Shown here: one piece after another, positions 1-41,996 of the stretch | Layout of the letters: each line of letters starts with the position of its first letter | Position numbering within the stretch: position 1 is the stretch's first letter | IMG/VR virus record: IMGVR_UViG_2681813224_000020 | Reading direction: 5' to 3' (one strand) | DNA: 41,996 nt | Origin: a virus | Lineage: Duplodnaviria; Heunggongvirae; Uroviricota; Caudoviricetes | Position numbers and translations under genes: made by a program | Notes under the pieces: model-generated | Told to the model about the DNA's origin: nothing | What the model saw: only the letters and a program-made list of their open reading frames with translations | The model's database searches: none

Positions 1-267
1 ATGCGCAGAAAAGAGTCAAACGTTAGCAGTTTGCCGGAACTCACCAATTTTGAGGTAAGCTATTCTCTGGTTACCAATGAAGTTTACTTGTCTGCATCCT
101 TCACTGATAACATGGCCTGTATACCAAACTGGCCCTTACAAGAATTTCCGGATCAACTAATATGCATTTCTCGAGCAAAAGCTGTTGCCCTAATCGAAGA
201 GCTCCAGAAGACCATCAACTATATGGATGCAGGAATAGATCGAAGTTCAGGTAGCCTTCTCCAGTAG
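1..267 (+). CDS. 3' fragment of an unknown ORF (start may lie outside the window); hypothetical protein
   Basis: Open frame from base 1 to the stop at 265..267; AT-rich by eye; no recognisable motif. Confidence 0.3.
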   Translation: MRRKESNVSSLPELTNFEVSYSLVTNEVYLSASFTDNMACIPNWPLQEFPDQLICISRAKAVALIEELQKTINYMDAGIDRSSGSLLQ

Positions 268-327
268 CTGACGAGTTTTATAATAATTTGATATATATAT
301 ATCGTTCAATATTAGCGAGTACTTATA

Positions 328-975
328 ATGAGTGAATTTAGTAATCTTTTAAATAGCATACCTGGATGGTTATCCTCCTCCCTCACAGCTCTAGTTGGTA
401 CTCTTATTGGCGGATGGTTTACCCTAAAAGGAGTTACCCAACAAGCTAAGCTGTCTAAAGTAGAGACAGAAAGAGAATCCCTTGAATTACAACTTTCAGT
501 ATTAAAAGGAGTTAAGGGAGAAGTTTTCACCCTAATCAATTTATATAATAAAAGGATGAAAACACACATTGATAATATAAAACCGGGACAAATGTTGATT
601 CTCACATTCCCTGTAGGGGATGATAATTTCACATTCTATGAGCAAAATGCGAATGTCATTGCAAAACTAAATGATTCTGCTAGAGACTCAATAATTAACA
701 TATACACATATTCACGCTCATTAATACAATCATTTAAAGGAAACAACAAACTCATTGAGGATTATGAAAAAATCCTTATTGGCATGGCAGACAATAACAA
801 AGATAAAACCATGTATAAGAGATTACATGATGCAAAAATAAATATAATGGTAGATTATGCTCAAGGGATAAAAAATATTGATGCAGAGCTAAGAGATGCT
901 GTCAATAAGGGATTCGACATTATCGACCAAGAAGTAAAGTCACTACAAATGAAATTAAACAAATTAGCTTCATAG
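328..975 (+). CDS. Hypothetical membrane-anchored protein, AT-rich cargo gene next to the invertase
   Basis: 215-aa ORF; hydrophobic segment LTALVGTLIGGWFTL near the N-terminus, then a charged helical region; codon usage is visibly more AT-rich than the phage structural genes. Confidence 0.5.
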   Translation: MSEFSNLLNSIPGWLSSSLTALVGTLIGGWFTLKGVTQQAKLSKVETERESLELQLSVLKGVKGEVFTLINLYNKRMKTHIDNIKPGQMLILTFPVGDDNFTFYEQNANVIAKLNDSARDSIINIYTYSRSLIQSFKGNNKLIEDYEKILIGMADNNKDKTMYKRLHDAKINIMVDYAQGIKNIDAELRDAVNKGFDIIDQEVKSLQMKLNKLAS

Positions 976-1020
976 AATGCTCCACTCCCTGTTCAATATT
1001 TTTACAAGCTTATCAGCCAG

Positions 1021-1053
1021 CCGTGGCACGTTCTTGCATACGACGTGCTACGG
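1021..1053. terminator. Hairpin between convergent genes (possible bidirectional terminator)
   Basis: CCGTGGCACGT-N11-ACGTGCTACGG, an 11-bp inverted repeat with one mismatch, between the stop of 328..975 (+) and the stop of the invertase (-). No strong T-run. Confidence 0.3.
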
Positions 1054-1055
1054 TT

Positions 1056-1610
1056 TCATTTATCTCCGACCGGAAACTTCTTATACAAAGTCGATACGCC
1101 AACATCATAAATGATCGCCACCTTCTGGCGAGGAACTCCTGATGCAATTAGTCGCCCGGCCTGCGCCCATTGTTCTGGTGTAAGTTTGGGACGACGTCCA
1201 CCAATTCGTCCCTGTGCGCGAGCAGCTTCCAGTCCAGCTTTTGTTCGTTCAACAATCAGTTCTCGTTCCATTTCAGCCAGGGCCCCCATCACATGAAAGA
1301 AAAAACGCCCCATCGGTGTGCTGGTATCAATAGCATCCGTCAGGCTGCGAAAATTAACGCCACGTTCGCGCAACTCCTCAACCAGAATGACCAGATGCCG
1401 CATACTACGCCCCAGCCGATCCAGCTTCCAGACAACCAGAGTGTCACCTGCCGATAATGTCCTGAGCAGTTTTTTCAGTCCCGGCCTTTCGGACTTTGTA
1501 CCGCTTATCTTGTCTTCAAAAATCAGCTCGCATCCTGCACAGTTCAGCGCATTACGTTGTAGATCTGTGTTCTGGTCATTTGTTGACACACGTACATAGC
1601 CAATAAGCAT
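1056..1610 (-). CDS. pin: Site-specific DNA invertase, serine recombinase of the Hin/Gin/Cin/Pin family
   Basis: Translation MLIGYVRVSTNDQNTDLQRNAL... with the catalytic Ser motif YVRVSTNDQ and a C-terminal HTH. Start taken at the internal Met (ATG 1608..1610) preceded by GGGAGA; the ORF track extends to 1646. About 184 aa, the size of Pin. Adjacent to tail-fibre genes. Confidence 0.9.
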   Translation of the reverse strand: MLIGYVRVSTNDQNTDLQRNALNCAGCELIFEDKISGTKSERPGLKKLLRTLSAGDTLVVWKLDRLGRSMRHLVILVEELRERGVNFRSLTDAIDTSTPMGRFFFHVMGALAEMERELIVERTKAGLEAARAQGRIGGRRPKLTPEQWAQAGRLIASGVPRQKVAIIYDVGVSTLYKKFPVGDK

Positions 1611-1664
1611 GGTAGATCTCCCTGACAAAAGCAGGAATGATGCCATTTGCTCGTTATTTCTGCA

Positions 1665-1690
1665 TTTTCATAAACGTTGGTTTGGGAGAA
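1665..1690. repeat. Left recombination (crossover) site of the invertible segment, gix/hix-like
   Basis: TTTTCATAAACGTTGGTTTGGGAGAA; its reverse complement matches 3530..3555 at 20 of 26 positions, including a perfect 14-bp block TTGGTTTGGGAGAA. Internal dyad symmetry as expected for Din-family sites. Confidence 0.65.
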
Positions 1691-2038
1691 GCGGCGAAAA
1701 GGGATGTGGGCACAGGAGAAAATCAGATACCGGATATGTCAGCCTGGAAAAGAAATCCGAGTTCTAATCGCTGGAGAAAATTGCCTGATGGAACCATCAT
1801 TCAAATGGGAATATCAGCATCAGGGCCATTAGGCTCACCTGTAAATATCACCCTGCCGATATCTTTCAGCAATACCAATTATTGTGTTGTTGCATCGTAC
1901 GATAATGCACGGTCAGGTGTGTCAACAATGGTTAGTTTTGCAGCGTTACCTGTTTCACCATCGCAATTTTCCCTGATGTCATCTGTGACTGAGCAAGGAA
2001 TAAATCCTTTTGCTTACTGGATTGCTTTTGGAGATTAA
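1665..2038 (+). CDS. Alternative (currently silent) tail-fibre C-terminal variable exon; expressed only after inversion fuses it to the constant 5' part of the tail-fibre gene
   Basis: Same frame as ORF 1637..2038; NVGLGEA junction matches ENLGLGEG of the active gene; downstream sequence KLPDGTIIQMG... is typical of fibre tips. The ATG at 1637 is probably not a real start. Confidence 0.55.
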
Positions 2039-2041
2039 TAA

Positions 2042-2461
2042 ATGGATAGATACTTCTATTCACAAAAAGAAAATGGTTTTTTTACCGATTTAAATAAAGC
2101 ACCTTCAGATGCTGTTGAGATAACCACGGATGAATGGCTGTTACTACTGGATGGTCAGGATAATGGCATGAAAATAGTCAGCAATCAGGAGGGATATCCG
2201 GTTTTGACAGAGCAACCACCTTTATCAAAAGAAAACCTTATTGCATTGGCGGATTTGAAAAAAAGAAAACTTATTAATGAAGCCAACGAGCACATGAACA
2301 GCAGACAATGGCCAGGTAAAGCGGCTATTGGTCGTCTGAAAAGTGAGGAACTGGCGCAATATAATTTATGGCTGGATTATCTGGACGCACTGGAACTGGT
2401 TGATACCTCCAGTGCGCCAGATATTGAATGGCCTACGCCTCCGGCAGTTCAGGCCAGATGA
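2042..2461 (+). CDS. Tail-fibre assembly protein (alternative copy, Tfa')
   Basis: 139-aa ORF directly after the alternative fibre exon; C-terminal [26 protein letters not shown] parallels the C-terminus of the opposite-strand Tfa ([24 protein letters not shown]). Confidence 0.7.
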   Translation: MDRYFYSQKENGFFTDLNKAPSDAVEITTDEWLLLLDGQDNGMKIVSNQEGYPVLTEQPPLSKENLIALADLKKRKLINEANEHMNSRQWPGKAAIGRLKSEELAQYNLWLDYLDALELVDTSSAPDIEWPTPPAVQAR

Positions 2462-3038
2462 CATCCGGCGCGGTGCTGGTATCTGTTGCAGTCACCGCGT
2501 CAATGTAATCCAGCACGGCGTTAAGTCGGGTTGTTTCTGTCTGCGTCAGTTTACGTGCGGCCTGCAATTTCAGCTGAATCAGACTGATGGAAGCCATTGC
2601 AGCATCAATCAGTGACTGACGCTGTGCTTCTGCCGCGTCTACTGCGGCGCTATGCTGTGCCTCAGTATCGGTCACCCATTTCTCACCATCCCATTTATCG
2701 TATGGCGTTAATGGGGCGATAGTGGTTGTATTTTCAGGGTAATCACCCGGAACTGTGATTTCTTTGGTATCTCCCGTTTCGGTACTATAGACAACTTCAC
2801 CGCGATGGTCTGGCACATATTCCCATGAGTTTAAATCTGCCGAACGACAGATTGCATAACCAGCTTTATGTGTACCTGGTGCATCCAGACAGGAACATGC
2901 CGGGATACCGACGCCGACAGCGAGATATTCAGTTGATGTAGAAATATATTCCCGCGTTTCACCATCATAATTATAAACGGTAATATCTCCCGCTTTTATG
3001 GCAATGAGTTCGCTATTTAATACAGCTTTATTCATCAT
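2433..3038 (-). CDS. Tail-fibre assembly protein (Tfa) for the currently expressed fibre
   Basis: 201-aa ORF immediately downstream of the tail-fibre gene; conserved Tfa C-terminal motif. Confidence 0.75.
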
Positions 3039-3898
3039 GCGGCCCTCACAATATAATTAAAAGCGATGTTACGAGGACGAGTTTCTGTACCTACATTTTC
3101 ACTAATTTCACCATAACGTTTAACACTACGAGAGCTAAGAGCTCGTAGTGAGGAAGGCACCTTAAGACCGGGTTCGTCCGTTTTAACTATTCCCCCGTCA
3201 CCGTATGTAGCCAGTATTCCTGGGTTTACGCCTTCCCGTGCACTTCCTGCGGCGAGTCCGTCCCCTGTCCATAATTCCATATAGTGTGCATGGTCCAAAA
3301 TTGTGTGTGGCTGCCAATTAAGCAAAGCGCGACCAGTATCAATCCCGCGACCGTCATCCCAGCCACGAATAAATTCACCGCGTAAATCAGGCAATTTATT
3401 GGTCGGGTAAGCCTTTGCCAGTTCCGGGTATTCTTCAGCAGAAAAAGCCGCACCATTGCATTTCAGCCAGCCTGTCGGCGGAGTGGCTGAAGGCCACGGA
3501 ACAGGCACCCCAACCGGTAATGCAGAGCCTTCTCCCAAACCAAGGTTTTCGAGAGCCGTTTTCACCGTGCCATCCGATTTGATATCGCCAAACGGATTCT
3601 TGCGGCTCAGGTATTCAACAGCAAACCCCGATCCCAGCAATTCAACAAAACCGGGCAGATCACCATTATCAAGCACATCCCGTTGCGTTTTATCACTTAC
3701 AAACTGGGCCAGAGCTGCAGCAATAAAGCTGGCCTGCCGAATAACCTTATTGACTTGCGCACTGGAGGCTTTCCCTGCTGTAAATCCAGATAAAAGCGCG
3801 GGCAACGCTTCCCATTCCTCCTGCGATATAACATTGGCATTTCGATCCGTTGCAAACGCTTTAAAGTCATTTTTCGCCATCAGAGTAATACTCCCCAT
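3035..3898 (-). CDS. Tail-fibre protein: constant N-terminal part 3556..3898, variable C-terminal part inside the invertible segment
   Basis: 287 aa; C-terminal collar-like motif [27 protein letters not shown]...[10 protein letters not shown]; gix-like site embedded at 3530..3555. Confidence 0.8.
3530..3555. repeat. Right recombination (crossover) site of the invertible segment, inverted relative to 1665..1690
   Basis: TTCTCCCAAACCAAGGTTTTCGAGAG lies inside the tail-fibre gene and encodes ENLGLGEG; the partner site encodes NVGLGEA in the alternative exon. Confidence 0.65.
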
Positions 3899-4560
3899 GC
3901 TCCTACATCAAAACCACTGATGAATTCGTTATCCATATCAAAACCAAAAAATTTTGAGCCTTCCGATGGGGTTTCCACCGAAGGTGTTTCAATGCCACCC
4001 GCCCATACCCCGGCGGCTTTTACTGTGAGATACCCCTGTTTAATTGCCGCAATTAACTCACGCGATACATCTGAAATATCAGTATCAGGAAAGACCCAGA
4101 CCGATATCGTCATGTCCTGGTTATCGACTATCTGCATTCGCAGTCCGGATCCTGCTGTTGCCGCGTCAAGAATTGCCGGAAGCGAATCATTCCGTCCGTC
4201 CCAGTTATTAATCGCAATCTTCGCTTTAAGGATGACACGATAAGTTTCATCGCTGAGGTACATGTATCCGGAATCAGGATCGTATGGCCCCTGCCATACA
4301 CCCTGATCATATCCAAGCCCGTCGGTATCCCAGCTGAAATAGACACCTGAAATAGGCTGGCTGACAACACGGCTACGTCCGATCCACAATCCCAGAATGT
4401 CAAGTTGCACACCAACCGCAGAGTCAATATCAAATGCAGTAATCAGCCCTCTGGTGGCAGCCGCAACATCAATAAGCGGCCGGGTCATCAGATCAACATG
4501 TGCAAGAAATTTAGGTTTGGTGGCGTGGTAGTTCGTGATTAGTTCGGTGTATTTGCTCAT
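3880..4560 (-). CDS. Baseplate/tail protein (P2 gpI / Mu gp48-like)
   Basis: 226-aa ORF between the baseplate J-like gene and the tail fibre; the position is the main evidence. Confidence 0.55.
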
Positions 4561-5756
4561 GACTCCACCGTTATAACGATATTTTCCGGGGTACAGGACG
4601 CAGATTCGTTGTATCTGATATCAATGTTTGATGACGACAAAGCCCCCGGGGATTTCCCAATCGTCAGTTCCTGAATATCGTAATAGCGTGCATTCCCGCC
4701 ACTCACCACGCCAAGATTCGCCGGTGAGTAAATGCGACTTAAAAGGACCGAATCACCAATCATCAGACTATTGATATAGTCGGAAATAGCCTGCTGGATC
4801 TGCTGCCCTATCTGTGAGGTATAACCCGTAAAAACTTTTAATTTAATCCGGGCATAAACAGGCACATCACTGGAACGCGAAAATTTGATTACATGGGGAT
4901 TGCCGTATTTATCCGGAACCGTAACGGATGTTGTACCGTGAGTGGCTGTTCCCTGGCCTTTATTCCCTCTGATAGCCTGAGCAATATCCGTCACATCACC
5001 GCCATCCACAATTACAGCAACAGAGTGTGGCGGTAACCCGTTACCGTCCTCCGAACCATTATCGTTTTCATAGAGTTTGTGGCGGGTTACACCGGTAACA
5101 TTAGAAACAGCACCATCCAGTGCTTCAAATGGGGTTATTGATGGCAACGCAACACTTTGCGACTGGCGGATACGTAACTCAGCGTCAGTTTCTGCCGGAG
5201 TGCCTACAGTAGCCGCAGCAGGATTAGTTACCGAAACCCAGCCACGGGTTGGCGTATTAATTTCAGTGATAGTTCCAGCCAGCGCCGCCACTGCACCACT
5301 GACGGAACATGTTGCGGTCACCATCACTGTACCATCCACGCCGACCACCACTGAAGCAGGCAAACGCCATATCACATTATTACTGTCTTTCACGCTGCCA
5401 TTAATGATGGTTGTTCCGGCAGTTCCTGTAAGAAGCAAATCAACCGTAGAATTCGTCGCGCCTTTACGTGAAATACCATTTATTTTCACGTTACTGGTCA
5501 GTGCGGCCCCATAGCCGGTTGCCGGTGAAAAACAGTTGTAGACAGTTATCGCAGTATTATTGGCATCATGAATCGCCAGCGCCATCAGAGCCACCATCTG
5601 GCCGTCTTTACTATCCGGTTCGAGGTAGGCATCACTACCATAAATCTGCTGAAAATAGCTAATCAGGGTGCTGAGTATCGTCTGATAATCAGGCGCACTG
5701 ATCCCCTCCGCGGTTACCTTTGCAGATAAACCGAGAGAATCAAGGTTCAGAGCCAT
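4557..5756 (-). CDS. Baseplate J-like protein (baseplate wedge)
   Basis: 399-aa ORF in conserved V-W-J order; Gly/Thr/Val-rich beta-type sequence; overlapping stop/start with neighbours. Confidence 0.7.
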   Translation of the reverse strand: MALNLDSLGLSAKVTAEGISAPDYQTILSTLISYFQQIYGSDAYLEPDSKDGQMVALMALAIHDANNTAITVYNCFSPATGYGAALTSNVKINGISRKGATNSTVDLLLTGTAGTTIINGSVKDSNNVIWRLPASVVVGVDGTVMVTATCSVSGAVAALAGTITEINTPTRGWVSVTNPAAATVGTPAETDAELRIRQSQSVALPSITPFEALDGAVSNVTGVTRHKLYENDNGSEDGNGLPPHSVAVIVDGGDVTDIAQAIRGNKGQGTATHGTTSVTVPDKYGNPHVIKFSRSSDVPVYARIKLKVFTGYTSQIGQQIQQAISDYINSLMIGDSVLLSRIYSPANLGVVSGGNARYYDIQELTIGKSPGALSSSNIDIRYNESASCTPENIVITVES

Positions 5757-6109
5757 TACGCCTCCGATGTAACAGTCGTTATTCCATAAAGAGTGTCGAT
5801 TTCAGCGGAAAACATGACACGTCGGGTCGTGGTATCCACTGTCGTATTGAAAGAGAGGATTGATTTAACGCCCCGCGTTTCGAGGATGCGCTTACGGATC
5901 GCCAGGTTGTAGGTTTCCGGCTTCTGCTTACCGAGCACAGACTGGATCCACGGAGTCCCTTCGGTGGTGTCGAGAAACCATTGCCCATACCACAATTCGA
6001 ATCGCGTTTTCACAGCCTGTGCTACGGCCTCAGGCGAGTTAATCAGCCAGGTGTCATCACCGCTGCCAAAGGTGTAATCGCCATCGGCGTCTTCACGTCT
6101 GTATCGCAT
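5756..6109 (-). CDS. Baseplate protein (P2 gpW / T4 gp25-like)
   Basis: 117-aa ORF between the V-like and J-like genes; size and position typical. Confidence 0.6.
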   Translation of the reverse strand: MRYRREDADGDYTFGSGDDTWLINSPEAVAQAVKTRFELWYGQWFLDTTEGTPWIQSVLGKQKPETYNLAIRKRILETRGVKSILSFNTTVDTTTRRVMFSAEIDTLYGITTVTSEA

Positions 6110-6861
6110 CAGTTTACCCCATCAGTATTGCTTCCGCCGCGCTGAACACCACCATGAGTGTGCGTATCATCGATTGGCTTGCCGTTAGCCTTCACGCTCC
6201 CCAAAAACTCAACAGCACCAGTGATTTTTGAAGCCACACCAGAAACCACAGACCCCACCATGCCCCCCAACCAGGTTAACAGGCCATGAATGGTTACTTT
6301 CTCAGAAAAATCAGCCAGAGGGGTAACCACATCAAGACCACCCGGAGCGACAATTTTAATTTTCCCGGTATCAGGATTAAGCTCAAAATAGGTGCTGCCA
6401 TCGTCACTACGCAACTGTGTGGCACTGGTATTAATACCGCTAATCTTCCTTGCCTGCGACTGGGGACCGACAATACAAAACGCATCCGATAAATCATGCA
6501 TTCTGTCATCAACCGGCTCCTGTATCCCGCCGTTCTGCCACCAGAAATCGATGCAGCGATCGGCAAAAATCACCAGGCATTCATCGCCGGCTTCCACCGG
6601 GAAAGTTAACGTGCAGCCGCCGCCGCGCGGAAATATCACCGGCACATCCACCAACAGCGGGTAATTTTGGGTAATGCGGTTGCCGTCATTATCCTTTTCA
6701 ACCGAACGGATAGCAGGCTGCACAACTGCCGTCACCGCATCAGGATCGAATGACTGAATAATGCCAGGCAAGGCGACACGGATCTGGTTCTTTGTTGTTT
6801 CCCGTTCAGATTTGAATGTTTCGGCAAGGTCGCCGCTGCGGGTCTGGTCAGATACGGCCAT
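6109..6861 (-). CDS. Baseplate assembly protein V-like (central spike/hub)
   Basis: 250-aa ORF upstream of the W-like and J-like genes; Gly-rich C-terminus. Confidence 0.55.
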   Translation of the reverse strand: MAVSDQTRSGDLAETFKSERETTKNQIRVALPGIIQSFDPDAVTAVVQPAIRSVEKDNDGNRITQNYPLLVDVPVIFPRGGGCTLTFPVEAGDECLVIFADRCIDFWWQNGGIQEPVDDRMHDLSDAFCIVGPQSQARKISGINTSATQLRSDDGSTYFELNPDTGKIKIVAPGGLDVVTPLADFSEKVTIHGLLTWLGGMVGSVVSGVASKITGAVEFLGSVKANGKPIDDTHTHGGVQRGGSNTDGVN

Positions 6862-6880
6862 TTAGTAGGCTCCAGAAAGC

Positions 6881-6910
6881 AAAAAACCCGCCTGGTGGCG
6901 GGTTTGATTT
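6881..6910 (-). terminator. Rho-independent terminator closing the moron operon (minus strand)
   Basis: Stem CCCGCC / GGCGGG with loop TGGT; on the minus strand it is followed by TTTTTT. Lies between the small ORF (6923..7096) and the V-like gene. Confidence 0.6.
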
Positions 6911-6922
6911 ATAAGAACTTCA

Positions 6923-7096
6923 CTAACTATCTTTCTTGGGAAAAGTTGAAGGCTTGTCGTGATAGCTTTCCGTCATAATTTCGATATCCCCGAAAGGTAC
7001 TCTAGCCATAATCTCTTGCTCATAGTTATCTAGGAAAGAGACCTCAGGCTCACTTGGTTTAGGTTGTGGTTCATTTTGGTCTTCTGGACAGGACAT
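6923..7096 (-). CDS. Small acidic hypothetical protein (57 aa), second gene of the moron; absent from the ORF track (under 60 aa)
   Basis: Hand translation MSCPEDQNEPQPKPSEPEVSFLDNYEQEIMARVPFGDIEIMTESYHDKPSTFPKKDS; ATG at 7094..7096 lies 2 nt after the stop of the upstream membrane-protein gene; followed by the terminator. Confidence 0.35.
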   Translation of the reverse strand: MSCPEDQNEPQPKPSEPEVSFLDNYEQEIMARVPFGDIEIMTESYHDKPSTFPKKDS

Positions 7097-7098
7097 AT

Positions 7099-7629
7099 TC
7101 AAACCTTACTTATTAACATGCACGTTACAGAAATAATAAAAAATACAAATGACATAACCATCCATCGAAACAACTCATTTACAAACGCTGATTTTTCTTT
7201 ATGGATTTTCTCGATTCTATCAATAGCCCTACCATACATTATCAAATGAAATCTGACTGTGTCATCTCTACTACCCCTCAGAAGAAATTCATGTTGTTCA
7301 GGTGTTCGATGCACAGGCATTTTGGGAATATTTCTAAGTTCCCAACATTTCCATAAATAATAAAAACAAAAAACCAAACATACAAAACATGAACATAGAC
7401 ACAATAGAGACAATCTTGCGGATAGACTAGTCTTTAACTGTTGTCCCAGCTCAAAGGACCCAAAAACGGCTAATAATGCAGAAATCTCAACACCAAGCAC
7501 AGCAAGAAGAAAATTAGCTTTGTCCTCTAACCGCCTGTATGTTGTCTTAACTTCTTCATACCTGTCTCTCGAGTACGACAAAATCGTATCTACTTCAAGG
7601 CCAACAGCCTCATTCCTTTGATTGCACAT
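7099..7629 (-). CDS. Hypothetical integral membrane protein (AT-rich moron inside the baseplate gene cluster)
   Basis: 176 aa; N-terminal charged helix, then hydrophobic stretches FLLAVLGVEISALLAVFGSF, LSLLCLCSCFVCLVFCFYYLW and FRWMVMSFVFFIISVTCMLI; clearly AT-rich against flanking tail genes. Confidence 0.6.
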   Translation of the reverse strand: MCNQRNEAVGLEVDTILSYSRDRYEEVKTTYRRLEDKANFLLAVLGVEISALLAVFGSFELGQQLKTSLSARLSLLCLCSCFVCLVFCFYYLWKCWELRNIPKMPVHRTPEQHEFLLRGSRDDTVRFHLIMYGRAIDRIEKIHKEKSAFVNELFRWMVMSFVFFIISVTCMLISKV

Positions 7630-7635
7630 ATTGTA

Positions 7636-7989
7636 TTAATCGTCAACCTTCTTACAAGGAAACGAACCTATGATTCTCGGCGCATCCATGCTGTTCTGCA
7701 GTAGTTGGACATTCAAGAAACGCGTTTCGGTACCCGGACGGCGAATGAACTCGAAACCGTAATTGTTACCGTCTTTGGCTGGCATAAGCCCCATATCCGC
7801 CTTCATTCCATTACCGTTGCCGAGCGTTTTGATTTTCTGGGAGGTAACTGTCTCACCATTAATCCTGAACAATGAATCAGGAATCAACTCTAATTTGTAG
7901 CCACCACACTGAAGCGTGACACCGCCAGGATTCGCAGCAAATGCGAACCCCGGAAGGAAACAGAGTCCAATAACAATCCACTTTTTCAC
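7636..7989 (-). CDS. Small secreted/periplasmic hypothetical protein
   Basis: 117 aa; signal peptide MKKWIVIGLCFLPGFAFA/ANPGG; start overlaps the stop of the hub-like gene at 7989. Confidence 0.55.
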   Translation of the reverse strand: MKKWIVIGLCFLPGFAFAANPGGVTLQCGGYKLELIPDSLFRINGETVTSQKIKTLGNGNGMKADMGLMPAKDGNNYGFEFIRRPGTETRFLNVQLLQNSMDAPRIIGSFPCKKVDD

Positions 7990-9056
7990 TATCCTACCTC
8001 ACGCTGTAAAGACGACGCCGAACGAAGATCCGCCGCACCGCGCGCTTCGCACATCATATCCATGTACCACGCCTGGCCCCTTGTGTCGCCAGTGTACATA
8101 ATCCCGCGCACAATATAAACGCCATCCGTTGCGATGCTGGCAGGCTGCGATATGGTGCCGCTTAGCGTAATATTTCCGTCCGTGTTCTGGTCGGTGATCT
8201 GCCCACCAGCCATAGCGATATCGTTGTTCGACAACGCGGTGCGATATACGGAAGCCTGATCCAGTTGAATGAGCCCATTAACCCGGATGTTCGGATTAAT
8301 AAGCGCGCGGACGTTTACGCCGTTGCCGATGGTCTGCTGCGGCATGCCAATAAGCCCGGTAGCGCTGTTGAGCACAATCGCTTCGTGAACATATTCATTA
8401 TTCACCACCATCTGGCGCTGACCATCCACGAATTGCCATGTTGCGCCACATTGCCCGGCTACGTTATCCATTAGATGCCGCGTCATGCCAAAGAGCACCC
8501 GCCCCCGGGGGAATACAGTAGCAGGCATTTCAGGCGTCAGGCCTTCGGTCGCACCTTTGGCTTCGAAGTCTTTCATCAGCGCACGGTTCACATCAGCGAC
8601 CGTGTAACCGGCAGCCAGCGTCTGTGAGGTTATACTGGTGGCAAAAGCCAGATCAGTATCTGCTGCCTGAATCAGGACGTAGGAATCAACCGGACTGTCT
8701 TTTCCTGTGACCGAGTAGCGAATTTCACCGCTGAAAATCAGTCCGTAGTTGCGGCCATCTCTCTGGCCCACGTCCGCCGCGTCAACTTCCCGCACGGTCC
8801 CTACGTCGCTTGCTGACACCTCCGGCGCGATACCGTCGTAACCGGCAATCAGACGCACTTTCGAAAATTCCTGCCCGGTGATTCGGTTCACAGTATCTGC
8901 CGAGAGGTTATAAATTTTGATAGTCCCTACCCGGGACGCGCTGCTGATGTTGAACCAGTCGATCGTAAAGGTGACTTTGAAATCACTTAGCTCAATTCCC
9001 TGACCGTTCCCGTCCACAAGCTGCAGCTCGAAATGTCTCATCCAGTTCTGTGACAT
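7989..9056 (-). CDS. Tail/baseplate hub protein (P2 gpD / Mu gp44-like)
   Basis: 355-aa ORF downstream of the tape-measure gene and two small tail genes; the position is the main evidence. Confidence 0.5.
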   Translation of the reverse strand: MSQNWMRHFELQLVDGNGQGIELSDFKVTFTIDWFNISSASRVGTIKIYNLSADTVNRITGQEFSKVRLIAGYDGIAPEVSASDVGTVREVDAADVGQRDGRNYGLIFSGEIRYSVTGKDSPVDSYVLIQAADTDLAFATSITSQTLAAGYTVADVNRALMKDFEAKGATEGLTPEMPATVFPRGRVLFGMTRHLMDNVAGQCGATWQFVDGQRQMVVNNEYVHEAIVLNSATGLIGMPQQTIGNGVNVRALINPNIRVNGLIQLDQASVYRTALSNNDIAMAGGQITDQNTDGNITLSGTISQPASIATDGVYIVRGIMYTGDTRGQAWYMDMMCEARGAADLRSASSLQREVG

Positions 9057-9058
9057 GC

Positions 9059-9361
9059 TTACTCCGTTGATACCAGTAAATGACTGAGGCCGCCCAGATC
9101 AGTTTTCGTGGGATAATCCTGTGTGTTGTCATCGCAGACCACCACCAGCTTAAAACCAAGTCCCATACAGGCGTACTGCGCCAGCAGGTCAGCACCAGTG
9201 ACGAGAGGAATACCGGAGATTACCGGCTCCCCTCTGTCGTTCTGCAGGTCCATAATCCAGTACAGATCGCGCCATATGATGCTAATCCGCCAGGTGACAC
9301 CACCCAGGACGATGCTGAACTGCTGGTTGTCCGCTGTCAGCGGAATTTCCTGAATTGTCAT
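9059..9361 (-). CDS. Small phage tail protein (hypothetical)
   Basis: 100-aa ORF tightly packed between tail genes. Confidence 0.4.
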   Translation of the reverse strand: MTIQEIPLTADNQQFSIVLGGVTWRISIIWRDLYWIMDLQNDRGEPVISGIPLVTGADLLAQYACMGLGFKLVVVCDDNTQDYPTKTDLGGLSHLLVSTE

Positions 9362-9948
9362 TAGCCGCCCCCCAGTAATGACGCCACGTTACCCGTGATG
9401 CTTTTCAGCAGTGAAGTATCTGGAGGCTTGGTGGTTTTGTTGCCGCTGTTCTGTACCGCCGACGTGCTGGCCCCTTCCTTCATGTTGGTTTTATCCGCGA
9501 CGGTAATCTGCTGCGTCCGGGAGATAAGGACCTCCCTCAGGGTGAGGACGGCGGACAGGACGTTTTCGGTTGTCTTGTCCGTCGTCACTTCCAGCGCCCG
9601 GATCAACATGTTGCTGTACAGTCGTTTACCGGTTACCACATCGAAGGGGATACGGCTTTCCTGCAGATCCAGTAGCTCCTGATACGTCTGCTGAGGACTC
9701 AGGCCGAGCAGGCTGGTAGCCGTCAGATTACTGGCAAAATCCAGCAATGCGCCGCCACCGGCGAAACCAACCTCCATCACCACTTCTGACGGTTTTTTAT
9801 AGGCATGATCAGCGACAGCGGCCCCAACCTCTACCGGATGCTCTGTTATTTCAAGCATATCTGTATGCTTCTCTGAAATAACAACACTGGGAACAATCAT
9901 TCCTATTTTTCTGCTCTGCTGATGAAAAAGTGTAGAGAGAATATCCAC
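9361..9948 (-). CDS. Phage tail protein (hypothetical; gpU / DNA-circularisation-N-like position)
   Basis: 195-aa ORF immediately downstream of the tape-measure gene. Confidence 0.4.
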   Translation of the reverse strand: MDILSTLFHQQSRKIGMIVPSVVISEKHTDMLEITEHPVEVGAAVADHAYKKPSEVVMEVGFAGGGALLDFASNLTATSLLGLSPQQTYQELLDLQESRIPFDVVTGKRLYSNMLIRALEVTTDKTTENVLSAVLTLREVLISRTQQITVADKTNMKEGASTSAVQNSGNKTTKPPDTSLLKSITGNVASLLGGG

Positions 9949-11936
9949 TAACCCACCCTCACCTGATTACTTCGCATGACCTGAGCATTTGCAGACTGTT
10001 GCCGACGTGCAACCTCATTACCGACAGCGTGCGGATCTCCACCACCGTAAATGTGGTAGGTATTTTGCTGGTTAACCTCTGTCATTTTGCCACTAATTCC
10101 CGCCACGGCAGCCTTATTAATCAGCTCTCGAGAATAGATATTTCTTCCATTCTCATGCTGGATAATGCTGCTCATCAATGCTGACATGGTTTGCGGATCG
10201 CTCATATTCAGGGCAGCCCGGGGATCCACTCCCAGTCGTTGCGATACAGCCCTGATATACGCAGTTGTGTTGTTATTATCAGACGCAGGTGCCCAGGTAG
10301 AGATAATTTTCTCCACACTGTTTATTCCCCGTCCGGCGTACAGCATTAACTGACGAGCAAGAGCCCGTAATCCATCAAAAGCAGTTTCAAATCTGGCAAA
10401 TCGCCCGCCCGGGCGTTCAAGAGAAGCCCCTGCCTGACCAGCAAAATTAAGGTTTCCCGGATTGTTATTCCGTTCTCCTCGTTTCGTAGCCTGTGCATAT
10501 TGTTCCGGCTCATCATCACCAAACCAGCCGCGTACCGTCCGGCCCACACTGCGGGGATCGAATCCCCAGTGCTCTTTAATCCAGTCGGCAGTACTGTTAG
10601 CGCTGTCTGTAACCATCGGCATCGCTGACGGATTTTCGCTGCCCTGATTAAGTATCTGTTTGCCGATGCTGACGGCATCAGCCCAGCGGCCATCTTTGAT
10701 AGCGTTGAGCAGGTCGGCGATCATGTTCAGCATTTTGCTGAATTCGCCCATCTGGTCGATGAAGTTGCTGAAATCCCACTTCAGGGACCATGATTTGGGG
10801 TCAATATTGAGCAGTTTCGCCAGCGCTTTCACCAGTTCATTAACAGACCCTTTCAGGTCACGAACCATCTTCAGCGCGGCATCGACCTCCGGCTTCCACT
10901 TGCCCCAGTCAATCAGGCTGTCGCCGCCTTCCTTCCAGGTCTGATAGTCCTCCCACAGAAGGGCAATCCCCGCCGCCAGCGCGGTAATGAGGCCAATCGG
11001 CGACATCCAGAACGTACTGTTCAGAATGCGCAGCGCAATCGTCAGCGCGCCAAACAGCGAGATGAGCTCCCGCGTTTGCTTATCCAGCGATTGCCACCAG
11101 GTGATAAGGCTGGATGTTCCCTCAATTAGCCTGAAGAACAGCCGCCCGATGATGTCTCCGAGCGCCAGAATGCCTTTTATGGCTTTCGTCAGGGTCTGCT
11201 CGATGCGCGGGAAGTTATCGAGGATGTGGCGGCGCAGTGTGTCCAGCGAACCCGCCAGACCACCAGCAAGATTAGAGCCGATTTTGTCACGGGCCATGCC
11301 TGCCATCGCGCCGAACTCGCGCAGGGAGGTCATAAATTTGTTGGAGCTTCTGGCCGCCTCGTCAGCATTGAAGCCGATAGCTTTCGCCATTGCGCTGTAC
11401 TGCCCGGAGAAGCCACCCACACCCCGGCGCATCGCCATAAGGGTATTTTCGTCAATGCCCAGCATCTGCGCATACTGGTTAGCCCGGTAATACGGCATGC
11501 CGCTGAGCTTCTGGCCTACACCTGTAAAAATAGAGGCCATGTCACGCATGTTACCGCTGGCATCCCGTGTCTGTACCCCCAGGCGATTCAGAAATCCCTC
11601 TGCACCGGGATTGTTACGAATAAACCGGGAGAGGCTTTCCAGAGAAGAGCGCGCAGCGTCTGCACTGCCGCCAACCTGCGAAACCGCATAGCCAATAGAC
11701 TGAATTCCATGGACCGTCGCGCCGGTGCGCTGTGACGCCCAGTAAAGATTATCCAGACCGGAGGCGATCTTAGCCGTGAAGGCCACCACGGACAGTGCAG
11801 TTCCTTCGACGGCCAGCCCCATTTTGATGACATTTGCAGTTGTACCGGCGAGGACAGAACCGAACTTTTTCGCTCCTGCATCATCCACACTGAAGCCAAG
11901 CGAGACGAGGAAATCTTTAATAGTTTCAGCGTTCAT
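9948..11936 (-). CDS. Tail tape measure protein
   Basis: About 662 aa; Ala/Gly/Met-rich helical repeats (AMAGMARDKIGSNLAGGLAGS...) and a central hydrophobic segment. Start taken at MNAETIKDFL (ATG 11934..11936) preceded by GGAGAGAGGA; the ORF track start 11957 is probably upstream of the real start. Confidence 0.8.
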   Translation of the reverse strand: MNAETIKDFLVSLGFSVDDAGAKKFGSVLAGTTANVIKMGLAVEGTALSVVAFTAKIASGLDNLYWASQRTGATVHGIQSIGYAVSQVGGSADAARSSLESLSRFIRNNPGAEGFLNRLGVQTRDASGNMRDMASIFTGVGQKLSGMPYYRANQYAQMLGIDENTLMAMRRGVGGFSGQYSAMAKAIGFNADEAARSSNKFMTSLREFGAMAGMARDKIGSNLAGGLAGSLDTLRRHILDNFPRIEQTLTKAIKGILALGDIIGRLFFRLIEGTSSLITWWQSLDKQTRELISLFGALTIALRILNSTFWMSPIGLITALAAGIALLWEDYQTWKEGGDSLIDWGKWKPEVDAALKMVRDLKGSVNELVKALAKLLNIDPKSWSLKWDFSNFIDQMGEFSKMLNMIADLLNAIKDGRWADAVSIGKQILNQGSENPSAMPMVTDSANSTADWIKEHWGFDPRSVGRTVRGWFGDDEPEQYAQATKRGERNNNPGNLNFAGQAGASLERPGGRFARFETAFDGLRALARQLMLYAGRGINSVEKIISTWAPASDNNNTTAYIRAVSQRLGVDPRAALNMSDPQTMSALMSSIIQHENGRNIYSRELINKAAVAGISGKMTEVNQQNTYHIYGGGDPHAVGNEVARRQQSANAQVMRSNQVRVG

Positions 11937-12566
11937 TATCCTCTCTCCATTTCTCAATGCGCCGCTGGTTATCCGCTTTTACCGCCAGATGGTCATTCAA
12001 GAGAGCAATGTCGTACAAATCGACAGAGCCATCTTTAAGTGCTGTATAAGGAATTAACCCGGCGTCAACCGGATTGAGAAGGTAGGACAGCCCGTCCGGC
12101 AGGCTGTTAAACGTCAGCCCTGTTGCAGGCTCTGCGTCGTGCTGGTAAGGGGTGTAGGCAAAAAATTTCCCAGCGAATCGGCGACCACCCGCGCCACCAG
12201 CTGCAGCATGACCAGCAGGTCAATATCATCAAACATCAGTTCGCCCTTGGTAAATACCGGCACCCATCCGTCCATATGACGCCGCGACACCACCGCAAGA
12301 CAGGGATGAATAATCGCTTCGGTGTCATCTTCGGTCAGGGAAGACAGCTCCTCAGCGATACGCGGGAGCATGGTTTCAAACACCGGTTTTAACTGCTCGA
12401 ATTTCACGGTTTCGATTTTGCCGTCAGCAGGCAAACGGGAGCGAATGCTCCCGAAATCTGACATCATTCCCGCCAGTACCGGCAGAAGTTTGCGGGTCAC
12501 TTTCAGCTGGTCAAAAACGCTGAGTTTTGCCGCGCGATATTTCACGCCTTTGATTTCGAATTCCAT
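11926..12566 (-). CDS. Predicted -1 frameshift fusion product of the tail assembly chaperone (G-T-like), slip near 12160..12170
   Basis: The -1 frame is open from the A-AAT-TTT heptamer to a TGA at 11926..11928, hand-translated as ...FAYTPYQHDAEPATGLTFNSLPDGLSYLLNPVDAGLIPYTALKDGSVDLYDIALLNDHLAVKADNQRRIEKWREDNER; it ends just inside the tape-measure start. Confidence 0.45.
12114..12566 (-). CDS. Tail assembly chaperone (lambda G / Mu gp41-like)
   Basis: 150-aa ORF between the tube and tape-measure genes; slippery run GGGAAATTTTTTG near its 3' end. Confidence 0.65.
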   Translation of the reverse strand: MEFEIKGVKYRAAKLSVFDQLKVTRKLLPVLAGMMSDFGSIRSRLPADGKIETVKFEQLKPVFETMLPRIAEELSSLTEDDTEAIIHPCLAVVSRRHMDGWVPVFTKGELMFDDIDLLVMLQLVARVVADSLGNFLPTPLTSTTQSLQQG

Positions 12567-12569
12567 GTA

Positions 12570-13010
12570 TTAAAACTCCCCGAGAACCTGGTCAATCTTG
12601 CCGCAGTCAAACACCCACGGCATCGTATTACCGGTTTTAGCGTTGGCATTATCCGGTTGTTTCTGGAACGCAACACTACGTGCCGTGATGATGTCGCCGC
12701 TGACCTTGTTTCGGATCACAATAACGTTATTCCCCCATGTGGCAGAAGACTGGCTCTGTGCGTTATACGCCAGCGACAATTTTTTATTTGTCGGTGATGT
12801 CTTCAGAAGGTTAACGGTAATCGTCCCGCTTTTATCTGCATGGAGACTGTGCATCACTTCGCCATCAGAACCGATGGTCATGGTGTTTTTAGGACCGCCC
12901 ATCGCAACCACAATCCCCTCTTCAGAACTTGCAGAACCGTACCCGAGGTCAATCGAACCGGTCGGCCCGGTCAGCGTCGCAGTGACATCCATAAAAGAAT
13001 AGGTAGACAT
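12570..13010 (-). CDS. Tail tube protein
   Basis: 146-aa ORF immediately downstream of the sheath gene. Confidence 0.6.
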   Translation of the reverse strand: MSTYSFMDVTATLTGPTGSIDLGYGSASSEEGIVVAMGGPKNTMTIGSDGEVMHSLHADKSGTITVNLLKTSPTNKKLSLAYNAQSQSSATWGNNVIVIRNKVSGDIITARSVAFQKQPDNANAKTGNTMPWVFDCGKIDQVLGEF

Positions 13011-13020
13011 TCACTTCCCC

Positions 13021-14166
13021 TTAGCGAACAACGTTAATCTGTACGTCAGCGTAATGAACCGCGCCTGCAAGTTTTATTGCAGCCTGAATCACCGGAGCCT
13101 TACGGGCTTCACGTTCTGATTGTGCCTGTTCATCCAGCGGCTGGGCGTATACGTAATAACCTTTGGGCAGTGTGTCACCTGATGACAACTGACCAAGGTC
13201 GCCCCCGTTCCATACGCCCGGAGCAATCAGTCCATTCTGAACGGCCTGATCCAGTGATTTTTCAACATTTGATAACAGTCGGGTAATACCGGCTTCAGTC
13301 TGGGGAACCTTCGTGGTGCTGGTATAAAGCAGGTTATAGAGGTTGGTCTGCACATAATTCTGTAACCAGTCCAGGCCGTGGCGTTCATCAAAGAAATCGC
13401 CGTTAGCCATCACTCCCTGCTGGAGGATAGCTGTATCATTCTGGTAGTACACGAACACATTGCAGTTTTTTGCATCAAGTGCCGATGCCTGGCTGACTGT
13501 CAGTGTTTCATACCCGACACCCGGCTCCTGCTTAAACTTGAGCGTAATCGCGGTATTACTGCCATTGAAATTAACCGTGAATGCCCGGCCAAATGCAGAT
13601 AACGCAGCGTATTTATTACCCGATGAATACTGAATAAAACTGCGTGAATATCCGGCGGTTTTCAGTTTTGATGCCAAATCATCGCTGGATGCAGTCTGCA
13701 GGCATTTCTCATCGCTTGTCGTAATCGCCAGAATACGGCTTACAGAAGAGGATTCGATCGCCGCAGCCACTTTCAGCCAGTCTGCATCCGGAATATCTGC
13801 ATCGTCTGCAATCCCCAGCCCATACCATGAAGTATAATCAAGCATGGCATTCACAGCCTGCTCCAGCGTCTCAGGCGTGGCCTGTTCGCTGTCTCCCTTC
13901 GTTTTCACCCAACGACCAACAAAAACCTCCTGAGGTTTCGGTGATTGTGAGAAAAACACCTGCGCAGCTTTATATTCTGGTGATTCCACGCCAAAATCTT
14001 TTCCAATATCTTCCGCGGCAGAATAACGACGAATGCGCTCACTTACCGGAATGATTGTGGACGGGCCGAGAATGAGTAATGCACCAAAATTTCGCCCTGA
14101 TGCTGCACGCGGCGACATGATCACATCAACATTAACAACGTTTGATACAGGCAAGCCCTGTGCCAT
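13021..14166 (-). CDS. Contractile tail sheath protein
   Basis: 381-aa ORF upstream of the tube, chaperone and tape-measure genes; size and order typical of myovirus sheaths. Confidence 0.75.
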
Positions 14167-14169
14167 AGC

Positions 14170-14778
14170 TTAATCTCCGAAAAAGATGACTGGTGCTTCC
14201 ACCAGCGATTTAATACCGTACTCGCGCACAACCTTCCGGCGCAGACGCACCGTCATATCGTAGCGACGGACCCATTGCTGATTAATAAGTTCAGGGAAGG
14301 GAGTCAGACCTGTGTAATCGCCAAGAGACAGCCCCAGCGCATTCAGTGCTGCGTTGTTCTGCGGTACAGATATACCGTCACGAAACCGGGACGCATACAC
14401 CATCCCCGCCGGACCATAAAACGAAGCCATACACTCAATCGTTTCATGCCGCCAGAGCTGAGAGCCATCATCGGTCTGTCTGGTGAATGCCGGACTGTCA
14501 TCACCTGACCATCCGATAACCCCAAACGCACACCAGTTCGTTTCAACCGGTAGCAGTGGCGGCTGCTCTTTCTGCCAGCGCGGGCGAACCATCCCGGCAG
14601 ACAGACCGGAAACGTTACGCATCCACTGGCTTAACAGCCTGTCGAGCGCTTCGTCATAATCCGGATCGCCACTGGTTGGTATCAGCCATCCGCGCTCTGT
14701 GCTGGTGTTATTGCTCAACCGGAATTCCCCCATCAAACGGCAGCAACTCACAATGCGCCTGAACGAATCCGGACCCAT
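14170..14778 (-). CDS. Hypothetical virion protein (head-tail joining / tail completion region); true start probably internal
   Basis: ORF between the head and tail modules; its N-terminal part overlaps the next ORF. Confidence 0.35.
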   Translation of the reverse strand: MGPDSFRRIVSCCRLMGEFRLSNNTSTERGWLIPTSGDPDYDEALDRLLSQWMRNVSGLSAGMVRPRWQKEQPPLLPVETNWCAFGVIGWSGDDSPAFTRQTDDGSQLWRHETIECMASFYGPAGMVYASRFRDGISVPQNNAALNALGLSLGDYTGLTPFPELINQQWVRRYDMTVRLRRKVVREYGIKSLVEAPVIFFGD

Positions 14779-15097
14779 AAGCTGTATACGGGTCGACGAA
14801 AGTCACACGATAATCACGGCCCTGATACGTCACGATATCGGCATCACGGCCAGTCTGTCCCTGCGTCAGTCTCTCAGTCGTCACAATCAGAATTGCACCG
14901 CTGATCACCTGCCCTGCCTGCATACGGCGGTTTTCCAGAGAGCGATCAACAGTTACGACTCCGGCAAACTGCTTTTTAACTTCGCTGTCGCTGCCGATCC
15001 CGTCCTCATCCACCGTTTGCACTCGGCGTGTTACCCACAAATTGAAGTCGCAAAAATCGGGGTCAAAAAGCACATCTGTTACATCAAGAGTCGGCAT
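14708..15097 (-). CDS. Hypothetical virion protein (head-tail connector region)
   Basis: 129-aa ORF, co-directional and tightly packed. Confidence 0.4.
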   Translation of the reverse strand: MPTLDVTDVLFDPDFCDFNLWVTRRVQTVDEDGIGSDSEVKKQFAGVVTVDRSLENRRMQAGQVISGAILIVTTERLTQGQTGRDADIVTYQGRDYRVTFVDPYTAYGSGFVQAHCELLPFDGGIPVEQ

Positions 15098-15638
15098 TTT
15101 TATCCCTCACAACATGGGTAATCGCTCTGCGATATTGCCCGGTGTCGATTAGCGGTTTCACCAGATCGGTTCCAGGAGACTCACCAGCAGCGCGCCGCGC
15201 AAGTTCCGCTTTTGCCCCTTTGCGACCTCGACGTGCGCGGGCTTCAACAGTGCTGTCAGCAAGCGGCGTAAAGCCGGTAATAGTCATGTAACGCCTGACG
15301 CCATTAGCGGCCAGCGTTCCGGCACGGTTGAGCGCTCTTTCCGCACCCGACGCATTACCATCAAGCGCAGCCTGCGCCGCTGCTTTGAGCTGCGGCACTG
15401 TCTGTCCCTCTACCGATTTAACGCCGGGGGTCAGGTGCGGGCGTGGGGGGATGTTTTGCGCTGGTGAGCCGTATTCGTTGACATAGCCGATCCCGGCATT
15501 ACCAAACGGAACATCTTCACGCTCGCTGTCTTCCGAAGGGATGCCGACCAGCACATCCTTTTTGGTTAGCGACCTGAGCGCATCCAGAATGGCCTGAGCG
15601 TTATCCACCCTCGTTGTTACACCGCTTTTGAAGCTCAT
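15084..15638 (-). CDS. Hypothetical virion morphogenesis protein
   Basis: 184-aa ORF, co-directional and overlapping its neighbours. Confidence 0.4.
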
Positions 15639-16054
15639 AGCTGGCGACCGCCTGCACCAAACATCGTGATCAACTGATAAAATTCAGCGCCATATCGGGT
15701 GTTATTCCAGAAACCTGCATCAGGATTCAGCGTCGCGCTGGTGTCATAGCTGACGCTTACCTTGTCAACAGACTTAGAGGATTGAACACCATTGGTTGAA
15801 CCGCCCGGGCCGCCAACCAGCATTGCCCGGCTGTCTGCCGCCCATAGCGTCATGTAGTGAGCCACGAACAACTCGGCAAAGTACGGAAACAACTCTTTGC
15901 CGGTGACGTTTTCGCTCAGCAGCACATCAGCCAGATTCAGACGAAACTGGATTTGTGCTTCGGGATATTTGGCAGGGTCAGCAAACTGTGGAAAGTCGCG
16001 CCGAAAATCACTTACCGCTGGCAGGCTTTGATTCTTTGGCATCTTTCGCCCCAT
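15635..16054 (-). CDS. Hypothetical head-tail region protein (start uncertain; the ORF track extends to 16141)
   Basis: Co-directional ORF; internal Met starts chosen to limit overlap with the upstream gene. Confidence 0.35.
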
Positions 16055-16376
16055 TACCGCCAGTCTGGGCGGCAGCAATCTGCGCTTGCAGACTGTCGTT
16101 CTGCTCTTGCAGCTTGAGCAGCGCTTCTCGCAGATCGGCAATCAGCTTATCTTTGTCGGCAATCTGCGCTTGCAGGCCGTCGATAATGGGTTGCAGATCA
16201 TCGGTGTCGCTAATCACGCTTTCGGAAAACTCAGAGTGCGCCTGGGTGAACCAGTGCGACGCGACTTCTTCCGGTACGTTATGTCGTCCCCGGCCAAACT
16301 CCTGTTTTGACTGATCGCCGAGCGTCAGCGTAAACGGGGTGTGAACATGGATGGTAACCAGCTTTTCTTTCGCCAT
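16008..16376 (-). CDS. Hypothetical coiled-coil protein downstream of the major capsid gene (possible head accessory protein)
   Basis: Start at [12 protein letters not shown] (ATG 16374..16376) preceded by AAGGAAA; C-terminal heptad-like [37 protein letters not shown]. The ORF-track N-terminal extension overlaps the capsid gene and is rejected. Confidence 0.45.
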
Positions 16377-16416
16377 TTCAGTTTCCTTCAGGCCCCTTTC
16401 GGGGCCATTCTGGTTA

Positions 16417-17358
16417 TCAGATACCGTCCACATAGGACAGAGTTTCTTTATACACTGGCTCAACCGCACCCAGCTTGCCGTAGTAAGTGACGATCTGATA
16501 CAGACCGCGATACTGCACCGGCACGCTCTGAAGCGGAACCAGCGGGTAGCGGACGTATTTTTTATCGTTGGTGTACGCAACCATGCGATCCTTATCCCCC
16601 ACACCACGGCCTTTCAGCCATTTAACCGCGCGGATATTCAGCGGAACACCGTTCTGGTGATAGCTGATGGTGTTGGTCTGAAGGTACGTCAACAGGGACT
16701 GGTTACCAGCAGATGAAACGATGATGCTGGACAACAGAGCAAACTGCTCAGGCGGGATCAGCAAATCACGCGGAACCACAGAGTAACCGGAAGCGGCCCA
16801 CGCATCAGACAGCACCTGGTTAATGCTTGCGCGGATTTCGTCCGGTGTTGAGGTTGCCCACGTTTTGGCAGCGTTGTTGACAGGAACACCGTTCAGGGTA
16901 ACAAGGCCTTTCAGGTTTAATGCGGAATCGCCAACATACACCTGTTCATCGTTATCCATCTGCCATTTCAGTTGCATCCCGTCATACTTCTGCGTATCAA
17001 TCGGGCGTCCGACCTGCTGAGCAGCCTGCAATTCTATGACCGTCCAGCCAAGCTCCATCCCCCACAGGTTCAGCGGGTTACCGGATTTGCCGATATCCAC
17101 GTTCACGCCAGCAATAGCGGTTGAGTCTTTGCCTACCCAGTTTTTGCCATTCGGATTTGCGCCAGTACCCGCAGCGGCGAAGCTGGTATTCGTCCAGCTG
17201 GAAATGTCATCTGCGATGGAGACATCTTCACGCAACTGAATATCGCGGGTCCAGGTGTACCCCACCAGTGGCAGGTTCAGCGTCTGGTCGAGTCGCTCCA
17301 GCTCCCCGATGAGAAAGGCACCAGAGCTGTCAACGGTTGCCTGATCAAAAGTAATCAT
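16417..17358 (-). CDS. Major capsid protein (candidate)
   Basis: 313-aa ORF following the protease/scaffold and small head-protein genes in a portal - morphogenesis - protease - capsid order. Confidence 0.65.
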   Translation of the reverse strand: MITFDQATVDSSGAFLIGELERLDQTLNLPLVGYTWTRDIQLREDVSIADDISSWTNTSFAAAGTGANPNGKNWVGKDSTAIAGVNVDIGKSGNPLNLWGMELGWTVIELQAAQQVGRPIDTQKYDGMQLKWQMDNDEQVYVGDSALNLKGLVTLNGVPVNNAAKTWATSTPDEIRASINQVLSDAWAASGYSVVPRDLLIPPEQFALLSSIIVSSAGNQSLLTYLQTNTISYHQNGVPLNIRAVKWLKGRGVGDKDRMVAYTNDKKYVRYPLVPLQSVPVQYRGLYQIVTYYGKLGAVEPVYKETLSYVDGI

Positions 17359-17369
17359 TCGTCTGTTCC

Positions 17370-17873
17370 TTAAATCTTCCAGGAAATTTCTGCATTGCCG
17401 TTAGCATCACCGGCACCTGTGAATTCAGCGTTGGTCAGCACCACGTTTTTGCCACTGACTGACGTGGCCATGAATCCACCCAGCGGCACTTTGATGGATC
17501 CATCAGTGGAGACGACAACGTATACCGGGTCGCCTTTTTTGATGGTGCTGGCATCAAAATCAGAACCGAGATTAACGGTCACGTAGCCACGCTTCATGGC
17601 GTCGCCCGGGAAGTTCTTGCCACTCCCCACCTGGCGAACCATGTCCGGCTGCGACGTGGTCGGATAAGGGCGCACATAGATCCCCTTCACCTTGTCTGCG
17701 GTATCACCATCTGCCAGCGGTACGAAAAAACCGTCAGCATCGTATTTACCAGCCAGCCCATAGGCAGCAAAGGCGTTATCGGATTTAAGGACCACCGGTT
17801 CGACGGTTAAGTCCTGCGGGCGAGAGATAGCCCCGGCAATGCCAACAGGCATCCGGTACAGATATGCAGTCAT
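17370..17873 (-). CDS. Head structural/decoration-like protein (hypothetical)
   Basis: 167-aa ORF between the protease/scaffold and capsid genes. Confidence 0.45.
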   Translation of the reverse strand: MTAYLYRMPVGIAGAISRPQDLTVEPVVLKSDNAFAAYGLAGKYDADGFFVPLADGDTADKVKGIYVRPYPTTSQPDMVRQVGSGKNFPGDAMKRGYVTVNLGSDFDASTIKKGDPVYVVVSTDGSIKVPLGGFMATSVSGKNVVLTNAEFTGAGDANGNAEISWKI

Positions 17874-17877
17874 TGGA

Positions 17878-19098
17878 TTATCCTTTGCGGTTAGACCAGA
17901 ATTCGGCGTTTTGTTTGTTCAGGGAAGCGATGCTGGTCATGCCCATATTTTGGCGTTGTGCATCGCCCATGGTGGTACGGGTGTTTCGCCCTTTGGCAAT
18001 CTCTGACACGGCATTAAACGCCATGTTGACCGATTGTTTCGGTAATTTGCGGATATCCGCATCACCGACTATCTGGCGAACCAGCGTTTTGTCAGCAGAA
18101 GCCAGAACCTCGCGTTTGAACGCGGTCGGTTTCATCTTACGGCTCAGATCGATACCCGGAACGATAACTTCGGCACGCCAGGCTGAGTCACCAGTAATCG
18201 TGGTTTCCTCTTCATCGTCCTCGCCGTCACCGGTCGGATTATCGTCAGGCTTATTGTCGTTATCGCCCGTCGCATTTCCTTCCAGCTTAGCCAGCAGGGC
18301 TTTCAGTAATGTTTTGAGGTCATCATCACTGTCGCCGGTTGGATCTCCACCCATCTCTGGTGCTTTGTCCGGTAGTGGTTGCTGCGGGGACAGGTTGATG
18401 TTGAGATTAACGCCCTGCGGCAAATCCCCATCATCTCCTGTAACCGATGCGGGAGCCGACTCCACCAGTTCGTTCATGGTGTCGGCATCTCCTGTCTTGA
18501 TGGCTGCACGCATGCGGTTCCACCAGTTTTTCTTTTGATTTGCCATTGTGTCTCTGTCTCCAATTGCACAACGATTTCCGGCTCTGCCTTTGGGGACAAG
18601 AGCCACATGGTTTCCGGTAATATAGACCTGCTCGGCTTTACCTGGCTCGGTCTGCTCGTACTCCGCGTCATAGCCGCACGATACTTCACGCAGGCCATCT
18701 TCGATAAGCTGAATGGCGTTTTCGTCTTTGACGATAAGGTCAGCCAGCATCAAATCAGACTGCTCACCCGTCCCGCGCCGGACATTCTGGAGGTGCCCGA
18801 CCGCAAGCTCTTTCCAGTTCTCGGGATTTACCAGCCGCACATTCCCGTTTTCATCTTCAGGATGCAGGATCGTGATGCTCATCCCTTCGAATGAGGCGAG
18901 CGTGGCCGGATGGAATACCTGCTCAGGAGAACGCGTTACGACTATCTCACCGAGCTTGTCGGGTTTGAGGTTTGGCAGATCGGCAGCGCCGTAGAGCTGC
19001 TTACCCGTTCGACCTATCGGCACGTCTTTGCACAGCAGCGAGCCGTCAGCCAGCTGATAGCGGGTTTCCCCCAGCCGGGTATTGAAAAAATATTTCAT
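17878..19098 (-). CDS. Prohead protease / scaffold protein (candidate)
   Basis: 406 aa; highly acidic low-complexity region (GDSDDDLK...DGEDDEEE) typical of scaffolds, and a C-terminal helical region; located after the head-morphogenesis gene. Confidence 0.5.
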   Translation of the reverse strand: MKYFFNTRLGETRYQLADGSLLCKDVPIGRTGKQLYGAADLPNLKPDKLGEIVVTRSPEQVFHPATLASFEGMSITILHPEDENGNVRLVNPENWKELAVGHLQNVRRGTGEQSDLMLADLIVKDENAIQLIEDGLREVSCGYDAEYEQTEPGKAEQVYITGNHVALVPKGRAGNRCAIGDRDTMANQKKNWWNRMRAAIKTGDADTMNELVESAPASVTGDDGDLPQGVNLNINLSPQQPLPDKAPEMGGDPTGDSDDDLKTLLKALLAKLEGNATGDNDNKPDDNPTGDGEDDEEETTITGDSAWRAEVIVPGIDLSRKMKPTAFKREVLASADKTLVRQIVGDADIRKLPKQSVNMAFNAVSEIAKGRNTRTTMGDAQRQNMGMTSIASLNKQNAEFWSNRKG

Positions 19099-19112
19099 GG
19101 TTTACCTGCGAT

Positions 19113-19886
19113 TCAGGCGAGATAAGAATGAGGGTTGGGAAAAACGATTTCTTTATAACAGCGACAATTCGGGAGCTCGCCAGCGTGACCGGTCATGCCA
19201 TCAAGCGTTGGAGGTTTTCCCCATTCGACAAACTTACCTTCCATCTCCCGATGAGAATGCCGGACGTCGCCATCTTCGGCTGTACGCCAGATATAACCAT
19301 TCGAGCCGATTGACAGCGCACGCGCCTGATCGAGCGCGCCGGTTGCACGTCCAAGTTCAGTACGGGCGATAAGGTTCGCTCGTGAGCGTGACACGTCACC
19401 GGACGCAGCTATCTCTTTCGCGAATGGCTCAGCGCGGCCACCAGTCACAACGGCCTCGATGGCTTTGTTCTGAATGTCATACACCCGATCGGCGGCCTCA
19501 AGAGGGAGCGATTTGATGTACTTAATCTGCTCGGCAACGATGGATTTCATCACCTGGCCTACCGGGGCGCGGTCAACCATATTGCGCAGCTCTGCACTGA
19601 TGTTCCGGCTGTGCTGACGCCACTGCTTTTCATTCTGGCGCGCTATGTCTGCGGTAAAGTTCTCAGCAACCTTCGTCGCCCAGGGGGTGATGATTTCGCT
19701 GTAGCGCTCCAGCGCATCCATTATTTCGGTGACACTGTCATTTGAACCATCGTAGCGACCATTTACGATATCCCCGACCGCCCGCGCTATCTGCCGTAGG
19801 CTCGTTCGATATCGGATTTCCGCCTGGCGACTCTGGAGGTTTGTCGCCAAGTTCGCCGATGCCTGGCGGCGCTTCGTCTTCGGCAT
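19113..19886 (-). CDS. Head morphogenesis protein (Mu gpF / SPP1 gp7 family)
   Basis: 257-aa ORF directly after the portal gene with an RBS-like GAGGA; overlaps the portal 3' end by about 150 nt, so the true start may be the internal Met at 19721. Confidence 0.65.
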   Translation of the reverse strand: MPKTKRRQASANLATNLQSRQAEIRYRTSLRQIARAVGDIVNGRYDGSNDSVTEIMDALERYSEIITPWATKVAENFTADIARQNEKQWRQHSRNISAELRNMVDRAPVGQVMKSIVAEQIKYIKSLPLEAADRVYDIQNKAIEAVVTGGRAEPFAKEIAASGDVSRSRANLIARTELGRATGALDQARALSIGSNGYIWRTAEDGDVRHSHREMEGKFVEWGKPPTLDGMTGHAGELPNCRCYKEIVFPNPHSYLA

Positions 19887-21204
19887 TCTCTATGTCCTCG
19901 TCGGTAATGGACGCCCCGATGCCGGTTACGTCAGAATTTTCGCGCAAATCAGTCATAGCGGCTTTCAGTGTCATCAGACCATCACCCAGCGCCGTACTGA
20001 TCGCGGTGGTGGTGTTTACGGCCACCGTTGAGCGGTCAACGTCAGACATTTGCCATAGCGGGTTAAACTCAAACGTGAAATCGTCCGGCAGCGGCTTGCC
20101 AAGCTCCGAACGATGCATGATGTCCAGTATCCGACGCATCGGCATCCGTAAGCGGCGTTCCTGCAATGAGCTCACCCGGTCGTAATAGTTGGCGAGGTCT
20201 GCGTCACCAGTAGAGAAGCCTTTCGGGGATTGACCGAACAGTCGCACCAGCGGGATACCAACGGCACCGCTGATCTGCTCAGCGAACTGCGAAAGAATGT
20301 CATCCAGACCGCTGAAGCTGTACTGGTGGGTTTCGAACTTATCCCGCGAGTCCATGAGCGTCATGCCTTCATTGCTCTGGAACTGGCGGATCAGGTCGAT
20401 GTTCTTCAGCAGCGCTTCATACGCAGGACCACCAAGTGCGATAAGCTCGCGTAGCTTCTCCACGCTGTAGGTACGCAAATGCGCTTTGTAGACCAGCTGC
20501 GCCGCGCCGACAGTGGCGCTGTCGAACGCAGTAAGCCGATCCCAGATACGCTCTACAACCGACATTCCCCATTCGTTTTCGGTCATCTTCTGCTGGAATG
20601 GCAGCGTCACCCCGTCGAAGCGAATCAGGCGGCTGTGATGGATGCGCCAGGCTGGAATGCCCGTGGCAGTGGTCACCACATCGTAAAACTCAGGTTTGCC
20701 GAGATCCGGCCCCATCTCTTTAATGCGGCGGGTCATCACCGGGTTAATCATCCAGCGGTCGAGCGGGAGAATGCCCTTAAACTTGCCTTCTCCAATGGTT
20801 TCGAGCCGCAGCGGGGTCATTGGTGCCTGCCCCTCAATCATGATGAAGCCAACCGCACCGCCATAGAGGCGCGACCATTTCAGCACGTCATTCAGCGCAT
20901 CCCAGATTTGCAACTCATCCAGTTGTGATTCGAGAATGCCGCGATCTTTTGCATCAATTTCCGAAGTGATGCGAATGCCTTTGCGGGTCATATCATCTGG
21001 GATAGCATCGACCGCTTCGCCGATGATCCAGGACGAACGATAGGACCATTCCACCAGCATGCGGTTACGACTGGTGAAATTAGCCCGGTAGGTGGATGCT
21101 GAGTGCTGGTTAGGTGTCTGCATCCCTACGCGGGCAATAAAATTCTCATAACCATCAGCTGTGGCCTGCGCAGTTCGCCGCAGGGCTTGTTTGTTTCGTG
21201 CCAT
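19738..21204 (-). CDS. Portal protein
   Basis: 488-aa ORF immediately downstream of the large terminase; size and position typical. Confidence 0.75.
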   Translation of the reverse strand: MARNKQALRRTAQATADGYENFIARVGMQTPNQHSASTYRANFTSRNRMLVEWSYRSSWIIGEAVDAIPDDMTRKGIRITSEIDAKDRGILESQLDELQIWDALNDVLKWSRLYGGAVGFIMIEGQAPMTPLRLETIGEGKFKGILPLDRWMINPVMTRRIKEMGPDLGKPEFYDVVTTATGIPAWRIHHSRLIRFDGVTLPFQQKMTENEWGMSVVERIWDRLTAFDSATVGAAQLVYKAHLRTYSVEKLRELIALGGPAYEALLKNIDLIRQFQSNEGMTLMDSRDKFETHQYSFSGLDDILSQFAEQISGAVGIPLVRLFGQSPKGFSTGDADLANYYDRVSSLQERRLRMPMRRILDIMHRSELGKPLPDDFTFEFNPLWQMSDVDRSTVAVNTTTAISTALGDGLMTLKAAMTDLRENSDVTGIGASITDEDIENAEDEAPPGIGELGDKPPESPGGNPISNEPTADSAGGRGYRKWSLRWFK

Positions 21205-22826
21205 CAGGCCTGTCTCCCTAGCAGCTCCCAGATGTTCAGGGCTGAATTCATTGGGGCATAGTTGATCATCACCGAGTCGGCAAGGTTTGGCGATCGGGTT
21301 CCATCAGGCTGTTTATCAATAACGATTTTTCCCACACCATTAATGGAATAGGTCGGCTGCGAAAGCTCGATGATGAGTTTATCTTTGAGTGCCATGCTAC
21401 TGCTGATTGAGATGATTTCGTCCGGGTTGTAAGCCATACCTTCAACCACGGCGCGCCAGGTATTCTGAAAAAGTTTACGTAACCGCCACCAGCTCTGGGC
21501 TTTGGCGTTAGCGAAGAAGTCCTTGTTCAGACGTGCTGCTTGCCCGTTGTCCCCGCGAACAGCTTCATCATCCGGATCAAATACCGCGCCACTACCTCGA
21601 AACGGTGTGGCAAGTATTGACGGTCGACGCGCAGCGTTACGCAGTTCGTTGATAGCGCGTGCATCGCCGCGAACGCCAGCGCCCAGCCCGTCCTCGTCAA
21701 AGCGAAACTCTTCAAGATCGTCCTGTTCGCAAAAGCCGAAGACCTTCTCGACGGACTGATAAATGTCGCTGCCCACACCGGACCATTCCCGCACATTTTC
21801 CAGGAGGAAGCCATGACGGGTGGAAAAGGCATTTTTGTCCCTGCCTTCGTCGGCGACATCCATCGCGCCAAGTCGTTTGCCTGTTGGCTGGATACCCAGT
21901 TTGATATGCGCATCAACGGCAGCCTGTACCCATTCGGATGGAATCAGGACGCCTTCCGCTGATGCGCTGTAGTTCAGATCAAGTTCCTGTGCCACCACCA
22001 CCGGATTATCGATTTTCTCGCATTCCCTGCGATACCACTCTTCATCCTTGCGAGGATCATCCCGCCAGTGGAATGTGAATACCGGTATCTTCCCGCCATG
22101 ACGCTTCTGAGCGAACGGGTTCGCCATGCCGTTAACTGAACTCAGGTCAATACGGCAACGCGTCGTTTGTGACAACGCCGCATCAATCAGCAGAGGACGC
22201 TGAAGGAATGCAGCCTCATCAACCAGATAAAGCGTGGTACGGTCACCACGACCAATATTATCGCCAGCCTCGCCTTTGATAACGGCACCAGTTTCAGGAA
22301 ACTCAACACGCATATATGGCGCGTGCTTCTTCTCGCTCCACGAACCGCGAAACTCTACAGGTAGTGTTTCCACGAACTTGCGCGCCTTCCAGAACAATGC
22401 TTTCGGGTCACCGGTGCTGTCGACGTATTCCTCTTTACGGGAGCCGAAACCGATAACCATTTCTTTGTTGAAGAGACAAAGCGAGCAGGCCAGTCCGATC
22501 GCGGTCCAACTGAGCCCCATTTCACGGGATTTTTCGGTAATACCATTCTCCCGATTGCTCCAGCGTTCCATAATCCAGTGGATCCACTCCTCCTGCTTAG
22601 GGAAGAGTAAAAACGGAATGGTCACCGGCAGGCCATAATCAATATTACGCGGGTCCGTTGTCATGCCCCAGTCGATGATGAACTGAGCCGGATTGGTTCG
22701 GTAAAACTGCTTCAACACGGGCAATATTTCAGGATTCTGGCGAATGCGCTGTAGGCGTTCCATCCGCCATTCAAAAACCATCTGGTAATCAGGATGTTTA
22801 AAATCGAAGGGGAATGGTAACGGCAT
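21204..22826 (-). CDS. Terminase large subunit
   Basis: 540 aa; Walker-B-like [10 protein letters not shown] in the N-terminal ATPase region and a C-terminal nuclease-like region; follows the small subunit. Confidence 0.85.
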
Positions 22827-22828
22827 AC

Positions 22829-23401
22829 TTAGCCCATCATTTTTCTATACGCCTCTGCAGCCTGCTCCGGCGTTAAGTTGGTAATTTCTGTTCTGACTGG
22901 TCCTCCATCAGCGCCAGTCACTTCATTTTTGACGTTGTCTTTAAACGCCTGAACAGAAACATGACGCCCAAGCAACTCAAGGTTTTTAACCTTATCAGGC
23001 CACTTAATCTTTTTAAGGATCCCGACCATTTCTCTGTCATCTCCTCGCCCCTCAAACATTTCAGCGAGGTTAAATCCACTCAGGTACCGACGCCACGATT
23101 CCGGCCACGCAGACAGAGGCTTAATACTTAAATCGTCCTCCAGGATGTCAGCCACATCGAGCCTGTCGATCTCAACCAGTCGCATCAGCACATAATTCGC
23201 ATCAATGCCCAGTTGATCAATACGCTCCTGCTTTAGCTCGTTAATACGGGCGCGTATCTCAGGTTTACCGTATAGTTCAGCCCCCGTAACATGTGCTCGC
23301 CTGGAGACGTAGCCTGCGCGAATAGCTGCTTGTGTAGCATTCAGATCGACAAGAAACTCGCGACAAAACACCTCGTGTTTTGCTTTCAGCTTCTTAGTCA
23401 T
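22829..23401 (-). CDS. Terminase small subunit
   Basis: 190 aa; N-terminal [24 protein letters not shown], typical of small-terminase DNA-binding domains. Confidence 0.8.
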
Positions 23402-23462
23402 TTTATTTTCCAGTTATCAGGTCATTATCGAAGCCCCTCCTGGAAGAGCTTCTGTAATGCTA

Positions 23463-23987
23463 TTACCGGGACTGTTCTATTTGTCGGACACCAGCCAACT
23501 GGTTATTCGCCTTCTCGATGGCTGCCAACAGTGGGTTAATCCACAGAACAGCCTGGCAATATGTCAACGTTCTGGTGGTAGTGGCACGATCACCGGCTGA
23601 GTCAATGTCCCCGGAATCGGCGTGCAATGCGCTGGCGCGTAAACGGTTCGCGTAGTTGAGCAACCCGACAGCAATATCAACAGGAACAGGGAAATCACAG
23701 TTCTTTTCACGGAGCAGAACCTCACGGTATTTGATGACTGTCTTCTCGTGACCGATGTCGACCAGAGAATTTAATCGGCTTGCGTTTTCTGCTATCTGGT
23801 TAAAACGATTGAAGTTTAATGCCTGATTAGCTATCACTTTCCCTTGATATTCAGCTTCACCTTCCGCTTTATCAGCCCGCAACTTTTCTGCCTGATACTT
23901 GCTGTGGTAATGGTTTGCAGACCAGACGAGCGCCCCAAAGACAGAGAAGAAAAATGCCGCGATGACAATCTTATAAGTCAGCTTCAT
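23463..23987 (-). CDS. Rz: Rz-like inner-membrane spanin (i-spanin)
   Basis: 174 aa; N-terminal transmembrane segment IVIAAFFFSVFGALVW, then a coiled-coil periplasmic domain; directly downstream of the endolysin gene. Confidence 0.7.
   Translation of the reverse strand: MKLTYKIVIAAFFFSVFGALVWSANHYHSKYQAEKLRADKAEGEAEYQGKVIANQALNFNRFNQIAENASRLNSLVDIGHEKTVIKYREVLLREKNCDFPVPVDIAVGLLNYANRLRASALHADSGDIDSAGDRATTTRTLTYCQAVLWINPLLAAIEKANNQLAGVRQIEQSR
23564..23710 (-). CDS. Rz1: Rz1-like outer-membrane lipoprotein spanin (o-spanin), embedded in the +1 frame of Rz
   Basis: Hand translation (V/M)KRTVISLFLLILLSGCSTTRTVYAPAHCTPIPGTLTQPVIVPLPPER with lipobox LLSGC and a Pro-rich mature part; GTG start at 23708..23710. 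Confidence 0.55.
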   Translation of the reverse strand: MKRTVISLFLLILLSGCSTTRTVYAPAHCTPIPGTLTQPVIVPLPPER

Positions 23988-24447
23988 TTACCACCCCACC
24001 AGCATCTTTAAACCTGGAAATCAGGTCACCGATTTTATGTTCATACTGACCGTAACCTGCACCAGGTAACGACGCCCAGATATTGCTGCAACGGTCGATT
24101 GCCTGACGAATATCGCCACGGTCAATCATCGGTAAAGCGCCACGCTCTTTAATCTGCTGCAGCGCCACAGCGTCCTGACTTTCTGGCGAAAAATCTTTCA
24201 GGCCAAGCTGCTTGCGGTAGGCATCCCACCAGCGTGAAAGAAGCTGATACCGGCCTGCGGCTGTTGATTTAAGCTTCGGGTTTAGCGTGACAAGTTTGCG
24301 AGGGTGATCGGAGTAATCAGTGAACAACTCACCTCCGACGATAACGTCATAACCGTGATTACGTGTCGGTTGTCGCCCGTTATCCGTTCCTTCTGACCAT
24401 GCCACCATATCCAGGAAAGCTTTACGTTGGGAATTTAGTGTCTGCAT
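23971..24447 (-). CDS. R: Endolysin, lambda R-type lytic transglycosylase
   Basis: 158 aa; near-identical over long stretches to lambda R as I remember it (QRKAFLDM.AWSEGTDNGRQ.TRNHGYDVIVGGELFTDYSDHPRKLVTLNPKLKST.AGRYQLLSRWWDAYRKQLGLKDFSP.SQDAVALQQIKERGALPMIDRGDIRQAIDRCSNIWASLPGAGYGQ). Confidence 0.9.
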   Translation of the reverse strand: MQTLNSQRKAFLDMVAWSEGTDNGRQPTRNHGYDVIVGGELFTDYSDHPRKLVTLNPKLKSTAAGRYQLLSRWWDAYRKQLGLKDFSPESQDAVALQQIKERGALPMIDRGDIRQAIDRCSNIWASLPGAGYGQYEHKIGDLISRFKDAGGVVNEADL

Positions 24448-24450
24448 GAA

Positions 24451-24792
24451 TTACTCCTTAGAGCCACCAAACTTGTTACCGATTACTCGCATTGCAGCCC
24501 CACGAATAGCATCGACACCGATCAGCCCAACACCACCACCAATGGCAACAGAAAGCGATTTAGGCCATCCGACATACTCAAGAGCGGATGCAAAAGTCAG
24601 CGTCAGAGCACCACAGAGCAAAATCTCAAGCGTTTTTCGTTTCCAGCCGCCGCCACCGCCAAAATAGGCAATGCGCAAGCCAGCCATAACAATTGACATA
24701 ACCACTGCGCCCAACGGCGTATCTCCACGCCACCAACTTTGTAAGAGTTCCAGTAAGTCAGGCCAGGAATGAGGAGCATTGTGCATTTTCAT
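24451..24792 (-). CDS. Holin with dual-start motif (Met-Lys-Met)
   Basis: Start MKMHNAPH... preceded by GGAGGTG; hydrophobic segments GAVVMSIVMAGLRIAYF and TLEILLCGALTLTFASAL; immediately upstream of the endolysin. The ORF track adds 6 codons upstream. Confidence 0.65.
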   Translation of the reverse strand: MKMHNAPHSWPDLLELLQSWWRGDTPLGAVVMSIVMAGLRIAYFGGGGGWKRKTLEILLCGALTLTFASALEYVGWPKSLSVAIGGGVGLIGVDAIRGAAMRVIGNKFGGSKE

Positions 24793-24893
24793 ACTTCCCA
24801 CCTCCGCCATTACGGGGTGTTGTTGAAAGGCGGGCCCTGCGTATACGCCCGTAGGATTGGGTTATGAGCCGTCCTTCGGTGGGCCCTGAATAC

Positions 24894-24917
24894 AAAAAAA
24901 GTTCGCCATAGCGAACC
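24894..24917 (-). terminator. Rho-independent terminator between the late promoter region and the holin (lambda tR'-like)
   Basis: Minus strand reads GTTCGCTATGGCGAAC followed by TTTTTTT. Confidence 0.6.
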
Positions 24918-24925
24918 TTGTTAAA

Positions 24926-25195
24926 TTTGTTAAAAAAGGAAGTTATTTAACATAATGTACGTTATAGGAACCACACGATCACCGCTCGCAATAGATTTGC
25001 GATGAAAGGCCTATTTAATCAACTTAAGTGGTCCAGAATGGCGAAATTCGAGTGAATAAAAGGTGCATAAAAAAGGGCAAAAACTGCATAGCGTTTTTTC
25101 GCGACGAAAACCCTGTTTTATTAACTTTTACTGAGAATAAAGCATTAAAAAAGCCCCAATGATTTGGAGCTCTTCGTTGAGGTCAGAAATTCAAC
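24926..25195 (-). promoter_or_regulatory. Late promoter / Q-utilisation region (inferred; exact -10/-35 not resolved)
   Basis: Non-coding AT-rich stretch between the Q stop and the tR'-like terminator, by analogy with lambda pR'-qut-tR'. Confidence 0.3.
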
Positions 25196-25630
25196 TCATA
25201 CCAGCGTAGCGCAGTTTTTGCGTAGCGCACTAATACTTTTTTCATCCCTTTGAATTTCGACCTCAGGATCCATCTGAAGGCTCACACCCAGCATGCAGAG
25301 ACACCCCTCAATGAATCCCTCAGCTACCTGCAACTGCTGGCGGATAAATCCTTCAGAACAGCGACGCCGCCGCCCTATCTCACGTTTGCTTAACCCGTAG
25401 ACGTAGTACAGCATAATGACGTCCAGTTCCTCAGGCTTACGGACCTGCTGCAGTCGACAGACGCAAGCATCGATAATCAGGCCATCGTCGTCACAGCAAC
25501 TCAGCCTGCCAGGCGAGCTGCTGACTACCAGCCCTTTAAATCCCGCCGCTATTGGAGCCCAGCTCACTGTGGTGTTGCTATTGGCAGCCCAGCCACCCCA
25601 GCGCTCTAAAACCTGTTGAATATTACGCAT
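25196..25630 (-). CDS. Late-gene antiterminator Q (QuuD-like family)
   Basis: 144 aa; N-terminal MRNIQQVLERWGGWAAN... matches the start I remember for E. coli prophage QuuD-type antiterminators; CCDDD and Cys-rich motifs; immediately upstream of the late-promoter/terminator/lysis region. Confidence 0.75.
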   Translation of the reverse strand: MRNIQQVLERWGGWAANSNTTVSWAPIAAGFKGLVVSSSPGRLSCCDDDGLIIDACVCRLQQVRKPEELDVIMLYYVYGLSKREIGRRRRCSEGFIRQQLQVAEGFIEGCLCMLGVSLQMDPEVEIQRDEKSISALRKNCATLV

Positions 25631-25679
25631 AGCTCTGACCTCTACGTTTTGCTACGAAAAAATTTTCTGAGAACCACGT

Positions 25680-25935
25680 TTGTTTATCCGTGGGTGTGGA
25701 TAACGCAGTTCCGATTCGCTTATTACACGCTGTTATGTGCAAAAAATTCCTTGTTCGGCCTGTACCAACCTGTACCCACCTGTACCAGCTCTTTTCAAAC
25801 CTTTTCCCCAAGCGACTTATATATATATATGGGGTTCTTAGTAATTAGGTTGGTACAGATGGTACAGTTGGTACTGGCCTTTAAATTCAATTAGTTAAAA
25901 TGTACCAACCTCTATTTTGAGGTTGGTACAGGTTG
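25680..25935. other. Putative origin of replication: DnaA box, two triplets of 10-bp iterons in inverted orientation flanking an (AT)n tract, and a terminal palindrome
   Basis: TGTGGATAA at 25695..25703; direct repeats TGTACCAACC / TGTACCCACC / TGTACCAGCT at 25761..25790 with exact 10-bp periodicity; TTATATATATATAT at 25818..25831; inverted copies GGTTGGTACA, ATGGTACAG, GTTGGTACTG at 25848..25876; 12-bp perfect palindrome TGTACCAACCTC-N6-GAGGTTGGTACA at 25901..25930 overlapping the primase stop. Confidence 0.45.
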
Positions 25936-28104
25936 GGACACCGCCTCAAAAATTCGAGTCATTTTCCCCCCAATTCGCCTTTGGGCACGCTTATACCCGC
26001 AATTTTGCAAAACATTACTAATTCGCATTTCTTCGCGTTTTCCGATGCGGTCAGGATTTAGCCCAATCGCATCACGCAAAACATCACTTGCGCGTAAAAA
26101 TTCGCAATTTCGCGGAAGTTCATTAGTCATCAGGTCTGGCGTGTCGAGCCATTTCTCTACCGTTTCAAGCCAAGCATCCTTGATGGTGTACTGTTCATGG
26201 ACACTCGCTGCCAGTTGTTCAGCCTCACGGAACTGGATACCCCCCAGACGCTGAAACACCTCACGAGCCTCAGCCCAAAGTAAAAGGAGATCTCTTTTTA
26301 TCGCTTTCACGTCGACTTTCGACACTTCCACGGGGAGCCAGCGACGGTTACCAGTCTTGTCCGCAAGGAATTCGTCCTCATTAGTGGTACCAACGAACAC
26401 CAGGCGACGAGGAAACTGGGTGGCGAACTCCCGGTATTTCGGGATCCAGTTTTCGTGAGTACGCGTCACAAACGCTTTGATTGACTCCAGCTCTTTGGTA
26501 TTAAGTCCGCGCAGTTCACCAATCTCTGCCACCAGCCGACCACGCATTTTTCGAGCGAGATCATCGTCTTTTTCGGCAAAAGAGATTTCAGTAAAAAACG
26601 CAGGATCAGGGCTCAGTGCCTCCACTCCGGAAGACTTACCGCAGCCCTGCGGACCAACGAGGATCGGCACCATATCCGCTTTGATGCCTGGCTCCAGTAC
26701 TCGCCCCGCCAACGCGGTCCACATGTACATAGACACCGCACGGGTATAAGGCGTGTCGGCGGTACCGAAGTGCGTATGGTAGAAACATTCGATGCGCGGC
26801 ACGCCATCCCACTCCAGTCCGTTCAGCCAGGTGATCGCTGAATCGAATGGTTGTTCATCGGCTGCAAGTAACACCACATCGCGAATAAGTTCACGACCAA
26901 CAGGTTTAAATCCCCGCTTTTCCATCGTGATGCGTAGGCGCGCATAATCCGCATCAGTGAATGCCCGCCATTGTCCGGATCCTGCAGGGGCAAACATGAT
27001 TTCGTCGCGGAACTGGTCAAAGCGAATATCGATGTCCACAAAATCAGGGCGTACTACTGCTTTGGCTGCGTTGCTGATTGTTGCCTCGATACGCCCCCAT
27101 TTATCACGCTCGAAAGCAGGCAGCGGTAAAGGTTCCGCCACTTCGGTGCTGGTCAGATCTTCGAAATCGTCGTTGCGGATCCCGATGGCATTAAGGAAAT
27201 CTCCGTCATCACGATGCGCACAACTGGCATGCAGGCATTTAAAATGCCCCTGCTCAAAGCCCGCGGTTCCCGCAGGAAAATAAACTGTGCTTGTTGGATC
27301 GCCCCCGCTACTGTGGCCGTCTTCAAACGGACAGCGGATATATCGTTCACCATTTGCGCCATCCAGCAGCGTCCAGCCATTGGCATCAAGATATTCAGCT
27401 GTATCATCCGTCGCGCCGGGCGTGAATGCTGATCGGTCGCGCATCTTCGTGTTGCCCGCTTCGGTGGTTACCGACACAGGGAGTTGTTCAGCCAGGCGCT
27501 GCCACAGCGTTTCAAGCTGCTCACCAGTAATAGCCGGAGGTTCATCCGGCAAACCGCCGTCCCATTCAATACGCGCGCCGCTGCTGTGCGTACCGCAGGC
27601 AACGAACTGCTGCCCGTTCGCCAGCAACTCGATAATGCCCATATCCCCCGCCAGGCGATGGATACGCTTACGGAAATCACCATCAACGGCCAGCAGATAC
27701 AGACACTTATTACTGTTTGCTCGCCAGCGTCGCGGCGGCAACTCACCCAGACGTTGCACAAGCGTTTTGCGAATATCTGCCTGAATGTCTTCATCTTCGC
27801 TATCACAGTCCAGCGCCAGCCAGCCATGGCCTGTACGCACGCAGATGCCATAATCCGGTTCATTCGACCAGCGGGCAAAATCATGCTCAGTAACAACATG
27901 CCCGGTCCATTGAGCAATACCGGTGACCTGGCGGTCCCGGTTATAGCGACTCGGCGTCTTACCCAACGCTTTCAGTTTACTATCAGGGGATATGGTCGCA
28001 CTGGGGTTACATACAACTGGGAGAAGATGATCAGTTCTCCCCAATACCAGGTCGAAATGAAACCACTCATCAGGCGTAGCTCCCCATGGTTTGCTATCGG
28101 ACAT
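25912..28104 (-). CDS. Replication primase-helicase (primase/polymerase-type N-terminal domain plus P-loop NTPase; P4 alpha / D5-like)
   Basis: 730 aa; Walker A LVGPQGCGKSSG in the C-terminal half; acidic primase-like N-terminal region; translationally coupled to the cro-like gene; iterons at its 3' end. Confidence 0.75.
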   Translation of the reverse strand: MSDSKPWGATPDEWFHFDLVLGRTDHLLPVVCNPSATISPDSKLKALGKTPSRYNRDRQVTGIAQWTGHVVTEHDFARWSNEPDYGICVRTGHGWLALDCDSEDEDIQADIRKTLVQRLGELPPRRWRANSNKCLYLLAVDGDFRKRIHRLAGDMGIIELLANGQQFVACGTHSSGARIEWDGGLPDEPPAITGEQLETLWQRLAEQLPVSVTTEAGNTKMRDRSAFTPGATDDTAEYLDANGWTLLDGANGERYIRCPFEDGHSSGGDPTSTVYFPAGTAGFEQGHFKCLHASCAHRDDGDFLNAIGIRNDDFEDLTSTEVAEPLPLPAFERDKWGRIEATISNAAKAVVRPDFVDIDIRFDQFRDEIMFAPAGSGQWRAFTDADYARLRITMEKRGFKPVGRELIRDVVLLAADEQPFDSAITWLNGLEWDGVPRIECFYHTHFGTADTPYTRAVSMYMWTALAGRVLEPGIKADMVPILVGPQGCGKSSGVEALSPDPAFFTEISFAEKDDDLARKMRGRLVAEIGELRGLNTKELESIKAFVTRTHENWIPKYREFATQFPRRLVFVGTTNEDEFLADKTGNRRWLPVEVSKVDVKAIKRDLLLLWAEAREVFQRLGGIQFREAEQLAASVHEQYTIKDAWLETVEKWLDTPDLMTNELPRNCEFLRASDVLRDAIGLNPDRIGKREEMRISNVLQNCGYKRAQRRIGGKMTRIFEAVSQPVPTSK

Positions 28105-28107
28105 GGG

Positions 28108-28320
28108 TTAAGCCTTTTTATCGTTTTGTGAGCCATACAACAGCCAATTAGGGTCGCAATCCAATGCTATAGACATTTCAAGAAGATAACGTGGCCGAGC
28201 AATAACACCACTTTCAATTCTGTTTATTGCCTGCTGGCTCACTCCTGTGAGCTCAGCCAACGTAACTTGCGTCATTTTGAGTTCTTTACGTCGTTCTTTT
28301 ACTCGGGTCGCTAAGGTCAT
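28108..28320 (-). CDS. Cro-like HTH (XRE-family) regulator
   Basis: Start MTLATRVKERRKELKMTQVTLAELTGVSQQAINRIESG preceded by GAGGTGA; divergent from the CI-like gene. The ORF track extends to 28338 via a TTG. Confidence 0.6.
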   Translation of the reverse strand: MTLATRVKERRKELKMTQVTLAELTGVSQQAINRIESGVIARPRYLLEMSIALDCDPNWLLYGSQNDKKA

Positions 28321-28440
28321 TGCTTTCACCTCATACAATTTTAGTGGTATTTAGCAACAACAAATGAGGTTTGTCAAATACAACAAAAATTGTTTTTAAT
28401 GTGGGGATACACATTAATACAACCCAGAAGGACTAATCCC
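28321..28440. promoter_or_regulatory. Divergent immunity-switch region (OR-like) with operator dyads and a candidate pR-like promoter
   Basis: Dyads ATACAATTTTAGTGGTAT (28333..28350) and ATACAACAAAAATTGTTT (28378..28395), third ATACAA at 28417; minus strand has TTGACA-N18-TAAATA upstream of the cro-like start. Confidence 0.45.
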
Positions 28441-29064
28441 ATGTCTCTCGCAGCCCGTTTTAAAGCACGTCGTTTGGAATTAGGAATGACTCAAGTGGAA
28501 GTAGCGAATTCTGCAGGGGTTAGCCAACAATCCATAGAATCCATCGAAAGCGGACGAACCAGAAAGCCACGCAATCTTCTGGATCTGGCTAAGGCCTTGA
28601 AATGTAGCCCAGACTGGCTACTGAACGGTAAAAATATTATGCCTCTCGCGGAGATAAGTACCAGACGCATACCTATATTAAGTTACGTTCAGGCAGGAGA
28701 GCTTACAGAAGCAAGAGACATAACAGATCTGACAGGGGAATTTGAATATATTTTGGCAGACTCTGACATTCCAGAAACATGCTTCGCATTACGTATCGAT
28801 GGCGACAGCATGCAACCAGAGTTTAAAGAAGGAGACATTGTTATCATCGATCCTGATCTATGTCCTGCACCAGGGGAGTTTGTTGTCGCCAAAAACGACG
28901 GTCACGAAGCTACATTTAAAAAATACCGTCCATTAGGAATCGGCATCGACGACTTTGAATTAATCCCCCTAAATCCTGATTACCCTATTTTTCGTAGTGC
29001 AGATATGAACTTACAGATCATAGGTGTAATGATCGAACACCGTATTTACCGCCGTAAACGTTAG
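28441..29064 (+). CDS. CI-like repressor (N-terminal XRE HTH, C-terminal S24 LexA-type autopeptidase)
   Basis: Start MSLAARFKARRLELGMTQVEVANSAGVSQQSIESIESG preceded by AAGGA; C-terminal FALRIDGDSMQPEF...VVAKNDGHEATFKKY carries the Ser/Lys dyad context. The ORF track start 28390 adds 17 codons. Confidence 0.8.
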   Translation: MSLAARFKARRLELGMTQVEVANSAGVSQQSIESIESGRTRKPRNLLDLAKALKCSPDWLLNGKNIMPLAEISTRRIPILSYVQAGELTEARDITDLTGEFEYILADSDIPETCFALRIDGDSMQPEFKEGDIVIIDPDLCPAPGEFVVAKNDGHEATFKKYRPLGIGIDDFELIPLNPDYPIFRSADMNLQIIGVMIEHRIYRRKR

Positions 29065-29175
29065 TATTCCCACCGTAAATATCGGGAGGCGTAACAGCCT
29101 CCCTTACCCCATTTGTAAAGTCTTACAAATTAAATTCACTTAAATATCAATAAAGTAGTATTCACACCTCACAAA

Positions 29176-29218
29176 ATACCACATTTGTGGTTTACACAAT
29201 ACAACTCAAATTGTATCT
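29176..29218 (+). promoter_or_regulatory. OL-like operator pair with a candidate rightward early promoter (pL-like)
   Basis: Perfect 18-bp dyad ATACAACTCAAATTGTAT (29199..29216) and ATACCACATTTGTGGTTT (29176..29193), same consensus as the CI/Cro intergenic dyads; TTTACA (29191..29196) - N17 - TATCTT overlapping them. Confidence 0.4.
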
Positions 29219-29386
29219 TTAGCCACAAGTCGAACGGCGCGACTCTAAACCATGCGTCGGGACCGTGGCGGGACAGGATGTCGGCAATACGGGTCAGTAA
29301 GTTCCCTTTGGGGTGCGGCGAAGCACTGTCTACTGATACAAGTCGAAGCCGCCGAACCACCAAAGTGAACTGAATGAGGAAACGGC

Positions 29387-29581
29387 GTGAAAACGTATAA
29401 ACCGCTCAAAGGTGAATGCCCTGCTTGCCAAACACAGCTTCTGACACCAAAGCCAAAACGATACCAAATCAACGAATGTTATGAGCACTGCCCTGGATGT
29501 GGTGCTTTCCTGCATACCATTGCAACGCACTGGCGTGTCCGCTTCAACCTTGTGGTACCACGTACGCACAATACCAACTGA
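29387..29581 (+). CDS. Small zinc-ribbon protein (Cys4), first gene of the rightward early operon
   Basis: 64 aa; CPACQ-N19-CPGCG; GTG start with RBS GAGGAAA; followed by a terminator. Confidence 0.45.
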   Translation: MKTYKPLKGECPACQTQLLTPKPKRYQINECYEHCPGCGAFLHTIATHWRVRFNLVVPRTHNTN

Positions 29582-29610
29582 ATCATCCATGTAATTGCTG
29601 TGTGTAGTCT

Positions 29611-29638
29611 TTGCCCGCCTCACGTGACGGGCTTTTTT
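29611..29638 (+). terminator. Rho-independent terminator after the zinc-ribbon gene
   Basis: GCCCGCCTCACGTGACGGGC followed by TTTTTT. Confidence 0.55.
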
Positions 29639-29664
29639 ATGTCTGAAAGCGCACTCGCAACAGC

Positions 29665-29847
29665 GTGCTCCCCGATATGAAAAAAGGAATACAACCGATG
29701 AAACCTGAACACATCCATCGACTGACGGGGCGCGATGTTCTCCGTTATCGCCGTAAAAACTTCGATTTGATGACCGGTCTGGCCGTTGCCACTGCGCTCG
29801 GTCTGATCATCACTTTCATTCTCCTTGTAGCGAGGACCACAGTATGA
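29665..29847 (+). CDS. Small tail-anchored membrane protein (hypothetical)
   Basis: 60-aa ORF with a C-terminal hydrophobic segment GLAVATALGLIITFILLVA; stop overlaps the start of the next gene. Confidence 0.35.
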   Translation: MLPDMKKGIQPMKPEHIHRLTGRDVLRYRRKNFDLMTGLAVATALGLIITFILLVARTTV

Positions 29848-30746
29848 GTTTAGAAACCAGTCTAGAACTTAATAATCAACTTCTGGCACAACATAATGCG
29901 CTGCTTGAACGTCTTATCCGCACAATGGCATCAGGCATTGTTATGCATCCTGACACGATTTCACGAGTGCAGGAATGTCGGGATACAGCAACTGAAGCTG
30001 AAAACATGTCAGCGGCAATGACACTGGATGATCTGGAGTTCAGCGACGTTATCGCACTGGCTGGTTTCTACCCGGTAGCCACCCCTATCACAGAAGACAT
30101 GCTGCAACGTGCTGTTGCCTACCGTGATGCTGAAGGCGATAAACGAGTAGTTCAGATTGATGCTCTCGACAGCGCATTACAGGGCGTCAAACGAGCCAGG
30201 GCGCTGCTTAAACCTGCTCTCCTGGACCTGTCCCGTAACATTCTTAAGTTCTGGGACGACCTGCCAACCATCGGCGAGCGACGTGCTTTTGCCGAGCAGC
30301 TACTTGATGCACCTGCAGATGGGCGTGATGAAGTTAAGCCGAAAAAGGCCAGTAACAAAGATGGAGAACGCACGGGGCCGTTTTACGTCAAAAATGTATC
30401 CGGCACAGCAGCCAGTGAACTCCACACCTTACGCAAGTTGAACGAGATGCTTAAAAAAGGCCATATCGAGATCAACCGTGTTGAGTACCTTCAGCTGCAG
30501 GAAGAATTTGCACGCAGAGACGCAGCAAATTCCAGCCAGAATAATGACGCCAAAGATGACCATACAATTGATTTCGCGGCACTACGCAAACAAGCTGAAG
30601 GGTTGATCCTCCAGTTAGCAAAAGGGGGTTACCGGGCAGAAGCTATTGCAATTCTGGAAAAACAGGGAGCCAGGAAACTTGGTGAAGTAACGGATGAAAA
30701 TCTCGCTGAAGTAATCACCCTGGCTGAAAAAGCACTGGAGGGTTAA
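29844..30746 (+). CDS. Hypothetical early protein
   Basis: 300-aa ORF, co-directional and tightly coupled to the DUF2800-like gene; no motif recognised. Confidence 0.5.
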
Positions 30747-30748
30747 TC

Positions 30749-32050
30749 ATGCCAGACGTTCATGCACAACTTTCTCCATCATCAGCGCATCGATGGATGC
30801 GCTGCCCAGGAAGTCTGGCGCTGGAGGCCACACAACCGGATAAAGAAACAACTTTTGCAATCGAGGGCACTGCAGCGCACGCGCTTGCTGAAAAAGTTCT
30901 ACGAAACAGGCAAAGCCACCCGGAACACTACGCCGGATGCAATGTTTCTATGTTTCTCGGCTCATACCCCCTTCGCGAAAATCCTGATGATACATCTGGC
31001 CCACAGGTGGATGATGAAATGGTCGAAGCCGTCGGCCGGTATGTTGATACGGTCTGGACTCTTGCAAAGAATAATGAACTATTGGTTGAACAACGTGTTG
31101 ATTTCTCACATATAACGGGTGTGGAAGAATCTTTCGGAACTGCCGACGGCATAATCATCGCTGGTAACGAATTACAAATCCACGACCTGAAATATGGCAA
31201 AGGCGTCCGCATTGATGCAGAACAAAATGAGCAACTACAACTGTATGCTCTGGGTGCGCTTGAACAATTCAGCATGCTGTATGACTTTGAAACTGTAAGA
31301 TTATTTATTCACCAACCAAGGCTCAACCACGTTTCAGAATGGTCGTTAACCGTACAGGAACTTCAGTCTTTCGGTAAACGGGCGCTGGAGGCCGCAACCA
31401 GTGCGATCCTTGTTCTCAATATTGCTGAATGCGAAGGCATTGAGACACTACCACTGGAAAACTTCATACCTGGAGAAAAACAGTGCCGCTTCTGTAAAGC
31501 AAAAGCTATTTGCACTGCCCAGAAAATGCAGCATTTACAAACAGCGGCCAGCGATTTTGAAGATCTGACAAAGCCTGTCAGCGAAATAATCACCAATGCC
31601 AGCGCACGTGTACCTCTGTTAACCATTGAGCAGCTTGCAGAGATCTATAGCCAGGCCGACTTTATTGAATCCTGGCTAAAGGCAGTACGGGACCGGGTTC
31701 ACAATGAACTCAATGCCGGACATCCGGTACCGGGGTTTAAACTGGTAACAGGAAAACAAGGTAACCGGGCCTGGAGTGACGAAGAGGCAGCTCGCGCACT
31801 TCTGAAGGACCAGTTCAGGTACAAAACTGAAGAAGTATTCGACTTTAAACTTATTAGTCCCACAAAAGCCGAAAAACTTATCAAAAAGGCCAGTCCGCGC
31901 CGTTGGTCAAAAGTCGAGGCACTGATAACACGAGCTGATGGTAAACCCACCATCGTTCCCGAGTCAGACCCACGCCCCGCACTCAATATCAACCCTGTAA
32001 ATGATTTCGACGACGTATCCGACGATACGCTAACCGCAGACCTCATCTGA
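30749..32050 (+). CDS. PD-(D/E)xK-type nuclease (DUF2800-like; Cas4/RecB-like with C-terminal Cys cluster)
   Basis: 433 aa; N-terminal [22 protein letters not shown] motif and C-terminal [13 protein letters not shown] Cys cluster; sits in the nuclease - DUF2815 - PolA - VRR-NUC - SNF2 gene order I recognise from phage replication modules. Confidence 0.65.
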
Positions 32051-32065
32051 TTTAAGGAAATCCCC

Positions 32066-32614
32066 ATGAAACTGAAGCTGAACAATGTTCGTCTGGCCTT
32101 CCCGTCTCTGTTTGAAGCTAAAACTGTAAACGGCGAAGGCGATCCGCGTTTCTCCGCAGTATTTTTAATGTCTCCCAAACACCCACAACTGGAAGAAATC
32201 CGTAAAGCTATGAAGCAGGTAGCGAAGGAAAAATGGGGGGAGAAGTGGGAGTCCATTTATAACCAGCTGGAGAAAAAACTCAATCTGTGCCTGCATGATG
32301 GTGATGAAAAAGCAGAGTATGAAGGCTTTCCCGGCAATTTCTTCCTGAACGCTGCTAACAAAGCGCGCCCAGCTGTTCTTGATCGCGATCGTTCGCCACT
32401 AATTCAGGCTGATGGACGTCCCTATGCAGGGTGCTATGTAAACGCCGTTATCGATATCTGGGCACAGGACAATAATTTCGGTAAACGCATTAATGCCTCA
32501 CTCGGCGGAGTCCAGTTCCTGCGAGACGGCGATGCATTCGCTGGCGGCGGAGTGGCAAGCGCTGACGATTTCGACGATATCAGCGAAGGTGCTGATGCTG
32601 AAGCACTGATTTAA
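32066..32614 (+). CDS. DUF2815-like protein (possible single-stranded-DNA-binding protein of the replication module)
   Basis: 182-aa ORF between the DUF2800-like nuclease and the polymerase region; acidic C-terminal tail DDFDDISEGADAEALI, typical of SSB-like proteins. Confidence 0.55.
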   Translation: MKLKLNNVRLAFPSLFEAKTVNGEGDPRFSAVFLMSPKHPQLEEIRKAMKQVAKEKWGEKWESIYNQLEKKLNLCLHDGDEKAEYEGFPGNFFLNAANKARPAVLDRDRSPLIQADGRPYAGCYVNAVIDIWAQDNNFGKRINASLGGVQFLRDGDAFAGGGVASADDFDDISEGADAEALI

Positions 32615-32704
32615 CCCTTCTTCATAGACGCCCGGTTACACGCCGGGCGAGATCCAAAAAGCTATTGGAATTTTTACGGCTATTTGTTTTTATAGAGGTA
32701 TTAC

Positions 32705-34207
32705 GTGTCAACTTTGAGAATCGGTATGGAAATCCAAGAGTTTGTAAGTCACTATAAAAACCACCCTGTTCTATTCATTGGAACAGGATTTAGCCTACGG
32801 TATCTAGAAAACTCATTTAGCTGGGATGGTCTTCTTTTGAGTGTCGCAATGGAACTAACCGGTAATGCTGAGTTTTACTACGATTTGAAAGCTGAAAGCC
32901 TAGAAGGTGACGACTATCGATATGATATCTTAGCTACAAAACTTGAAGATATTTTTAATAAAAAGCTGGCAGAAGACCGTAACGGTAAGTTCAAAGACAT
33001 CAATGATGTTTTCTATGAGCACATGAAAAAAGGAAAAAAACTAAGTCGATTCAAAATTTATTTAACTTCAATACTTAAAGACCTAAAGATAAAAGAGTCA
33101 ATGATGGAGGAAATAAACAGCTTAATAAAAACAAGAAAAAACATAGGCTCCATCATTACAACAAACTACGACCAACTCGTAGAGAATATCTTCGAATTTA
33201 ACCCACTGATTGGTAACAACATTCTTTTAAGTAACCCATACGGTTCAGTTTACAAAATACATGGCTGTGTTAGTGATCCTAACAACATAATTATCACAGG
33301 TGAAGACTACGCAAACTTCGACAATAAATATGAGTTAATTCGCGCTCAATTACTCTCAATATTCATACACAACCCTATCATATTTATAGGGTATAGTATT
33401 AGCGATAAAAACATTAAGTACTTATTAAAAACCATATTCTCATACGTTGACTTAAATACCGAACTTGCAAAAAGGATAAAAGATAATTTCCTTTTGGTTG
33501 AATACGAAAAAGACAGCATGTCAACTGAAATTACGGAGCATGACATAGATATAGAAGGCATGTCTATCATAAGAATAAACAAAATAAAAACAAACAATTA
33601 CAAAGCTGTATATGATGCCATCTCTGGACTAGTTTTGCCAGTATCCGCAATGGACATAAGAAAGGTTCAAAAAGTTTGGAGTACCATCAAAAGTGGTGGT
33701 GAGATAAAGGTTAAAATTACAGAAAATTTAGATGAACTTCGCAATGATGAAATGGTCATTGCTGTTGGTTCAGAAAGAACCGTACAATATGTTTATCAAA
33801 CAAAATCTGAAATGATACAGAACTATTTTAAAATAGTTGACGAAGCAAACTCTCAGCTTATCGCATTACTGAATAAGCAAACCATAGCTAATAGCGAACA
33901 CTTTCCAATATACGCTTTTAGTTCTATCTGCCCTGAACTAGAAAATACCGAGACATACAGAAAACGGCAGCTAGATAAAATCATTGGTAACCTTTCTCGA
34001 ATTAAAACATGTAAGAGTGAGGCTGTGTCTATTGATGAAATACTAAAAGAAACGAAAGAGTATAAAGTTGCTAACACGATTATGTATTGCGTACTAAACG
34101 ATACTATTTCATTGAAACAACTACGAGATTATTTAACAAAACCAGGGCATAAAATTGATACCCAATACAGGCGACTTTTATGCTTGTATGATTATTTATC
34201 ATATTAA
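32705..34207 (+). CDS. SIR2-like (SIR2_2 / DUF4020-type) protein with a C-terminal domain of unknown function; candidate NADase-type anti-phage defence gene, AT-rich insertion
   Basis: 500 aa; motifs in order PVLFIGTGFS, SWDGLL, IITTNYDQLVE, YKIHGCVSDPNNIIITGEDY, NPIIFIGYSISDKN match the hallmark pattern of the defence-associated SIR2 family; codon usage is strongly AT-rich against its flanks; GTG start with RBS AGAGG; own terminator. Confidence 0.7.
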   Translation: MSTLRIGMEIQEFVSHYKNHPVLFIGTGFSLRYLENSFSWDGLLLSVAMELTGNAEFYYDLKAESLEGDDYRYDILATKLEDIFNKKLAEDRNGKFKDINDVFYEHMKKGKKLSRFKIYLTSILKDLKIKESMMEEINSLIKTRKNIGSIITTNYDQLVENIFEFNPLIGNNILLSNPYGSVYKIHGCVSDPNNIIITGEDYANFDNKYELIRAQLLSIFIHNPIIFIGYSISDKNIKYLLKTIFSYVDLNTELAKRIKDNFLLVEYEKDSMSTEITEHDIDIEGMSIIRINKIKTNNYKAVYDAISGLVLPVSAMDIRKVQKVWSTIKSGGEIKVKITENLDELRNDEMVIAVGSERTVQYVYQTKSEMIQNYFKIVDEANSQLIALLNKQTIANSEHFPIYAFSSICPELENTETYRKRQLDKIIGNLSRIKTCKSEAVSIDEILKETKEYKVANTIMYCVLNDTISLKQLRDYLTKPGHKIDTQYRRLLCLYDYLSY

Positions 34208-34228
34208 GCATTCTTAACTTCGGTTATA

Positions 34229-34256
34229 AAAAGCCGCCATTTTGGCGGCTTTTTAT
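34229..34256 (+). terminator. Rho-independent terminator after the SIR2-like gene
   Basis: AGCCGCCATTTTGGCGGCT followed by TTTTATTTATT. Confidence 0.55.
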
Positions 34257-34283
34257 TTATTAAATCCAACGGGTCCTTACTTG

Positions 34284-36359
34284 ATGCAAAAACTTTGGTT
34301 AGACCTCGAAACTTTCAGCGAAATCCCAATAAAAAACGGCACCCATGTCTATGCAGAAGGAGTCGAAATCATGTTATTCGCATGGGCAATCGACGAAGAC
34401 CCCGTCAGCGTACACGATTTAACCACAGACTATAACTTGCCGACACGACTACTGACAGCTCTCAGCGATGAGAGCGTACTAATATATGCACACAACAGCC
34501 ATTTCGATCGCACCATGTTGCGCCATGCATTACTGCACACTCCCCAATGTGTTGTTGCAGGTAGTGCCAAACGCTGGCGAGACACAATGGTACAGGCGCT
34601 GGCGCATGGTCTCCCGGGGTCTCTGGGGGAACTCTGCGAAATACTCGGCGTCCCGCAAGACAAAGCGAAGGACAAAGAAGGTAAAGCGCTGATCCAGCTG
34701 TTCTGTAAGCCCCGCCCGAAAAACAGCAAACTGCGCCGTGCCACCAGCAAAACCCACCCGGAAGAATGGCGGCGCTTTGTTGCTTACGCCGGACTGGATA
34801 TCGAGGCAATGCGCGAAGTCTATAAACGTCTGCCGAAGTGGAATTATCAGGGGACAGAGCTGGCGCTCTGGCATCGTGATCAGCAGATCAACGACCGGGG
34901 CGTCTGCATGGACATGCAACTCGCGCGCGCTGCGATCGAAGCGGTAGACCAGGAGCAAAAGCGCCTGGCAAAGCGTACACAGGAAATGACTGATGGCGAA
35001 GTGCAGGCAGCCACACAACGGGACGCGTTGATTAAGCACATTGTTGAATCCTACAGTGTGGAGCTACCAGACATGCAACGCAGTACTCTGGAACGTCGTA
35101 TTGCCGACCCCGATTTACCATCTGCCGTGAAAGAACTGCTGGCTATCCGCCTGCAAGCCAGTACTACCAGCACCAGTAAATACAAGGCACTGATGAAAGG
35201 CGTAAGCCACGACGGGCGCTTACGCGGTACGCTACAGTTCTGCGGGGCGTCACGTACCGGTCGTTGGGCCGGACGGCTATTCCAGCCCCAGAACCTTCCC
35301 CGCCCTTCACTAAAACAGGAACAAATAGACGAAGGCATCGAAGCACTGAAAGCCGGATGTGCAGACCTGCTGTTTGACAATATCATGGAACTAACCAGTT
35401 CAGCGTTACGTGGCTGCATTATCGCGCCAACAGGCAAAAAACTGGTGGTAAGTGACTTGTCAAACATTGAAGGCCGTATGCTGGCATGGCTGGCGGGAGA
35501 AGAATGGAAACTGAATGCATTCAGAGAGTACGACGCCGGAACGGGTCCGGACTTATATAAACTGGCGTATGCAAAAGCTTTCGATATTGCACCAGATGAT
35601 GTTGATAAACACATGCGTCAGATCGGTAAAGTCATGGAACTCGGTCTGGGTTATGGAGGTGGTGTATCGGCTTTCATCACTTTTGCTCTGGTTTACGGTC
35701 TCGATCTCGACGAGCTGGCGAACGCCGCACTGCCAAACATTCCCCGCGATGTTATCCGCGAGGCGAAAAGCTGGTACGACGAATCGGTTAAACGTAAGTC
35801 GACCTTTGGCCTTTCCGAGCGTGTATTCATCGCATGTGACTCGCTCAAGCGCCTGTGGCGCAGGGCGCACCCGGCGACCTGCGATTTCTGGTACGAGCTG
35901 GAGCGCACTGTCCGCACAGCAATCGCCACACCGCAAAAAACATTGTATTGCGGTTATCTTAAAATCCGACGTGATGGCGCGTGGCTGCGCATACAGCTAC
36001 CATCCGGACGCGCTGTATGCTACCCGTCTCCGGTTATCGAAAAAGGGAATATCACCTATATGGGTGTTAACTCTTATTCGCGTAAATGGCAACGACTCAA
36101 AACCTACGGCGGAAAGCTGGTGGAGAACGTCACCCAGGCGGCCGCCCGCGACGTTCTGGCCGGAAACATGCCGCTTATCGAAGATGCCGGTTACAGCATT
36201 GTGTTGACGGTACACGACGAGGTGATCACCGAAGCACCTGACACAGAAGATTTCAACGATAAAGTGCTTTCCGCGCTTCTCTCCACTAACCCCGAATGGG
36301 CGCCCGATATCCCACTGAACGCTGGCGGTTTTGAGGCGTACCACTACCGTAAGGATTAG
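34284..36359 (+). CDS. Family-A DNA polymerase (3'-5' exonuclease plus polymerase domains)
   Basis: Exo I LDLETFSE; motif [19 protein letters not shown]; motif [17 protein letters not shown]; motif C TVHDEV. Start taken at [11 protein letters not shown] (ATG 34284); the ORF-track start 34242 lies inside the upstream terminator. Confidence 0.85.
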
Positions 36360-36412
36360 CTGCTCGCTGTCATTGCTGCTTTGCTAAATATTGCTTATTT
36401 TATAGGAAAATA

Positions 36413-37174
36413 ATGATGCAGGATCTCAATGAAATGGCTCTCAAATACCCACACCCTGTCGAAACTTTTCGTCAATTTTTAGTCGAATCCGGATTTGATG
36501 TTACCGGAGAAGAAAACAAAGCCGGTCATGATTGTTATCGTTTAAGTAATGGTGCCATCATAACGCTTTACCACACCGGAACGATTTTGATTCAAGGCTC
36601 ACAAGCGGCAAAACCAGAGGTTGAAGCCATTATTAATGAACACTTGGGTAACGCGCCAGCTCAACGAGTTCAGCCAGCCCCGGTTCAAGAGCCAGCCAAA
36701 AAGATTTTCATCGTTCACGGTCACGACCATGCAGCAAAAGAGCAGCTTGAGCTCATTCTTCATAAGCTTGGGTTACCTGATCATTTTATTTTGCAGAATA
36801 CAGGTGGTACTGGACTTACGATAATTGAAGAACTGGAGCGTGAAATTGGTCAAGGGCAGACAGCGACTCGTTTCGGCATTGTTCTTCTCACTCCCGATGA
36901 TGTGGGATACTCCAAAAGAGACGGTCAAGAAGCAGCCCTGCCCAGGGCTCGTCAAAATGTAGTTCTAGAAATGGGGATGTTGTTATCATCACTCGGCCGC
37001 AGTAACGTGGTCATCTTGCAGAAGCAACACCTTGAACAGCCTTCTGATGCTGCGGGTATTCTTTATCTCAACTTTAATGATCATGTTCGAGAAACTGTAC
37101 CTCGCTTAATCCAGCGCCTTAAACAGGCCGGTTTCACATTTAATGAAGCTCAAATAGCGAACGCTTCATCTTAA
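36413..37174 (+). CDS. Two-domain protein: small N-terminal domain plus C-terminal Rossmann-like nucleotide-binding domain resembling TIR-like / SLOG families; candidate accessory gene
   Basis: 253 aa; C-terminal domain motifs KKIFIVHGHDHAAKEQ, NTGGTGLTIIEELERE, FGIVLLTPDD; Pro/Gln-rich linker APAQRVQPAPVQEPA; RBS AGGAAA; own terminator. Family assignment is tentative. Confidence 0.4.
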   Translation: MMQDLNEMALKYPHPVETFRQFLVESGFDVTGEENKAGHDCYRLSNGAIITLYHTGTILIQGSQAAKPEVEAIINEHLGNAPAQRVQPAPVQEPAKKIFIVHGHDHAAKEQLELILHKLGLPDHFILQNTGGTGLTIIEELEREIGQGQTATRFGIVLLTPDDVGYSKRDGQEAALPRARQNVVLEMGMLLSSLGRSNVVILQKQHLEQPSDAAGILYLNFNDHVRETVPRLIQRLKQAGFTFNEAQIANASS

Positions 37175-37195
37175 TCAATCATTTTTCTAAAAAGT

Positions 37196-37228
37196 AAATA
37201 CCCCTGCAAATGCAGGGGTATTTATTTG
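37196..37228 (+). terminator. Rho-independent terminator after the TIR/SLOG-like gene
   Basis: ACCCCTGCAAATGCAGGGGT followed by ATTTATTTG. Confidence 0.55.
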
Positions 37229-37239
37229 AGGTAACCCCT

Positions 37240-37461
37240 ATGTCATTTAAATATCGGGACAGTCCGCTTTATTATCGGACTGCACAGGAGGCTTTGCGCC
37301 TTGAGCAGTCCGGCGAGTATGACCGGGCGGCGAAGGTCTGGGCCAAAGCAAACCGTGAATCACGTAACGAACTTAATCAGGACTGGAGAGAGCGCCGGGC
37401 TGATTCTTGCCTGATGCAGAACATGCGTGAAAAGCGTAAGGCGGTGGATGATGGCCTATGA
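37240..37461 (+). CDS. Small hypothetical protein
   Basis: Start MSFKYRDSPLYY (ATG 37240) preceded by GAGGTAA; overlaps the VRR-NUC start; the ORF-track start 37210 lies in the terminator stem. Confidence 0.35.
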   Translation: MSFKYRDSPLYYRTAQEALRLEQSGEYDRAAKVWAKANRESRNELNQDWRERRADSCLMQNMREKRKAVDDGL

Positions 37462-37732
37462 ACGTGAAAGCCTTATCGAAAAGCATCTCGTCGCTGAAGT
37501 GAAAAAAGCTGGCGGGGTTGCCTTTAAGTTCGTATCTCCCGGTCGCCGCTCGGTACCGGATCGCATTGTTCTGCTACCCGGCGGTCGCATCGTTTTCGTT
37601 GAATGTAAATCCCCCGGCAAACCACCACGACCTGACCAGTTGCGCACACATGAACGTCTGCGAAAGCTGGGCTTTACCGTGGTGGTACTGGATAGCAAAG
37701 AGCTGGGGGGAATTATTCCCCCCAATACTTAG
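37451..37732 (+). CDS. VRR-NUC domain nuclease
   Basis: PDRIVLLPGGRIVFVECKSPGKPPRPDQLRTHERLRKLG matches the VRR-NUC (PD-(D/E)xK) core; start at MAYERESL; typical partner of SNF2 helicases in phage modules. Confidence 0.7.
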   Translation: MAYERESLIEKHLVAEVKKAGGVAFKFVSPGRRSVPDRIVLLPGGRIVFVECKSPGKPPRPDQLRTHERLRKLGFTVVVLDSKELGGIIPPNT

Positions 37733-37876
37733 TTATGGTTTTTTGGGTGGTGGAGCTGGCTGGGAAGTTTGCTTCGAAGGTTGAAAACCATTATTAGCCA
37801 AGTCATTTTTAGGCTGATACCCTTTTTCAATAGGGGTATATCCATCTTCCTTATAACTTCTTTTGGTATCTGACAT
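37733..37876 (-). CDS. Small Pro/Lys-rich hypothetical protein (47 aa), translationally coupled to the upstream membrane-protein gene; absent from the ORF track
   Basis: Hand translation MSDTKRSYKEDGYTPIEKGYQPKNDLANNGFQPSKQTSQPAPPPKKP; its ATG shares one base with the TGA of the 206-aa gene (TGATG overlap). Confidence 0.3.
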   Translation of the reverse strand: MSDTKRSYKEDGYTPIEKGYQPKNDLANNGFQPSKQTSQPAPPPKKP

Positions 37877-38496
37877 CAGTTGCTTTCTCCATTATTGCAT
37901 GTTGGTAGTTCAAAACGGAAAAACTCTAAATTTTCTATATCGTTACCTAAAATTAATATTCCTAATGTTGAAACTCGAGGGCGTTCAAATCCCCCATCAT
38001 CGTTTAGAACCCAATGTTCCTCAAGATAAATTTGCTCTGGCTCTGGTGCACTGGAAGCAAATGAGTTAGCCCCAAACTTGCCTGCTATTTTTTTACCATT
38101 TTTTAGCGTAATAATCATCCAACAGGGGACTTTTAACCCAAAGAAATAATCCCAAGCTCTTCCGGTAGGATGTGGCATATAATTACATAACCAACGCCAA
38201 GTTCGCATCCAAGAGAAAAATATCGTTAACAATATTGGGCTAATGAATAAAATCACCAAGTATAAAGCACAATAAAGAACAGGATGTTTGAGATATACAC
38301 CCTCAGATTCTATAAAATATATAGGAGCAAACCATACTGCGTAATTTATACAGCTATAAGAAACAATTTCCACAATCGCTTTAGAAGTATCAAAAGCGGT
38401 ATTAGGATGAATAACACTATAAACTTTCATACTTATAAAACCAGGAATAACGAAAAGCAAAAATATAATAATTTTACTTTTTTCCCAAATATCCAT
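37876..38496 (-). CDS. Hypothetical integral membrane protein, AT-rich antisense moron inside the early replication operon
   Basis: 206 aa; hydrophobic segments IIIFLLFVIPGFI, AVWFAPIYFI, VLYCALYLVILFISPILLTIFF, then a soluble C-terminal domain; RBS AGGGG; opposite strand to all neighbours; strongly AT-rich. Confidence 0.6.
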   Translation of the reverse strand: MDIWEKSKIIIFLLFVIPGFISMKVYSVIHPNTAFDTSKAIVEIVSYSCINYAVWFAPIYFIESEGVYLKHPVLYCALYLVILFISPILLTIFFSWMRTWRWLCNYMPHPTGRAWDYFFGLKVPCWMIITLKNGKKIAGKFGANSFASSAPEPEQIYLEEHWVLNDDGGFERPRVSTLGILILGNDIENLEFFRFELPTCNNGESN

Positions 38497-38517
38497 TTTA
38501 ACCCCTAATCTCAGAAT

Positions 38518-39930
38518 GTGTATAGGTTATCTCTTGTTATGATATCTTTTACCCCCCGGTTATACCAAGAACTAATTATTAATCACGAAATAGGTATTTC
38601 CCGCTGCAATATTTGGGCAGGAATGGGAATGGGTAAAACCGTGGCAACGCTCACTACGCTGGAAGATCTCTTTATGGCAGGGGCAGAAACACGCCCCGCA
38701 CTGGTCCTCGCGCCGCTACGCGTTGCAGCAAGCACCTGGCCTGATGAAGCTGTTAAATGGGGGCACCTGCGTAATATTGAGGTACAGCCGATTATCGGTA
38801 ACGCCAAAGCGCGCTCTACGGCGCTGGCGAACAGCAACGCGAGCGTGTTCACCATCAACTACGATAACCTTGTCTGGCTGGTTGAGGAATTGGGAGAACG
38901 ATGGCCGTTCGGTACTGTTATTCCAGATGAAAGCACCCGGCTAAAATCCTTCCGGCTACGAGGTGGTGGTAAGCGCGCTGCGGCACTGGGCAAAGTGGCG
39001 CATAAGTATGTCCGGCGCTGGATAAATCTCACCGGTACGCCAGCACCGAACGGCCTGGTAGATTTGTGGGGACAAGCGTGGTTTGTGGACCAGGGGCAAC
39101 GTCTCGGGCGCACTTACGGTGCGTTTACCTCACGCTGGTTCAACTCGATACAGTTTCCGGGACAGAGCTGGACTAAACTGGAACCTTTTGCTCACTCACA
39201 GGGTGAAATACAGCGAGCATTAGCCGATGTGACCCTCTCGCTGGATGCGGCCGACTGGTTCGATATCAAAGACCCCATCCATAACGTAATCCGCGTGGAT
39301 ATGCCCCCGAAGGCCCGTCAGCAGTATCGTGAAATGGAAAAGGAAATGTTCCTCGAGCTGAATAGCGAAGGCATCGAAGCACCGAACGCCGCGGCAAAGA
39401 CACTGAAGTGTCTTCAAATCGCCAGTGGCGCAGTATACACAGACGACACCGGAAGTTGGTCAGAACTGCATGACACCAAACTACAGGCGCTGGACAGCAT
39501 ACTGACCGAAGCAGCTGGCGCACCTGTGCTGGTTGCTTATCACTGGAAACACGATCTTGAACGCTTGCTTAAAGCATTCCCTCGCGGTCGTCACCTCGAC
39601 CAGGATCCACAGACACTGCGCGACTGGAATTCCGGAAAGATTCCTGTTCTCTTTGCACACCCAGCCAGCGCGGGCCACGGCCTGAACATGCAGGACGGCG
39701 GAAATATACTGGTATTTTTCTCACACTGGTGGGACCTGGAGCAATATCAGCAAATTATTGAACGTATCGGCCCCACCAGGCAGATACAGGCCGGACACAA
39801 TCGTCCGGTATTTATTCACCACATTATTGCTGCCGACACTATGGACGAAATGGTGATGGAGCGGCGCAACTCAAAACGAACAGTGCAGGACATCCTGCTC
39901 GATGCCATGAAAAAGAGAGGTATAGCATGA
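38518..39930 (+). CDS. SNF2-family helicase (DEAD/DEAH-box ATPase)
   Basis: Walker A GMGMGKT, DEAH-like VIPDESTRLK, N-terminal PRLYQ, C-terminal helicase domain; the start may be GTG 38518 or ATG 38539. Confidence 0.85.
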   Translation: MYRLSLVMISFTPRLYQELIINHEIGISRCNIWAGMGMGKTVATLTTLEDLFMAGAETRPALVLAPLRVAASTWPDEAVKWGHLRNIEVQPIIGNAKARSTALANSNASVFTINYDNLVWLVEELGERWPFGTVIPDESTRLKSFRLRGGGKRAAALGKVAHKYVRRWINLTGTPAPNGLVDLWGQAWFVDQGQRLGRTYGAFTSRWFNSIQFPGQSWTKLEPFAHSQGEIQRALADVTLSLDAADWFDIKDPIHNVIRVDMPPKARQQYREMEKEMFLELNSEGIEAPNAAAKTLKCLQIASGAVYTDDTGSWSELHDTKLQALDSILTEAAGAPVLVAYHWKHDLERLLKAFPRGRHLDQDPQTLRDWNSGKIPVLFAHPASAGHGLNMQDGGNILVFFSHWWDLEQYQQIIERIGPTRQIQAGHNRPVFIHHIIAADTMDEMVMERRNSKRTVQDILLDAMKKRGIA

Positions 39931-40127
39931 GCGAGAAACCCGACGATTTACTCACCCCGGATGAAGTATGCCAAAAGTTAGGTATTACACAGAAAACGCT
40001 ATGTGAGTGGAATATTAAGCATCGTCATCGGGCTATCCTGGCACCAATTCGTTTCAGTGCAAAAGTAGTTCGTTATGAGCGCCGAAATGTCGACGCTTTT
40101 ATTCAAAAATGTCGCAGCCAGTATTAA
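39927..40127 (+). CDS. AlpA/excisionase-like small DNA-binding protein
   Basis: 66 aa; LLTPDEVCQKLGITQKTLCEWN helix-turn-helix typical of AlpA/Xis proteins; immediately adjacent to the integrase. Confidence 0.6.
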   Translation: MSEKPDDLLTPDEVCQKLGITQKTLCEWNIKHRHRAILAPIRFSAKVVRYERRNVDAFIQKCRSQY

Positions 40128-41527
40128 CCTCGCCGCCGTAGCAATGCCACCTGCGCAAGTATGCTCCGCTCGTGAGCCTCGAAAGCTTCGCGCTTCAACG
40201 CAATCTCTTCCTGTAAAATCTCATCAGAAAAGTCGTAATGTTCTGCCATCGGGTCATCTGACTTGCTGGAGTGGTGAAGGCAAAGGAGGCTGATTTCCCT
40301 TCGGTCTGAGCGGGAATAGCCTCTTTCCTTCATCAAGGCAATAACATTGCTCTTAAGGAATTTACGGCACATCGTATTAAATGCACCGTCTTTCCCTTTA
40401 ACAGTCCCATCATGTTTTATTCCTTTTACAGCCCCGTCCGGGCTGTATGTTTTCACCAGCTTATCCAGTGATCGTTTTGAAAATGGCTGCATTGGATCAC
40501 GTGGCTGCAAAAATACATAATCCCTGTTGCACTCAGGAACTGAATCACGCCAGGCTTTCTGCTCGTCGATAATCCGCCGGATCTCAGGCGTTATCGGCAG
40601 GCGGAAAGCCTTTTGTGTTTTCATAGCCCCTCGCATGCCGATAACCCCTTCCGGATAAACAATTTCACCAGCCTCCTCGTGAACGTAGTCCCAGCGCAGG
40701 TTATGGACATTAATCGGACGAACACCAGTGATGATCATGAAGCGAACAGCATTCTTCTGGTGTACAGAGGTGCAGGCAGCAACATTGAGCCAGAGTCGGG
40801 CGATTGATTCAATATCGGTAAAAAGCCGTGTGGGGGTAGGTTTCTGTACGCGGGAGGAAACATAATCATCTGGCAGACTGGCGGCAACATTGCGGCCGTT
40901 GCAAAGAGTAGGTGCGCAGAACTTCCAGAACCGACGGAGCTCGGCAAACAACTCCAGGGCGTTATTGTTCGAGCGAGTGGCGATCCACTCGTCCAGCACT
41001 TCCACCAGCCGACTGTATGTTACGTCGCTGAACACCTCGCGCTCGCCGAACGTTGATTTAATCCGGTCGATACGCACCCCGTAGGTTGTGAAACTGTCCG
41101 GGCTCAGCTTCTGACGGGCTACTTTGGCTTTGAGGTCATCCCGGTACATTTCCAGCGCTGCATGTACGGACTCTGCCCGCAGTCCACCGTCAGCCATACC
41201 TAGTGCTTTTTCGCGCGCCAGCTGGATAGCGAGCTCCGGCCACTCGCCGAGCTTTTTACCTTTGAGGCCCATCTTTTTTGGAAACTCGGCGTAAAATGTA
41301 ACCTTACCGGCTTTGCTGAAATCGATACGGAGATAGTTCTCTTTTTCGTATTTGGAACGGCGAGCCACGCCGGAAGCAGCGAGGATGATTTTGGCGGCAG
41401 CAACACAGATTTTCATGTGTGCGCTGGTATAGGGGGGTTTACAGGCGTCCCATTTTTCAGAAGCGGCTAAAACATCGTCATTATTGGGGCTATCCGGATT
41501 ATGTGTTACAGTGCGCGGCATTCTCAA
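40124..41527 (-). CDS. Tyrosine site-specific integrase
   Basis: 467 aa; ITGVRP...LRWDY (box I Arg), MKTQKAF (Lys), LHHSSKSDDPMAEHYDF (box II His and catalytic Tyr); RBS AAGGA; at the prophage edge next to the host gene. Confidence 0.85.
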   Translation of the reverse strand: MRMPRTVTHNPDSPNNDDVLAASEKWDACKPPYTSAHMKICVAAAKIILAASGVARRSKYEKENYLRIDFSKAGKVTFYAEFPKKMGLKGKKLGEWPELAIQLAREKALGMADGGLRAESVHAALEMYRDDLKAKVARQKLSPDSFTTYGVRIDRIKSTFGEREVFSDVTYSRLVEVLDEWIATRSNNNALELFAELRRFWKFCAPTLCNGRNVAASLPDDYVSSRVQKPTPTRLFTDIESIARLWLNVAACTSVHQKNAVRFMIITGVRPINVHNLRWDYVHEEAGEIVYPEGVIGMRGAMKTQKAFRLPITPEIRRIIDEQKAWRDSVPECNRDYVFLQPRDPMQPFSKRSLDKLVKTYSPDGAVKGIKHDGTVKGKDGAFNTMCRKFLKSNVIALMKERGYSRSDRREISLLCLHHSSKSDDPMAEHYDFSDEILQEEIALKREAFEAHERSILAQVALLRRRG

Positions 41528-41726
41528 TCCTTATCTGCGTAGGCGCAGAAAACAAGCTCACACATACAAGTCTTTTCTACGGGACAAAATGCAATGTGTT
41601 GCGGTTTTGTGTTGCTGGACTGAGTTTATCAAGGTTAAATACACTGGATCAACATACAGTAAGTTAATGACAGTCAAGCATACAAACTCGATACAACTTA
41701 CTGATTTTAAAATGATTTAACGGTAA

Positions 41727-41996
<270 letters not shown>

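Follow-up and report, generated by a model that had tools for sequence, protein, structure and literature searches.

AT-rich single-gene morons near attachment sites are routine in temperate phages, and the morons of lambdoid phages were reportedly treated by Juhala et al. in 2000. In the e14 element of K-12, mcrA occupies the slot equivalent to the one described here, between pinE and the prophage end, which bears out an earlier remark that related elements can carry restriction-type genes at this position. Morons have diverse host-benefit roles (PMC3594210), and the moron-encoded inner-membrane exclusion proteins HK97 gp15 and P22 SieA (PMC3594210, PMC10883804) are a precedent for a function in exclusion; SieA has three predicted transmembrane (TM) segments (PMC10883804). 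Here, we analysed a 41,996-nucleotide stretch of viral DNA (IMG/VR record IMGVR_UViG_2681813224_000020; referred to as the window) with a focus on positions 1 to 1055. Based on the defining properties of morons taken from PMC3594210, we found that a cassette at about 283 to 1011 fits this class, its promoter and terminator being putative. The relevant features, given in window coordinates, are as follows:

230 to 213 bp upstream of base 1: attL copy of the 18-bp att core, AATTGTGATATGTGTGAA, also within yfhL, supported by an exact repeat and by empty-site comparison
1 to 267, plus strand: ORF1, a complete 88-aa conserved phage gene of phrog_17793 and an att-proximal backbone gene of SEN34-like prophages
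268 to 327, plus strand: AT-rich intergenic region (23% GC) with the left cassette boundary at 282/283 and a putative promoter and 5' UTR
about 283 to 1011, plus strand: single-gene cargo cassette (moron) of ~730 bp with 32.4% GC; the left break is at 282, and pin-module similarity starts from 1012 to 1031
328 to 975, plus strand: the 215-aa gene, encoding a predicted N-terminal TM helix and helical bundle and belonging to an uncurated family
367 to 426, plus strand: codons 14 to 33 of that gene, the predicted TM helix with the motif A21-x-x-G24-[A/G]25-x-x-[G/A]28-G29
607 to 651, plus strand: codons 94 to 108 of that gene, FPVGDDNFTFYEQNA, the non-helical segment with the highest conservation, located between helices 1 and 2
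about 1019 to 1055, no strand assigned: hairpin with a 14-pair stem, which abuts the pin stop codon and lies 44 nt past that of the 215-aa gene
1056 to 1610, minus strand: pin-type serine DNA invertase gene, convergent with the cargo gene (Resolvase, E = 1e-51, and HTH_7; pinE in RefSeq)
41766 to 41783, plus strand: attR copy of the att core (18 bp, AATTGTGATATGTGTGAA), within yfhL, supported by an exact repeat and by comparison with the K-12 empty site

Bases 1 to 1700 of the window are 100% identical to the chromosome of E. coli ECONIH2. In that genome, yfhH ends 316 bp to the left of window base 1 and is followed by a ~42-kb prophage that extends as far as the integrase gene and yfhL, which are at the right end of the window. 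Using the yfhH-yfhL locus of K-12 MG1655 as the empty site, we found that the left flank is collinear with K-12 up to and through the att core and that the right flank is collinear with K-12 from the att core onward, while the inner sides are unrelated to K-12. Because collinearity with K-12 is confined to the outside of the att core, all of 1 to 1055 is prophage DNA, and this segment lies between the att direct repeats that the empty site defines. The integration point falls within codons 10 to 16 of yfhL, i.e., at the 5' end of the gene, and the phage supplies a substitute yfhL 5' end at attR, in which 16 residues replace 16. The viral metagenome contig L034 carries Int, ORF1, the 215-aa gene and Pin contiguously, which corresponds to the attP-joined form. 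We conclude that 1 to 1055 forms the end next to att of a SEN34-like (Brunovirus-like) myovirus prophage of ~42 kb in yfhL. The preliminary description of this sequence had correctly put the left attachment site outside the window. It had also considered that this segment could be the start of neighbouring host or island DNA, with the prophage ending between 975 and 1056 and host genes to the left of that point. The empty-site comparison did not place a boundary there. The only observation in favour of that reading is a compositional step at ~1000; against it, the empty-site junction lies 213 bp to the left of base 1, ORF1 is a member of a PHROG family that adjoins the integrase in phage SEN34, and contig L034 holds ORF1 and the 215-aa gene between Int and Pin. 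These results refute a host or island origin of the left part of the window, which we regard as next to impossible.

ORF1 starts with an ATG at base 1 and encodes 88 aa, which is also the length annotated for its relatives in RefSeq and GenBank. It belongs to PHROG 17793, as evidenced by a full-length profile match (E = 8.9e-45; residues 5 to 92 of a 92-aa version aligned to profile positions 1 to 88 of 91), and its homologues form 61 clusters of 87 to 88 aa that are found only in E. coli, Salmonella and Citrobacter. Some gene calls for ORF1 are longer (113 to 145 aa). In these, the upstream frame differs between strains, at homopolymer runs, and because the in-frame extension changes frame in this way, we consider it non-coding. 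ORF1 had been read as the 3' end of another ORF; the full-length profile match, the 87- to 88-aa homologues and the strain-variable upstream frame led us to reject a truncated gene in favour of a complete one. ORF1 is present in 125 of 5426 complete E. coli genomes, and in Salmonella phage SEN34 it is located just across att from the integrase. At 43.1% GC, about 1 SD below the mean, it is mildly AT-rich, so that the statement that both ORFs are visibly AT-rich holds for the 215-aa ORF (33.0% GC) and not for ORF1. The structural model of ORF1 has a beta3-alpha, COMM-domain-like fold at moderate confidence (pLDDT 76.5, pTM 0.56). In contrast to COMM domains, to which its identity is 9 to 17%, ORF1 stands alone at 88 aa, and it had no match to the Pfam COMM family. 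ORF1 and the 215-aa gene were also considered as a two-gene system, which we rejected because each is found without the other. In this phage group, ORF1 is part of the conserved backbone; it is neither cargo nor a fragment.

The segment from 283 to 1011 behaves differently in comparisons of otherwise collinear relatives, in which it is present or absent. Among the 125 ORF1-bearing E. coli genomes, 80 run on into the 215-aa gene, and about 45 break at 282. The gene thus occurs in 80 of 5426 complete E. coli genomes, in each case as a single chromosomal copy, at 95 to 100% identity. Phage vB_EcoM-606R2, which occupies the same chromosomal site, matches at 95% from 400 bp to the left of the window up to 282 and then diverges; its slot holds an unrelated 281-aa gene and a truncated pin. 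This allele is also present in FDAARGOS_144 and an O111:H11 strain, and family scans of the 281-aa product returned no assignment. On the right side, resemblance to pin loci without this gene sets in at 1012 to 1031, which marks the right cassette boundary. Further variation at this position includes strain 2014C-3061, with the 215-aa gene, a pin remnant and a serine acetyltransferase gene, and phage SEN34, with an acyltransferase_3 gene. The slot, arranged as attL, ORF1, cargo and pin, has at least four alternative contents.

The same segment deviates in base composition. Its GC content is 32.4% compared with a window mean of 49.4%; a value as low as this is found in only 0.6% of 729-bp windows. 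Homologues of the 215-aa gene have 33 to 37% GC in every host, while their flanks have 41 to 60%. Outside the coding region, ~45 nt upstream of the ORF and about 25 nt past its stop codon are conserved together with the gene in the Enterobacter and Dickeya copies; the mobile unit comprises the 215-aa gene plus short non-coding stubs. A consensus scan of the plus strand of 268 to 327 revealed no strong or convincing sigma-70 promoter. A 10-bp direct repeat, GTTCAATATT, that flanks the ORF was considered as an insertion scar and was rejected, as it is not conserved around the homologues from other genera; this test was post hoc. We conclude that 283 to 1011 is a one-gene moron, i.e., a horizontally mobile AT-rich cassette in an attL-pin slot with variable accessory genes. 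The proposal that the 215-aa gene could represent an accessory locus of the prophage is supported in this form, as a presence/absence-polymorphic and compositionally foreign single-gene cassette between attL and the invertase gene.

The hairpin at ~1019 to 1055 has a dG of −22.5 kcal/mol (z = −2.5; 3 of 200 shuffled sequences were as stable) and is followed on the plus strand by TTTCATTTAT, so that the hairpin and its T-rich tail span 1019 to 1065. It could be a terminator for the cargo gene; a simple scan for terminators picked it up on neither of the two strands. In loci without the 215-aa gene, where similarity starts at 1012 to 1031, the hairpin is kept with pin, and 1014 to 1048 recurs at 100% identity in Stx phages. 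Because the hairpin travels with pin in these two settings, we rejected the idea of a cassette-borne terminator; the hairpin belongs to the pin module and moves with the invertase gene. A search of the region against Rfam gave a sub-threshold CssrB match on the hairpin alone (31.7 bits versus a gathering score of 76). It had been described as shared with the convergent invertase gene: the hairpin is real and abuts the pin stop codon, and it is not specific to this gene pair.

In a word-indexed search, we identified 216 homologues of the 215-aa protein of ~218 aa that are 62 to 74% identical to it and distributed across the Enterobacterales. An exhaustive profile search extended the family to 680 clusters at E ≤ 1e-3, of which 264 remained at E ≤ 1e-10; nearly all of these are ~190 to 230 aa and match over their full length, and the total of ~680 refers to clusters defined at 50% identity. 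The dN/dS ratio of the gene is 0.10 to 0.17, indicative of purifying selection, and this ratio together with the full-length conservation argues that the ORF is a genuine gene under selection. In some E. coli lineages, the gene is disrupted at its 5' end (139-aa calls) and, therefore, appears to be dispensable in those lineages. Taking these data together with the boundary and cassette analyses, we are highly confident in the combined anatomy, i.e., that 1 to 1055 lies inside the prophage, that the cassette is a moron and that it carries a real membrane-protein gene.

The 215-aa protein returned nothing significant in Pfam, NCBIfam, PADLOC or PHROGs, and none of the 5027 PADLOC v2 models matched it. 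Searches of the same four collections with 77 diverse relatives gave scattered single matches and no consistent one; among these were weak, non-significant matches of 10 of the 77 distant relatives to phrog_33426, a family of unknown function. Neither the protein nor these 77 relatives showed homology to a known or candidate defence protein in Pfam, NCBIfam or PADLOC v2. We found no named member among the family homologues, nothing below E = 0.07 in a comparison of the family profile with PDB sequences, and nothing significant in a Foldseek search of the model against the PDB (best E = 0.14). A literature search on the locus, the accessions and yfhL prophages found nothing on the 215-aa gene. 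Homology and structure searches had been proposed for both ORFs; they assigned ORF1 to phrog_17793 with a COMM-like model and left the 215-aa protein without a named family.

The 215-aa protein had been described as membrane anchored, and ORF 328 to 975 on the plus strand indeed contains one N-terminal hydrophobic helix at residues ~14 to 33. Within the helix motif, G24 is present in 72 and G29 in 66 of the 77 superfamily members, and this pattern of small residues fits helix-helix packing in the membrane. Among close members, the mean number of Lys and Arg residues is 0.13 before the helix and 4.0 after it, with more after the helix in 55 of 55; for the superfamily, the corresponding values are 0.35 and 2.9, with more after the helix in 71 of 77. 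Based on the positive-inside rule, this excess predicts an N-out/C-in topology for a protein with a single ~20-residue hydrophobic helix, with the helical bundle in the cytoplasm. We infer that the product resides in the inner membrane by this one N-terminal helix.

An AF2 model of the protein (pLDDT 81.7, pTM 0.71) has values above 90 over most of residues 45 to 215 and below 50 in the TM segment. It predicts one continuous helix from 14 to 82, of which the first 20 residues would be the membrane anchor, followed by a loop at 83 to 101, short helices at 102 to 111 and long helices at 116 to 154 and 160 to 214. In the segment of codons 94 to 108, F94, G97, D99, N100, F101, F103, Y104, E105, N107 and A108 are invariant in the close family; across the superfamily, F101 is invariant and N107 is conserved in at least 90%. 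The polar or aromatic positions conserved throughout the superfamily are E65, Y73, F101, N107, Y126, N139, N140 and Y177. As modelled, the fold is a generic up-down helical bundle that carries no functional signal. Its resemblance to 4HB_MCP, TorS and DUF3829 comes with an identity of 5 to 12%, and designed helical bundles reach equally good scores, which marks the match as generic. 4HB_MCP and TorS sensors are found in the periplasm, flanked by a TM helix on either side and fused to signalling domains, whereas the 215-aa protein has one TM helix, is predicted to be cytoplasmic and has no output domain. It had no Pfam match and lacks the periplasmic position between two TM helices, and we therefore did not assign it to the 4HB_MCP, TorS or DUF3829 families.

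Homologues are found as solo genes in a variety of mobile contexts, which include an ICE, toxin-antitoxin islets, a satellite-like element and unrelated prophages. In Providencia lambdoid prophages, the homologue is immediately downstream of, and co-oriented with, genes for a CI-like repressor and an HSDR_N protein. In Dickeya dadantii 3937, it is located in an ICE beside CcdAB and an IS110, and in Enterobacter in an islet adjoining HigBA. In Klebsiella, the homologue adjoins an integrase fragment, and the element in which it resides also encodes phage capsid and adaptor proteins. The Salmonella contig with the homologue includes genes of the primase type (DUF927) as well as genes for a resolvase and a phage portal protein. 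A gene for a ThsB-like TIR protein is located two genes away from that of a distant relative, and ten viral contigs unrelated to this phage also carry a gene of the family. Family scans classified most neighbours as unknown, the exceptions being DUF4238, HSDR_N and the ThsB-like TIR protein. We found no partner gene conserved across these contexts and no neighbour shared between them. The close family is present in only 7 of about 186,000 species-representative genomes and, hence, represents a sporadic, strain-level accessory gene.

The explanation that best accounts for these observations is an ordinary prophage moron with an uncharacterised candidate defence or exclusion gene, to which we assign a chance only just short of even. 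A defence or exclusion function of the 215-aa protein, taken by itself, is a possibility that we place somewhat lower still. The association with defence is inferred from position, i.e., from moron slots, toxin-antitoxin (TA) neighbours and one TIR neighbour. In qualitative terms, the cargo- or defence-type locations comprise the immunity-region slot, the att-proximal slots, ICE cargo beside CcdAB, the HigBA islet, the TIR neighbourhood and the slot equivalent to that of mcrA in e14. Under this explanation, the gene would be expressed in the lysogen from its own AT-rich upstream region, its transcript would be terminated at or near the hairpin at 1019 to 1055, and the protein would shield the lysogen, and hence the prophage, from incoming phages or other mobile DNA. 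For expression from the repressed prophage, the only indirect support comes from the Providencia homologue, with its position behind the CI-like repressor gene in the same orientation. Positions E65, Y73, N107, Y126, N139/N140 and Y177 of the cytoplasmic bundle could recognise a phage- or injection-associated cue at the inner face of the membrane. The glycine-zipper-like TM helix could then mediate oligomerisation or contact with a membrane partner, and the outcome would be blocked genome entry or membrane permeabilisation (abortive infection). The cytoplasm-facing bulk of the protein differs from the best-known entry blockers, and because most of the protein faces inward, a sensor combined with a TM oligomer, with an abortive or an entry-jamming outcome, is slightly favoured among defence mechanisms. 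As a specific mechanism, it is unlikely to be correct. In its broadest form, the proposal is that the 215-aa protein is the first recognised member of a widespread (~680 clusters) single-gene anti-phage system, in which a membrane-tethered cytoplasmic bundle would sense an infection cue, the glycine-zipper TM helix would permeabilise the membrane or jam the DNA-entry channel, and a ~0.75-kb AT-rich cassette would move between prophages, satellites, ICEs and TA islets. We offer this proposal tentatively and consider it rather doubtful.

Lambda Lom and Bor as well as O-antigen modifiers are examples of lysogenic-conversion genes, and the 215-aa gene could similarly provide a benefit other than defence by altering envelope physiology, stress tolerance or colonisation. 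This possibility draws on the diversity of host-benefit roles of morons (PMC3594210), on the acyltransferases found in the same slot (acyltransferase_3 in SEN34 and the serine acetyltransferase in 2014C-3061), which represent envelope-modifying conversion genes, and on the similarity of the fold to membrane-anchored four-helix-bundle sensor domains. However, O-antigen modification is usually an exclusion mechanism itself, the 215-aa protein has no enzyme-like family match, and the family is spread over phages, ICEs and TA islets of genera whose lifestyles differ widely, among them plant pathogens, gut commensals and insect associates, which fits a generic role against mobile genetic elements (MGEs) better than a niche-specific one. 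We consider a non-defence conversion function improbable, if still worth keeping in mind.

The proximity to CcdAB in the Dickeya ICE and to HigBA in Enterobacter would also suit a selfish role, in which an addiction or toxin-like membrane protein, or a factor that excludes conjugative or related elements, stabilises the carrier MGE. The single TM helix with its glycine-zipper motif is typical of small membrane toxins, and disruption in some lineages is as expected of a costly gene. Yet in none of the contexts does a conserved partner or antitoxin gene adjoin it, the length of 215 aa and the large, conserved soluble domain set the protein apart from type I or small membrane toxins, and the gene is kept intact in the 80 E. 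coli genomes at 95 to 100% identity, which together make a selfish role distinctly unlikely. A role in the lytic cycle, such as in lysis timing, in a function associated with the tail fibre or invertase, or in DNA injection, is suggested by the position of the gene next to the tail-fibre/invertase module and by the weak, non-significant similarity to phage families of unknown function, i.e., the phrog_33426 matches described above. But the gene is absent from close and otherwise collinear prophages, including the induced phage vB_EcoM-606R2, it is present in an ICE and in chromosomal islets that lack phage genes, and its orientation opposes that of the late operon; such a role is, therefore, very unlikely.

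With the question of the prophage boundary now settled, the value of the locus lies in a conserved membrane-protein family under purifying selection that has no Pfam, NCBIfam, PADLOC or PDB entry, with only unnamed PHROG neighbours, and that recurs at positions used by phages and other mobile elements for exclusion and defence genes. The gene is small and self-contained and is present in clinical E. coli (ECONIH2 and the STEC O103, O45 and O55 lineages), and assigning a function to it could cover several hundred protein clusters. As a natural hot spot, the slot composed of attL, ORF1, cargo and pin also lends itself to the search for further cargo.

As in e14 of K-12, an accessory gene is located between a pin invertase gene and the prophage end, and pinE is homologous to the pin gene in the window. 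Unlike in e14, where McrA is a type IV HNH restriction enzyme encoded in the same orientation as pin, the gene described here encodes an unrelated membrane protein and is convergent with pin. P22 SieA, T4 Imm and HK97 gp15 (PMC10883804, PMC3594210) are prophage-borne single-gene inner-membrane proteins of 60 to 220 aa that have no enzymatic domain and comprise several unrelated sequence types, a description that the 215-aa protein shares. In contrast to SieA, it has one TM helix and a bundle of ~180 residues that is predicted to be cytoplasmic; it has no sequence similarity to SieA, Imm or gp15, and an exclusion activity is putative. Compared with lambdoid morons, the cassette resides in a SEN34-like myovirus, in an att-proximal position beside pin rather than inside the tail operon, with a putative promoter and terminator, and its product has no sequence or fold relation to gp15/YebO. 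Nevertheless, as in lambdoid morons such as HK97 gene 15 (PMC3594210), an extra gene of deviant GC content that is absent from close relatives is located between backbone genes with its own non-coding stubs, and, as for gene 15, it encodes a small predicted inner-membrane protein with homologues that are also found outside prophages.

The 215-aa cargo gene next to the serine invertase gene pin is flanked by a 10-bp direct repeat, GTTCAATATT, at positions 304-313 and 991-1000 of the window. These two copies are the only ones in the whole window, compared with 0.09 expected in a post hoc test; a comparison of flanks revealed that the repeat is not kept around homologues of the gene in other genera. 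In E. coli O55:H7 CB9615-type genomes, the gene is called as a 139-aa version starting at the internal Met77 (proteins P0118 and P0119). In these shorter versions, found on about 130 contigs from some E. coli lineages, the 5' part, including the transmembrane helix, is disrupted.

Prophages that have the 281-aa gene as their alternative cargo, and likewise strain 2014C-3061, have a neighboring pin gene that is either truncated or a pseudogene. The affected copies in the compared loci are as follows:
L017, 3983-4297, truncated or pseudogene pin
L030, 4965-5232, truncated or pseudogene pin
L031, 4967-5233, truncated or pseudogene pin
L029, 4207-4332, truncated or pseudogene pin
Cargo exchange in the slot beside pin has repeatedly knocked out the switch for tail-fibre inversion. 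For CssrB, a Shigella sRNA, Rfam gives a sub-threshold match (31.7 bits versus a gathering score of 76; E = 4e-4) that spans the hairpin and the 3' end of pin (window 1022-1078, -) and suggests that the element downstream of pin may be transcribed in relatives as an sRNA or 3' UTR.

Two homopolymer runs, A7 and C10, occur between attL and the att-proximal backbone gene ORF1 (14860-14910 of locus L001; positions about -140 to -90 relative to window base 1). Upstream-extended database calls of ORF1 (113-145 aa) disagree in frame and length precisely at these runs, and therefore the homopolymer lengths vary among strains; this stretch could be a slippage-prone tract. At the attachment site, the phage brings its own replacement for yfhL codons 1-16 (window 41736-41783; L001 14741-14787), and yfhL therefore stays intact at attR after integration, with the N-terminus MSLLITKRC... 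in place of MALLITKKC..., while a 19-codon stub is left at attL.

A gap of 35-37% GC interrupts the baseplate/tail operon at window 6862-7635, over which the RefSeq annotation of ECONIH2 is empty. It contains two ORFs:
6923-7102, 59-aa ORF
7099-7629 (-), 176-aa ORF with several hydrophobic segments
A Pfam search with the 176-aa ORF gave no match. The gap looks like a further moron, within the late operon.

Three additional loci stand out, with the first two (SIR2 and TIR) in the replication region of the prophage:
~32645-34147, SIR2-family gene
~36353-37114, TIR-domain gene
~37673-38436 (-), DUF6338 gene and a small ORF
Both the SIR2 region and the DUF6338 region form AT-rich islands, in which the GC content of 729-bp windows falls to 31-34%, and the SIR2, TIR, and DUF6338 genes are probably more defence or accessory cargo of the prophage. 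The SIR2-family and TIR-domain genes flank the phage DNA polymerase gene on either side, and the pair recalls the components of Thoeris, here parted by the polymerase gene.

Follow-up and report, generated by a model that had tools for sequence, protein, structure and literature searches.

Evidence for an intact Pin-type tail-fibre inversion switch closing the tail operon of a complete prophage

Knowledge of the Pin/P-segment switch goes back to the 1980s and, judged from its sequence, the locus described here is a further copy of that known system and not a new one. In Escherichia coli K-12, the P segment is carried by e14 (pinE, stfP-tfaP/tfaE-stfE), with a gene order of invertase, leader, exon, tfa, tfa, exon and constant part that is shared with our locus. 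The Gin/G-segment system of phage Mu follows a comparable plan: the Sc part is constant, the alternative exons Sv and Sv′ and the chaperones U and U′ form opposed pairs, the invertase gene lies just outside the segment and an enhancer lies in the 5′ coding part of that gene (a candidate, in our case); however, the G segment is ~3 kb and the Mu fibre ~500 aa, whereas the segment described here is 1.87 kb and its fibre 232–281 aa. The Cin/C-segment system of P1 is larger again (C segment 4.2 kb, fibre ~990 aa) and has its invertase on the other side, with cixL overlapping the 3′ end of cin, while the related Min system of p15B has six crossover sites against two here. The Hin/H-segment system of Salmonella uses the same recombinase family and mechanism; however, the element that Hin inverts is a flagellin-gene promoter, and the hin gene lies inside the segment, whereas our locus swaps coding exons and its invertase lies outside. 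The enhancer of Din systems acts in cis and comprises two Fis sites approximately 48 bp apart.

The window (i.e. the whole stretch of viral DNA analysed, 41,996 nucleotides) comprises the whole of a myovirus-like prophage of 41 kb, which ends at yfhL and has complete modules for head, tail, lysis, replication and integrase. We consider it very probable that the tail operon of this complete prophage ends in an intact site-specific inversion switch of the Pin type (Hin/Gin/Cin/Pin, 'Din') and, as the window holds a whole prophage, fibre-tip switching is the likely function of the cassette. In contrast, e14 is a defective remnant without a working tail. The two also differ in their surroundings: a baseplate DUF2612/wedge gene is found in the window and YmfQ in e14, and beyond the invertase, the window encodes an uncharacterised 215-aa protein where e14 carries mcrA.

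The invertase gene (1056..1610, minus strand) encodes a protein of 184 aa with a Ser9 nucleophile and a C-terminal helix-turn-helix (HTH). Its true start is MLIGYVRV, and the longer ORF beginning at 1646 is an over-extension. Pfam domains were detected for Resolvase (E value 8.7e-52) and HTH_7 (E value 3.6e-14), and the protein is identical to K-12 PinE at 177/184 residues (96%), to Cin at 149/180 (83%) and to Gin at 141/180 (78%), matching the Gin structures 3UJ3/4M6F end to end (E value 1e-93). By sequence, it is a serine recombinase of the Din family (Hin/Gin/Cin/Pin), in agreement with the initial annotation, which had placed a Din-type invertase beside the segment and had made no mention of the known Pin/P-segment system. 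The catalytic residues Y5, R7, S9, D64, R65 and R68 are all kept, and the exact protein occurs in at least 1000 public contigs.

Two 26-bp crossover sites in inverted orientation were confirmed at the positions first proposed for them. The invertase-proximal (left) site is of the pix type (1665..1690) and reads TTTTCATAAACG-TT-GGTTTGGGAGAA, with its central TT at 1677–1678, while the invertase-distal (right) site (3530..3555) lies within the fibre gene and reads TTCTCCCAAACC-AA-GGTTTTCGAGAG, with its central AA at 3542–3543, or CTCTCGAAAACC-TT-GGTTTGGGAGAA as its reverse complement. Both sites are base-for-base identical to the P-segment sites of e14, the left site as it stands (TTTTCATAAACGTTGGTTTGGGAGAA) and the right site as its reverse complement (CTCTCGAAAACCTTGGTTTGGGAGAA). 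Compared as inverted repeats, the two sites match at 21 of 26 positions, and the arms extend to 20 nt at 95% when a repeat finder is applied. Their core is perfect, as had been reported, but it measures 15 bp (1677–1691/3529–3543), one base more than the 14 bp originally given. With up to two mismatches allowed, the 14-mer core was found at just two places in the 42 kb (0.46 hits expected by chance). A search of the window for a third site, as in the multi-inversion Min system, yielded none that was convincing, with the central 12 bp (≤2 mismatches) returning only scattered two-mismatch hits elsewhere. The sites also align with Mu gix and P1 cix in the same 12-2-12 layout, the half-sites all ending in AAACC, AAACG or ATACC. 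At the centre, gix carries TC where the window sites have TT; cix shares the TT, and its half-sites closely resemble those of the window (TTCTCTTAAACC in cix, compared with TTCTCCCAAACC).

Natural inversion breakpoints fall inside the left-site sequence in four E. coli genomes, and the right site also holds natural breakpoints. With an inverted repeat of 15–20 bp present, such inversions could conceivably arise by general homologous recombination, without site-specific recombination. However, the repeats have the Din 12-2-12 layout and are identical to proven Pin sites, a dedicated invertase gene is situated 55 bp from the left site and the inversions are exact in every pair of genomes examined. 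Moreover, 15–20 bp is far under the length that RecA-dependent exchange uses efficiently. We rejected homologous recombination as the cause of inversion on account of the short repeat, the Din-type sites and the exact inversions, and we give it next to no chance.

From one crossover dinucleotide to the other, the segment measures 1867 bp, with a unique middle of 1837 bp (1797 bp is reported for e14). Outside it lies the constant N-terminal part of the tail fibre (3556..3880, minus strand; ~108 aa), which belongs to the last gene of the baseplate/tail operon, after the DUF2612/wedge and Baseplate_J genes. The fibre start at 3880 (MAKNDF...) was taken from gene calls in relatives, and over the 30 residues that lead up to the junction, the constant part shares 90% identity with residues 76–105 of StfP. 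The C-terminal exon that currently occupies the expressed position (tip A; 3035..3529, minus strand) contains a Pfam phage tail Collar domain (E value 2.6e-15) and is ~60% identical to e14 StfE. It is followed by a TfaE-like tail-fibre assembly gene (2433..3038, minus strand; 200–201 aa) with a Caudo_TAP domain (E value 2.3e-30) and 92% identity to e14 TfaE. In the opposite direction, the alternative C-terminal exon (tip B; 1676..2038, plus strand) is currently unjoined to the fibre N-terminus; it contains a Gp53-like_C domain (E value 1.3e-13) and is only 30% identical to its e14 counterpart, the C-terminus of StfP. Its TfaP-like assembly gene (2042..2461, plus strand; 139 aa) encodes a Caudo_TAP domain (E value 8.9e-26) and is 54% identical to e14 TfaP. 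Each exon is thus followed by its own assembly gene, as previously claimed; the 3′ end of the tip A assembly gene overlaps the tip B assembly gene by 29 nt, and the two assembly proteins are 37% alike over 65 aa. BLAST comparison of these tips and chaperones with those of Mu returned no match. The two tips fall in different domain families (Collar and Gp53-like_C), which would fit different receptors.

Translation confirmed that the right site lies inside the fibre gene and encodes ...ENLGLGE/G, and that the left site encodes NVGLGE/A at the opening of the alternative exon. Because both sites are read in the same codon phase, flipping the segment in silico gives an uninterrupted fibre of 232 aa (238 aa from an upstream ATG), in frame and with no stop, in place of the 281-aa fibre of the present orientation. 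This fusion, with an assembly gene behind each exon, supports the proposal that inversion would swap the fibre tip together with its chaperone. The fused form is called by gene callers in flipped genomes.

Both orientations are found in nature. The flipped fibre exactly as predicted occurs in 103 E. coli contigs in public collections and the 281-aa form in 189, and among complete E. coli genomes with ≥80% coverage, 17 carry the window orientation and 16 the flipped one. The best complete-genome match is 96%, which had raised the idea of an origin outside E. coli; that idea was discarded because the draft assembly GCA_012262965.1 is 100% identical to positions 1–8880 (8.9 kb). In GCA_012688505.1, the same prophage has 1672–3548 inverted between flanks that are 100% and 99.98% identical; likewise, the complete-genome pairs O103:H2 12009/129 and CX05/CX07 are identical in their flanks, and from site to site one member of each pair is the exact reverse complement of the other. 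Rather than a single orientation accompanied by inactivating mutations, public assemblies therefore hold both orientations of this allele, with the invertase and sites intact. In e14, the segment flips within clonal cultures (PMC4272514), and inversion of the crossover repeat TTGGTTTGGGAGAAGG by both PinE and PinQ has been demonstrated by qPCR and PCR (PMC12529663).

The O103:H2 strains 12009 and 129 share a 1-nt deletion (frameshift) in their local pinE, yet they differ in orientation. As the segment has flipped in these strains despite a broken pinE, finding the two orientations is no proof of action by the adjacent invertase, and action in trans does occur. The cassette could accordingly be a frozen relic, with a local invertase that is unexpressed or inactive and with strain differences that reflect rare trans events due to Din invertases encoded elsewhere in the genome. 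In line with this, E. coli genomes with any match have a median of two matching places, and no promoter was detected for the invertase: a promoter and terminator scan around the cassette returned hits not above shuffled expectation, and no sigma-70 promoter was recognisable for this gene. However, the system looks intact, as the initial annotation had it, with unaltered sites and a full-length invertase in which no catalytic residue is lost; PinE, with which it shares 96% identity, inverts identical sites when expressed (PMC12529663). Furthermore, the two orientations are about equally common in complete genomes and in contigs alike, as frequent flipping would give. We consider the relic very unlikely and favour an intact switch.

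A candidate recombinational (Fis) enhancer was recognised by homology in the 5′ end of the invertase gene (1521..1592; gene nt 19–90). This stretch is collinear with the 'enhancer of Cin-mediated C-segment inversion' annotated in the P1 record (cin nt 19–90), with 55/72 nt identical in a gap-free alignment that lies within conserved coding sequence. It contains two candidate G-N13-C cores with starts 49 nt apart, again in a conserved coding region, which we take to be positioned at 1575–1589 and 1526–1540. Extra synonymous conservation was sought in nt 19–90 of the window invertase, e14 pin, gin and cin, and no consistent excess was observed relative to the rest of the gene (e.g. 10/22 vs 54/114 codons). 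The invertase itself carries QAGRL at 150–154 (Q150, R153 and L154) together with K46, K47 and R50, which would be the counterparts of the Fis- and enhancer-contact residues of Hin if, as we assume, the Hin and Pin numbering is offset by one residue (Q151 to Q150 and so on). Contacts with Fis and the enhancer have been proposed for Q151, R154 and L155 of Hin and for its basic residues 47, 48 and 51 (PMC3798978). For the inversion itself, we infer both its dependence on Fis and an enhancer and its rate.

Taking these features together with the described systems, the switch would be expected to operate as follows. The 184-aa serine invertase would bind both 26-bp sites as dimers, cut at the central TT/AA dinucleotide and rotate the ends, thereby inverting the 1867-bp segment. 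The constant 5′ part of the fibre gene (3880–3556) would remain outside the segment, while the two opposed 3′ exons inside it, each with its own chaperone, would exchange places. In the present orientation, the fibre would be 281 aa long and have a Collar-domain tip, and its chaperone would be the TfaE-like protein; after inversion, it would be 232 aa long and have a gp53-like tip, and its chaperone would be the TfaP-like protein, such that a lysogen population would release two kinds of virion differing in receptor specificity. The Mu G and P1 C segments offer an analogy, from which this swap of tips would be predicted to change the host range.

A short ATG-initiated leader, MMPFARYFCIFIN (1637..1675, plus strand), runs across the left site into whichever exon adjoins the invertase (ORF 1637–2038 in the present orientation), and the same leader, MPFACYFFIFINVGLGE, is found at the start of stfE in e14. 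The leader-ORF product is annotated by gene callers in either orientation, and public protein sets contain each of the two exact products. In e14, inversion of the P segment creates StfE2, which lowers T2 adsorption (PMC12529663). Each orientation may, by way of this conserved 17-codon leader (ATG 1637), also yield a free, N-terminally truncated fibre tip of 133 or 182 aa, which in a lysogen could sit on a cell-surface receptor and keep out other phages, although we regard this as unlikely. A stronger version, in which the switch mainly serves the host and the invertase-adjacent exon is translated from ATG 1637 as a free, receptor-blocking tip that excludes phages, as the e14 chimera StfE2 is reported to do against T2, draws on the same observations and has a similarly small chance of being correct. 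Against it, the cassette scan found no promoter for the leader ORF, and tip B has just 30% identity to the StfP C-terminus. In addition, e14 is a defective remnant, whereas the window prophage has a full virion gene set, where the phage has a clear use for a fibre switch. The conservation of the leader also has another explanation, because the leader lies in a 54-nt stretch that must carry the invertase promoter and the crossover site as well. The roles in host exclusion and in switching of the phage fibre are nevertheless compatible, and neither excludes the other.

As a discovery, the fibre-tip switch carries little weight: pipelines already name the gene pinE, and the same prophage is present in both orientations in hundreds of public E. 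coli assemblies. Its value is for annotation: the fibre gene and the 'gp53-like' ORF should be treated as a single gene whose 3′ end comes in two versions, and the assembly of any strain carrying the cassette represents a mixed population. The locus is also a clean natural case of an e14-type cassette in a complete prophage, which makes it better suited than e14 to finding the binding partners of the tips and any role that the invertase-proximal ORF may play in the host. If the free tip is produced and acts as suggested, the switch would toggle the host range of the phage and the exclusion spectrum of the host together, and the StfE2 report for the defective e14 would be extended to a complete prophage.

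The invertase gene (1056–1610, minus strand) encodes a 184-aa protein with Pfam Resolvase catalytic and HTH_7 DNA-binding domains; an ORF start at 1646 was rejected as an over-extension, the true start being MLIGYVRVS. The initial annotation had described a complete Din-type fibre switch here, and the inverted 26-bp sites that it placed beside this gene are present at the positions reported: the left site (1665–1690, TTTTCATAAACG-TT-GGTTTGGGAGAA) lies upstream of the invertase gene, 55 bp from its start, and the right site (3530–3555, TTCTCCCAAACC-AA-GGTTTTCGAGAG) 1.87 kb from the left. When compared as inverted repeats, the sites are identical at 21/26 positions, including a core that is indeed perfect but 15 bp long rather than 14 bp; a repeat finder returned arms of 20 nt at 95 %. 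No further copies of the site 14-mer were detected in the 42-kb window with up to two mismatches allowed, and a search of the window using the 12 bp at the centre of the site revealed no convincing third site.

The fibre gene (3880–3035, minus strand; start MAKNDF) begins directly behind genes of the DUF2612/wedge and Baseplate_J types, crosses the right site and terminates in a tip with a Collar domain. A Caudo_TAP assembly gene (200 aa; 2433–3038, minus strand) comes next, while the second tip exon (1676–2038, plus strand; Gp53-like_C domain) begins at the left site and is followed by a 139-aa Caudo_TAP gene (2042–2461, plus strand), such that each tip exon has its own assembly gene, as first proposed. 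Codon phase is identical at both sites (xTT GGT TTG GGA GAA), and an in silico flip of 1677–3543 leaves the fibre reading frame open through to the end of the gp53-like tip (232 aa counted from MAKNDF, vs. 281 aa at present), in agreement with the predicted swap of the fibre tip.

Comparison with the e14 element of E. coli K-12 settles the identity of the system on the basis of invertase, sites and gene order. The window invertase shares 177/184 residues with PinE, both 26-bp sites match those flanking the e14 P segment base for base, the published P-segment crossover repeat TTGGTTTGGGAGAAGG is the core present in the window sites, and gene order is identical. The chaperones and tips display differing levels of identity (TfaE-like chaperone, 92 %; TfaP-like chaperone, 54 %; Collar tip vs. 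StfE, ~60 %; gp53-like tip vs. the StfP C-terminus, 30 %), and StfP shares 90 % identity with the 30 residues of the fibre constant part that adjoin the junction. Annotation pipelines call the window-type invertase gene pinE. The e14 P segment is inverted by PinE and PinQ (PMC12529663), and both orientations occur side by side in clonal K-12 cultures (PMC4272514). The window system is therefore an intact member of the characterised, already known Pin/P-segment family, confirming the original observation and supporting its interpretation.

Using gix and cix sequences from phage records, the alignment suggested in the initial annotation could be made: Mu gix and P1 cix align with the window sites as 12-bp half-sites (TTxTCxxAAACC) on either side of a 2-bp core; this core is TC in gix, and TT both in cix and in the window sites. 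The invertase has 78 % identity to Gin and 83 % to Cin, matches Gin crystal structures end to end, and has Q150, R153, L154, K46, K47 and R50 as counterparts of the Hin residues named as contacting Fis and the enhancer (PMC3798978). In the P1 record, cin nt 19–90 are annotated as the enhancer for inversion by Cin; the equivalent stretch of the window invertase gene (1521–1592) aligns with it without gaps (55/72 nt identical) and contains two candidate G-N13-C motifs with starts 49 nt apart. As this stretch is conserved coding sequence with no extra synonymous conservation relative to the rest of the invertase gene, homology is the one argument for a candidate enhancer here.

Complete E. coli genomes were queried with window 1000–4000 and its flipped construct (coverage ≥80 %), returning 17 in the window orientation and 16 in the flipped one. 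Base-by-base comparison of two pairs of near-identical strains (O103:H2 12009 vs. 129; CX05 vs. CX07) revealed identical flanks and a middle (1837 or 1810 bp) that is the exact reverse complement, with breakpoints within the same site sequences as the window's. Exact-sequence look-up found the present 281-aa fibre in 189 public contigs and the predicted 232-aa flipped fibre in 103; the invertase-proximal ORF was found in at least 1000 public contigs in its present form (133 aa) and as one NCBI nr entry in its flipped form (182 aa, WP_244586999.1). Window 1–8880 is 100 % identical to draft assembly GCA_012262965.1, while GCA_012688505.1 carries 1672–3548 inverted (2 mismatches) between flanks 100 and 99.98 % identical to the window. 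Exclusive occurrence of one orientation, together with inactivating mutations in the invertase or the sites, had been named as evidence against a switch; this exact allele is found in both orientations.

The pinE genes of O103:H2 12009 and 129 (1557–2110 in each of our loci, L001 and L002) share a 1-nt deletion and are annotated as frameshifted. Their segments are oppositely oriented despite this common deletion, so Din invertases encoded at other places in the genome can flip the cassette in trans, consistent with the known cross-reactivity of this family. The invertase-proximal product might, with low probability, have a host-side role: its short leader ORF (ATG 1637) crosses the left site and is common to e14 stfE, and StfE2, the equivalent chimera of e14, is reported to block adsorption of T2 (2025 paper, PMC12529663); however, a promoter/terminator scan around the cassette gave no support for expression of this ORF.

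In E. coli CP126934.1, an IS200/IS605-type element with Y1 transposase and TnpB-like genes (L012, 6299–7988) is located inside the invertible segment, in the expected place of the TfaE-like gene and part of the Collar tip, and is an example of cassette decay. The same invertase and segment module lies behind a YmfQ/GP46-type baseplate in CX05 and CX07 and, in our phage collection, occurs in P2-like and Klebsiella phages; as these baseplates are unrelated, the cassette moves between phage types as a unit.

The window represents a whole prophage of ~41 kb, 96–98 % identical to one located between yfhH and yfhL in E. coli O55:H7 CB9615. Two plus-strand ORFs (1–267, 88 aa; 328–975, 215 aa) at the end of the prophage, on the far side of the invertase, hold the place of mcrA in e14 and com/mom in Mu; they returned no Pfam or PADLOC matches and are both kept in related prophages. 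Several islands are absent from the CB9615 prophage. One (32649–34569) encodes a 500-aa SIR2-like protein (32705–34207, plus strand) in the replication module, between the DUF2815 and DNA polymerase genes, with matches to Pfam SIR2_2, the PADLOC candidate defence family PDC-S25 (E value 4e-158) and, more weakly, ThsA. A 253-aa TIR-domain protein (36413–37174, plus strand; matches to CAP12/Pycsar-type TIR and PADLOC PDC-S35, E value 2e-109) and a nearby 206-aa DUF6338 protein (37876–38496, minus strand) are likely prophage-borne defence cargo, as their genes lie in stretches (36356–37456 and 37700–38601) without a CB9615 counterpart. A further unshared stretch (6904–8027) is oddly placed amid the structural genes of the baseplate operon and contains three minus-strand ORFs (6923–7102, 7099–7629 and 7636–7989). 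Their products include one of 176 aa, which matches no Pfam family and is weakly PycTM-like (E value 2.6e-4), and one of 117 aa with an N-terminus resembling a signal peptide.

The prophage encodes terminase, portal, head, sheath/tube, baseplate, lysis, replication and integrase functions and is seemingly complete, whereas e14 is defective; the switch cassette closes the tail operon of an apparently complete myovirus. In Mu and P1, the classical function of such cassettes is to alternate the fibre tip and with it receptor specificity. Given its position in such a phage, we infer that the function of the cassette is best explained as in Mu and P1: exchange of the fibre tip would change receptor specificity.

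Follow-up and report, generated by a model that had tools for sequence, protein, structure and literature searches.

A two-gene cassette encoding a predicted three-helix membrane protein and a small acidic partner in a cargo slot of an E. coli prophage baseplate operon

Organization of the locus

The window, i.e. the whole stretch of DNA analysed in this work, comprises 41,996 nt (IMG/VR record IMGVR_UViG_2681813224_000020), and the cassette described here resides in a temperate SEN34-like (Brunovirus-like) myovirus prophage of E. coli. All late genes, from the phage holin gene (position 24810) to the tail fibre genes, are carried by the minus strand, as are the cassette and the genes around it (Table 1). 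Further ORFs are present just downstream of the holin gene. The downstream neighbour of the cassette encodes the central spike protein, which has an N-terminal domain of the Gp138 type as well as an apex motif. On the upstream side there is a gene for a 117-aa protein with a Sec-type signal peptide (predicted to be secreted) and two conserved cysteines; it begins with a GTG codon overlapping the stop of the hub gene, ends 6 nt before the ATG of the cassette, and is kept in relatives with every type of cargo. The sequence-only reading had placed the cassette between a hub-like and a V-like baseplate gene; the hub gene is separated from the cassette by the 117-aa gene and is not its immediate upstream neighbour.

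The description of the cassette itself in that reading was accurate, namely a 176-aa protein with three hydrophobic segments, a 57-aa acidic protein starting 2 nt past its stop and a strong terminator, the whole being markedly more AT-rich than the tail genes (GC content 36-42% vs 52-55%). The hydrophobic segments of the 176-aa protein encompass residues 37-62, 67-96 and 150-176 (Kyte-Doolittle windows >1.6), and its AlphaFold2 (AF2) model (pLDDT 84) comprises helices 13-58, 69-97, 110-118 and 121-175. The predicted topology is N-in/C-out, with three transmembrane (TM) helices and a helical cytoplasmic bundle. The protein matches phrog_18554, a family of unknown function (E-value 5e-60). Its gene exhibits a GC content of 0.362 (GC3 0.316), compared to 0.546 (GC3 0.618) for the hub gene and 0.518 for the spike gene, with the 57-aa gene at 0.420.

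The 57-aa protein is acidic (pI 4.25; 13 D+E vs 5 K+R) and proline-rich, contains no hydrophobic segment and is probably disordered. Homologues share the core Y-E-x-x-I-M-x-x-V-P-F-G-x-L-x-x-x-T-E-S. Its ATG follows the upstream stop as TGA-AT-ATG, and both the stop-NN-ATG junction and an AAGG sequence 8 nt upstream are conserved among homologues, by which the gene is judged to be translationally coupled to the 176-aa gene. Against the Salmonella homologue, the 176-aa gene has a dN/dS of 0.10 and its 57-aa partner one of 0.18, so both ORFs are real genes under purifying selection, the small partner evolving faster (dN 0.20 vs 0.044). The sequence-only reading expected the small ORF to escape routine annotation, and this holds for both: RefSeq leaves the cassette region of ECONIH2, AVS0790 and IAI1 without any annotated feature.

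Table 1. Position of the cassette and of related features in the window
Feature	Coordinates	Strand	Evidence and remarks
Central spike gene	6109..6861	-	PF18352 (E-value 4.5e-44) and PF18946; downstream neighbour
Intrinsic terminator	6884..6905	-	Hairpin and T-run, 22 nt before the spike ATG; downstream slot edge
Exchangeable cassette (cargo slot)	~6906-7645 (about 740 bp)	-	Megablast piece boundaries, junction alignments
57-aa acidic protein gene	6923..7096	-	ORF; phrog_18231 (E-value 2e-6), function unknown
176-aa inner-membrane protein gene (predicted)	7099..7629	-	ORF, ATG to TGA; phrog_18554
Promoter-like match ATGACA-16-GATAAT (10/12)	7238..7265	-	Inside the 176-aa ORF; match quality at chance frequency
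Promoter-like match TTGTAA-16-TACAAT (9/12)	7630..7657	-	Match quality at chance frequency
117-aa protein gene	7636..7989	-	phrog_3443; backbone gene, upstream slot boundary
Baseplate hub gene	7989..9056	-	phrog_196 'baseplate hub' (E-value 2e-88); weak PF22759 match
Phage holin gene	24451..24810	-	PF05106; ~17 kb from the cassette
Q-type antiterminator gene	25196..25630	-	PF06530 Phage_antitermQ (E-value 9e-51); head of the late operon

Terminator and transcription

The terminator has the sequence AAACCCGCC-ACCA-GGCGGGTTT, followed by TTTGCTTTCT, with a stem of 9 bp (G-C in 6 of 9) and a folding energy of -16.8 kcal/mol (z = -2.6 vs shuffled sequences). It is the top-ranked terminator-like site across 19.6 kb of late genes, in which the remaining sites occur at chance level (23 found vs 18.2 expected). 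The same hairpin lies ahead of the spike gene in slots with five different cargos, and phage YP3 has a different hairpin and T-run in the same place. Because the hairpin precedes the spike gene whatever the cargo, it is an element of the slot, belonging to the phage backbone, and the earlier description of it as the cassette's own terminator was mistaken. As a Q antiterminator is encoded, late transcription should read through this site.

No promoter of the cassette itself could be demonstrated: the upstream spacer is only 6 nt long and the promoter-like matches occur at chance frequency. The -10 hexamer of the match next to the 117-aa gene abuts the ATG of the 176-aa gene, so this match is unable to serve that start; a transcript started from the other match, within the 176-aa ORF, would, should this match be real, encode the 57-aa protein only. 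An Rfam search over the cassette returned only the terminator hairpin, below threshold, and a repeat search over the same region found no flanking repeats.

A cargo slot with exchangeable contents

Comparison with related prophages shows that the two genes are an exchangeable accessory cassette in a fixed cargo slot of the baseplate operon. The similarity to relatives with other cargo stops in the last 2-3 codons of the 117-aa gene and, on the downstream side, breaks just before the terminator stem (megablast query pieces 846-1301 and 1-106/121 of the region 6800-8100). The flanks are the same while the contents differ, and in some relatives flanks of 95-98% identity surround unrelated genes. 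Of 5,426 complete E. coli genomes, 306 match the region around the cassette; the allele of the window occurs in 8 of these and a second, ~50% identical allele in 21. Elsewhere the slot contains DUF4282, DUF2335, a YafO-family toxin with its partner (E. coli AR_452 and CUVET20-1667) or a secreted 121-aa protein; most cargos are membrane or secreted proteins (DUF4282 with 2 TM, DUF2335, SEN34_21 and the secreted 121-aa protein), and low GC content is common to the cassette and other cargos. No empty slot was seen among the inspected relatives, and tblastn searches of 50,697 phage and 72,556 plasmid records revealed no match to the 176-aa protein.

The cassette shows features of a moron: additional DNA lying between two genes that are neighbours in related phages, a base composition unlike that of the genes around it, and a downstream terminator. 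The sequence-only reading called it one, which stands as far as a non-structural, swappable cargo is meant (8/306 and 21/306 for the two alleles, other genes elsewhere); since no promoter of its own is visible, sequence alone does not establish it as a moron in the strict sense. The slot is precisely bounded, by the stop codon of the secreted-protein gene and by the terminator, in a tail family common in enterobacterial prophages, and could be mined for accessory genes. The allele of the window, unannotated in RefSeq genomes, would be missed by gene-content surveys of defence systems.

The prophage also has TIR and SIR2 genes at other positions; a link of the cassette to them was considered and rejected, as only a minority of the related prophages have the cassette and it is also present in contexts whose inspected neighbourhoods lack SIR2 and TIR genes.

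The gene pair as a mobile module

A gene for a three-TM protein followed by a gene for a small hydrophilic protein is a conserved mobile two-gene module, as genomic comparisons show. Homologous pairs at 43-52% identity occupy the same position and have the same 57-63-aa partner, and, with identities of 25-50%, the module also turns up in other prophages, next to Tn7-like transposition genes and within genomic islands. At ~25% identity we found seven further contexts with a 40-74-aa hydrophilic ORF after the three-TM gene (six called, the one in L016 read from the sequence), which overlaps the upstream stop (ATGA) or starts within about 10 nt. These contexts lie outside tail regions: beside Tn7-like TnsBCD genes, in islands with integrase, transposase or methylase genes, and at the end of another prophage. 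Sequence comparison does not significantly relate the 57-aa protein to the small partners of the distant members (BLASTP against one of them gave no alignment); position, composition and a short motif are common to them. An alignment of the close family detected no relative in GTDB species-representative genomes, and we found nothing in the literature on this gene pair.

In the Pantoea clade both proteins form a single polypeptide, with the small protein as the C-terminal tail of the three-TM protein, and the separate small ORF of L041 matches the tail of the fused protein P0026 (BLASTP E-value 1e-7). In the AF2 model of a natural fusion the tail is disordered and not docked. The C-terminus of the fused forms is predicted to be periplasmic, which conflicts with the cytoplasmic location of a separately translated small protein.

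Similarity to PycTM and searches against other families

Neither Pfam nor NCBIfam gave a significant match for any of the three small proteins, and no DNA-binding domain was found in the 57-aa protein. The sole family-level similarity of the 176-aa protein, weak and seen at the sequence level, is to PycTM, a three-TM effector of Pycsar systems (PADLOC E-value 2.6e-4, 19 bits, far below the family thresholds). The PycTM models (Pfam PF18967, PADLOC PDLC02363-5) were the only ones with E-values <0.01 among 5,027 PADLOC models; they match 8 of 17 family members (E-values across the family from 2e-5 to 1e-3), and in P0022, P0027 and P0032 the alignment runs collinearly over the full length. Close (90% identical) homologues carry a precomputed Pfam PF18967 match marked 'faint'. 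Reversed-sequence controls yielded no PycTM match. A Pfam hmmscan of the 17 family members and of the homologues with precomputed PF18967 matches did not report PF18967, and an outward profile search from distant members (E-value ≤10) reached unannotated relatives, mostly from Pseudomonas, and no annotated PycTM. No nucleotide cyclase was found beside any family member in the inspected contexts, nor among the other ORFs of the window in PADLOC and Pfam scans. Fold searches returned generic helical bundles only (the PDB copy searched did not contain the EcPucTM coordinates), and searching PDB sequences with a profile turned up nothing beyond noise.

The SLATT, Cor/Sie and holin-like affinities considered in the sequence-only reading drew no match in profile searches, and the 176-aa protein does not qualify as a member of the SLATT, holin or Cor/Sie/Imm families: there was no SLATT match in Pfam at E-value ≤1 in any of the 17 members, no holin family match in Pfam and PHROGs, and no match to Cor/Sie/Imm exclusion families in Pfam, PHROGs, NCBIfam and PADLOC. 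Two single-member matches to the PADLOC '2TM effector' (E-value about 0.03) are at background level.

Proposed function

The pair may have a role in superinfection exclusion, abortive infection or effector/immunity function, the roles of the morons to which the sequence-only reading had likened it; that reading's treatment of the pair as a unit gains from conservation far outside phage tails and from the fact that the sole similarity to a defence family is to the membrane effector PycTM. The module probably acts on the membrane in phage-versus-phage conflict. As a tentative explanation, somewhat short of an even chance, we propose that the pair serves prophage defence as a pore-type membrane effector that works without a cyclase and is restrained by the small protein. 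The 176-aa protein would insert in the inner membrane with N-in/C-out orientation and, by analogy with the three-TM effectors PycTM and PucTM, which it faintly resembles, could assemble into a channel-capable ring. The disordered acidic protein, made in step through translational coupling, would keep the assembly closed. A superinfecting phage would remove or outcompete the small protein, for instance if this is labile and host synthesis stops, and the channel would open, depolarising the membrane so that the infection is aborted or excluded. Because a cyclase and a nucleotide-binding domain are absent, a nucleotide signal would not be needed. In the lysogen, transcription entering the slot would halt at the conserved terminator, while during lytic growth the Q-modified polymerase would read through it. 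If this is true, a compact, signal-independent membrane effector joins the prophage-borne defences.

We further speculate, regarding this extension as fairly unlikely, that the pair is the founding cyclase-independent relative of the PycTM pores, a ring gated by a disordered plug, and a new abortive-infection or toxin-antitoxin system. The plug would be supplied in trans by the 40-74-aa coupled ORF or in cis by the C-terminal tail of the Pantoea-type fusions, and would act in the channel lumen, which would explain how it could function from either side of the membrane. Prophage tail slots, Tn7-like transposons and genomic islands would be the vehicles by which such a plug-gated module has spread.

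Alternative explanations

The three-TM protein could instead provide non-lethal superinfection exclusion, blocking genome injection by related phages from the inner membrane of the lysogen. It would do so by interfering with the tape-measure or ejection proteins of the incoming phage, or with the partner of these in the membrane, and the small protein would be an accessory or stabilising subunit. HK97 gp15, the product of the gene 15 moron in the tail operon, blocks genome injection from the inner membrane, and the cassette is likewise embedded in a tail operon. The hydropathy and AF2 model of the 176-aa protein indicate an inner-membrane protein, most cargos of the slot are membrane or secreted proteins, and the terminator implies Q-independent transcription. 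This explanation nonetheless seems fairly unlikely to us, as similarity to known Sie, Cor and Imm families is lacking, the faint similarity that exists is to a killing effector, and the occurrence of the module beside Tn7-like genes and in islands without a phage tail better fits a self-contained system.

The same spread over several kinds of mobile elements would suit an addiction module, in which a membrane toxin and a labile small antitoxin stabilise the carrier element and phage defence is incidental. Two genes with coupled translation, the faster evolution of the small partner (dN 0.20 vs 0.044) and the presence of a YafO toxin cassette in the same slot of relatives are all in agreement with this possibility. 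However, a natural fusion in one clade is unusual for a toxin and its antitoxin, and the small protein lacks a DNA-binding domain through which it could regulate its own genes; we find this role quite unlikely.

A late lytic function would require the pair to be expressed only with the tail genes under Q antitermination, modulating the membrane late in infection and affecting lysis timing, late-period exclusion of secondary infection or progeny protection. The phage encodes a Q antiterminator, the cassette starts 6 nt past a late gene on the same strand, and no separate promoter is visible. We nevertheless consider this very unlikely: the phage already has a holin gene, most close relatives do without the cassette, which makes it dispensable for lytic growth, the module is present on non-phage elements, and a conserved terminator at the slot edge would be purposeless for Q-modified transcription. 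Finally, a virion or baseplate assembly component, suggested by the position between baseplate genes and its recurrence in several related prophages, is already effectively refuted by the integral three-TM nature of the 176-aa protein, the unrelated genes between 95-98% identical flanks in relatives, the atypical composition of the cassette, the absence of the protein from 50,697 deposited phage genomes and the occurrence of the family outside phages.

Comparison with known systems

The SLATT and CBASS 2TM effectors are, like the 176-aa protein, small helical membrane proteins of conflict systems, but have two TM helices instead of three. Type II toxin-antitoxin systems, exemplified by the YafO pair, resemble the module in having two small adjacent genes with coupled translation (TGA-AT-ATG with AAGG here, ATGA overlaps in distant members), a faster-evolving smaller partner, and a location on mobile elements, including the identical slot. 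They differ in that the putative toxin here is a membrane protein and not a ribosome-dependent RNase, the partner has no DNA-binding domain, and the pair is fused in some lineages.

HK97 gp15 and other tail-operon morons (Hendrix/Juhala) share with the cassette the insertion between conserved tail genes, the deviant composition, the downstream terminator, an inner-membrane product (predicted here) and the existence of related phages with no such gene or with other cargo. In the cassette, however, there are two genes instead of one, with no visible promoter of their own; the terminator is a fixed part of the slot common to all cargos, and there is no similarity to gp15.

In the prophage-borne RexAB system of lambda, superinfection is believed to lead RexB, a small polytopic protein of the inner membrane, to depolarise the cell under the control of a second protein. 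The module is similarly a prophage-borne two-gene pair with a small polytopic protein predicted to reside in the inner membrane, but the sequences are not similar, RexA is a large activator located in the cytoplasm and not a 57-aa disordered peptide, and the rex genes lie in the immunity region and are transcribed with cI, whereas the cassette lies in the late operon.

PycTM and PucTM (pJV1-SpdB3 family, Pycsar/Pucsar systems) are three-TM antiphage effectors, and EcPucTM forms a hexamer with a 15 A channel (bioRxiv 10.64898/2026.08.12.744502; PMC11224242). The 176-aa protein likewise is small, appears to span the inner membrane with three TM helices and to have a cytoplasmic part that is mostly helical, and is encoded in mobile, defence-type loci. 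It differs from them in that its similarity stays below the family thresholds, no PycC/PucC cyclase gene adjoins any examined member, and the protein is entirely helical, without a nucleotide-binding appendage. Moreover, its family is always paired with or fused to a small disordered protein, which has not been described for PycTM; if the proposed mechanism is true, a PycTM-type scaffold can be controlled by a small peptide in place of a cyclic nucleotide.

The cassette and its genomic setting

The window is an E. coli prophage whose tail module is of the type found in Salmonella phage SEN34 (Brunovirus) and its relatives, with all late genes on the minus strand (see the table). Eight complete genomes, IAI1 and ECONIH2 among them, share the 1.3 kb surrounding the cassette at 99.6-100% identity. 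As the sequence-only reading had proposed, the 176-aa protein has three hydrophobic segments (residues 37-62, 67-96 and 150-176), the 57-aa protein is acidic (pI 4.25) with its ATG 2 nt after the upstream TGA, a strong terminator follows (9-bp stem with 6 G-C pairs, then a T-run; folding energy -16.8 kcal/mol), and the two genes are more AT-rich than the tail genes (GC content 0.36 and 0.42 vs 0.52-0.55 in the flanks). Both are under purifying selection, with dN/dS of 0.10 and 0.18, respectively, relative to the Salmonella copy.

Features of the prophage discussed in the text; the first six rows follow the 5' to 3' order along the minus strand
Feature	Position	Strand	Matches and remarks
Baseplate hub gene	9056..7989	minus	phrog_196
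117-aa protein	7989..7636	minus	phrog_3443; Sec-type signal peptide, two conserved cysteines
176-aa protein	7629..7099	minus	phrog_18554 (E-value 5e-60)
57-aa protein	7096..6923	minus	phrog_18231
Hairpin terminator	6905..6884	minus	
Central spike gene	6861..6109	minus	PF18352 and apex motif
215-aa ORF	328-975	plus	no family match; local GC ~33%
Segment beside the 215-aa ORF, with Hin-type invertase and alternative tail-fibre C-terminus and assembly genes	1056-1646; 1637-2461	minus; plus	
Q antiterminator	25630..25196		head of late operon
SIR2-like protein, 500 aa	32705-34207	plus	PADLOC PDC-S25 (E-value 4e-158); PF13289
Family-A DNA polymerase	34242-36359		
TIR protein, 253 aa	36413-37174	plus	PDC-S35 (E-value 2e-109); PF10137
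DUF6338 protein, 206 aa	37876-38496	minus	

The expectation that routine annotation would miss the small ORF was also correct, as RefSeq does not annotate the window allele: NZ_CP014667.1, NC_011741.1 and NZ_CP124436.1 have no feature under the cassette (window 6921-7632), and the locus tags leave out one number at this point in RefSeq genomes with this allele. The original GenBank annotation of IAI1 lists the small ORF as ECIAI1_2628, and both genes are annotated in the ~50% identical H10407 allele.

The neighboring 117-aa gene, coupled to the hub gene, is kept in relatives whatever the type of cargo; for a baseplate operon, an exported protein is an odd constant component. It may block receptors, act in exclusion, or serve as a tail factor in the periplasm.

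A conserved two-gene module

Accessory genes in tail operons are well known. The present two-gene family is uncharacterized: no member carries a label other than "hypothetical" or "transmembrane protein", our literature search found nothing on it, and deposited phage and plasmid genomes lack it. The family is small, with just 16 relatives recovered by an exhaustive phmmer search across 1.84 billion representative proteins. In every phage-borne homolog (43-52% identical; from ETEC H10407, metagenomic contigs and IMG/VR prophages) the three-TM gene is followed, at an identical stop-NN-ATG junction, by a gene for a 57-63-aa acidic protein with the common core Y-E-x-x-I-M-x-x-V-P-F-G-x-L-x-x-x-T-E-S. 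The distant relatives (~25% identity) are found outside tail operons: adjoining genes for a methylase and a Y1 transposase, beside Tn7-like TnsB/C/D genes, in a Pseudomonas island that also carries an integrase, and at one end of another prophage. In a further seven contexts the three-TM gene is followed by an ORF of 40-74 aa (uncalled in one case, in Pseudomonas), whose very hydrophilic product is rich in Pro, Gln, Asn and Thr and whose start overlaps the stop codon (ATGA) or falls within ~10 nt of it. One distant copy (180 aa and 53 aa, 4-nt overlap; in the region 5001-10543 of locus L040) directly adjoins Tn7-like TnsD/TniQ, TnsC and TnsB genes and thus looks like transposon cargo.

In the Pantoea-type clade (proteins P0026, P0037 and P0039) the membrane protein carries the small protein as a C-terminal fusion. 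In these long forms (275-283 aa), from Pantoea ananatis and metagenomes, the partner is a tail past TM3 in which the motif L-G/S-V-A-L-E-S is conserved. At locus L041 (942-1127) the small ORF is separate; it matches the P0026 tail (BLASTP E-value 1e-7), with LGV-x-LES in common. The fusion argues for joint action of the two products.

The exchangeable slot and its terminator

Among 5,426 complete E. coli genomes, 306 match the surrounding 1.3 kb, most of them over the flanks only. The window cassette is present in only eight of these, and a second allele (~50% protein identity) in 21, e.g. ETEC H10407. In other genomes, flanks of 95-98% identity enclose cargo of another kind: a DUF4282 protein (79 aa, two TM), a DUF2335 membrane protein (190 aa), a YafO-family toxin and its 190-aa partner, or a secreted 121-aa protein; still other genes occupy the slot in SEN34 and Yersinia phage YP3. 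All alternative cargos have low GC content (0.34-0.47). The backbone similarity ends in the last two or three codons of the 117-aa gene, past the conserved ...FPCKKV, and restarts immediately upstream of the terminator stem, which delimits an exchangeable unit at ~6906-7645. The pair is cargo of this slot.

The tail-fibre end of the window looks like a second cargo site beside an invertible host-range segment: there, the AT-rich 215-aa ORF adjoins a Hin-type invertase gene and the alternative tail-fibre genes.

The hairpin is the sole convincing terminator within 19.6 kb of structural genes. It precedes the spike gene regardless of the cargo (YP3 has another hairpin and T-run at this position) and therefore belongs to the slot, not to the cassette, to which it had been assigned as its "own" terminator. 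With lambdoid Q proteins, late transcription ignores terminators, so this one should be ignored as well; its conservation despite Q suggests Q-independent transcription of the slot as well, i.e. in the lysogen. No promoter of the cassette could be demonstrated; the upstream gene is only 6 nt away. Two promoter-like matches occur, both at chance frequency: the -10 hexamer of the first abuts the ATG, while the second is internal to the 176-aa ORF and, if genuine, would drive expression of the small gene alone.

Predicted structure and function

No specific match came from Pfam, NCBIfam, PDB sequence profiles or three fold searches. The AF2 model of the 176-aa protein (pLDDT 84) comprises four long helices, with TM1 and TM3 continuing into a cytoplasmic bundle, and together with the distribution of K/R residues it predicts an N-in/C-out topology. 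The only family-level signal is to PycTM, the three-TM effector of Pycsar. Three PADLOC PycTM models, the only PADLOC models below an E-value of 0.01, match 8 of 17 family members (E-value down to 2e-5), over the full length and collinearly in three distant members; four 90%-identical homologs have a faint precomputed PF18967 (PycTM) match, and a reversed-sequence control gave no PycTM match. However, the scores are below threshold, a profile search started from the distant members did not extend to annotated PycTM proteins, no cyclase is encoded near any examined family member, and the 176-aa protein leaves no space for a nucleotide-binding appendage; membership is thus not established. PycTM, of Pycsar, and PucTM, of Pucsar, are three-TM effectors of the pJV1-SpdB3 family; EcPucTM forms a hexameric cylinder with a TM2-lined channel ~15 A wide and causes an abortive-infection phenotype (bioRxiv 10.64898/2026.08.12.744502; PMC11224242).

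We tentatively favor the view that the pair is a self-contained membrane effector with a small regulator, carried as prophage cargo and acting in phage-versus-phage conflict. The three-TM protein would oligomerize into a PycTM-like ring with channel activity, which the coupled, disordered small protein, expressed with it in the lysogen, would hold shut; upon superinfection the small protein would be lost or competed away, the channel would open and the infection would abort, giving a defence phenotype. As the C-terminus is predicted to be periplasmic, the fused tail and the separate small proteins, which lack signal peptides, would lie on opposite sides of the membrane; we speculate that a small protein acting inside the pore lumen would reconcile these locations.

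A non-lethal injection block, by analogy with HK97 gp15, is less probable. Somewhat more doubtful is an addiction or toxin-antitoxin module, which is favored by the YafO cassette in the identical slot elsewhere. A late lytic function is improbable, and a structural role is effectively excluded for a pair that other genomes replace with unrelated cargo.

The YafO-family toxin gene itself occurs in the slot of E. coli AR_452 (L046, 1333-2323) and CUVET20-1667 (L043, 2605-3595), with backbones ~96% identical. The 190-aa protein encoded before it has no family match and may be an unusual antitoxin.

Other possible accessory genes

Two candidate defence genes, encoding the SIR2-like and TIR proteins, flank the DNA polymerase gene in the early/replication region. 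The DUF6338 gene, on the strand opposite to its neighbors, lies between the TIR gene and a SNF2-type helicase gene, near the integrase gene, and may be a further accessory gene. The SIR2-like protein contains a ThsA-resembling stretch and the TIR protein is of the CAP12/Pycsar-effector type; as a pair they resemble a split version of Thoeris.

Follow-up and report, generated by a model that had tools for sequence, protein, structure and literature searches.

The short tail assembly chaperone gene (G) of a contractile-tailed Escherichia coli prophage very probably contains a programmed -1 ribosomal frameshift, a reading to which, on sequence grounds, we give a probability of about 0.9. The DNA analyzed, referred to here as the window, is a viral stretch of 41,996 nucleotides. 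Most ribosomes would stay in the 0 frame throughout G and terminate at 12114, producing a chaperone of 150 aa. A slipped ribosome would instead continue in the -1 frame through a DUF6889 domain, termed T, as far as the TGA at 11926, to give a long form, GT, of 213 aa (Table 1). The feature is of an already known kind, an ordinary phage trick of which this is one more conserved G/GT case, and it confirms that the region is a tail module. An earlier reading made from the sequence alone had proposed such a shift over positions 11926-12566, which correspond exactly to the start of G and the stop of GT, and every feature expected at the sequence level of a G/GT-type programmed -1 frameshift is indeed found here.

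Table 1. Positions of the chaperone gene, its predicted recoded extension and the neighboring tail genes in the window
Feature	Coordinates	Strand	Remarks
Tail sheath gene	14166..13021	minus	phrog_205 'tail sheath', E 1e-135; Pfam DUF3383
Tail tube gene, directly upstream of G	13010..12570	minus	Pfam KPP10_Orf10 / Phage_Tube_PhiTE, E 7e-60
Gene G, short tail assembly chaperone, 150 aa	12566..12114	minus	0 frame; ATG 12566, TGA 12116..12114
GT, predicted long form, 213 aa	12566..11926	minus	one base would be read twice
Slippery run GGGAAATTTTTTG	12171..12159	minus	three overlapping in-frame heptamers
T segment, -1-frame extension predicted only in GT	12161..11926	minus	TGA 11928..11926; 77-78 aa post-slip
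Tape-measure protein gene	11936..9948	minus	ATG 11936..11934; C-terminal lytic transglycosylase

The genes run along the strand in the order sheath, tube, G (with T in the -1 frame) and tape measure. G lies between the tube and tape-measure genes, the position associated with G/GT chaperones (Xu et al. 2004). The tape-measure gene matches phrog_2276 'tail length tape measure protein' (E 3e-282), and its RefSeq CDS begins at the same ATG (11936). From the positions of this ATG and of the -1-frame TGA it follows that GT and the tape-measure ORF share 11 nt, so that the long form stops just past the tape-measure start, as the earlier reading had it; the overlap, ATGAACGCTGA, is kept in most relatives. 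Gene G matches Pfam PF21822 Phage_TAC_15 at 108.1 bits, against a gathering threshold of 22, over residues 6-138. The -1-frame translation of T matches PF21829 DUF6889 at 73.4 bits (vs 23.9; E 1.2e-20) over 40 of the 40 profile positions, and also phrog_4364 (E ~2e-23). In an AF2 model of the long form, residues 160-212 form three confident helices that are preceded by a low-confidence linker. Neither G nor T had a sequence match in PDB or NCBIfam, Foldseek against PDB likewise returned none, and scans of the window for Rfam families and tRNAs were empty. Long multi-repeat matches to the T query (P0135, P0146, P0150, P0167 and P0229) are unrelated repeat proteins, such as PEGA and InlB B-repeat, and were rejected.

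At the slip site the 0-frame codons are CTG GGA (12170-68) AAT (12167-65) TTT (12164-62) TTG (12161-59) CCT, and the -1 frame is GGG AAA TTT TTT GCC, in agreement with the GGG-AAA-TTT-TTT-G read earlier. The pattern X_XXY_YYZ occurs in the 0 frame within the G/T overlap three times over, since GGGAAATTTTTTG holds G_GGA_AAT (12171-12165), A_AAT_TTT (12168-12162) and T_TTT_TTG (12165-12159). The sequence-only reading had placed A_AAT_TTT correctly and had omitted the two heptamers that overlap it. An open -1 frame extends from 12219 to 11926, overlapping G at its 3' end, and lacks a start of its own. It holds 79, 78 or 77 sense codons before the TGA, depending on whether the count begins after the first, second or third heptamer; the 79 further codons reported earlier therefore hold when counted from GGG-AAA, but become 78 after A_AAT_TTT, the heptamer that had been named. 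The 13-mer is found once in the window (expected 0.11, allowing one mismatch). Within the window, however, ORFs of at least 100 aa contain 59 in-frame heptamers, and 5 others run at least 30 codons past the 0-frame stop. A heptamer followed by a long open -1 frame is thus not statistically unusual here and is weak evidence on its own, so that it is the comparative data that decide.

The slip site and the -1 ORF are kept in 19 phages and 80 bacterial species, at identities of 25-100%. At 75 of the 80 species-level genome loci the upstream ORF matches the TAC profile in a frame that requires a -1 shift, and the remaining 5 have the same layout; a +1 shift is required in none of the 19 phages and 80 species. 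When 96 non-identical loci are compared, all have the -1 layout and 93 have an in-frame T_TTT at the homologous codon, while the flanks diverge. The check suggested with the earlier claim, that the slippery site should be conserved in related phages, therefore came out in its favor. Matches to G in tblastn stop at residue 135, the slip-site Phe codon, in 40 of 40 phage records. The run GGGAAATTTTTTG is identical in 8 diverged phages of the enteric clade, though the next codons differ, shows no synonymous variation in that clade and is invariant in 160 of 160 related IMG/VR contigs. Of 5426 complete E. coli genomes, 337 carry this type of prophage with the same split layout. Over the 186 nt after the G stop, substitutions on -1-frame positions 1, 2 and 3 number 5, 2 and 26 relative to SEN34 and 5, 2 and 25 relative to YP3, and amino-acid identity to these two phages is 90-92% in the -1 frame vs 56-57% in the other two frames. 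This pattern indicates that the T reading frame is under strong purifying selection.

The run would offer the P- and A-site tRNAs three places at which to re-pair one base back. Of these, A_AAT_TTT, at which tRNA-Asn would occupy the P site and tRNA-Phe the A site, appears the most likely and is a reasonable choice on several sequence grounds. Heptamers of the form R_RR.U_UU.Y are frameshift-prone in E. coli, in which UUG and AAU are poorer, 'heterogeneous' codons in the A site (PMC4066793), and X_XXT_TTT is the commonest canonical form at the slip position in the family (58 of 96 loci). A_AAT_TTT is nevertheless not proven as the site, because it is overlapped by T_TTT_TTG, the heptamer on which phage P2 shifts without a downstream hairpin (PMC3091744); T_TTT_TTN is found at the slip codon in 39 of the 96 loci. 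A slip at A_AAT_TTT would produce the junction ...SLGNF-FAYTPYQ..., and the alternative slip at T_TTT_TTG the junction ...SLGNFL-AYTPYQ.... The predicted Asp-N junction peptide is DSLGNFFAYTPYQH for a slip at A_AAT_TTT or G_GGA_AAT and DSLGNFLAYTPYQH for one at T_TTT_TTG. In 22 of the 96 relatives there is only the T_TTT tetramer, with a non-canonical P-site codon, and classical tandem slippage may therefore not be universal in the family.

A downstream stimulatory RNA structure was rejected: single-sequence folds of the 49-109 nt that follow the site gave z-scores of -0.8 to -1.3, and an alignment fold of 8 enteric relatives gave a consensus of -2.1 kcal/mol with no covariation. An upstream Shine-Dalgarno-like stimulator is likewise unsupported. 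The candidate, GGGTGG at 12190..12185, sits 16-19 nt from the heptamers and is kept in the enteric clade, but it codes for conserved residues, and anti-Shine-Dalgarno pairing upstream of the site is weak across the family. With neither a conserved downstream structure nor a convincing Shine-Dalgarno-like stimulator, one would expect the motif by itself to drive a low-level shift, of a few per cent, in the manner of lambda G/GT and P2 E/E+E'. If the proteins work as they do in lambda (PMC5009743), G would coat the tape-measure protein, both on its own and as part of GT. The T domain, carried by the rare GT, would then recruit the tube protein, and tube, followed by sheath, would polymerize around the tape measure; neither G nor GT would be expected in the virion.

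Some members of the family carry G and T as a single ORF. These fusions fall into 7 clusters at 50% identity, are colinear with the predicted GT across the junction and join G and T at exactly the slip point, and in the two cases checked the junction DNA is non-slippery. Some relatives thus manage without a frameshift. It is possible, although we consider it unlikely, that the Phage_TAC_15/DUF6889 family represents a natural series in which the GT:G ratio is tuned by sequence, from the enteric 13-nt run of three stacked heptamers, through single canonical heptamers and the bare U_UUU, to the in-frame fusions of the 7 clusters, which would have no short form at all. Should the stacked run prove to shift at two or more positions, or should lineages that have only the fusion build tails with no free G, the rule derived from lambda, by which G must be in a fixed large excess over GT, would need qualifying.

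The -1 ORF could also be read as an independent small gene, and RefSeq has it as a 54-aa 'DUF6889 family protein' that starts at CTG 12090. PGAP annotates exactly this in E. coli ECONIH2, separate small CDSs with assorted starts are found in yong1, ZHS, PSTCR3, BgManors32, MD-2021a and ST16-OXA48phi5.2, and most DUF6889 representatives in the protein library are ORFs of 40-90 aa. This reading is highly improbable. The -1 frame of the window has no ATG or GTG, its sole TTG comes 30 codons before the end, and no clear Shine-Dalgarno sequence precedes the CTG. Among relatives the called starts vary by record and none is conserved; at 64 of 95 loci, ATG, GTG and TTG are all absent before an invariant LP motif. 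In several relatives the slip site is reached just 0-5 codons after the -1 frame opens. The conserved -1-frame sequence (F[FY]xRxxY ... LPxGEDW) starts immediately at the slip site, ahead of all the called starts, and the PGAP start removes the invariant Leu-Pro. The natural fusions, moreover, link both domains.

Transcriptional slippage would lead to the same proteins by a different step. Homopolymer runs are known sites of such slippage, and RNA polymerase could insert an extra U at the T6 (A3T6) run, leaving a fraction of mRNAs with GT in one frame. The run is T6 in the enteric clade and T7 in Photorhabdus, and an extra U is the right change, since a T7 variant of the DNA yields a fused ORF. 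Many members, however, keep only TTTT followed by A (e.g. CCT TTT ATT) with the same layout, and a TTTT run is too short for appreciable polymerase slippage. The conserved element is also frame-specific, being the 0-frame T_TTT of the 93 loci, as ribosomal re-pairing predicts, and for the chaperones of lambda and P2 the shift takes place on the ribosome (PMC5009743; PMC3091744). Slippage by the polymerase is thus very unlikely, if marginally less so than a separate gene. Least probable, to the point of being negligible, is that there is no recoding, the layout being either the decayed remnant of a fusion gene broken by a frameshift mutation or an open frame that arose by chance between genes. 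Heptamers with open -1 frames do occur by chance elsewhere in the window, and the in-frame fusions of relatives are possibly the ancestral state. Yet the split layout extends over the complete E. coli genomes, the IMG/VR contigs and the 96 diverged loci described above, and this wide conservation, together with the purifying selection on the -1 frame, effectively refutes a pseudogene. A programmed ribosomal frameshift remains the preferred reading.

The G/GT system of lambda, reportedly worked out by Levin et al. in 1993 and by Xu, Hendrix and Duda in 2004, 2013 and 2014, resembles the present case in several respects. The chaperone gene immediately precedes the tape-measure gene, a -1 shift close to the 3' end of G adds a T domain, the shift depends on the motif with no RNA structure, and the expected partners would be the tape measure for G and the tail tube subunit for T. 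In contrast, the sequences share no detectable similarity, the slippery heptamer of lambda is G_GGA_AAG whereas three overlapping heptamers are found here, and in lambda gene T is followed by H, as opposed to the 11-nt overlap with the tape measure. Lambda is also a siphovirus, whereas the tail here is sheathed. The GT:G efficiency of about 1:30 is a lambda figure. The lambda chaperone system has been reviewed (PMC5009743).

Phage P2 is, like the phage studied here, a contractile-tailed temperate enterobacterial phage, and its TTTTTTG motif is present here in the same frame (12165..12159). The E/E+E' frameshift of P2 was reportedly described by Christie et al. in 2002. Motif and mechanism are shared with P2 but the family is not: the chaperone here belongs to Phage_TAC_15, which is all that a Pfam scan (E <= 0.01) returned, with no match to the P2 gpE family. 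The products also differ in length, with E and E+E' of 91 and 142 aa in P2 and 150 and 213 aa here, and the family comparison favors X_XXT_TTT, one codon upstream, at least as strongly. For the slip position, its efficiency and what G and T would do, we extrapolate from lambda and P2, neither of which is related in sequence. The HK97 tail assembly chaperone (PDB 2ob9) gives a weak structural score with the G domain and shows no sequence similarity to it.

True homologues are found in Klebsiella phage Mulock (CPT_Mulock_014/015, MN098327), with 58% identity in G and an identical GGGAAATTTTTTG, and in Burkholderia phage Magia (gp15/gp16, NC_070954), with ~37% identity in G and a C_CCT_TTT site. 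For both, a joined 'tape measure chaperone frameshift product' CDS has been deposited, the joins being predictions of the annotators; the Mulock genome announcement does not mention the frameshift. A join is present in 2 of the 19 phage records, which bears out the earlier remark that ORF callers usually miss such features, and RefSeq calls a separate CTG-started ORF. The practical value of the finding lies in annotation, since RefSeq treats the T segment as a free-standing "DUF6889 family protein". Recognition of DUF6889 as the frameshift-encoded T domain of Phage_TAC_15 chaperones would give the domain a role and correct many records, some of which, in GenBank, name the T segment "NTP pyrophosphohydrolase" or leave a 177-nt gap in its place.

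The tail assembly chaperone gene of this prophage is very probably (we would put it at about 0.9) subject to a programmed -1 frameshift, giving the long chaperone of the G/GT type that a sequence-only reading had proposed. That proposal is supported by a DUF6889 domain in the -1 frame. Sequence comparison shows a gene laid out in two frames with a slippery run, a -1 frame that is under purifying selection and lacks an independent start, and natural fusions that are colinear with the long form. The short product is referred to as G, the long one as GT, and the -1-frame extension found only in GT as the T segment.

Features of the tail module, the slip site, the natural fusions and the predicted GT structure
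Feature	Position	Strand	Remarks
Tail sheath gene	14166..13021	minus	phrog_205, DUF3383
Tail tube gene	13010..12570	minus	KPP10_Orf10 / Phage_Tube_PhiTE
G, tail assembly chaperone, 150 aa	12566..12114	minus	Phage_TAC_15, phrog_1688
Heptamer G_GGA_AAT	12171..12165	minus	in frame
Heptamer A_AAT_TTT	12168..12162	minus	in frame
Heptamer T_TTT_TTG	12165..12159	minus	in frame
Stretch without 0-frame ORF, 177 nt	between G and tape-measure gene	minus	
Tape-measure gene	11936..9948	minus	phrog_2276, E 3e-282
Fusion proteins	P0137, P0144, P0151, P0159, P0160, P0187, P0221		TAC_15 + DUF6889
Fusion loci traced to DNA	L261 2501-3133; L263 1038-1664		
G domain	residues 1-136		beta-hairpin + helices (AlphaFold2)
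Linker	residues 137-159		low confidence (AlphaFold2)
T domain	residues 160-212		three helices, confident (AlphaFold2)

Codons 132-136 of G read CTG GGA AAT TTT TTG in the 0 frame, and the run becomes GGG AAA TTT TTT G in the -1 frame, exactly as the sequence-only reading had it, with A_AAT_TTT in frame. The -1 frame then stays open for 79, 78 or 77 sense codons, according to the heptamer from which they are counted, up to a TGA at 11928..11926. The tape-measure ATG lies at 11936..11934, in agreement with the RefSeq start, and GT therefore ends 11 nt within the tape-measure ORF. The earlier observation of 79 open codons and a stop just inside the tape-measure start is thus confirmed, with refinements on the heptamers and codon count only. 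The predicted GT is 213 aa with either junction, which would be GNFFAY if slippage occurs at G_GGA_AAT or A_AAT_TTT and GNFLAY if at T_TTT_TTG. Within the window, the pattern of a heptamer and an open -1 frame is by itself no more than chance would give: 59 in-frame X_XXY_YYZ heptamers lie in ORFs of 100 aa or longer, both strands counted, and besides the three here five have a -1 continuation of at least 30 codons beyond the 0-frame stop. The case for frameshifting therefore rests on comparative evidence. A G_GGG_GGC at 9367-9373 (minus strand), read in the frame of gene 9948..9361 and three codons short of that gene's stop, is most likely a coincidence, because the 102 codons of its -1 continuation are just the frame in which the following gene, 9361..9059, is read.

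The 150-aa ORF is identified as a tail assembly chaperone by its matches to Pfam Phage_TAC_15 (108 bits, cut-off 22) and phrog_1688 (E 1e-64). The -1 translation of the extension matches the full DUF6889 profile (73.4 bits, cut-off 23.9; E 1.2e-20) as well as phrog_4364 (E 1.8e-23). Over the 186 nt from the G stop to the T stop, differences at -1-frame codon positions 1/2/3 number 5/2/26 against Salmonella phage SEN34 and 5/2/25 against Yersinia phage YP3, and amino acid identity to the two is 90-92% when the -1 frame is translated, against 56-57% for the two others, a comparison that shows purifying selection on the putative -1 product. The 45 nt overlapping the tail of G carry the same -1-frame bias, so that selection there acts on the T frame rather than on the G tail. 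In agreement, tblastn matches to G stop at residue 135, the slip-site Phe codon, in all 40 matching phage records, at identities from 97% down to 25%.

The T segment has no capacity for independent translation. Its -1 frame in the window holds no ATG or GTG, and the sole TTG lies 30 codons ahead of the stop. Of 95 relatives, 64 lack any ATG, GTG or TTG ahead of the invariant Leu-Pro of DUF6889, and in the remainder the positions of start codons are scattered. Several relatives have a -1 frame that opens just 0-5 codons 5' of the slip site, so the shift is tightly bracketed between the upstream -1-frame stop and the G stop.

The relatives compared were 19 phage records and 80 loci from a collection of one genome per bacterial species, the 80 loci having been located with a T-domain alignment. 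At 75 of the 80 loci the upstream ORF has its match to a TAC profile in a frame needing a -1 shift, and none of the 80 needs a +1 shift; direct inspection finds the arrangement ...NLG[NP]F... / ...F[YF]xR...LPxGEDW... in all of them, the remaining five included. Conservation of the slippery site in homologous phages, suggested earlier as a check, is borne out: 93 of 96 non-identical loci carry T_TTT in frame at the corresponding Phe codon. Among these 96, 58 have a canonical X_XXT_TTT (A_AAT_TTT, C_CCT_TTT or G_GGT_TTT), 39 have T_TTT_TTN, and 22 retain a bare T_TTT tetramer, the codon in the P site being non-canonical (GGG CCT TTT ATT is an example). The three without T_TTT, from Bordetella, Achromobacter and Ralstonia (L087, L124 and L112), have G_GGA_AAT or C_CCT_TTC instead and, with the 22 tetramer-only loci, indicate that slip chemistry is not uniform across the family. 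The 13-mer GGGAAATTTTTTG is identical in eight diverged phages of the enteric clade despite differing next codons, and unchanged in 160/160 close IMG/VR relatives. The same GGGAAATTTTTTG run occurs in Elizabethkingia phage EKP1 (L086, OM284015), whose chaperone is 51% identical to that of the window; its recorded host belongs to the Bacteroidota and its tail module is of enterobacterial type, and the host assignment seems to merit checking.

An exhaustive protein search with the T segment returned mainly ORF-caller fragments of 40-90 aa, together with seven clusters (50% identity) of 190-210-aa proteins in which TAC_15 is followed by DUF6889 in one frame. These natural fusions align colinearly with the predicted GT, the joint falling exactly at the slip site. 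The junctions of the two traced to DNA read CCG TTC TTC TCC and GGC TAC TTC TCG, with no homopolymer and no slippery sequence, so these fusions are real rather than sequencing errors. Their existence shows that the G and T domains function as a single polypeptide. At L261 the fusion gene comes after a tape-measure homologue and at L263 it lies 5' of Dit-like and baseplate genes. The few kb available around each showed no separate short chaperone. An AlphaFold2 model of a 97%-identical fused sequence, from an input alignment that included natural fusions, had a mean pLDDT of 85 and a pTM of 0.76. A 97%-identical copy on a Logan contig (SRR23924998_45326; L262 995-1008) has T7 in place of T6 (GGGAAATTTTTTTG) and encodes one fused 213-aa ORF (P0001), joined as GNFFAY. 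This copy may be a genuine GT-only mutant, or the extra T may be an error in sequencing the homopolymer.

The shift would be made by the ribosome rather than by RNA polymerase, with an efficiency of perhaps a few per cent. Transcriptional slippage on the T6 run is a possible rival explanation in this clade; as a family-wide mechanism it is unlikely, because many members retain just TTTT. For ribosomal slippage, no significant or conserved RNA structure was found 3' of the slip site, and anti-Shine-Dalgarno pairing upstream is weak family-wide, so the shift is probably motif-only. A GGGTGG at 12185-12190 (minus strand), 16-19 nt upstream of the slip site (16 nt 5' of A_AAT_TTT) and kept in the enteric clade, might act weakly as a Shine-Dalgarno-like stimulator, but the same bases code for conserved residues (ARVV). 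The corresponding spacing in dnaX, about 10 nt, is shorter. Phage P2 is likewise reported to shift by -1, at TTTTTTG, without a hairpin (PMC3091744), which provides a precedent for T_TTT_TTG as the alternative heptamer, and a motif-only shift would fit the low level of the lambda G/GT shift (PMC5009743). A survey in E. coli by Sharma et al. found UUN and AAN to be the most shift-prone A-site codons, 'homogeneous' codons (UUU, UUC) to outdo 'heterogeneous' ones (UUG, AAU), and R_RR.U_UU.Y heptamers to be notably efficient (PMC4066793); these preferences, and the family-wide dominance of X_XXT_TTT, favour A_AAT_TTT as the slip heptamer. By analogy with lambda, G would coat the tape measure and the T domain of GT would recruit the tube protein (PMC5009743).

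The feature is already known, both in kind and within this family. Frameshifting of the G/GT kind is a textbook example of a trait conserved among long-tailed phages, and joined 'frameshift product' CDSs are already deposited for Klebsiella phage Mulock, which has the same 13-mer, and Burkholderia phage Magia. As remarked earlier, ORF callers do usually miss it: RefSeq calls a separate CDS and the join is absent from 17 of the 19 phage records. The window is an E. coli prophage that matches strain ECONIH2, and equally strain 23CRST009, at 100% identity; among 5426 complete genomes, 337 carry related copies. For the T segment RefSeq/PGAP gives a separate CDS of 54 aa, named 'DUF6889 family protein', with the CTG at 12090 as its start codon (window 11926-12090, minus strand; L260 2111-2275). 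This start removes the invariant Leu-Pro, and such a CDS recurs across E. coli genomes with related copies. The practical worth of the finding is an annotation correction and a role for DUF6889. In Klebsiella phage ST16-OXA48phi5.2 (L098 1662-1814) the T-segment ORF is misleadingly named 'NTP pyrophosphohydrolase', and in Edwardsiella phage vB_EpM_ZHS (L088 1878-2787) the gene directly 3' of the T segment, a tape-measure gene by position only, is named 'portal protein'.

Follow-up and report, generated by a model that had tools for sequence, protein, structure and literature searches.

The Rep proteins of the SaPIs are self-loading SF3 helicases that also serve as replication initiators, and they recognise short iterons through a C-terminal winged helix (PMC9371898). 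Their origins lie directly 3′ of rep and consist of 6-12 iterons around an AT-rich centre, with at least two opposed iterons on each side, and Rep binds and melts this DNA with neither ATP nor helper proteins being required (PMC9371898). The same layout is found in PICIs of E. coli, for example EcCICFT073, in which a plasmid-maintenance assay established that the pri-rep-ori unit is functional (Fillol-Salom et al. 2018, PMC6092414). Here we describe a locus in an E. coli prophage that, judged by homology of its helicase core and by its inferred mode of working, is most likely a pri-rep-ori replicon of this SaPI/PICI type carried within a complete temperate phage.

Other described replicons offer partial parallels. 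The alpha protein of P4 unites a Toprim/DnaG-type primase, an SF3-type helicase and a C-terminal winged-helix origin-binding domain in one polypeptide. Its targets are short octamers, repeated both directly and in inverted orientation, and a second cis site, crr, located kilobases from ori, is required as well. Lambda O and the Rep proteins of plasmids are not helicases, and host DnaB is recruited through P or through DnaA and DnaC; iteron origins assisted by DnaA include those of pSC101, P1, F and RK2. ORF904 of pRN1 is described as a PrimPol joined to an SF3 helicase, with an essential cis sequence directly downstream of its gene (PMC4234260).

The window, by which we mean the whole stretch of 41,996 nucleotides that was analysed, contains a rep gene embedded in the gene order of a temperate phage. 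Reading along the minus strand, a gene for a Cro-like HTH protein is followed by rep, a 281-bp intergenic region, Q, a holin gene and further ORFs of the size of lysis genes. The genes that matter for the argument below are as follows.

28390-29064, plus strand: LexA-like S24 repressor
28108-28338, minus strand: Cro-like HTH protein
25912-28104, minus strand: rep, primase-helicase-initiator of 730 amino acids, with an N-terminal AEP PrimPol-like domain, a VapE/SF3 helicase (amino acids ~393-657) and a predicted C-terminal winged helix
25196-25630, minus strand: Q antiterminator, the next gene downstream of rep (PF06530, E 9e-51)
21204-22826: putative large-terminase ORF
40124-41527: integrase

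A leftward operon codes for a DUF2800 nuclease as well as a gp2.5-like SSB, a family-A DNA polymerase and an SNF2-type helicase, and thus the phage carries most of its own replisome. Judged from the ORF list, reading frames sized and ordered as expected for terminase, head and tail genes extend across ~40 kb. Positions 25500-26300 are 100% identical to the chromosome of E. coli ECONIH2, and the same stretch is found as a single copy in 140 of 5426 complete E. coli genomes. Relatives of this prophage lineage reside in Enterobacter, Salmonella, Klebsiella and Citrobacter, and two further relatives, YeP4 and APSE-1, are phages with complete genome records.

Rep is homologous to SaPI1 Rep over its helicase core. 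Pfam places a VapE-like domain (PF05272) at amino acids 427-639 (E 2e-60), and the PHROG collection identifies the N-terminal 320 amino acids as DNA primase (E 4e-40) and the remainder as DNA helicase. When the protein is compared with PDB sequences by phmmer, 7PDS is the only match (E 7.9e-34, amino acids 393-657); this entry is SaPI1 Rep1 bound to DNA (PMC9371898). The same structure ranks first when a model of Rep is searched with Foldseek (E 7.5e-18, ~460 aligned columns), which also returns weaker matches (E 5e-4 to 3e-3) to the helicase region of NrS-1 and to the PrimPol proteins of pRN1 (1rni, 3m1m), NrS-1 and ASFV; matches to the pRN1 and NrS-1 PrimPol domains span E 2e-3 to 1e-2. Because Pfam reports no Prim-Pol domain in the window Rep itself at E ≤ 0.01, the assignment of this domain rests on PHROGs, on the fold matches and on close homologues, whose names are 'replication protein' or 'bifunctional DNA primase/polymerase' and in which PF09250 accompanies PF05272. 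In an alignment of 38 Rep sequences, the DxD motif (D99, D101), H173 and the Walker A residues G487, K490 and S491 are invariant and, by this measure, the catalytic motifs of Rep are intact.

The C-terminal part of Rep was modelled with AlphaFold2 both within the full-length protein (pLDDT 65.6) and as an isolated domain (pLDDT 74.4). The model, which is of moderate confidence, has helices at residues 644-653, 672-680 and 689-701 followed by strands at 704-711 and 714-721, which corresponds to a helix-helix-helix-beta-hairpin order. Foldseek matches to the isolated domain include many winged-helix proteins, 7PDS among them, but all have E > 0.01, and therefore a winged-helix fold is suggested rather than proven by the model. 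Two segments of the gene are of particular relevance.

25942-26175, minus strand: coding region of the predicted winged helix (amino acids 644-721; AlphaFold2, block-mean pLDDT ~76-86)
25942-25965, minus strand: codons of wing strand 2 (amino acids 714-721, KMTRIFEA), the putative specificity determinant by its covariation with iteron class

The 3′ end of rep and the adjoining intergenic DNA carry a dense array of short repeats. A motif scan of the window for TGTACCAACC with up to two mismatches finds nine copies at 25761-25940, where the earlier note had counted six. They form three groups that surround, or lie rep-proximal to, a central AT-rich spacer.

25931-25940, minus strand: iteron 1, TGTCCCAACC, within the final rep codons at a position kept in relatives
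25921-25930, minus strand: iteron 2, TGTACCAACC, in the final rep codons, forming one arm of a palindrome
25901-25910, plus strand: iteron 3, TGTACCAACC, inverted relative to iterons 1-2, forming the palindrome arm immediately beyond the TAG stop codon
25848-25875, minus strand: iterons 4-6, the rep-proximal triplet (AGTACCAACT, TGTACCATCT and TGTACCAACC; individual spans 25848-57, 25857-66 and 25866-75), with a 9-bp period and oriented toward the AT tract
25791-25847, no strand: central spacer of 57 bp between the convergent triplets, CCCCA-(TA)n-AAGTCG...GGGGAAAAGGTT, the putative DNA-unwinding element
25761-25790, plus strand: iterons 7-9, the distal triplet (TGTACCAACC at 25761, TGTACCCACC at 25771 and TGTACCAGCT at 25781), with a 10-bp period and inverted relative to iterons 4-6
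25738-25750, minus strand: flank motif AATTTTTTGCA, just outside the distal iterons, at the distal edge of the conserved module

Read in the direction of rep, the array has the order >><, then >>> with a 9-bp period, the (TA)n centre, and <<< with a 10-bp period, and its nine iterons span positions -28 to +142 relative to the rep stop. The three tandem 10-bp direct repeats that the earlier note described are present at 25761-25790, as is its AT tract between the triplets (TTATATATATATAT, 25817-25830, inside the central spacer). The inverted triplet that it reported also has three copies, but their period is 9 bp and only the direct triplet has the 10-bp period; a rep-proximal triplet with a 9-bp period is likewise present in relatives. 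The central spacer is 68% AT, compared with 51% for the window as a whole, and coincides with a GC trough of 0.30.

This clustering is far from the background of the window. All four exact matches to TGTACCAACC in the 42 kb fall within the 180-bp stretch; allowing up to two mismatches gives 28 matches, 9 of them in this stretch. The 19 loose matches in the 41.8 kb outside the cluster give an expectation of ~0.08 per 180 bp, and from this background rate a Poisson P of ~1e-15 is obtained for nine copies. In a repeat search the cluster is the top family of direct and inverted repeats in the whole window, and neither this search nor the motif scan uncovered another iteron-like array, a crr-like second cluster or an alternative origin candidate in the 42 kb.

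The locus shares with SaPI1 Rep1, SaPIbov1 Rep and SaPI5 PriRep5 a homologous helicase core, and with SaPI5 the fusion of primase to helicase; a C-terminal winged helix, known from these Reps, is predicted here. The origin layout also corresponds, with the array 3′ of rep, a number of iterons (nine) inside the range of 6-12, an AT-rich centre and opposed sets. An SF3 helicase homologous to SaPI Rep, a fused primase and the 3′ origin layout are found together here. Differences are that the host is Gram-negative and that, instead of a satellite, the element here is a full-size temperate phage equipped with a DNA polymerase and an SSB of its own. The iterons are 9-10 nt long, compared with 5-6 nt reported for SaPIs, and an extra iteron group lies across the rep stop codon. 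Moreover, the winged-helix sequence has no detectable similarity to that of SaPI1 Rep, and the phmmer alignment stops at amino acid 657.

By their described layout, the E. coli PICIs are alike in having two iteron sets around an AT-rich region 3′ of the initiator gene, in the same host genus. However, PICIs are helper-dependent satellites of 10-15 kb without structural and lysis genes, and the element analysed here is not of this kind: it measures ~40 kb and has an integrase, cI/cro, Q, lysis genes and putative terminase, head and tail ORFs. With P4 it shares the combination of primase, SF3 helicase and (predicted) winged helix in one polypeptide, as well as direct and inverted short repeats. 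In contrast to P4, the primase is AEP/PrimPol-like instead of Toprim and the 42-kb window holds no second, distant iteron cluster; no P4 alpha chain appears among the matches of the PDB sequence search or the fold searches with Rep. The pRN1 system resembles the locus in its PrimPol-SF3 replication protein and its cis site 3′ of the gene, and its PrimPol is among the fold matches of Rep, but pRN1 is an archaeal plasmid and the sequence is very distant (~14% identity in the fold alignment). Finally, iterons beside an AT-rich region that serve an element's own initiator recall lambda and the iteron plasmids, and the two iterons inside rep recall ori-lambda, where iterons lie inside the initiator gene. 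The difference is that here one protein is initiator, helicase and primase at once, and that the DnaA box lacks conservation.

To compare the array among relatives, we used 96 loci, comprising the 16 full-length examples among 25 genome-contig loci, 78 of 80 viral contigs, YeP4 and the window; in all, the viral relatives number 331 and the protein relatives 1377. The array follows rep in all relatives. The exact layout >><>>>[AT]<<< occurs in 40 of the 96 loci, and in ~90 when close variants are included. By eye, the same layout is recognisable in Yersinia phage YeP4, APSE-1, Caulobacter phage RapA and Acidovorax phage ACF1. The iteron sequences themselves fall into at least 14 classes: TGTACCAACC, TGTCCCAACC, TGGAACCACC, TGTAACCACC, TGTATCCACC, TGTTACCACC, TAGACCACC, TAGACAACC, GTAACAACC, GTAGCCACC, GTCACCAC, GGTAACAAA, AGTGTAGAAA and GGGAACA.

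Loci with differing iterons nevertheless keep the central element CCCCA-(TA)n-AAG...GGAAAGGTT. Within each locus the iterons have changed as a set while the spacer that they flank has stayed the same, a pattern that points to one sequence-specific binder per locus. At the distal edge, the flank motif AATTTTTTGCA is kept in the window, in L002-L006, L010, L011 and L013, and in YeP4, irrespective of which gene lies downstream. The earlier note's proposal of a replication origin at which the neighbouring primase-helicase acts is strongly supported by this comparative evidence.

A sequence that varies with the iterons is found in the predicted wing of Rep. The wing strand [MV][TV]R[IV]FE pairs with the iteron TGTACCAACC, KMRIFE with TGTCCCAACC, K[CS]K[VLI]W with TGGAACCACC, [LS]MKVW with TGTTACCACC, QQR[IV]F with TAGACAACC, QIRVW with TAGACCACC and SQRVY with GTAACAACC. 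Among 77 distinct loci, identity over the six-residue wing strand is 0.80-0.95 for pairs with the same iteron and 0.24-0.28 for pairs with different iterons, and this contrast holds in every identity band of the remaining C-terminal 400 residues, from <80% to >95%. In nearly all classes a tryptophan in the wing goes with iterons ending in ...CCAC, whereas phenylalanine or tyrosine goes with ...(C/A)AAC; L018 and ACF1, which combine GGGAACA-type iterons with a ...WAF wing, fit this rule poorly. In this set of loci, iteron class follows the predicted last β-strand of the Rep wing, independent of overall Rep similarity.

The comparison between the window and one relative, L034, places the change precisely. 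The two DNAs are near-identical up to the GGK codons, and the recombination breakpoint falls exactly at GGK|MTRIFE versus GGK|KCKVWE. From there the wing strand and all iterons diverge, while the central spacer is kept and the segment upstream of Q is near-identical again. Neighbouring proteins behave differently from the wing: Cro is 100% identical across two iteron classes, and identity of Q to the protein of the window is 99% in another iteron class and only 44% in the class to which the window belongs. Q and Cro are thus ruled out as the iteron binder, since identical or 99% identical proteins occur with different iteron classes. Because neither Cro, nor Q, nor the identity of the downstream gene tracks the iterons, Rep is the only neighbour that does. 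No more than 30-60 bp separate the wing codons from the first iterons, however, and some of the wing-iteron covariation could therefore stem from their joint transfer in a single recombination tract instead of from selection for a match.

We consider it highly probable that this E. coli prophage has its vegetative replication origin at positions 25740-25945 of the window, and that the origin is of the SaPI/PICI pri-rep-ori type. An improbable alternative is a classical DnaA-assisted iteron origin, at which host DnaA would help the phage initiator to open the AT tract from one site.

25695-25703, minus strand: exact DnaA-box consensus TTATCCACA, unique in the window as an exact copy and located 57 bp away from the distal iterons

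The perfect DnaA box noted earlier is indeed present; it matches the 9-mer consensus exactly and is faced by a second box with two mismatches (TTATCCGTG), which speaks for such an origin. However, it is a single exact box where ~0.3 are expected per window, and boxes with one mismatch are not enriched (12 observed versus 9.4 expected). The exact box is present in only 21 of the 96 loci, all of which are close relatives near-identical in one common Q-upstream segment, and these span two iteron classes. In L068, which retains the homologous Q-upstream segment, the box has decayed to TTACCCACG. It is absent from loci with other downstream modules, and from YeP4, APSE-1, RapA and ACF1, and boxes with one mismatch occur at the chance rate. 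Judged by its conservation across the 96 loci, the DnaA box that the earlier note counted among the origin elements does not belong to the conserved module. The origin is therefore probably not of the classical DnaA-assisted iteron type and matches the self-loading-helicase (SaPI/PICI) type. Also speaking against a need for DnaA are the fact that SaPI-type Reps load without a helper (PMC9371898) and the presence, in the phage itself, of genes for a helicase, a primase, a polymerase and an SSB. The box probably belongs to the Q-upstream segment and is incidental to the origin, although it may have a local auxiliary role.

More improbable still is an account in which the element controls transcription of the downstream late regulator and is no origin, with the array acting as an operator or roadblock and the palindrome as a terminator that gates read-through from rep to Q. 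The element is located between the early operon and Q, and its 12-bp palindrome (arms 25901-25912 and 25919-25930) lies across the TAG stop codon of rep (25912-25914, minus strand). RNA of the rep strand can form a hairpin there with a 12-bp stem and a 6-nt loop (-23.5 kcal/mol, z -4.1), followed by the T-tail UUUUAACU (also given as TTTTAACT), and a terminator scan flags this site. It is the sole match within the array; no sigma-70 promoter passed the scan in the rep-Q intergenic region, and Rfam gives no structured-RNA match at E ≤ 1.

The earlier note had listed this palindrome as a feature in its own right. Its 12-bp length and its overlap with the primase stop are as described, but the palindrome is not a distinct element, because its arms are two further iteron copies belonging to the third iteron group at 25901-25940. 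Inverted iterons at the position of the rep stop are universal among the loci, and they persist in L034 and L004, from which the T-tail has been lost. The array remains behind rep whatever gene comes next, with Q downstream in only ~40 of the 96 loci, and neither Q nor Cro covaries with the iterons. A purely transcriptional role also leaves unexplained the convergent triplets around a conserved (TA)n spacer. An operator for Q, the alternative that had been offered alongside the origin, is disfavoured by the absence of covariation between Q and iteron class and by the variable downstream gene. As a secondary role besides origin function, a terminator or roadblock at the palindrome is unlikely but less so than control of transcription in place of an origin, and it would not be the conserved function.

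Repeat arrays are not in themselves specific to origins, but binding sites for partition, packaging or integrase (arm sites), or non-functional repeats hitch-hiking with rep, are the least probable explanation of all, as the window has no ParA or ParB genes, the putative large-terminase ORF and the integrase lie >2 kb and >14 kb from the array, respectively, and the architecture is kept from phages of Alphaproteobacteria to those of Gammaproteobacteria with all copies changing in concert, which speaks for selection through one binder whose gene is adjacent.

Returning to the origin reading, the SaPI precedent and the features of the locus suggest the following sequence of events. Upon induction, a cro-rep transcript would give rise to the 730-amino-acid Rep, whose predicted C-terminal winged helix would bind all nine TGTACCAACC iterons. 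Reading of the common ...ACC part of the iterons probably falls to the conserved recognition helix, and the variable second wing strand probably reads the part that is specific to each class. Hexamers of Rep could then form at both convergent triplets and open up the conserved (TA)n spacer that these enclose. The SF3 helicase would load itself without DnaA, DnaB or DnaC, and the N-terminal AEP domain would make the first primers, which the phage family-A DNA polymerase would extend together with the gp2.5-like SSB. The third iteron group (>><) at the rep stop probably provides extra Rep binding and may double as a weak terminator or a roadblock ahead of the gene that follows.

A more tentative reading, to which we give somewhat less than an even chance, is that the 3′ end of rep and the origin together constitute one self-contained, switchable specificity cassette of ~250 bp and that the iteron classes represent mutually orthogonal replicons. 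On the same reading, and with the same reserve, the parts of the cassette would lie side by side: the wing strand, a disordered tail encoded by the iterons, and the iteron sets. Because these parts adjoin, a single recombination could switch origin specificity while leaving the helicase core and the (TA)n tract unchanged. If this reading is true, competition among co-resident prophages and with satellites that hijack Rep could drive the diversification of classes, and Rep occupancy at the iterons of the stop codon might gate read-through into the late regulator. Among the origins compared, the one with the KCKVWE wing carries GGAACCACC, which is heterologous relative to the window's TGTACCAACC.

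These results assign a probable origin to a widespread prophage lineage that includes APSE, a phage of aphid symbionts. They also indicate that a layout called unique to PICIs is probably used by complete temperate phages, which bears on the source of the replication modules of satellites. Furthermore, the covariation of wing and iteron amounts to a testable rule of protein-DNA recognition and supplies a set of candidate orthogonal replicons. In the literature we found no paper that joins VapE-type Reps with iterons, or that describes such an origin in these phages or in APSE. The comparative-genomics paper on APSE placed the origin by a skew tool only, and the repeats of the array are not described in it. 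ORFs that have been annotated over the origin, such as P4 of APSE-1, are probably spurious.

The antiterminator gene Q, which lies next downstream of the inferred replication origin, is mosaic when the window (25196-25630) is compared with the related loci L027-L031 and L032, L034 and L043. Past a common N-terminus, Q is only 44% identical in loci that carry the window's Rep C-terminus and iterons, and 99% identical Q genes occur in loci of another iteron class. This distribution places recombination breakpoints on both sides of the origin cassette. Rep itself, the primase-helicase, exists in a second version (L011-L015, L019, L024 and L107, the APSE-1 locus) that matches only residues 312-730. 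These proteins share the helicase, winged helix and origin layout of the window, but their N-terminal domain, about 340 residues long (starting MEIRYS or MQIRYS), is unrelated. The primase module of Rep appears to be exchangeable.

The following features lie at or around the origin.

25738-25750, conserved AATTTTTTGCA motif directly outside the distal iterons
25876-25919, second AT-rich trough (GC 0.225) between the proximal iteron triplet and the palindrome
25915-25941, Rep tail past the wing (SQPVPTSK, residues 722-730), coded by the iterons themselves
25616-25894 (+) and 25623-25811 (-), mechanical ORFs across the origin, equivalent to APSE-1 'P4'
APSE-1 (NC_000935) 3361-3582, annotated hypothetical CDS 'P4' over the iterons and AT tract of the origin

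The sequence of the Rep tail varies with iteron class, reading for example EPLEPRGTT in GGAACCACC loci. Because residues 722-730 are predicted to be disordered (pLDDT <50), the tail probably represents an overprinted by-product of the putative binding sites. In the Caulobacter phage RapA (L108 3100-3200), the wing-coding region itself also holds iterons, with GTAACCAC and GTATCCAC copies encoding a wing insertion, KKPVTTGVYPPSKVWV. The APSE-1 'P4' annotation and both of the window ORFs that correspond to it are probably not genes.

The AATTTTTTGCA motif is kept at the equivalent position in L001-L006, L010, L011 and L013, irrespective of which gene follows. It could serve as a weak promoter element (-35 or UP) or as a site for a host factor or for priming; no convincing -10 hexamer is present 16-18 nt from the motif. 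The sequence TTTTAACTAATTGAATTTAAAGG in the AT-rich trough is conserved among several loci whose iterons differ; the trough includes a putative near-match to the IHF consensus.

Elsewhere in the window are two strong, terminator-like hairpins.

37192-37227, 17-bp stem, following the 36413-37174 ORF
34226-34256, perfect 14-bp stem

The latter hairpin is situated just upstream of the DNA polymerase ORF (34242-36359) and overlaps its start.

Follow-up and report, generated by a model that had tools for sequence, protein, structure and literature searches.

Operator dyads on both sides of a repressor gene point to a phage 434-type genetic switch in an Escherichia coli prophage

The repressor gene of an Escherichia coli prophage is flanked on both sides by short, similar dyads, which raises the question of whether one regulator controls both the leftward and the rightward operon. 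The whole stretch of DNA that we analysed, hereafter termed the window, comprises 41,996 bp (Caudoviricetes, IMGVR_UViG_2681813224_000020), and ECONIH2 carries an identical, annotated prophage. The leftward operon runs from cro through the VapE primase, Q and lysis genes to the structural genes, and the rightward operon includes genes for DUF2800, DUF2815, a DNA polymerase and a helicase. An initial annotation had claimed four dyads related to ATACAA-N6-TTGTAT, and direct reading of the sequence found each of them where it had been placed. Judging from sequence comparisons, these dyads are very probably real sites of a 434-type lysis/lysogeny switch, and we consider it highly likely that this prophage immunity region functions as the phage 434 genetic switch does. 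The class of switch is well understood and ordinary, and the knowledge of repressor-operator systems is left unchanged.

Among solved structures, the best match of the repressor was the 434 repressor (E = 5.9 × 10−16), and the alignment of its residues 2-65 with residues 1-64 of the latter is gapless and keeps QQSIE. The recognition helix begins with QQS and the half-sites read AC(A/C)A; because helix residue 33 is Ser as opposed to Gln in 434, the specificity may differ in detail. Pfam recovered HTH_3 and Peptidase_S24 (E = 1.8 × 10−21). Across 20 homologues including 434 cI, Ala85 of an Ala-Gly pair is invariant and Gly86 nearly so, and Ser123 (in GDSM) and Lys160/161 are invariant. The Cro-like protein best matched 434 Cro (E = 1.9 × 10−19 over residues 2-69), and a QQ recognition helix occurs in both proteins (SQQSIES in the repressor, SQQAINR in Cro). 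The hairpin that follows the repressor stop is likely the cI terminator, with a weak T tail; at this position the relatives each have a GC-rich hairpin of differing sequence.

Three matches to ATACAA-N6-TTGTAT with at most two mismatches were found in the 41,996 bp, all of them beside the repressor gene. Chance would place 0.026 such matches in the two intergenic regions beside the gene (Poisson P(≥3) ~3 × 10−6), and none of 3,000 block shuffles put even two sites there, a test that is partly circular, since these very sites had supplied the motif. The 434 operator, ACAA-N6-TTGT, provides an independent motif: it is matched perfectly at only two places of the window (28380 and 29201), both in the regions flanking the repressor gene (0.011 expected, P ~6 × 10−5). 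With one mismatch allowed, the whole window holds 17 matches compared with 20 expected. The regions beside the repressor gene that hold the close matches total ~440 bp.

In the cI/cro intergenic region, two dyads had been described as overlapping a minus-strand promoter. Both are real and represent the putative OR1 and OR3, but the count of two was wrong because OR2 had been missed (Table 1). Three 14-bp sites overlap PR and PRM, with one (OR1), two (OR2) and no (OR3) mismatches to the 434 core, and the 18-bp dyads that contain OR1 and OR3 have one mismatch each to ATACAA-N6-TTGTAT. The locations of OR1 and OR3 equal those in 434; OR1 is unchanged in 7 close relatives, and OR3 is conserved in relatives. 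The centre of OR2 lies 22 bp from that of OR1 and 23 bp from that of OR3, a spacing identical to 434. Both OR2 mismatches fall in one half-site; 9 relatives all keep its outer AC...GT, and the pE76 version has a single mismatch. Because OR3 and not OR1 is the best consensus match, the occupancy order OR1 > OR2 > OR3 of the classical switch is not obviously given.

The -35 block between OR2 and OR3, TTTGTCAAAT, is identical to that of 434 and, except for two positions, invariant across 9 relatives. Of the minus-strand promoter proposed earlier, TTGACA is present, but the -10 element TAAATA with an 18-nt spacer (28353-28348) is ambiguous by one base, the alternative being CTAAAT, whose counterpart in 434 is GAAAAT between OR1 and OR2. 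OR1 follows immediately downstream of this element, touching CTAAAT or sharing one base with TAAATA, and extends over the predicted PR start (~28341, minus strand). PR is absent from the promoter scan list because TAAATA lacks the final T; the -10 elements of PR and PRM are both poor matches that the scan did not call. The candidate PRM -10 element occupies a position homologous to the 434 sequence after OR3 and is partly conserved in relatives; the predicted PRM start is ~28407 (plus strand). A perfect 8+8 dyad at 28396-28417, TTAATGTG-N6-CACATTAA, was considered as a further operator; none of 8 relatives conserves it. The consensus of CRP is TGTGA-N6-TCACA and that of LexA is CTGT-N8-ACAG; the same dyad misfits a CRP site in spacing and a LexA box in sequence.

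Beyond cI, a second group of putative operators covers PL. The perfect dyad reported about 130 bp past the repressor stop begins 135 bp after the stop, which ends at 29064, and the OL1 core within it is a perfect 434 core whose half-sites are kept in relatives while the spacer varies. The neighbouring dyad has three mismatches to ATACAA-N6-TTGTAT; its 14-bp core, OL2, is a perfect palindrome with the ACCA/TGGT half-site, also found in the dyad at 28333-28350, in both halves, and it is unchanged in pE76 and three further relatives. OL1 and OL2 are 23 bp apart from centre to centre, as in 434, and bracket the -35 hexamer of PL. The scan recovered the plus-strand promoter TTTACA-N17-TATCTT (29191-29219) that had been called before. 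Its TTTACA recurs at the corresponding position of 434 and of the annotated HK022 pL and is invariant in relatives. The -10 element reads TAGAGT, TAGATT, TACATT, TAATTT or TAAATT in relatives, with T1, A2 and T6 invariant and positions 3-5 only 28% identical. The possible OL3 has three mismatches as an 18-mer and belongs to a block that is conserved in 5 close relatives, where its right half is TGGT.

Table 1. Predicted features of the immunity region and the start of the rightward transcript (positions in the window)
Feature	Position	Strand	Sequence and description
cro-like gene	28108..28320	minus	70 aa, HTH_3; first gene of leftward operon
OR1	28335..28348		core ACAATTTTAGTGGT of dyad 28333-28350 ATACAATTTTAGTGGTAT; putative site
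PR -10	28349..28354	minus	CTAAAT, 17-nt spacer; predicted from position homologous to 434 PR
OR2	28357..28370		ACAACAAATGAGGT; putative degenerate site, 2 mismatches, in PR spacer just upstream of PRM -35
Back-to-back overlapping -35 hexamers	28371..28377	both	PR TTGACA minus (28377-28372), PRM TTGTCA plus (28371-28376)
OR3	28380..28393		core ACAACAAAAATTGT of dyad 28378-28395 ATACAACAAAAATTGTTT; putative, in PRM spacer, upstream of PR -35
Candidate PRM -10	28395..28400	plus	TTTAAT with 18-nt spacer or TTTTAA with 17-nt spacer; weak
cI-type repressor gene	28441..29064	plus	207 aa; predicted 434-like HTH N-domain and S24 self-cleaving C-domain
Hairpin after cI stop	29084..29103	plus	GGGAGGC-N6-GCCTCCC, GC-rich
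Alternative OL3 candidate	29125-29138		ACAAATTAAATTCA
Possible OL3	29146..29159		ATCAATAAAGTAGT; weak, 32 bp from OL2 (31 bp in 434)
OL2	29178..29191		core ACCACATTTGTGGT of dyad 29176-29193 ATACCACATTTGTGGTTT; putative site abutting PL -35
PL -35	29191..29196	plus	TTTACA, promoter scan
OL1	29201..29214		core ACAACTCAAATTGT of dyad 29199-29216 ATACAACTCAAATTGTAT; putative site in PL spacer
PL -10	29214..29219	plus	TATCTT, promoter scan
putL-type antiterminator RNA	29226..29297	plus	begins at predicted PL start (~29226)
Intrinsic terminator	29613..29638	plus	GCCCG...CGGGC then six T; ~390 nt into PL transcript; read from sequence

Comparison with relatives supports the sites, as do their geometry and the homologies of the proteins. 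In a footprint set of 6-8 relatives with repressors 71-92% identical, half-site identity to the window was 0.89 for OR and 0.97 for OL, compared with 0.41-0.53 at unassigned intergenic positions. For co-variation we used 51 loci with a QQ-type helix. The density of perfect ACAR-N6-YTGT sites in them is 17 per kb upstream of cI, 4.0 per kb in the 230 bp past its stop and 0.16 per kb elsewhere. Helices of the QQSW type pair with ACAG half-sites (126 G to 6 A upstream, 74 G to 4 A downstream), and QQ[SA][IV] helices mostly pair with ACAA, a correlation that is imperfect, as both ACAG and ACAA sites accompany QQSIEA-type repressors. Heteroimmune relatives have ACAG in place of ACAA upstream and downstream alike, in step with a change of the recognition helix, and the two-site layout around the PL -35 element is the rule across the family. 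Homology, layout, conservation and half-site co-variation together argue for the earlier proposal that one regulator serves the operators on either side of the repressor gene. The heteroimmune vB_EcoM-606R2, which has the same backbone and a different repressor, was examined for shared dyads of its own and gave no clear result.

The initial annotation had not seen a putL-type RNA at the predicted PL start. This element is 79% identical over 85 nt to putL of HK022, HK75 and O276, where it is annotated as an antiterminator RNA, and the alignment extends from the promoter into put. It folds into two stems with 19 predicted pairs, 7 of which show compensatory changes among 8 sequences. A covariance model built from these sequences scored the window element at 97 bits (E = 1 × 10−25) and also recovered HK022 putR (32 bits) as well as a further copy in phiEt88, but run over the window with filters off it found no putR-like second copy, the next best hits (13 and 7 bits) lying inside genes. 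Rfam at gathering thresholds gave no matches in the whole window; the put family was recognised only via similarity to annotated phages. Put RNA of HK022 binds RNA polymerase and confers terminator resistance (PMC9378689), and relative to the 5′ helix of the cryo-EM structure the RNA described here shows an A5:U17 to U5:A17 swap (PMC9378689). The terminators that would need such read-through, in cis and with no phage protein, lie at 29613-29638, 34232-34259 and 37195-37224; the one at 29613-29638 was not listed by the scan because its loop exceeds 8 nt. The 415-nt PL leader, folded in full, showed no signal (z = −0.09), and an unannotated 64-aa zinc-ribbon ORF at 29387-29581 is not conserved in pE76.

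Phage 434 has two operator regions with three 14-bp sites each (PMC1636474), and its repressor and Cro bind the same six operators (PMC1636474; structures listed in PMC8163980). In the 434B record OL657227, the annotated OL1-3 fall within cI and do not fit the operator motif; the 434 operators were instead placed by pattern, and ACAA-N6-TTGT marks OR1-3 (22 and 23 bp spacing) and OL1-3. The prophage shares with 434 a homologous repressor N-domain and Cro, the QQS helix, an S24 C-domain predicted to be self-cleaving, the 14-bp core ACAA-N6-TTGT, the spacings in OR (22/23 bp) and between OL1 and OL2 (23 bp), the identical -35 block and a PL -35 TTTACA with OL1 in the spacer. It differs in that the full-length repressors are only 38-39% identical, in the ACCA half-site variant, the degenerate OR2 and OR3 as the best consensus match, in an OL that follows cI directly without a hex-like gene between, in a put RNA in place of an N gene and nut site, and in flanking operons that are not lambdoid.

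The dyads had been read as mirroring lambda OR and OL. The logic of that reading agrees with the homology and the comparative data: one three-site operator serves the divergent PR and PRM; PL, which lies past cI and reads the same way, has an operator set of its own; and the repressor is predicted to be SOS-cleavable. However, the nearest model is 434 and not lambda itself, from which the locus departs by 14-bp ACAA-type operators instead of 17-bp sites, by an HTH_3 Cro of the 434 type instead of the lambda Cro fold and by the lack of N/nut antitermination. Membership in the lambda OR/OL class proper was rejected on the operator core and on the best match of Cro. PL is collinear with 434 PL and with the annotated pL and oL sites of HK022, and the put element resembles HK022 putL as a ~70-nt RNA at the PL start, put being found also in HK75, O276 and HK639. 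In contrast to HK022, put is joined here to a 434-type repressor/operator set and followed by a polymerase-type replication module, and the other early operon carries no putR-like second copy. Enterobacter phage CobraSix, Klebsiella phage ST16-OXA48phi5.2 and Yersinia phage vB_YenM_29.18, with repressors 58-60% identical to this one, arrange their operators as here, three upstream of cI and two at 100-165 bp past its stop, but have lambdoid cII and O-type neighbours. Their ACAG half-sites and QQSW helix, as opposed to ACAA and QQSI here, make them heteroimmune.

Homology suggests how binding, promoter activity, cooperativity, PRM activation, repressor cleavage and antitermination would proceed at this locus. 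Repressor dimers would bind the 14-bp operators through the 434-like helix-turn-helix. OR1 over the PR start and OR2 in the PR spacer would together shut off the cro, primase and Q operon, with the weak OR2 probably filled cooperatively; from OR2, just upstream of the PRM -35 element, the repressor could stimulate PRM, and OR3 in the PRM spacer would serve negative autoregulation and allow Cro to shut off cI. At ~115-150 bp past the cI stop, OL2 and OL1 bracket the PL -35 element and fill the PL spacer, so that the same repressor would silence the rightward replication and recombination operon. Upon DNA damage, RecA-stimulated self-cleavage at Ala85-Gly86 would free both promoters, and put-modified polymerase would carry PL transcription past the terminator at 29613-29638 and those that follow SIR2 and TIR. 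This provides a regulatory map of an uncharacterised prophage, with the promoters expected to be silent in the lysogen and the transcript starts expected on induction, and it would also account for terminators being tolerated within the rightward operon.

The map is relevant to work on the SIR2 and TIR genes, candidate defence genes in the rightward operon. Both the SIR2 gene (PDC-S25, at 32705), which is low in GC, and the TIR gene (PDC-S35, at 36413) are cargo-like. Each sits in a variable slot, with a terminator after SIR2 and a terminator-like hairpin after TIR. If the operators work, expression of SIR2 and TIR in the lysogen would not come from PL and would therefore depend on promoters of their own or on leakage. 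That they need their own promoters is a reasonable expectation, and promoter scans upstream of both genes returned only weak matches at chance level and no convincing promoter.

Leakage would mean that the operators are real but that the OL pair represses loosely; in the lysogen, put-modified polymerase starting at PL would then provide weak expression of SIR2, TIR and the remaining rightward genes, which would need no further promoters. The scan result just given fits this, as do the two mismatches of OL2 to the 434 core, the doubtful OL3 and the capacity of put RNA to render even rare PL transcripts processive (PMC9378689). We nevertheless regard it as unlikely: the PL spacer is filled by OL1, a perfect site; the palindrome of OL2 is likewise perfect and has stayed unchanged in four relatives, one of them pE76; two sites about the -35 element are general in the family; and a leaking replication operon would be costly for a lysogen.

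The identity of the regulator is a separate matter. The QQ helix is present in both proteins, so the sites are not assignable from sequence alone; the dyads might be bound mainly by the Cro-like protein, or Cro and repressor might use different subsets, with no single regulator on both sides. In 434, however, both proteins use the same six operators (PMC1636474, PMC8163980), and across the 51 loci the half-site type follows the repressor helix on both sides of the gene, which makes such a division very improbable. Least probable of all is that the dyads are chance palindromes of AT-rich intergenic DNA with no regulatory role. One-mismatch ACAA-N6-TTGT sites are indeed not above expectation in the window, but both perfect matches to this core and all close matches to the 18-bp motif are confined to the ~440 bp beside the repressor gene (P ~6 × 10−5 and ~3 × 10−6), their geometry equals that of 434, and their conservation and co-variation in relatives already contradict a chance origin.

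For the favoured 434-type switch, a further and more tentative reading is that cro-OR-cI-OL-PL-putL forms a portable cassette, in which put-modified polymerase lets terminator-bracketed SIR2/TIR defence cargo sit in an essential early operon without polarity; we hold this to be possible, with the odds against it. If it were true, the same terminators would insulate the transcription of the cargo from the replication genes in the lysogen, and put-type antitermination would be the enabling feature of a defence-gene hot spot in the early operon. Among 5,426 complete E. coli genomes, 43 contain the immunity region and ~150 a related backbone.

The window gene map was obtained by transferring the annotation of the prophage record of E. 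coli ECONIH2, a chromosomal prophage that is 100% identical to 1.8 kb around the operator region; a search of 5,426 complete E. coli genomes found this region in 43 (coverage of at least 80%). The comparisons support a 434-type switch with three sites in the right operator (OR1-OR3, between the cro-like gene and cI) and a put antiterminator RNA behind PL, the rightward promoter past cI, with binding and transcription being predicted. Systems of this kind are thoroughly known and this switch is an uncharacterised one; the operator and promoter assignments are useful as a map.

Features of the switch region and of the flanking operons (window coordinates)
Feature	Coordinates	Position or orientation	Basis
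VapE-type primase, antiterminator Q, lysis genes, terminase, myovirus-like structural genes		leftward, after HTH gene	ECONIH2 annotation
Primase-Q gap	25631-25930		
HTH gene, 70 aa	28108-28320	first leftward of operator region	ECONIH2 annotation
OR1	28335-28348 (18-bp dyad 28333-28350)		
OR3	28380-28393 (18-bp dyad 28378-28395)		
Perfect 8+8 dyad	28396-28417	between OR3 and cI ribosome-binding site	
LexA-family repressor (cI)	28441-29064	rightward	ECONIH2 annotation
Conserved block, ~55 bp	29105-29161	between cI terminator and OL2	
OL3 candidate (alternative)	29125-29138	inside conserved block	
OL3 candidate	29146-29159	inside conserved block, 32 bp from OL2	
OL2	29178-29191 (18-bp dyad 29176-29193)		
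OL1	29201-29214 (18-bp dyad 29199-29216)		
put element	29226-29297 (+)	directly behind PL	
64-aa ORF, unannotated	29387-29581 (+)	between put and first terminator	
Canonical intrinsic terminator (hairpin + T run)	29613-29638	after small leader ORF	
Small ORFs, DUF2800, DUF2815, SIR2 gene, DNA polymerase		rightward past repressor	ECONIH2 annotation
SIR2 gene	32705-34207		
Canonical intrinsic terminator (hairpin + T run)	34232-34259	right after SIR2, before DNA polymerase gene	
TIR gene, VRR-NUC, helicase, integrase adjoining yfhL		further rightward	ECONIH2 annotation
TIR gene	36413-37174		
Strong terminator-like hairpin, weaker T-rich tail	37195-37224	after TIR	

The top solved-structure match of the repressor N-domain was the 434 repressor (E 5.9e-16, gapless, with the recognition helix QQSIE kept), and that of the divergent HTH protein was 434 Cro (E 1.9e-19). 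The repressor C-domain is Peptidase_S24; across 20 homologues, Ala85, the serine of GDSM and the lysine of TFKK were invariant and Gly86, which forms an Ala-Gly pair with Ala85, was nearly so.

The initial annotation had described four 18-bp dyads with the consensus ATACAA-N6-TTGTAT flanking the repressor gene, and all four were confirmed by reading the sequence. Three carry zero or one mismatch and are the only matches in the window at up to two mismatches; the fourth, OL2, has three mismatches and a perfectly palindromic core, ACCACATTTGTGGT, with the half-site ACCA/TGGT, which also occurs in the first dyad. Because Ser replaces the Gln of the 434 repressor at helix residue 33, the window repressor may bind ACCA half-sites no less well than ACAA. 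Block shuffling with the consensus, a motif derived from the tested sites themselves, gave an expectation of 0.026 matches in the two intergenic regions flanking the repressor gene, and 0 of 3,000 shuffles placed two matches there. When the test was repeated with an independent motif, the 434 operator ACAA-N6-TTGT, exactly two perfect cores were found in the window (28380 and 29201), both in the repressor-flanking regions (P ~6e-5); the 18-bp dyad is this 14-bp 434 core with AT on either side.

Phage 434 has two operator regions with three 14-bp sites in each (PMC1636474), and its repressor and Cro have been co-crystallised on operator sites (structures listed in PMC8163980). In the 434 genome, ACAA-N6-TTGT located three sites between cro and cI (centre-to-centre distances of 22 and 23 bp) and three before N (31 and 23 bp). 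The right operator of the window reads OR1 ACAATTTTAGTGGT, atttagca, OR2 ACAACAAATGAGGT, ttgtcaaat and OR3 ACAACAAAAATTGT, with the centre spacing of 434 OR and an identical ttgtcaaat block. Therefore, the two intergenic dyads correspond to OR1 and OR3 by alignment with 434, but the count of two sites was short because a degenerate OR2 had been overlooked. OR3 and OL1 match the 434 core perfectly, OR1 with one mismatch and OR2 with two, a ranking that does not by itself appear to yield the order in which the sites of the classical switch are occupied.

Within the ttgtcaaat block, the -35 TTGACA of PR, the leftward promoter on the cro side (minus strand), lies back to back with the -35 TTGTCA of the cI promoter PRM (plus strand). 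Judged by location, the PR -10 would be CTAAAT or TAAATA, between OR1 and OR2, and the PRM -10 would be TTTAAT, directly past OR3. The leftward promoter first proposed is upheld in its TTGACA, but the -10 departs from consensus and carries a one-base ambiguity. The overlapping PR and PRM of 434 are reportedly used in a mutually exclusive fashion, a result ascribed to Xu and Koudelka in J Bacteriol in 2000. The perfect dyad TTAATGTG-N6-CACATTAA, which overlies both the -10 and the start predicted for PRM, was conserved in none of eight relatives and fits neither a CRP nor a LexA site.

Downstream of cI, the order is OL2, TTTACA, caat and OL1 ACAACTCAAATTGT, the final base of which starts the -10 TATCTT. 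The 434 OL is collinear with this arrangement (...TATTGT TTACA acat ACAATCTTCCTTGT AATTT), which also holds for the pL annotated in HK022 and the two oL sites there. The proposed rightward TTTACA-N17-TATCTT promoter was called by a promoter scan and gained independent support from the HK022 transcript start, whose alignment would place transcription initiation from PL near 29226, 7 nt past TATCTT. The conserved block, kept in five close relatives with both flanks variable, includes, besides the palindrome ATTTGTAA-N4-TTACAAAT, two weak operator-like sequences, which are only candidates for OL3. In the 434B record OL657227 (locus L002), the annotated OL1-3 at 1341-1422 fall within the coding part of cI and lack ACAA-N6-TTGT; this motif puts OL1-3 at 2285-2352, before N.

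Close relatives (helix QQS-I/V-ES) comprised five contigs and the Enterobacter plasmid pE76, at 79-92% repressor identity, and two extra genomes (71-78%) were included in the OR comparison. Identity to the window was 0.89 (OR) and 0.97 (OL) for half-sites and 0.93-0.97 for -35 blocks, and just 0.41-0.53 for unassigned intergenic positions. T1, A2 and T6 of the PL -10 were unchanged and positions 3-5 were 0.28 identical; in OR2, the outer AC...GT was invariant and the inner positions varied. Heteroimmune relatives (CobraSix, a Klebsiella phage, a Yersinia phage and, in addition, ~25 genomes; repressors ~55-61% identical) have the helix QQSW and ACAG-N6-CTGT sites, three upstream of cI and two 100-165 bp past the cI stop. 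Among 51 QQ-helix loci, perfect ACAR-N6-YTGT sites had a density of 17/kb upstream of cI, 4.0/kb just downstream and 0.16/kb elsewhere; QQSW paired with G at half-site position 4 (126 to 6 upstream, 74 to 4 downstream) and QQ[SA][IV] mostly with A. Upstream and downstream sites thus co-vary and track the recognition helix, and such co-variation is the best available stand-in for a binding experiment. At loci of more distantly related repressors, with the helix SQWES, TTAAG-N4-CTTAA stands on both sides of cI.

The put element is a homologue of HK022 putL (79% identity), which is annotated for the same element in HK75, O276 and HK639; Rfam did not report it. Eight homologues gave a structure of two stems in which 7 pairs are compensated, and the model built from them assigned 97 bits to the window copy and recovered HK022 putR as well; no second, putR-like copy was found in the window. 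The put RNA of HK022 folds within the nascent PL transcript and binds the beta-prime zinc-binding domain, after which polymerase becomes resistant to pausing and termination (PMC9378689). With three terminator-like hairpins inside it, the rightward operon would need antitermination for its polymerase and helicase genes to be expressed from PL, and put-modified polymerase would need to pass all three. Because a boxA-like GCTCTTTAACAA stands in place of put, 100-260 bp past the cI stop, in put-less relatives (loci L034, L018, L009, L010 and L040), put-type and nut-type elements seem to be swapped at one cassette position behind PL. The 64-aa ORF is zinc-ribbon-like, with two CxxC pairs and a weak zf-IS66 match, and was not conserved in the pE76 relative.

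Two PADLOC candidates were matched, PDC-S25 by the SIR2 gene (E 4e-158) and PDC-S35 by the TIR gene (E 2e-109). SIR2 has ~32% GC compared with ~50% in its surroundings, and a canonical terminator follows it. Its cassette occupies a variable slot after DUF2815, with homology breaking at the DUF2815 stop or ~35 bp beyond; of 156 related E. coli prophages, just 5 carry it, and the slot differs in the other 151. Because of these cargo-like features, independent expression of SIR2 and TIR is plausible; no convincing promoter was found before either gene.

Three features of the primase-Q gap together look like replication-origin iterons: the primase stop coincides with a hairpin, TGTACCAACCTC-AAAATA-GAGGTTGGTACA; GGTACAGG occurs as three direct repeats accompanied by inverted copies; and there is a run of (AT)n.

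Follow-up and report, generated by a model that had tools for sequence, protein, structure and literature searches.

An HK022-family put-type RNA, an exchangeable gene slot and an RprA-like terminator module at the head of a prophage early operon

The sequence analysed here (the window) is a 41,996-nt stretch of virus DNA (Caudoviricetes; IMG/VR record IMGVR_UViG_2681813224_000020), an E. coli prophage integrated beside yfhL that combines a replication module of VapE primase, DUF2800, DUF2815 and DNA polymerase A with myovirus-type structural genes. A CI-type repressor gene lies upstream of an early-left promoter and is read in the same direction, as in lambda and HK022; a leader, a small zinc-ribbon open reading frame (ORF) and a terminator follow (Table 1). 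Promoter, leader, ORF and terminator had all been proposed in the initial annotation of this DNA and all four are present. The hairpin behind the repressor gene may mark the end of the immunity transcript. Downstream of the first conserved early-operon genes are genes for the DUF2800 nuclease, DUF2815, SIR2, DNA polymerase A and TIR proteins (RefSeq, Pfam). The order of repressor, operator/promoter, leader, small gene, terminator and early operon is that of a lambdoid pL operon, in keeping with the lambda pL-N-tL1 layout originally suggested, but the closest analogue is pL-putL-nun of HK022.

Table 1. Features at the head of the early operon, with positions in the window.
Feature	Position	Strand	Basis
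CI-type repressor gene	28441..29064	+	Pfam HTH_3 and Peptidase_S24; RefSeq: LexA family protein
GC hairpin GGGAGGC-GUAACA-GCCUCCC, no U run, behind the repressor gene	29084..29103	+	Fold -16.1 kcal/mol, z = -3.6
Early-left (pL-type) promoter, overlapped by two operator-like palindromes	29178..29219	+	Consensus scan and HK022 pL alignment
Probable putL-type antiterminator RNA of 72 nt, with stem I (pseudoknotted) and stem II	29226..29297	+	BLAST, covariance model, pairing counts
Second hairpin of the leader; long stem with a variable tip, reaching almost to the Shine-Dalgarno sequence	29300..29370	+	MFE -29.9 kcal/mol, z = -2.2
Zinc-ribbon ORF, 64 amino acids, GTG start	29387..29581	+	ORF list; Shine-Dalgarno GAGGA at 29376-29380
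Semi-conserved stretch (CUGAAUCAUCCAUGU) linking the cargo slot to the RprA-like block; overlaps the stop codon of the ORF	29578..29592	+
RprAproc-like module, 47 nt	29594..29640	+	Rfam RprA, BLAST, alignment, conservation
First conserved early-operon genes behind the terminator: 49-amino-acid membrane peptide and 300-amino-acid protein	29698..30746	+	PHROGs 11981 and 6784; RefSeq; Pfam

The promoter has a -35 hexamer TTTACA (29191-29196) and a -10 hexamer TATCTT (29214-29219) separated by a 17-nt spacer, with 9 of 12 consensus matches. A consensus scan found five matches of such quality against 4.5 expected, which is chance level on its own; the assignment is credible because the sequence aligns column by column with the annotated pL hexamers of HK022. 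The operator-like palindromes read ACCACATTTGTGGT (29178-29191) and TACAA-N6-TTGTA (29200-29215), and two relatives (L272 and L279) have the same promoter and operators ahead of a different leader.

The first part of the leader has 79% identity to HK022 putL in a BLAST search against annotated phages, with matches that include features annotated as putL; the element is also annotated in phage O276. A covariance model scored it at 90.5 bits (E = 3e-16) as its sole match in the window, and no second copy of the putR type was found on the rightward side or elsewhere in the window with filters switched off. The element begins 7 nt past the -10 hexamer, a spacing that is equal in HK022 and O276. 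When 20 distinct putL-type sequences were compared with the cryo-EM-based structure, 96.4% of the paired cells could pair, versus 27-49% with the partners slid; the published structural work aligned ten sequences (PMC9378689). Six pairs show changes on both sides, and the covariation score was reached by none of 500 shuffles. The compensatory changes by comparison with HK022 are A5U/U17A, G38C/C70G and C41U/G66A, and the stem I pairing (3-7 with 15-19 and 10-14 with 30-34) is maintained across relatives.

Mutations that inactivate HK022 put map to A9, U28, G35, G45, A64 and the A3-G7 pairing (PMC9378689). The five single residues are retained in the window at 29234, 29253, 29260, 29270 and 29287, and the segment equivalent to A3-G7 (29228-29232) keeps its pairing, with A5U compensated by U17A. 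A -10-like AACCAT (29248-29253) is the equivalent of AACCAU at +23 to +28 of HK022, a putL-specific sigma-dependent pause element (PMC9378689). Deletion of U68 in HK022 put abolishes antitermination (PMC9378689); the base bulged at this place is G in the window and A or U in further natural variants. Compared with HK022, upper stem II has one base pair fewer. The element is 100% identical in an Enterobacter prophage in which the neighbouring DNA is 77-88% identical. Rfam searches of the window at gathering thresholds gave no match at all. There is no Rfam family for put, and the element was found only via BLAST against annotated phages. Put-like elements are scarce: with one genome per species for 185,579 species, only eight contigs from seven genomes contained one, and the exact subtype of the window had no match among these species-representative genomes. 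Taken together, we consider it very probable that this segment is a putL-type antiterminator RNA of the HK022 family, with antitermination activity assigned by analogy. HK022 put RNA promotes read-through in cis without a phage protein (Hwang et al., 2022; PMC9378689) and, as put needs none, read-through in this prophage would likewise take place without one.

Counted from the end of the -10 hexamer up to the GTG (29387) the leader is 167 nt long; with the inferred start (29226) as origin it is about 161 nt. It was originally described as having no convincing ORF, and this description holds: there are just two ORFs on the + strand, one of 62 amino acids with a TTG start upstream of the transcription start and one of 38 amino acids whose ATG lies inside conserved put, and neither frame is kept in the Enterobacter relative, in which this stretch has indels (89 nt versus 100 nt). 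The accompanying guess that the leader holds a structured RNA was also right, the structure being that of put with pairs maintained in the covariance analysis of relatives. The second leader hairpin has a consensus stem of 19 pairs, one of which covaries, and its tip carries a 12-nt deletion or an 11-nt insertion in relatives. No boxA (CGCTCTTA or GCTCTTTAACAA) was found between 29220 and 29640 with up to two mismatches allowed, and there is no boxB hairpin in the leader. A leader opening with a perfect rrn-type boxA takes the place of put in relatives that share this promoter, which fits a need for processive antitermination at this position.

The ORF behind the leader encodes two CPxC knuckles (CPAC and CPGC; C11, C14, C35 and C38), and the four cysteines are invariant among homologues down to approximately 50% identity. 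Its Shine-Dalgarno sequence lies 6 nt ahead of the start codon. Searches of Pfam, PHROGs, NCBIfam, PADLOC and PDB sequences returned sub-threshold generic zinc-ribbon matches only, and the family comprises just three clusters in 1.84 billion proteins. AlphaFold2, run on a three-sequence alignment, produced an implausible all-helical model (pLDDT 64). In the ORF frame, 13 codons differ by synonymous changes only and 15 by non-synonymous changes, compared with 2/25 and 7/19 in the other two frames.

We considered it unlikely that this ORF is not a gene and that 29226 to 29640 is one non-coding leader RNA. The absence of a RefSeq/PGAP annotation, the GTG start, the failure to pass any curated family threshold, an apparent frame-shift in one relative (L248) and the eight non-synonymous versus four synonymous changes among close alleles are all compatible with such an RNA; they are set against the good Shine-Dalgarno sequence, the invariant cysteines, the enrichment of synonymous-only codons in frame and the fact that homologues of similar length have been called as genes in other phages, including in a Mu-like early gene cluster. 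The ORF therefore looks like a real coding gene. Its proposed function is a different matter. The initial annotation suggested a lambda N-like antiterminator or an Ogr/Delta-like regulator; on such a model the protein would let transcription pass the terminator or switch on later genes. Indeed the gene occupies the position of N and nun, as the opening gene behind the early promoter with the first terminator still ahead, and encodes a small, zinc-binding protein like Ogr/Delta with coding-type conservation. The cysteine spacing of Ogr/Delta proteins is C-X2-C-X22-C-X4-C and that of the window ORF is C-X2-C-X20-C-X2-C; the Ogr_Delta profile (PF04606) had no match to the window ORF up to E 10, and the homologue P0005, at 7 bits, stayed below the cut-off of 26.3. 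The N-terminus of the ORF shows no arginine-rich motif, boxA and boxB are lacking, the leader is put RNA that works without a protein (PMC9378689), the late genes have their own Q antiterminator (25196-25630; Pfam), and a family of three clusters contrasts with a widespread operon design.

The relatives were informative on this point. Near-identical phages have the same put leader and the same terminator with an unrelated ORF in between, and in one relative (L004) the same leader and tail surround an unrelated 64-amino-acid ORF. Among relatives found via the 300-amino-acid protein, this slot holds alleles of the zinc-ribbon gene, at least three other ORFs, or nothing; the other slot ORFs had no match in Pfam. 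Where the slot holds no ORF of 25 or more amino acids the terminator is kept and every leader is non-put, and the zinc-ribbon gene is also found behind a non-put, boxA-type leader. As leader and terminator stay while the slot ORF changes, and the terminator stays where it vanishes, the zinc-ribbon ORF is not the antiterminator; this role is largely refuted and we regard it, together with that of an Ogr/Delta-type activator, as very improbable. Judged by its sequence and context the ORF is orphan cargo in an exchangeable slot, and the exchangeability itself is seen in the relatives. A role in early host takeover or exclusion would be a guess from position only.

The terminator at the end of the slot consists of a stem in which GCCCG (29613-29617) pairs with CGGGC (29628-29632) around a phage-specific loop (CCUCACGUGA), followed by a U6 tail (29633-29638). 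The interrupted stem kept it off the list of a simple scanner. In relatives the element occurs in 51 distinct versions, all of which fold as a GC hairpin with a U run, and stem pairs 5-7 covary; the terminator is thus real, although the term 'strong' in the initial annotation overstated a moderate hairpin (MFE -9.8 kcal/mol, z = -1.7 versus shuffles). In some relatives the terminator lies approximately 70-100 nt behind the promoter region with no put or boxA which, together with its modest stability, suggests that the terminator may be leaky and that antitermination is perhaps not essential.

This terminator is the 3' part of a 47-nt module that resembles the host small RNA RprA; the initial annotation did not mention the resemblance. 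The module comprises a conserved block, A followed by UUGCUGUGUGUAGUCUUUGCCC (29594-29616), then the hairpin and U tail, and aligns to the last 47 nt of RprA, with the similarity starting at the RprA processing site, i.e. the 5' end of RprAproc. RprAproc, made up of the 47 nt at the 3' end of RprA, is active by itself (PMC9262595). Ahead of the hairpin, E. coli rprA is matched at 24 of 24 bases when counting begins one base earlier (29593), and the conserved 3' part of RprA (AUUGCUGUGUGUAGUCUUUGCC, GC hairpin and U tail) is present in the window. BLAST with the module matched annotated rprA in about 5300 E. coli genomes. The Rfam RprA model (RF00034) scored 50.5 bits (E = 3.3e-5), below its gathering score of 70, with only the 3' ~50 nt aligning well. 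Within the consensus of the host RprA family, no part is better conserved than the block shared with phages.

Conservation of the module exceeds that of its surroundings. The core is 100% conserved with flanks of 65-88% identity, and it stays the same even in relatives where identity of the neighbouring protein falls to 63-76%. At least 120 viral contigs contain it, although the invariance of these tail copies is partly by construction, as most were gathered by exact core match; it was also present in all 49 informative relatives found via a neighbouring protein, a sample that is unbiased but confined to one phage family. The base at -1 of the module is A in 37 of 37 upstream contexts. Upstream of the block lies the semi-conserved stretch; where relatives have CCCCUGAAUCAUCC there, it resembles CCCCUGAGUG of RprA (RprA alignment); among 186 module copies, CTGAATCATCC is found in 60 and CTGAAT in 90. 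As the sequence upstream of the block is completely different between phages, no shared promoter is possible. On the evidence of these alignments the block is homologous to host RprAproc and strongly conserved.

Searches for a target of this RNA gave no signal. Within the phage, the best duplex of the 19-nt core reached -21.8 kcal/mol against a shuffled mean best of -22.4 kcal/mol. Pairing with the rpoS leader gave z = -1.2 for the window tail and z = -1.7 for relatives of the CCCCUGA type, compared with z = -3.4 for genuine RprA; as the pairing of the tail is no better than shuffled, activation of rpoS by the tail is not supported. The promoter is expected to be repressed in lysogens, so that any small RNA would come mainly after induction. 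We put the chances about even that the tail functions as an RprA-mimicking small RNA, which would have to be produced, bind Hfq and act in trans.

A competing possibility, less probable yet one to be taken seriously, is that the block is merely a terminator or a junction that favours recombination, with the rprA ancestry arising by capture in either direction and without a role in trans. The block lies exactly at a mosaic joint, phages vB_EcoM-606R2, 689R2 and 611R5 matching the window only from 29585 onward while the slot upstream is variable, and the lack of a phage target, the non-significant rpoS pairing and a promoter expected to be off in lysogens would all be accommodated. For termination, however, a hairpin and U run suffice, yet it is these that vary among copies while the single-stranded 23-mer upstream is fixed, and the fixed block, which starts at the RprA processing site, coincides with the best-conserved part of the RprA family consensus. 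The argument from a module junction also fails for unrelated settings of the block, which follows thymidylate synthase in a virulent N4-like Erwinia phage and closes STnc100-like leaders; and a distant relative keeps the scaffold of the module while its middle is replaced, as expected for a change of seed. Integration into the 3' ends of small RNA genes is common among phages, which then bear a copy of the end concerned; on this view the sequence would be an attachment-site core for integration at the rprA 3' end. The prophage map rules this out for the window, leaving it next to no probability: the prophage lies beside yfhL, the integrase is approximately 10 kb from the element at the far end, and the element lies inside the early operon between promoter and genes, as it lies inside operons in other phages. 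Identity with the prophage small RNAs PasA-D or with StxS was also considered and rejected; PasB lies among structural genes, and the module core had no match in the StxS region of 933W with up to six mismatches allowed. RprA is not mentioned in the preprint on the Pas small RNAs (Zhu, Shabalina and Storz, 2026).

The reading that we favour, and consider probable as a whole, is that the operon head forms an RNA antitermination unit in the style of HK022 and that a small RNA mimicking RprA also arises at its first attenuator, the small-RNA step being the inferred part. When the CI-type repressor leaves its operators, RNA polymerase would start at approximately 29226, and the first 72 nt of the transcript would fold as put, with stem I, its pseudoknot and stem II. 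As in HK022, put would bind the beta-prime zinc-binding domain of the polymerase that made it, travel along with it, and suppress pausing as well as intrinsic and Rho-dependent termination without a phage protein. The modified polymerase would then pass the attenuator (29613-29638) into the replication and defence genes, with the zinc-ribbon ORF as accessory cargo outside the antitermination mechanism, in a slot filled by different small genes, cf. nun in HK022. Transcripts that end at the attenuator would carry a 3' end copying the 47-nt RprAproc, in which a single-stranded 23-mer leads into a GC hairpin and U tail, the layout by which Hfq is usually bound. This end may be released by RNase E, as RprAproc is, and, as an RprA mimic made by the phage, act on targets in the host.

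Put is the textbook example of RNA polymerase being reprogrammed by an RNA unaided, and few natural versions are known. The window would add a distinct natural subtype in a non-HK022 phage background, and its natural differences, with G at the wedge position and an upper stem II shortened by one pair, can be compared directly with the structure; relatives in which the same promoter drives either put or a boxA-type leader amount to a natural swap experiment on antitermination. The RprA-like block is the more unexpected part, given its conservation far above that of surrounding genes, its start at a processing site and its recurrence in unrelated phage settings, and points to phages bearing a mimic of a host small RNA, the processed form of which has unexplained activity. 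No prior description of a phage RprA-like block was found in the searchable literature, the coverage of which is limited, and an earlier report may exist.

A broader proposal, which we advance tentatively and hold slightly less likely than otherwise, is that many enterobacterial phages, temperate and virulent, carry a portable 47-nt module that copies RprAproc and floods the cell with a mimic upon infection or induction. Were this true, the module would serve as the first attenuator of early operons or lie behind other genes, and would take over what RprAproc controls, such as the as yet unexplained indirect repression of narP, or act as a competitor for Hfq or for a partner RNA. Mimic output would, in this prophage, depend on how efficiently put modifies the polymerase; a corollary would be a common origin, through horizontal transfer, of the phage module and the conserved 3' half of host rprA.

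By comparison with RprA itself, the phage element lacks the 5' stem-loop, the central seed is degenerate (CCAACUGA for CCCCUGAG) and the sequence of the terminator stem differs; the module has no gene of its own and no Rcs-type (RcsB-dependent) promoter, and is instead the 3' end of a phage mRNA or leader. In other phages the same RprA-like block and terminator close some STnc100-like leaders (STnc100/PasD, RF02076), namely in L059 (48.9 bits) and in Cronobacter phage phiES15, whereas the window has no STnc100 match and the Rfam STnc100 consensus has a different 3' end.

StxS, made by early termination at the Q-controlled tR' of Shiga-toxin phages, is a precedent for small RNAs from phage terminators under antitermination control (Sy et al., 2020; PMC7547250). 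The concept is alike, in that a promoter-proximal terminator under processive antitermination gives a short RNA with a hairpin and U tail, and the window has this arrangement, with put followed by a promoter-proximal intrinsic terminator. RNAs of the StxS type can bind Hfq, be trimmed by RNase E, act on host mRNAs and mimic host small RNAs including RprA, properties that would apply by inference here. The systems differ in that StxS depends on late pR' and Q and mimics the rpoS-pairing seed, whereas the window has an early-left promoter and put RNA, and its element copies the RprAproc part.

With lambda N/nut and HK022 Nun the window shares a small gene placed first after pL and the same operon logic; unlike lambda N/nut, its leader is free of boxA and boxB, and the protein has neither an arginine-rich motif nor a family match and is dispensable for the design. 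The closest system is HK022 putL/putR, the polymerase-utilisation RNAs described by King, Weisberg and co-workers, in which a two-stem, pseudoknotted RNA of approximately 72 nt with identical essential residues likewise stands directly behind the early-left promoter, and in which the order of repressor, promoter, putL, small gene and terminator is the same. The window departs from HK022 putL in its lower stem II (GACCGU/ACGGGUC) as well as in the bulged G for U and the shorter upper stem II; there is one put copy per phage and no putR, the host phage is not an HK022-like lambdoid, and the gene behind put is the zinc-ribbon ORF where HK022 has nun.

The window is an E. coli prophage adjoining yfhL, with the integrase at its far right end, and is 100% identical to strain ECONIH2 across the region considered here. 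Every element of the initial annotation is present, namely the promoter, the leader, the 64-aa ORF with two CPxC motifs and the terminator; and the ORF list confirms a leader without a credible ORF. The observation is therefore confirmed and its interpretation partly supported. The suggested lambda-type layout holds, as the map is the lambda/HK022 arrangement of repressor gene, operator-covered promoter, leader, small gene and terminator, with the repressor gene 5' of the early-left promoter and codirectional with it. The promoter (TTTACA-17-TATCTT) matches the consensus at 9 of 12 positions, which alone is not above chance, and its hexamers align column by column with the annotated pL hexamers of HK022.

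Features of the early-left region, its surroundings and related contigs (positions are those of the window unless a relative's contig, L plus number, is named)
Feature	Position	Strand	Remarks
Q antiterminator	25196-25630		for late genes on the other side
Cro-like HTH gene	28108-28338	minus	
CI-type repressor gene	28441-29064	plus	HTH and S24 peptidase domains
GC hairpin without U run	29084-29103	plus	3' of repressor gene; -16.1 kcal/mol, z = -3.6
Early promoter	29191-29219		operator-covered
Second leader hairpin	29300-29370	plus	between put and ribosome-binding site; -29.9 kcal/mol, z = -2.2
Zinc-ribbon ORF	29387-29581		GAGGA ribosome-binding site
Terminator	29613-29638		5-bp GC stem plus one inner pair, then U6
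SIR2-family gene	32705-34207	plus	PADLOC candidate system PDC-S25, E = 4e-158; weaker ThsA-like match
TIR-domain gene	36413-37174	plus	PADLOC PDC-S35, E = 2e-109
CCACC-type element	L233:1270-1330; L231; L026:5478-5510; L285:975-1010		

The leader is, by homology and predicted fold, a put RNA, the antiterminator RNA of phage HK022, and the locus a new subtype of this known RNA antiterminator; the earlier guess of a structured RNA was thus correct. A BLAST search of annotated phages showed 79% identity of positions 29215-29299 to HK022, HK75 and O276, at features annotated as putL (left-type) antiterminator RNA. Every residue whose mutation inactivates HK022 put is kept (A9, U28, G35, G45, A64 and the paired A3-G7 segment; numbering, mutations and structure from the cryo-EM study, PMC9378689), as is the putL-specific -10-like AACCAU at +23 to +28 (29248-29253), and the differences from HK022 put are mainly compensated pairs (A5U/U17A, G38C/C70G and C41U/G66A). 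A degenerate pattern collected put-like elements from 112 viral contigs (52 distinct sequences). When 20 distinct putL-type sequences were placed on the published structure, itself not derived from them, 96.4% of cells were paired, compared with 27-49% for slid partners; six pairs had changed on both sides, and the covariation score was reached by no shuffle. The covariance model scored 29226-29297 at 90.5 bits (E = 3e-16) and, with filters off, found no second copy in the window. An Enterobacter bugandensis prophage carries an identical put (100%), with flanking leader and genes that match at 77-88%. Among 185,579 species, with one genome per species, only 8 contigs from 7 genomes carry a put-like element (Pantoea, Kluyvera, Siccibacter, two Escherichia and two Gilliamella), and Rfam holds no put family. 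The second leader hairpin keeps its 19-pair stem and varies at its tip, by a 12-nt deletion or 11-nt insertion; support for it is modest because only one pair covaries, and it may serve as a processing site or in translational control.

Relatives carry other leaders. In L272 (1180-1400) and L279 the window's operators and promoter are followed not by put but by a leader that opens on a perfect rrn-type boxA (CGCTCTTTAACAA); ~175 nt of highly conserved RNA come next, containing three GGTAAGC repeats and closing with the hairpin AAACGCCCCGATGATGGGGCG. This type, also found in L003 (1265-1470), L273, L243 and L278, has no Rfam match and could represent another class of antitermination leader, one using host factors only. 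Replacement of put by boxA behind the same promoter supports a need for antitermination here; against an absolute need stand the modest terminator hairpin and a third leader type, which lacks both put and boxA and has the terminator block ~70-100 nt downstream of a divergent promoter region. Several non-put leaders, including ones resembling the prophage small RNA STnc100, have near their start a short conserved element, CCACC(N)CGCCUGAUGUGG(U/C)UAAAAGCAGGC, which in L231 and L233 lies only ~40-60 nt upstream of the block.

The initial annotation had offered the zinc-ribbon protein as an antiterminator or an Ogr/Delta-like regulator, and neither role was upheld. The ORF is probably real: by comparison with the Enterobacter copy, 13 codons differ synonymously only and 15 non-synonymously (2/25 and 7/19 in the other two frames), a pattern that supports translation but also fast change; and the four CPxC cysteines are invariant in the family, whereas the fifth cysteine is not. 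At 90% identity the family forms only three clusters among 5.8 billion proteins, and at 50% again three, among 1.84 billion. The ORF is absent from the RefSeq annotation, the curated-family search reached no family, the Ogr_Delta profile was not matched and the AlphaFold model is unreliable. In E. coli JNE23-001 the same promoter, put, second hairpin, ribosome-binding site and terminator enclose an unrelated 64-aa ORF. Fifty-four relatives were fetched through the neighbouring 300-aa protein, so this sample is unbiased for the leader-terminator region; their slot between leader and block is occupied by zinc-ribbon alleles or by other ORFs (three or more, one of them 176 aa long) or, behind non-put leaders, contains no ORF. 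The zinc-ribbon gene itself occurs behind both put and non-put leaders, a ~50% identical homologue occupies the same slot in the distant relative L282, and a further homologue belongs to a Mu-like early gene cluster. Given this exchange, the protein cannot be the factor that passes polymerase through the terminator, and the ORF is cargo, resembling HK022 nun, likewise an exchangeable first gene of the early-left operon. In L248 the gene is apparently frame-shifted, the longest slot ORF being another frame through the same DNA, which fits a dispensable gene.

The predicted terminator exists, with its GC stem and U6, but is moderate rather than strong (-9.8 kcal/mol, z = -1.7). As read from its sequence, it is a copy of processed RprA (RprAproc), the last 47 nt of the host small RNA RprA, which coexists with the full-length form and is active alone (PMC9262595). 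With permissive settings, Rfam yielded a single hit of note below threshold, to RprA (29533-29642; 50.5 bits, E = 3.3e-5, where the gathering score is 70), and the 3' 50 nt contribute almost the whole of that score; by BLAST 29593-29638 matches the annotated rprA gene of ~5300 E. coli genomes. The 24 bases AATTGCTGTGTGTAGTCTTTGCCC (29593-29616) are identical to K-12 rprA and in each case are followed by a GC hairpin and U tail, although the hairpins differ.

The block that heads this 47-nt module (29594-29616 in 29594-29640) is better conserved than its surroundings, at 100% identity to the Enterobacter prophage compared with 81% for the ORF, 65% for the stretch just upstream and 88% for the hairpin region. 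It is present with 0-1 mismatch in 49/49 loci of the unbiased sample having upstream DNA, some with a 300-aa protein only 63-76% identical, and a search for exact matches turned it up in at least 120 viral contigs; the true 5' part of rprA is missing from all of those listed. Immediately 5' of the 22-mer the base is A in 37/37 different upstream contexts and conservation ends one base further up, exactly at the RprAproc 5' end (AUUGCUG; PMC9262595, sequence checked here). A GC hairpin with U run is the predicted fold of all 51 distinct versions (-7.3 to -16.4 kcal/mol), and stem pairs 5-7 covary (G:C, A:U, C:G). The sequenced E. coli phages vB_EcoM-606R2, 689R2 and 611R5 match the window (97.8%) only from 29585 onward, placing a mosaic joint right at the start of the module. 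Elsewhere the block, with its terminator, ends STnc100-like leaders (L059:8201-8401), among them the one preceding kil and gam in Cronobacter phage phiES15 (L285:1195-1250). In the largest IMG/VR group it closes a ~400-nt leader that follows a CI-type repressor (L026:5805-5850), and in the virulent N4-like Erwinia phage Ea9-2 it lies directly 3' of thymidylate synthase (L284:598-650). In L282 (415-480) the scaffold CUGA.AUCAUCC.UGUAAUU ... CUUUG (CUGACAUCAUCCCUGUAAUU ... CUUUGGCCCG), hairpin and U6 are kept and the middle 12 nt differ, reading CCUUGCCAAGCC, which looks like replacement of a small-RNA seed.

On derepression, polymerase would start at ~29226 and make put, which, by analogy with HK022, would bind the beta-prime zinc-binding domain and yield a complex resistant to pausing and termination, able to transcribe past the terminator, and past Rho-dependent sites if there are any, and so reach the early genes. 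These encode, in order, a 49-aa membrane peptide, the 300-aa protein, a DUF2800 nuclease, DUF2815, SIR2, DNA polymerase A and TIR; the SIR2 and TIR genes, flanking that for the polymerase, are probably prophage-borne defence genes that would lie downstream of the put-modified transcription unit. Unmodified complexes would halt at the attenuator, leaving an RNA with an RprAproc-like 3' end in the usual Hfq-binding arrangement, from which RNase E, if it cuts where it cuts RprA, could release a 47-nt RNA. Upstream of the block the phages have entirely different sequences, so such an RNA can have no conserved promoter of its own; and as the early promoter should be repressed in lysogens, it would be a product of induction or infection. 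If the hairpin 3' of the repressor gene is a poor terminator, transcripts from the repressor promoter could enter the early promoter, put and the block even in lysogens. Target searches for the candidate RNA were negative or not significant.

The open-access papers and preprints searched held nothing relevant on RprA-like or RprA-homologous phage RNAs, an earlier description being possible; a 2026 preprint on the prophage small RNAs Pas and STnc100 leaves RprA unmentioned. The locus combines a put subtype, an exchangeable orphan gene and an attenuator copying a processed host small RNA, of which the last is both the most interesting and the least explained. For a regulatory RNA that originates at a phage terminator under antitermination control, StxS, made at tR' of Shiga-toxin phage, is a known precedent (PMC7547250).
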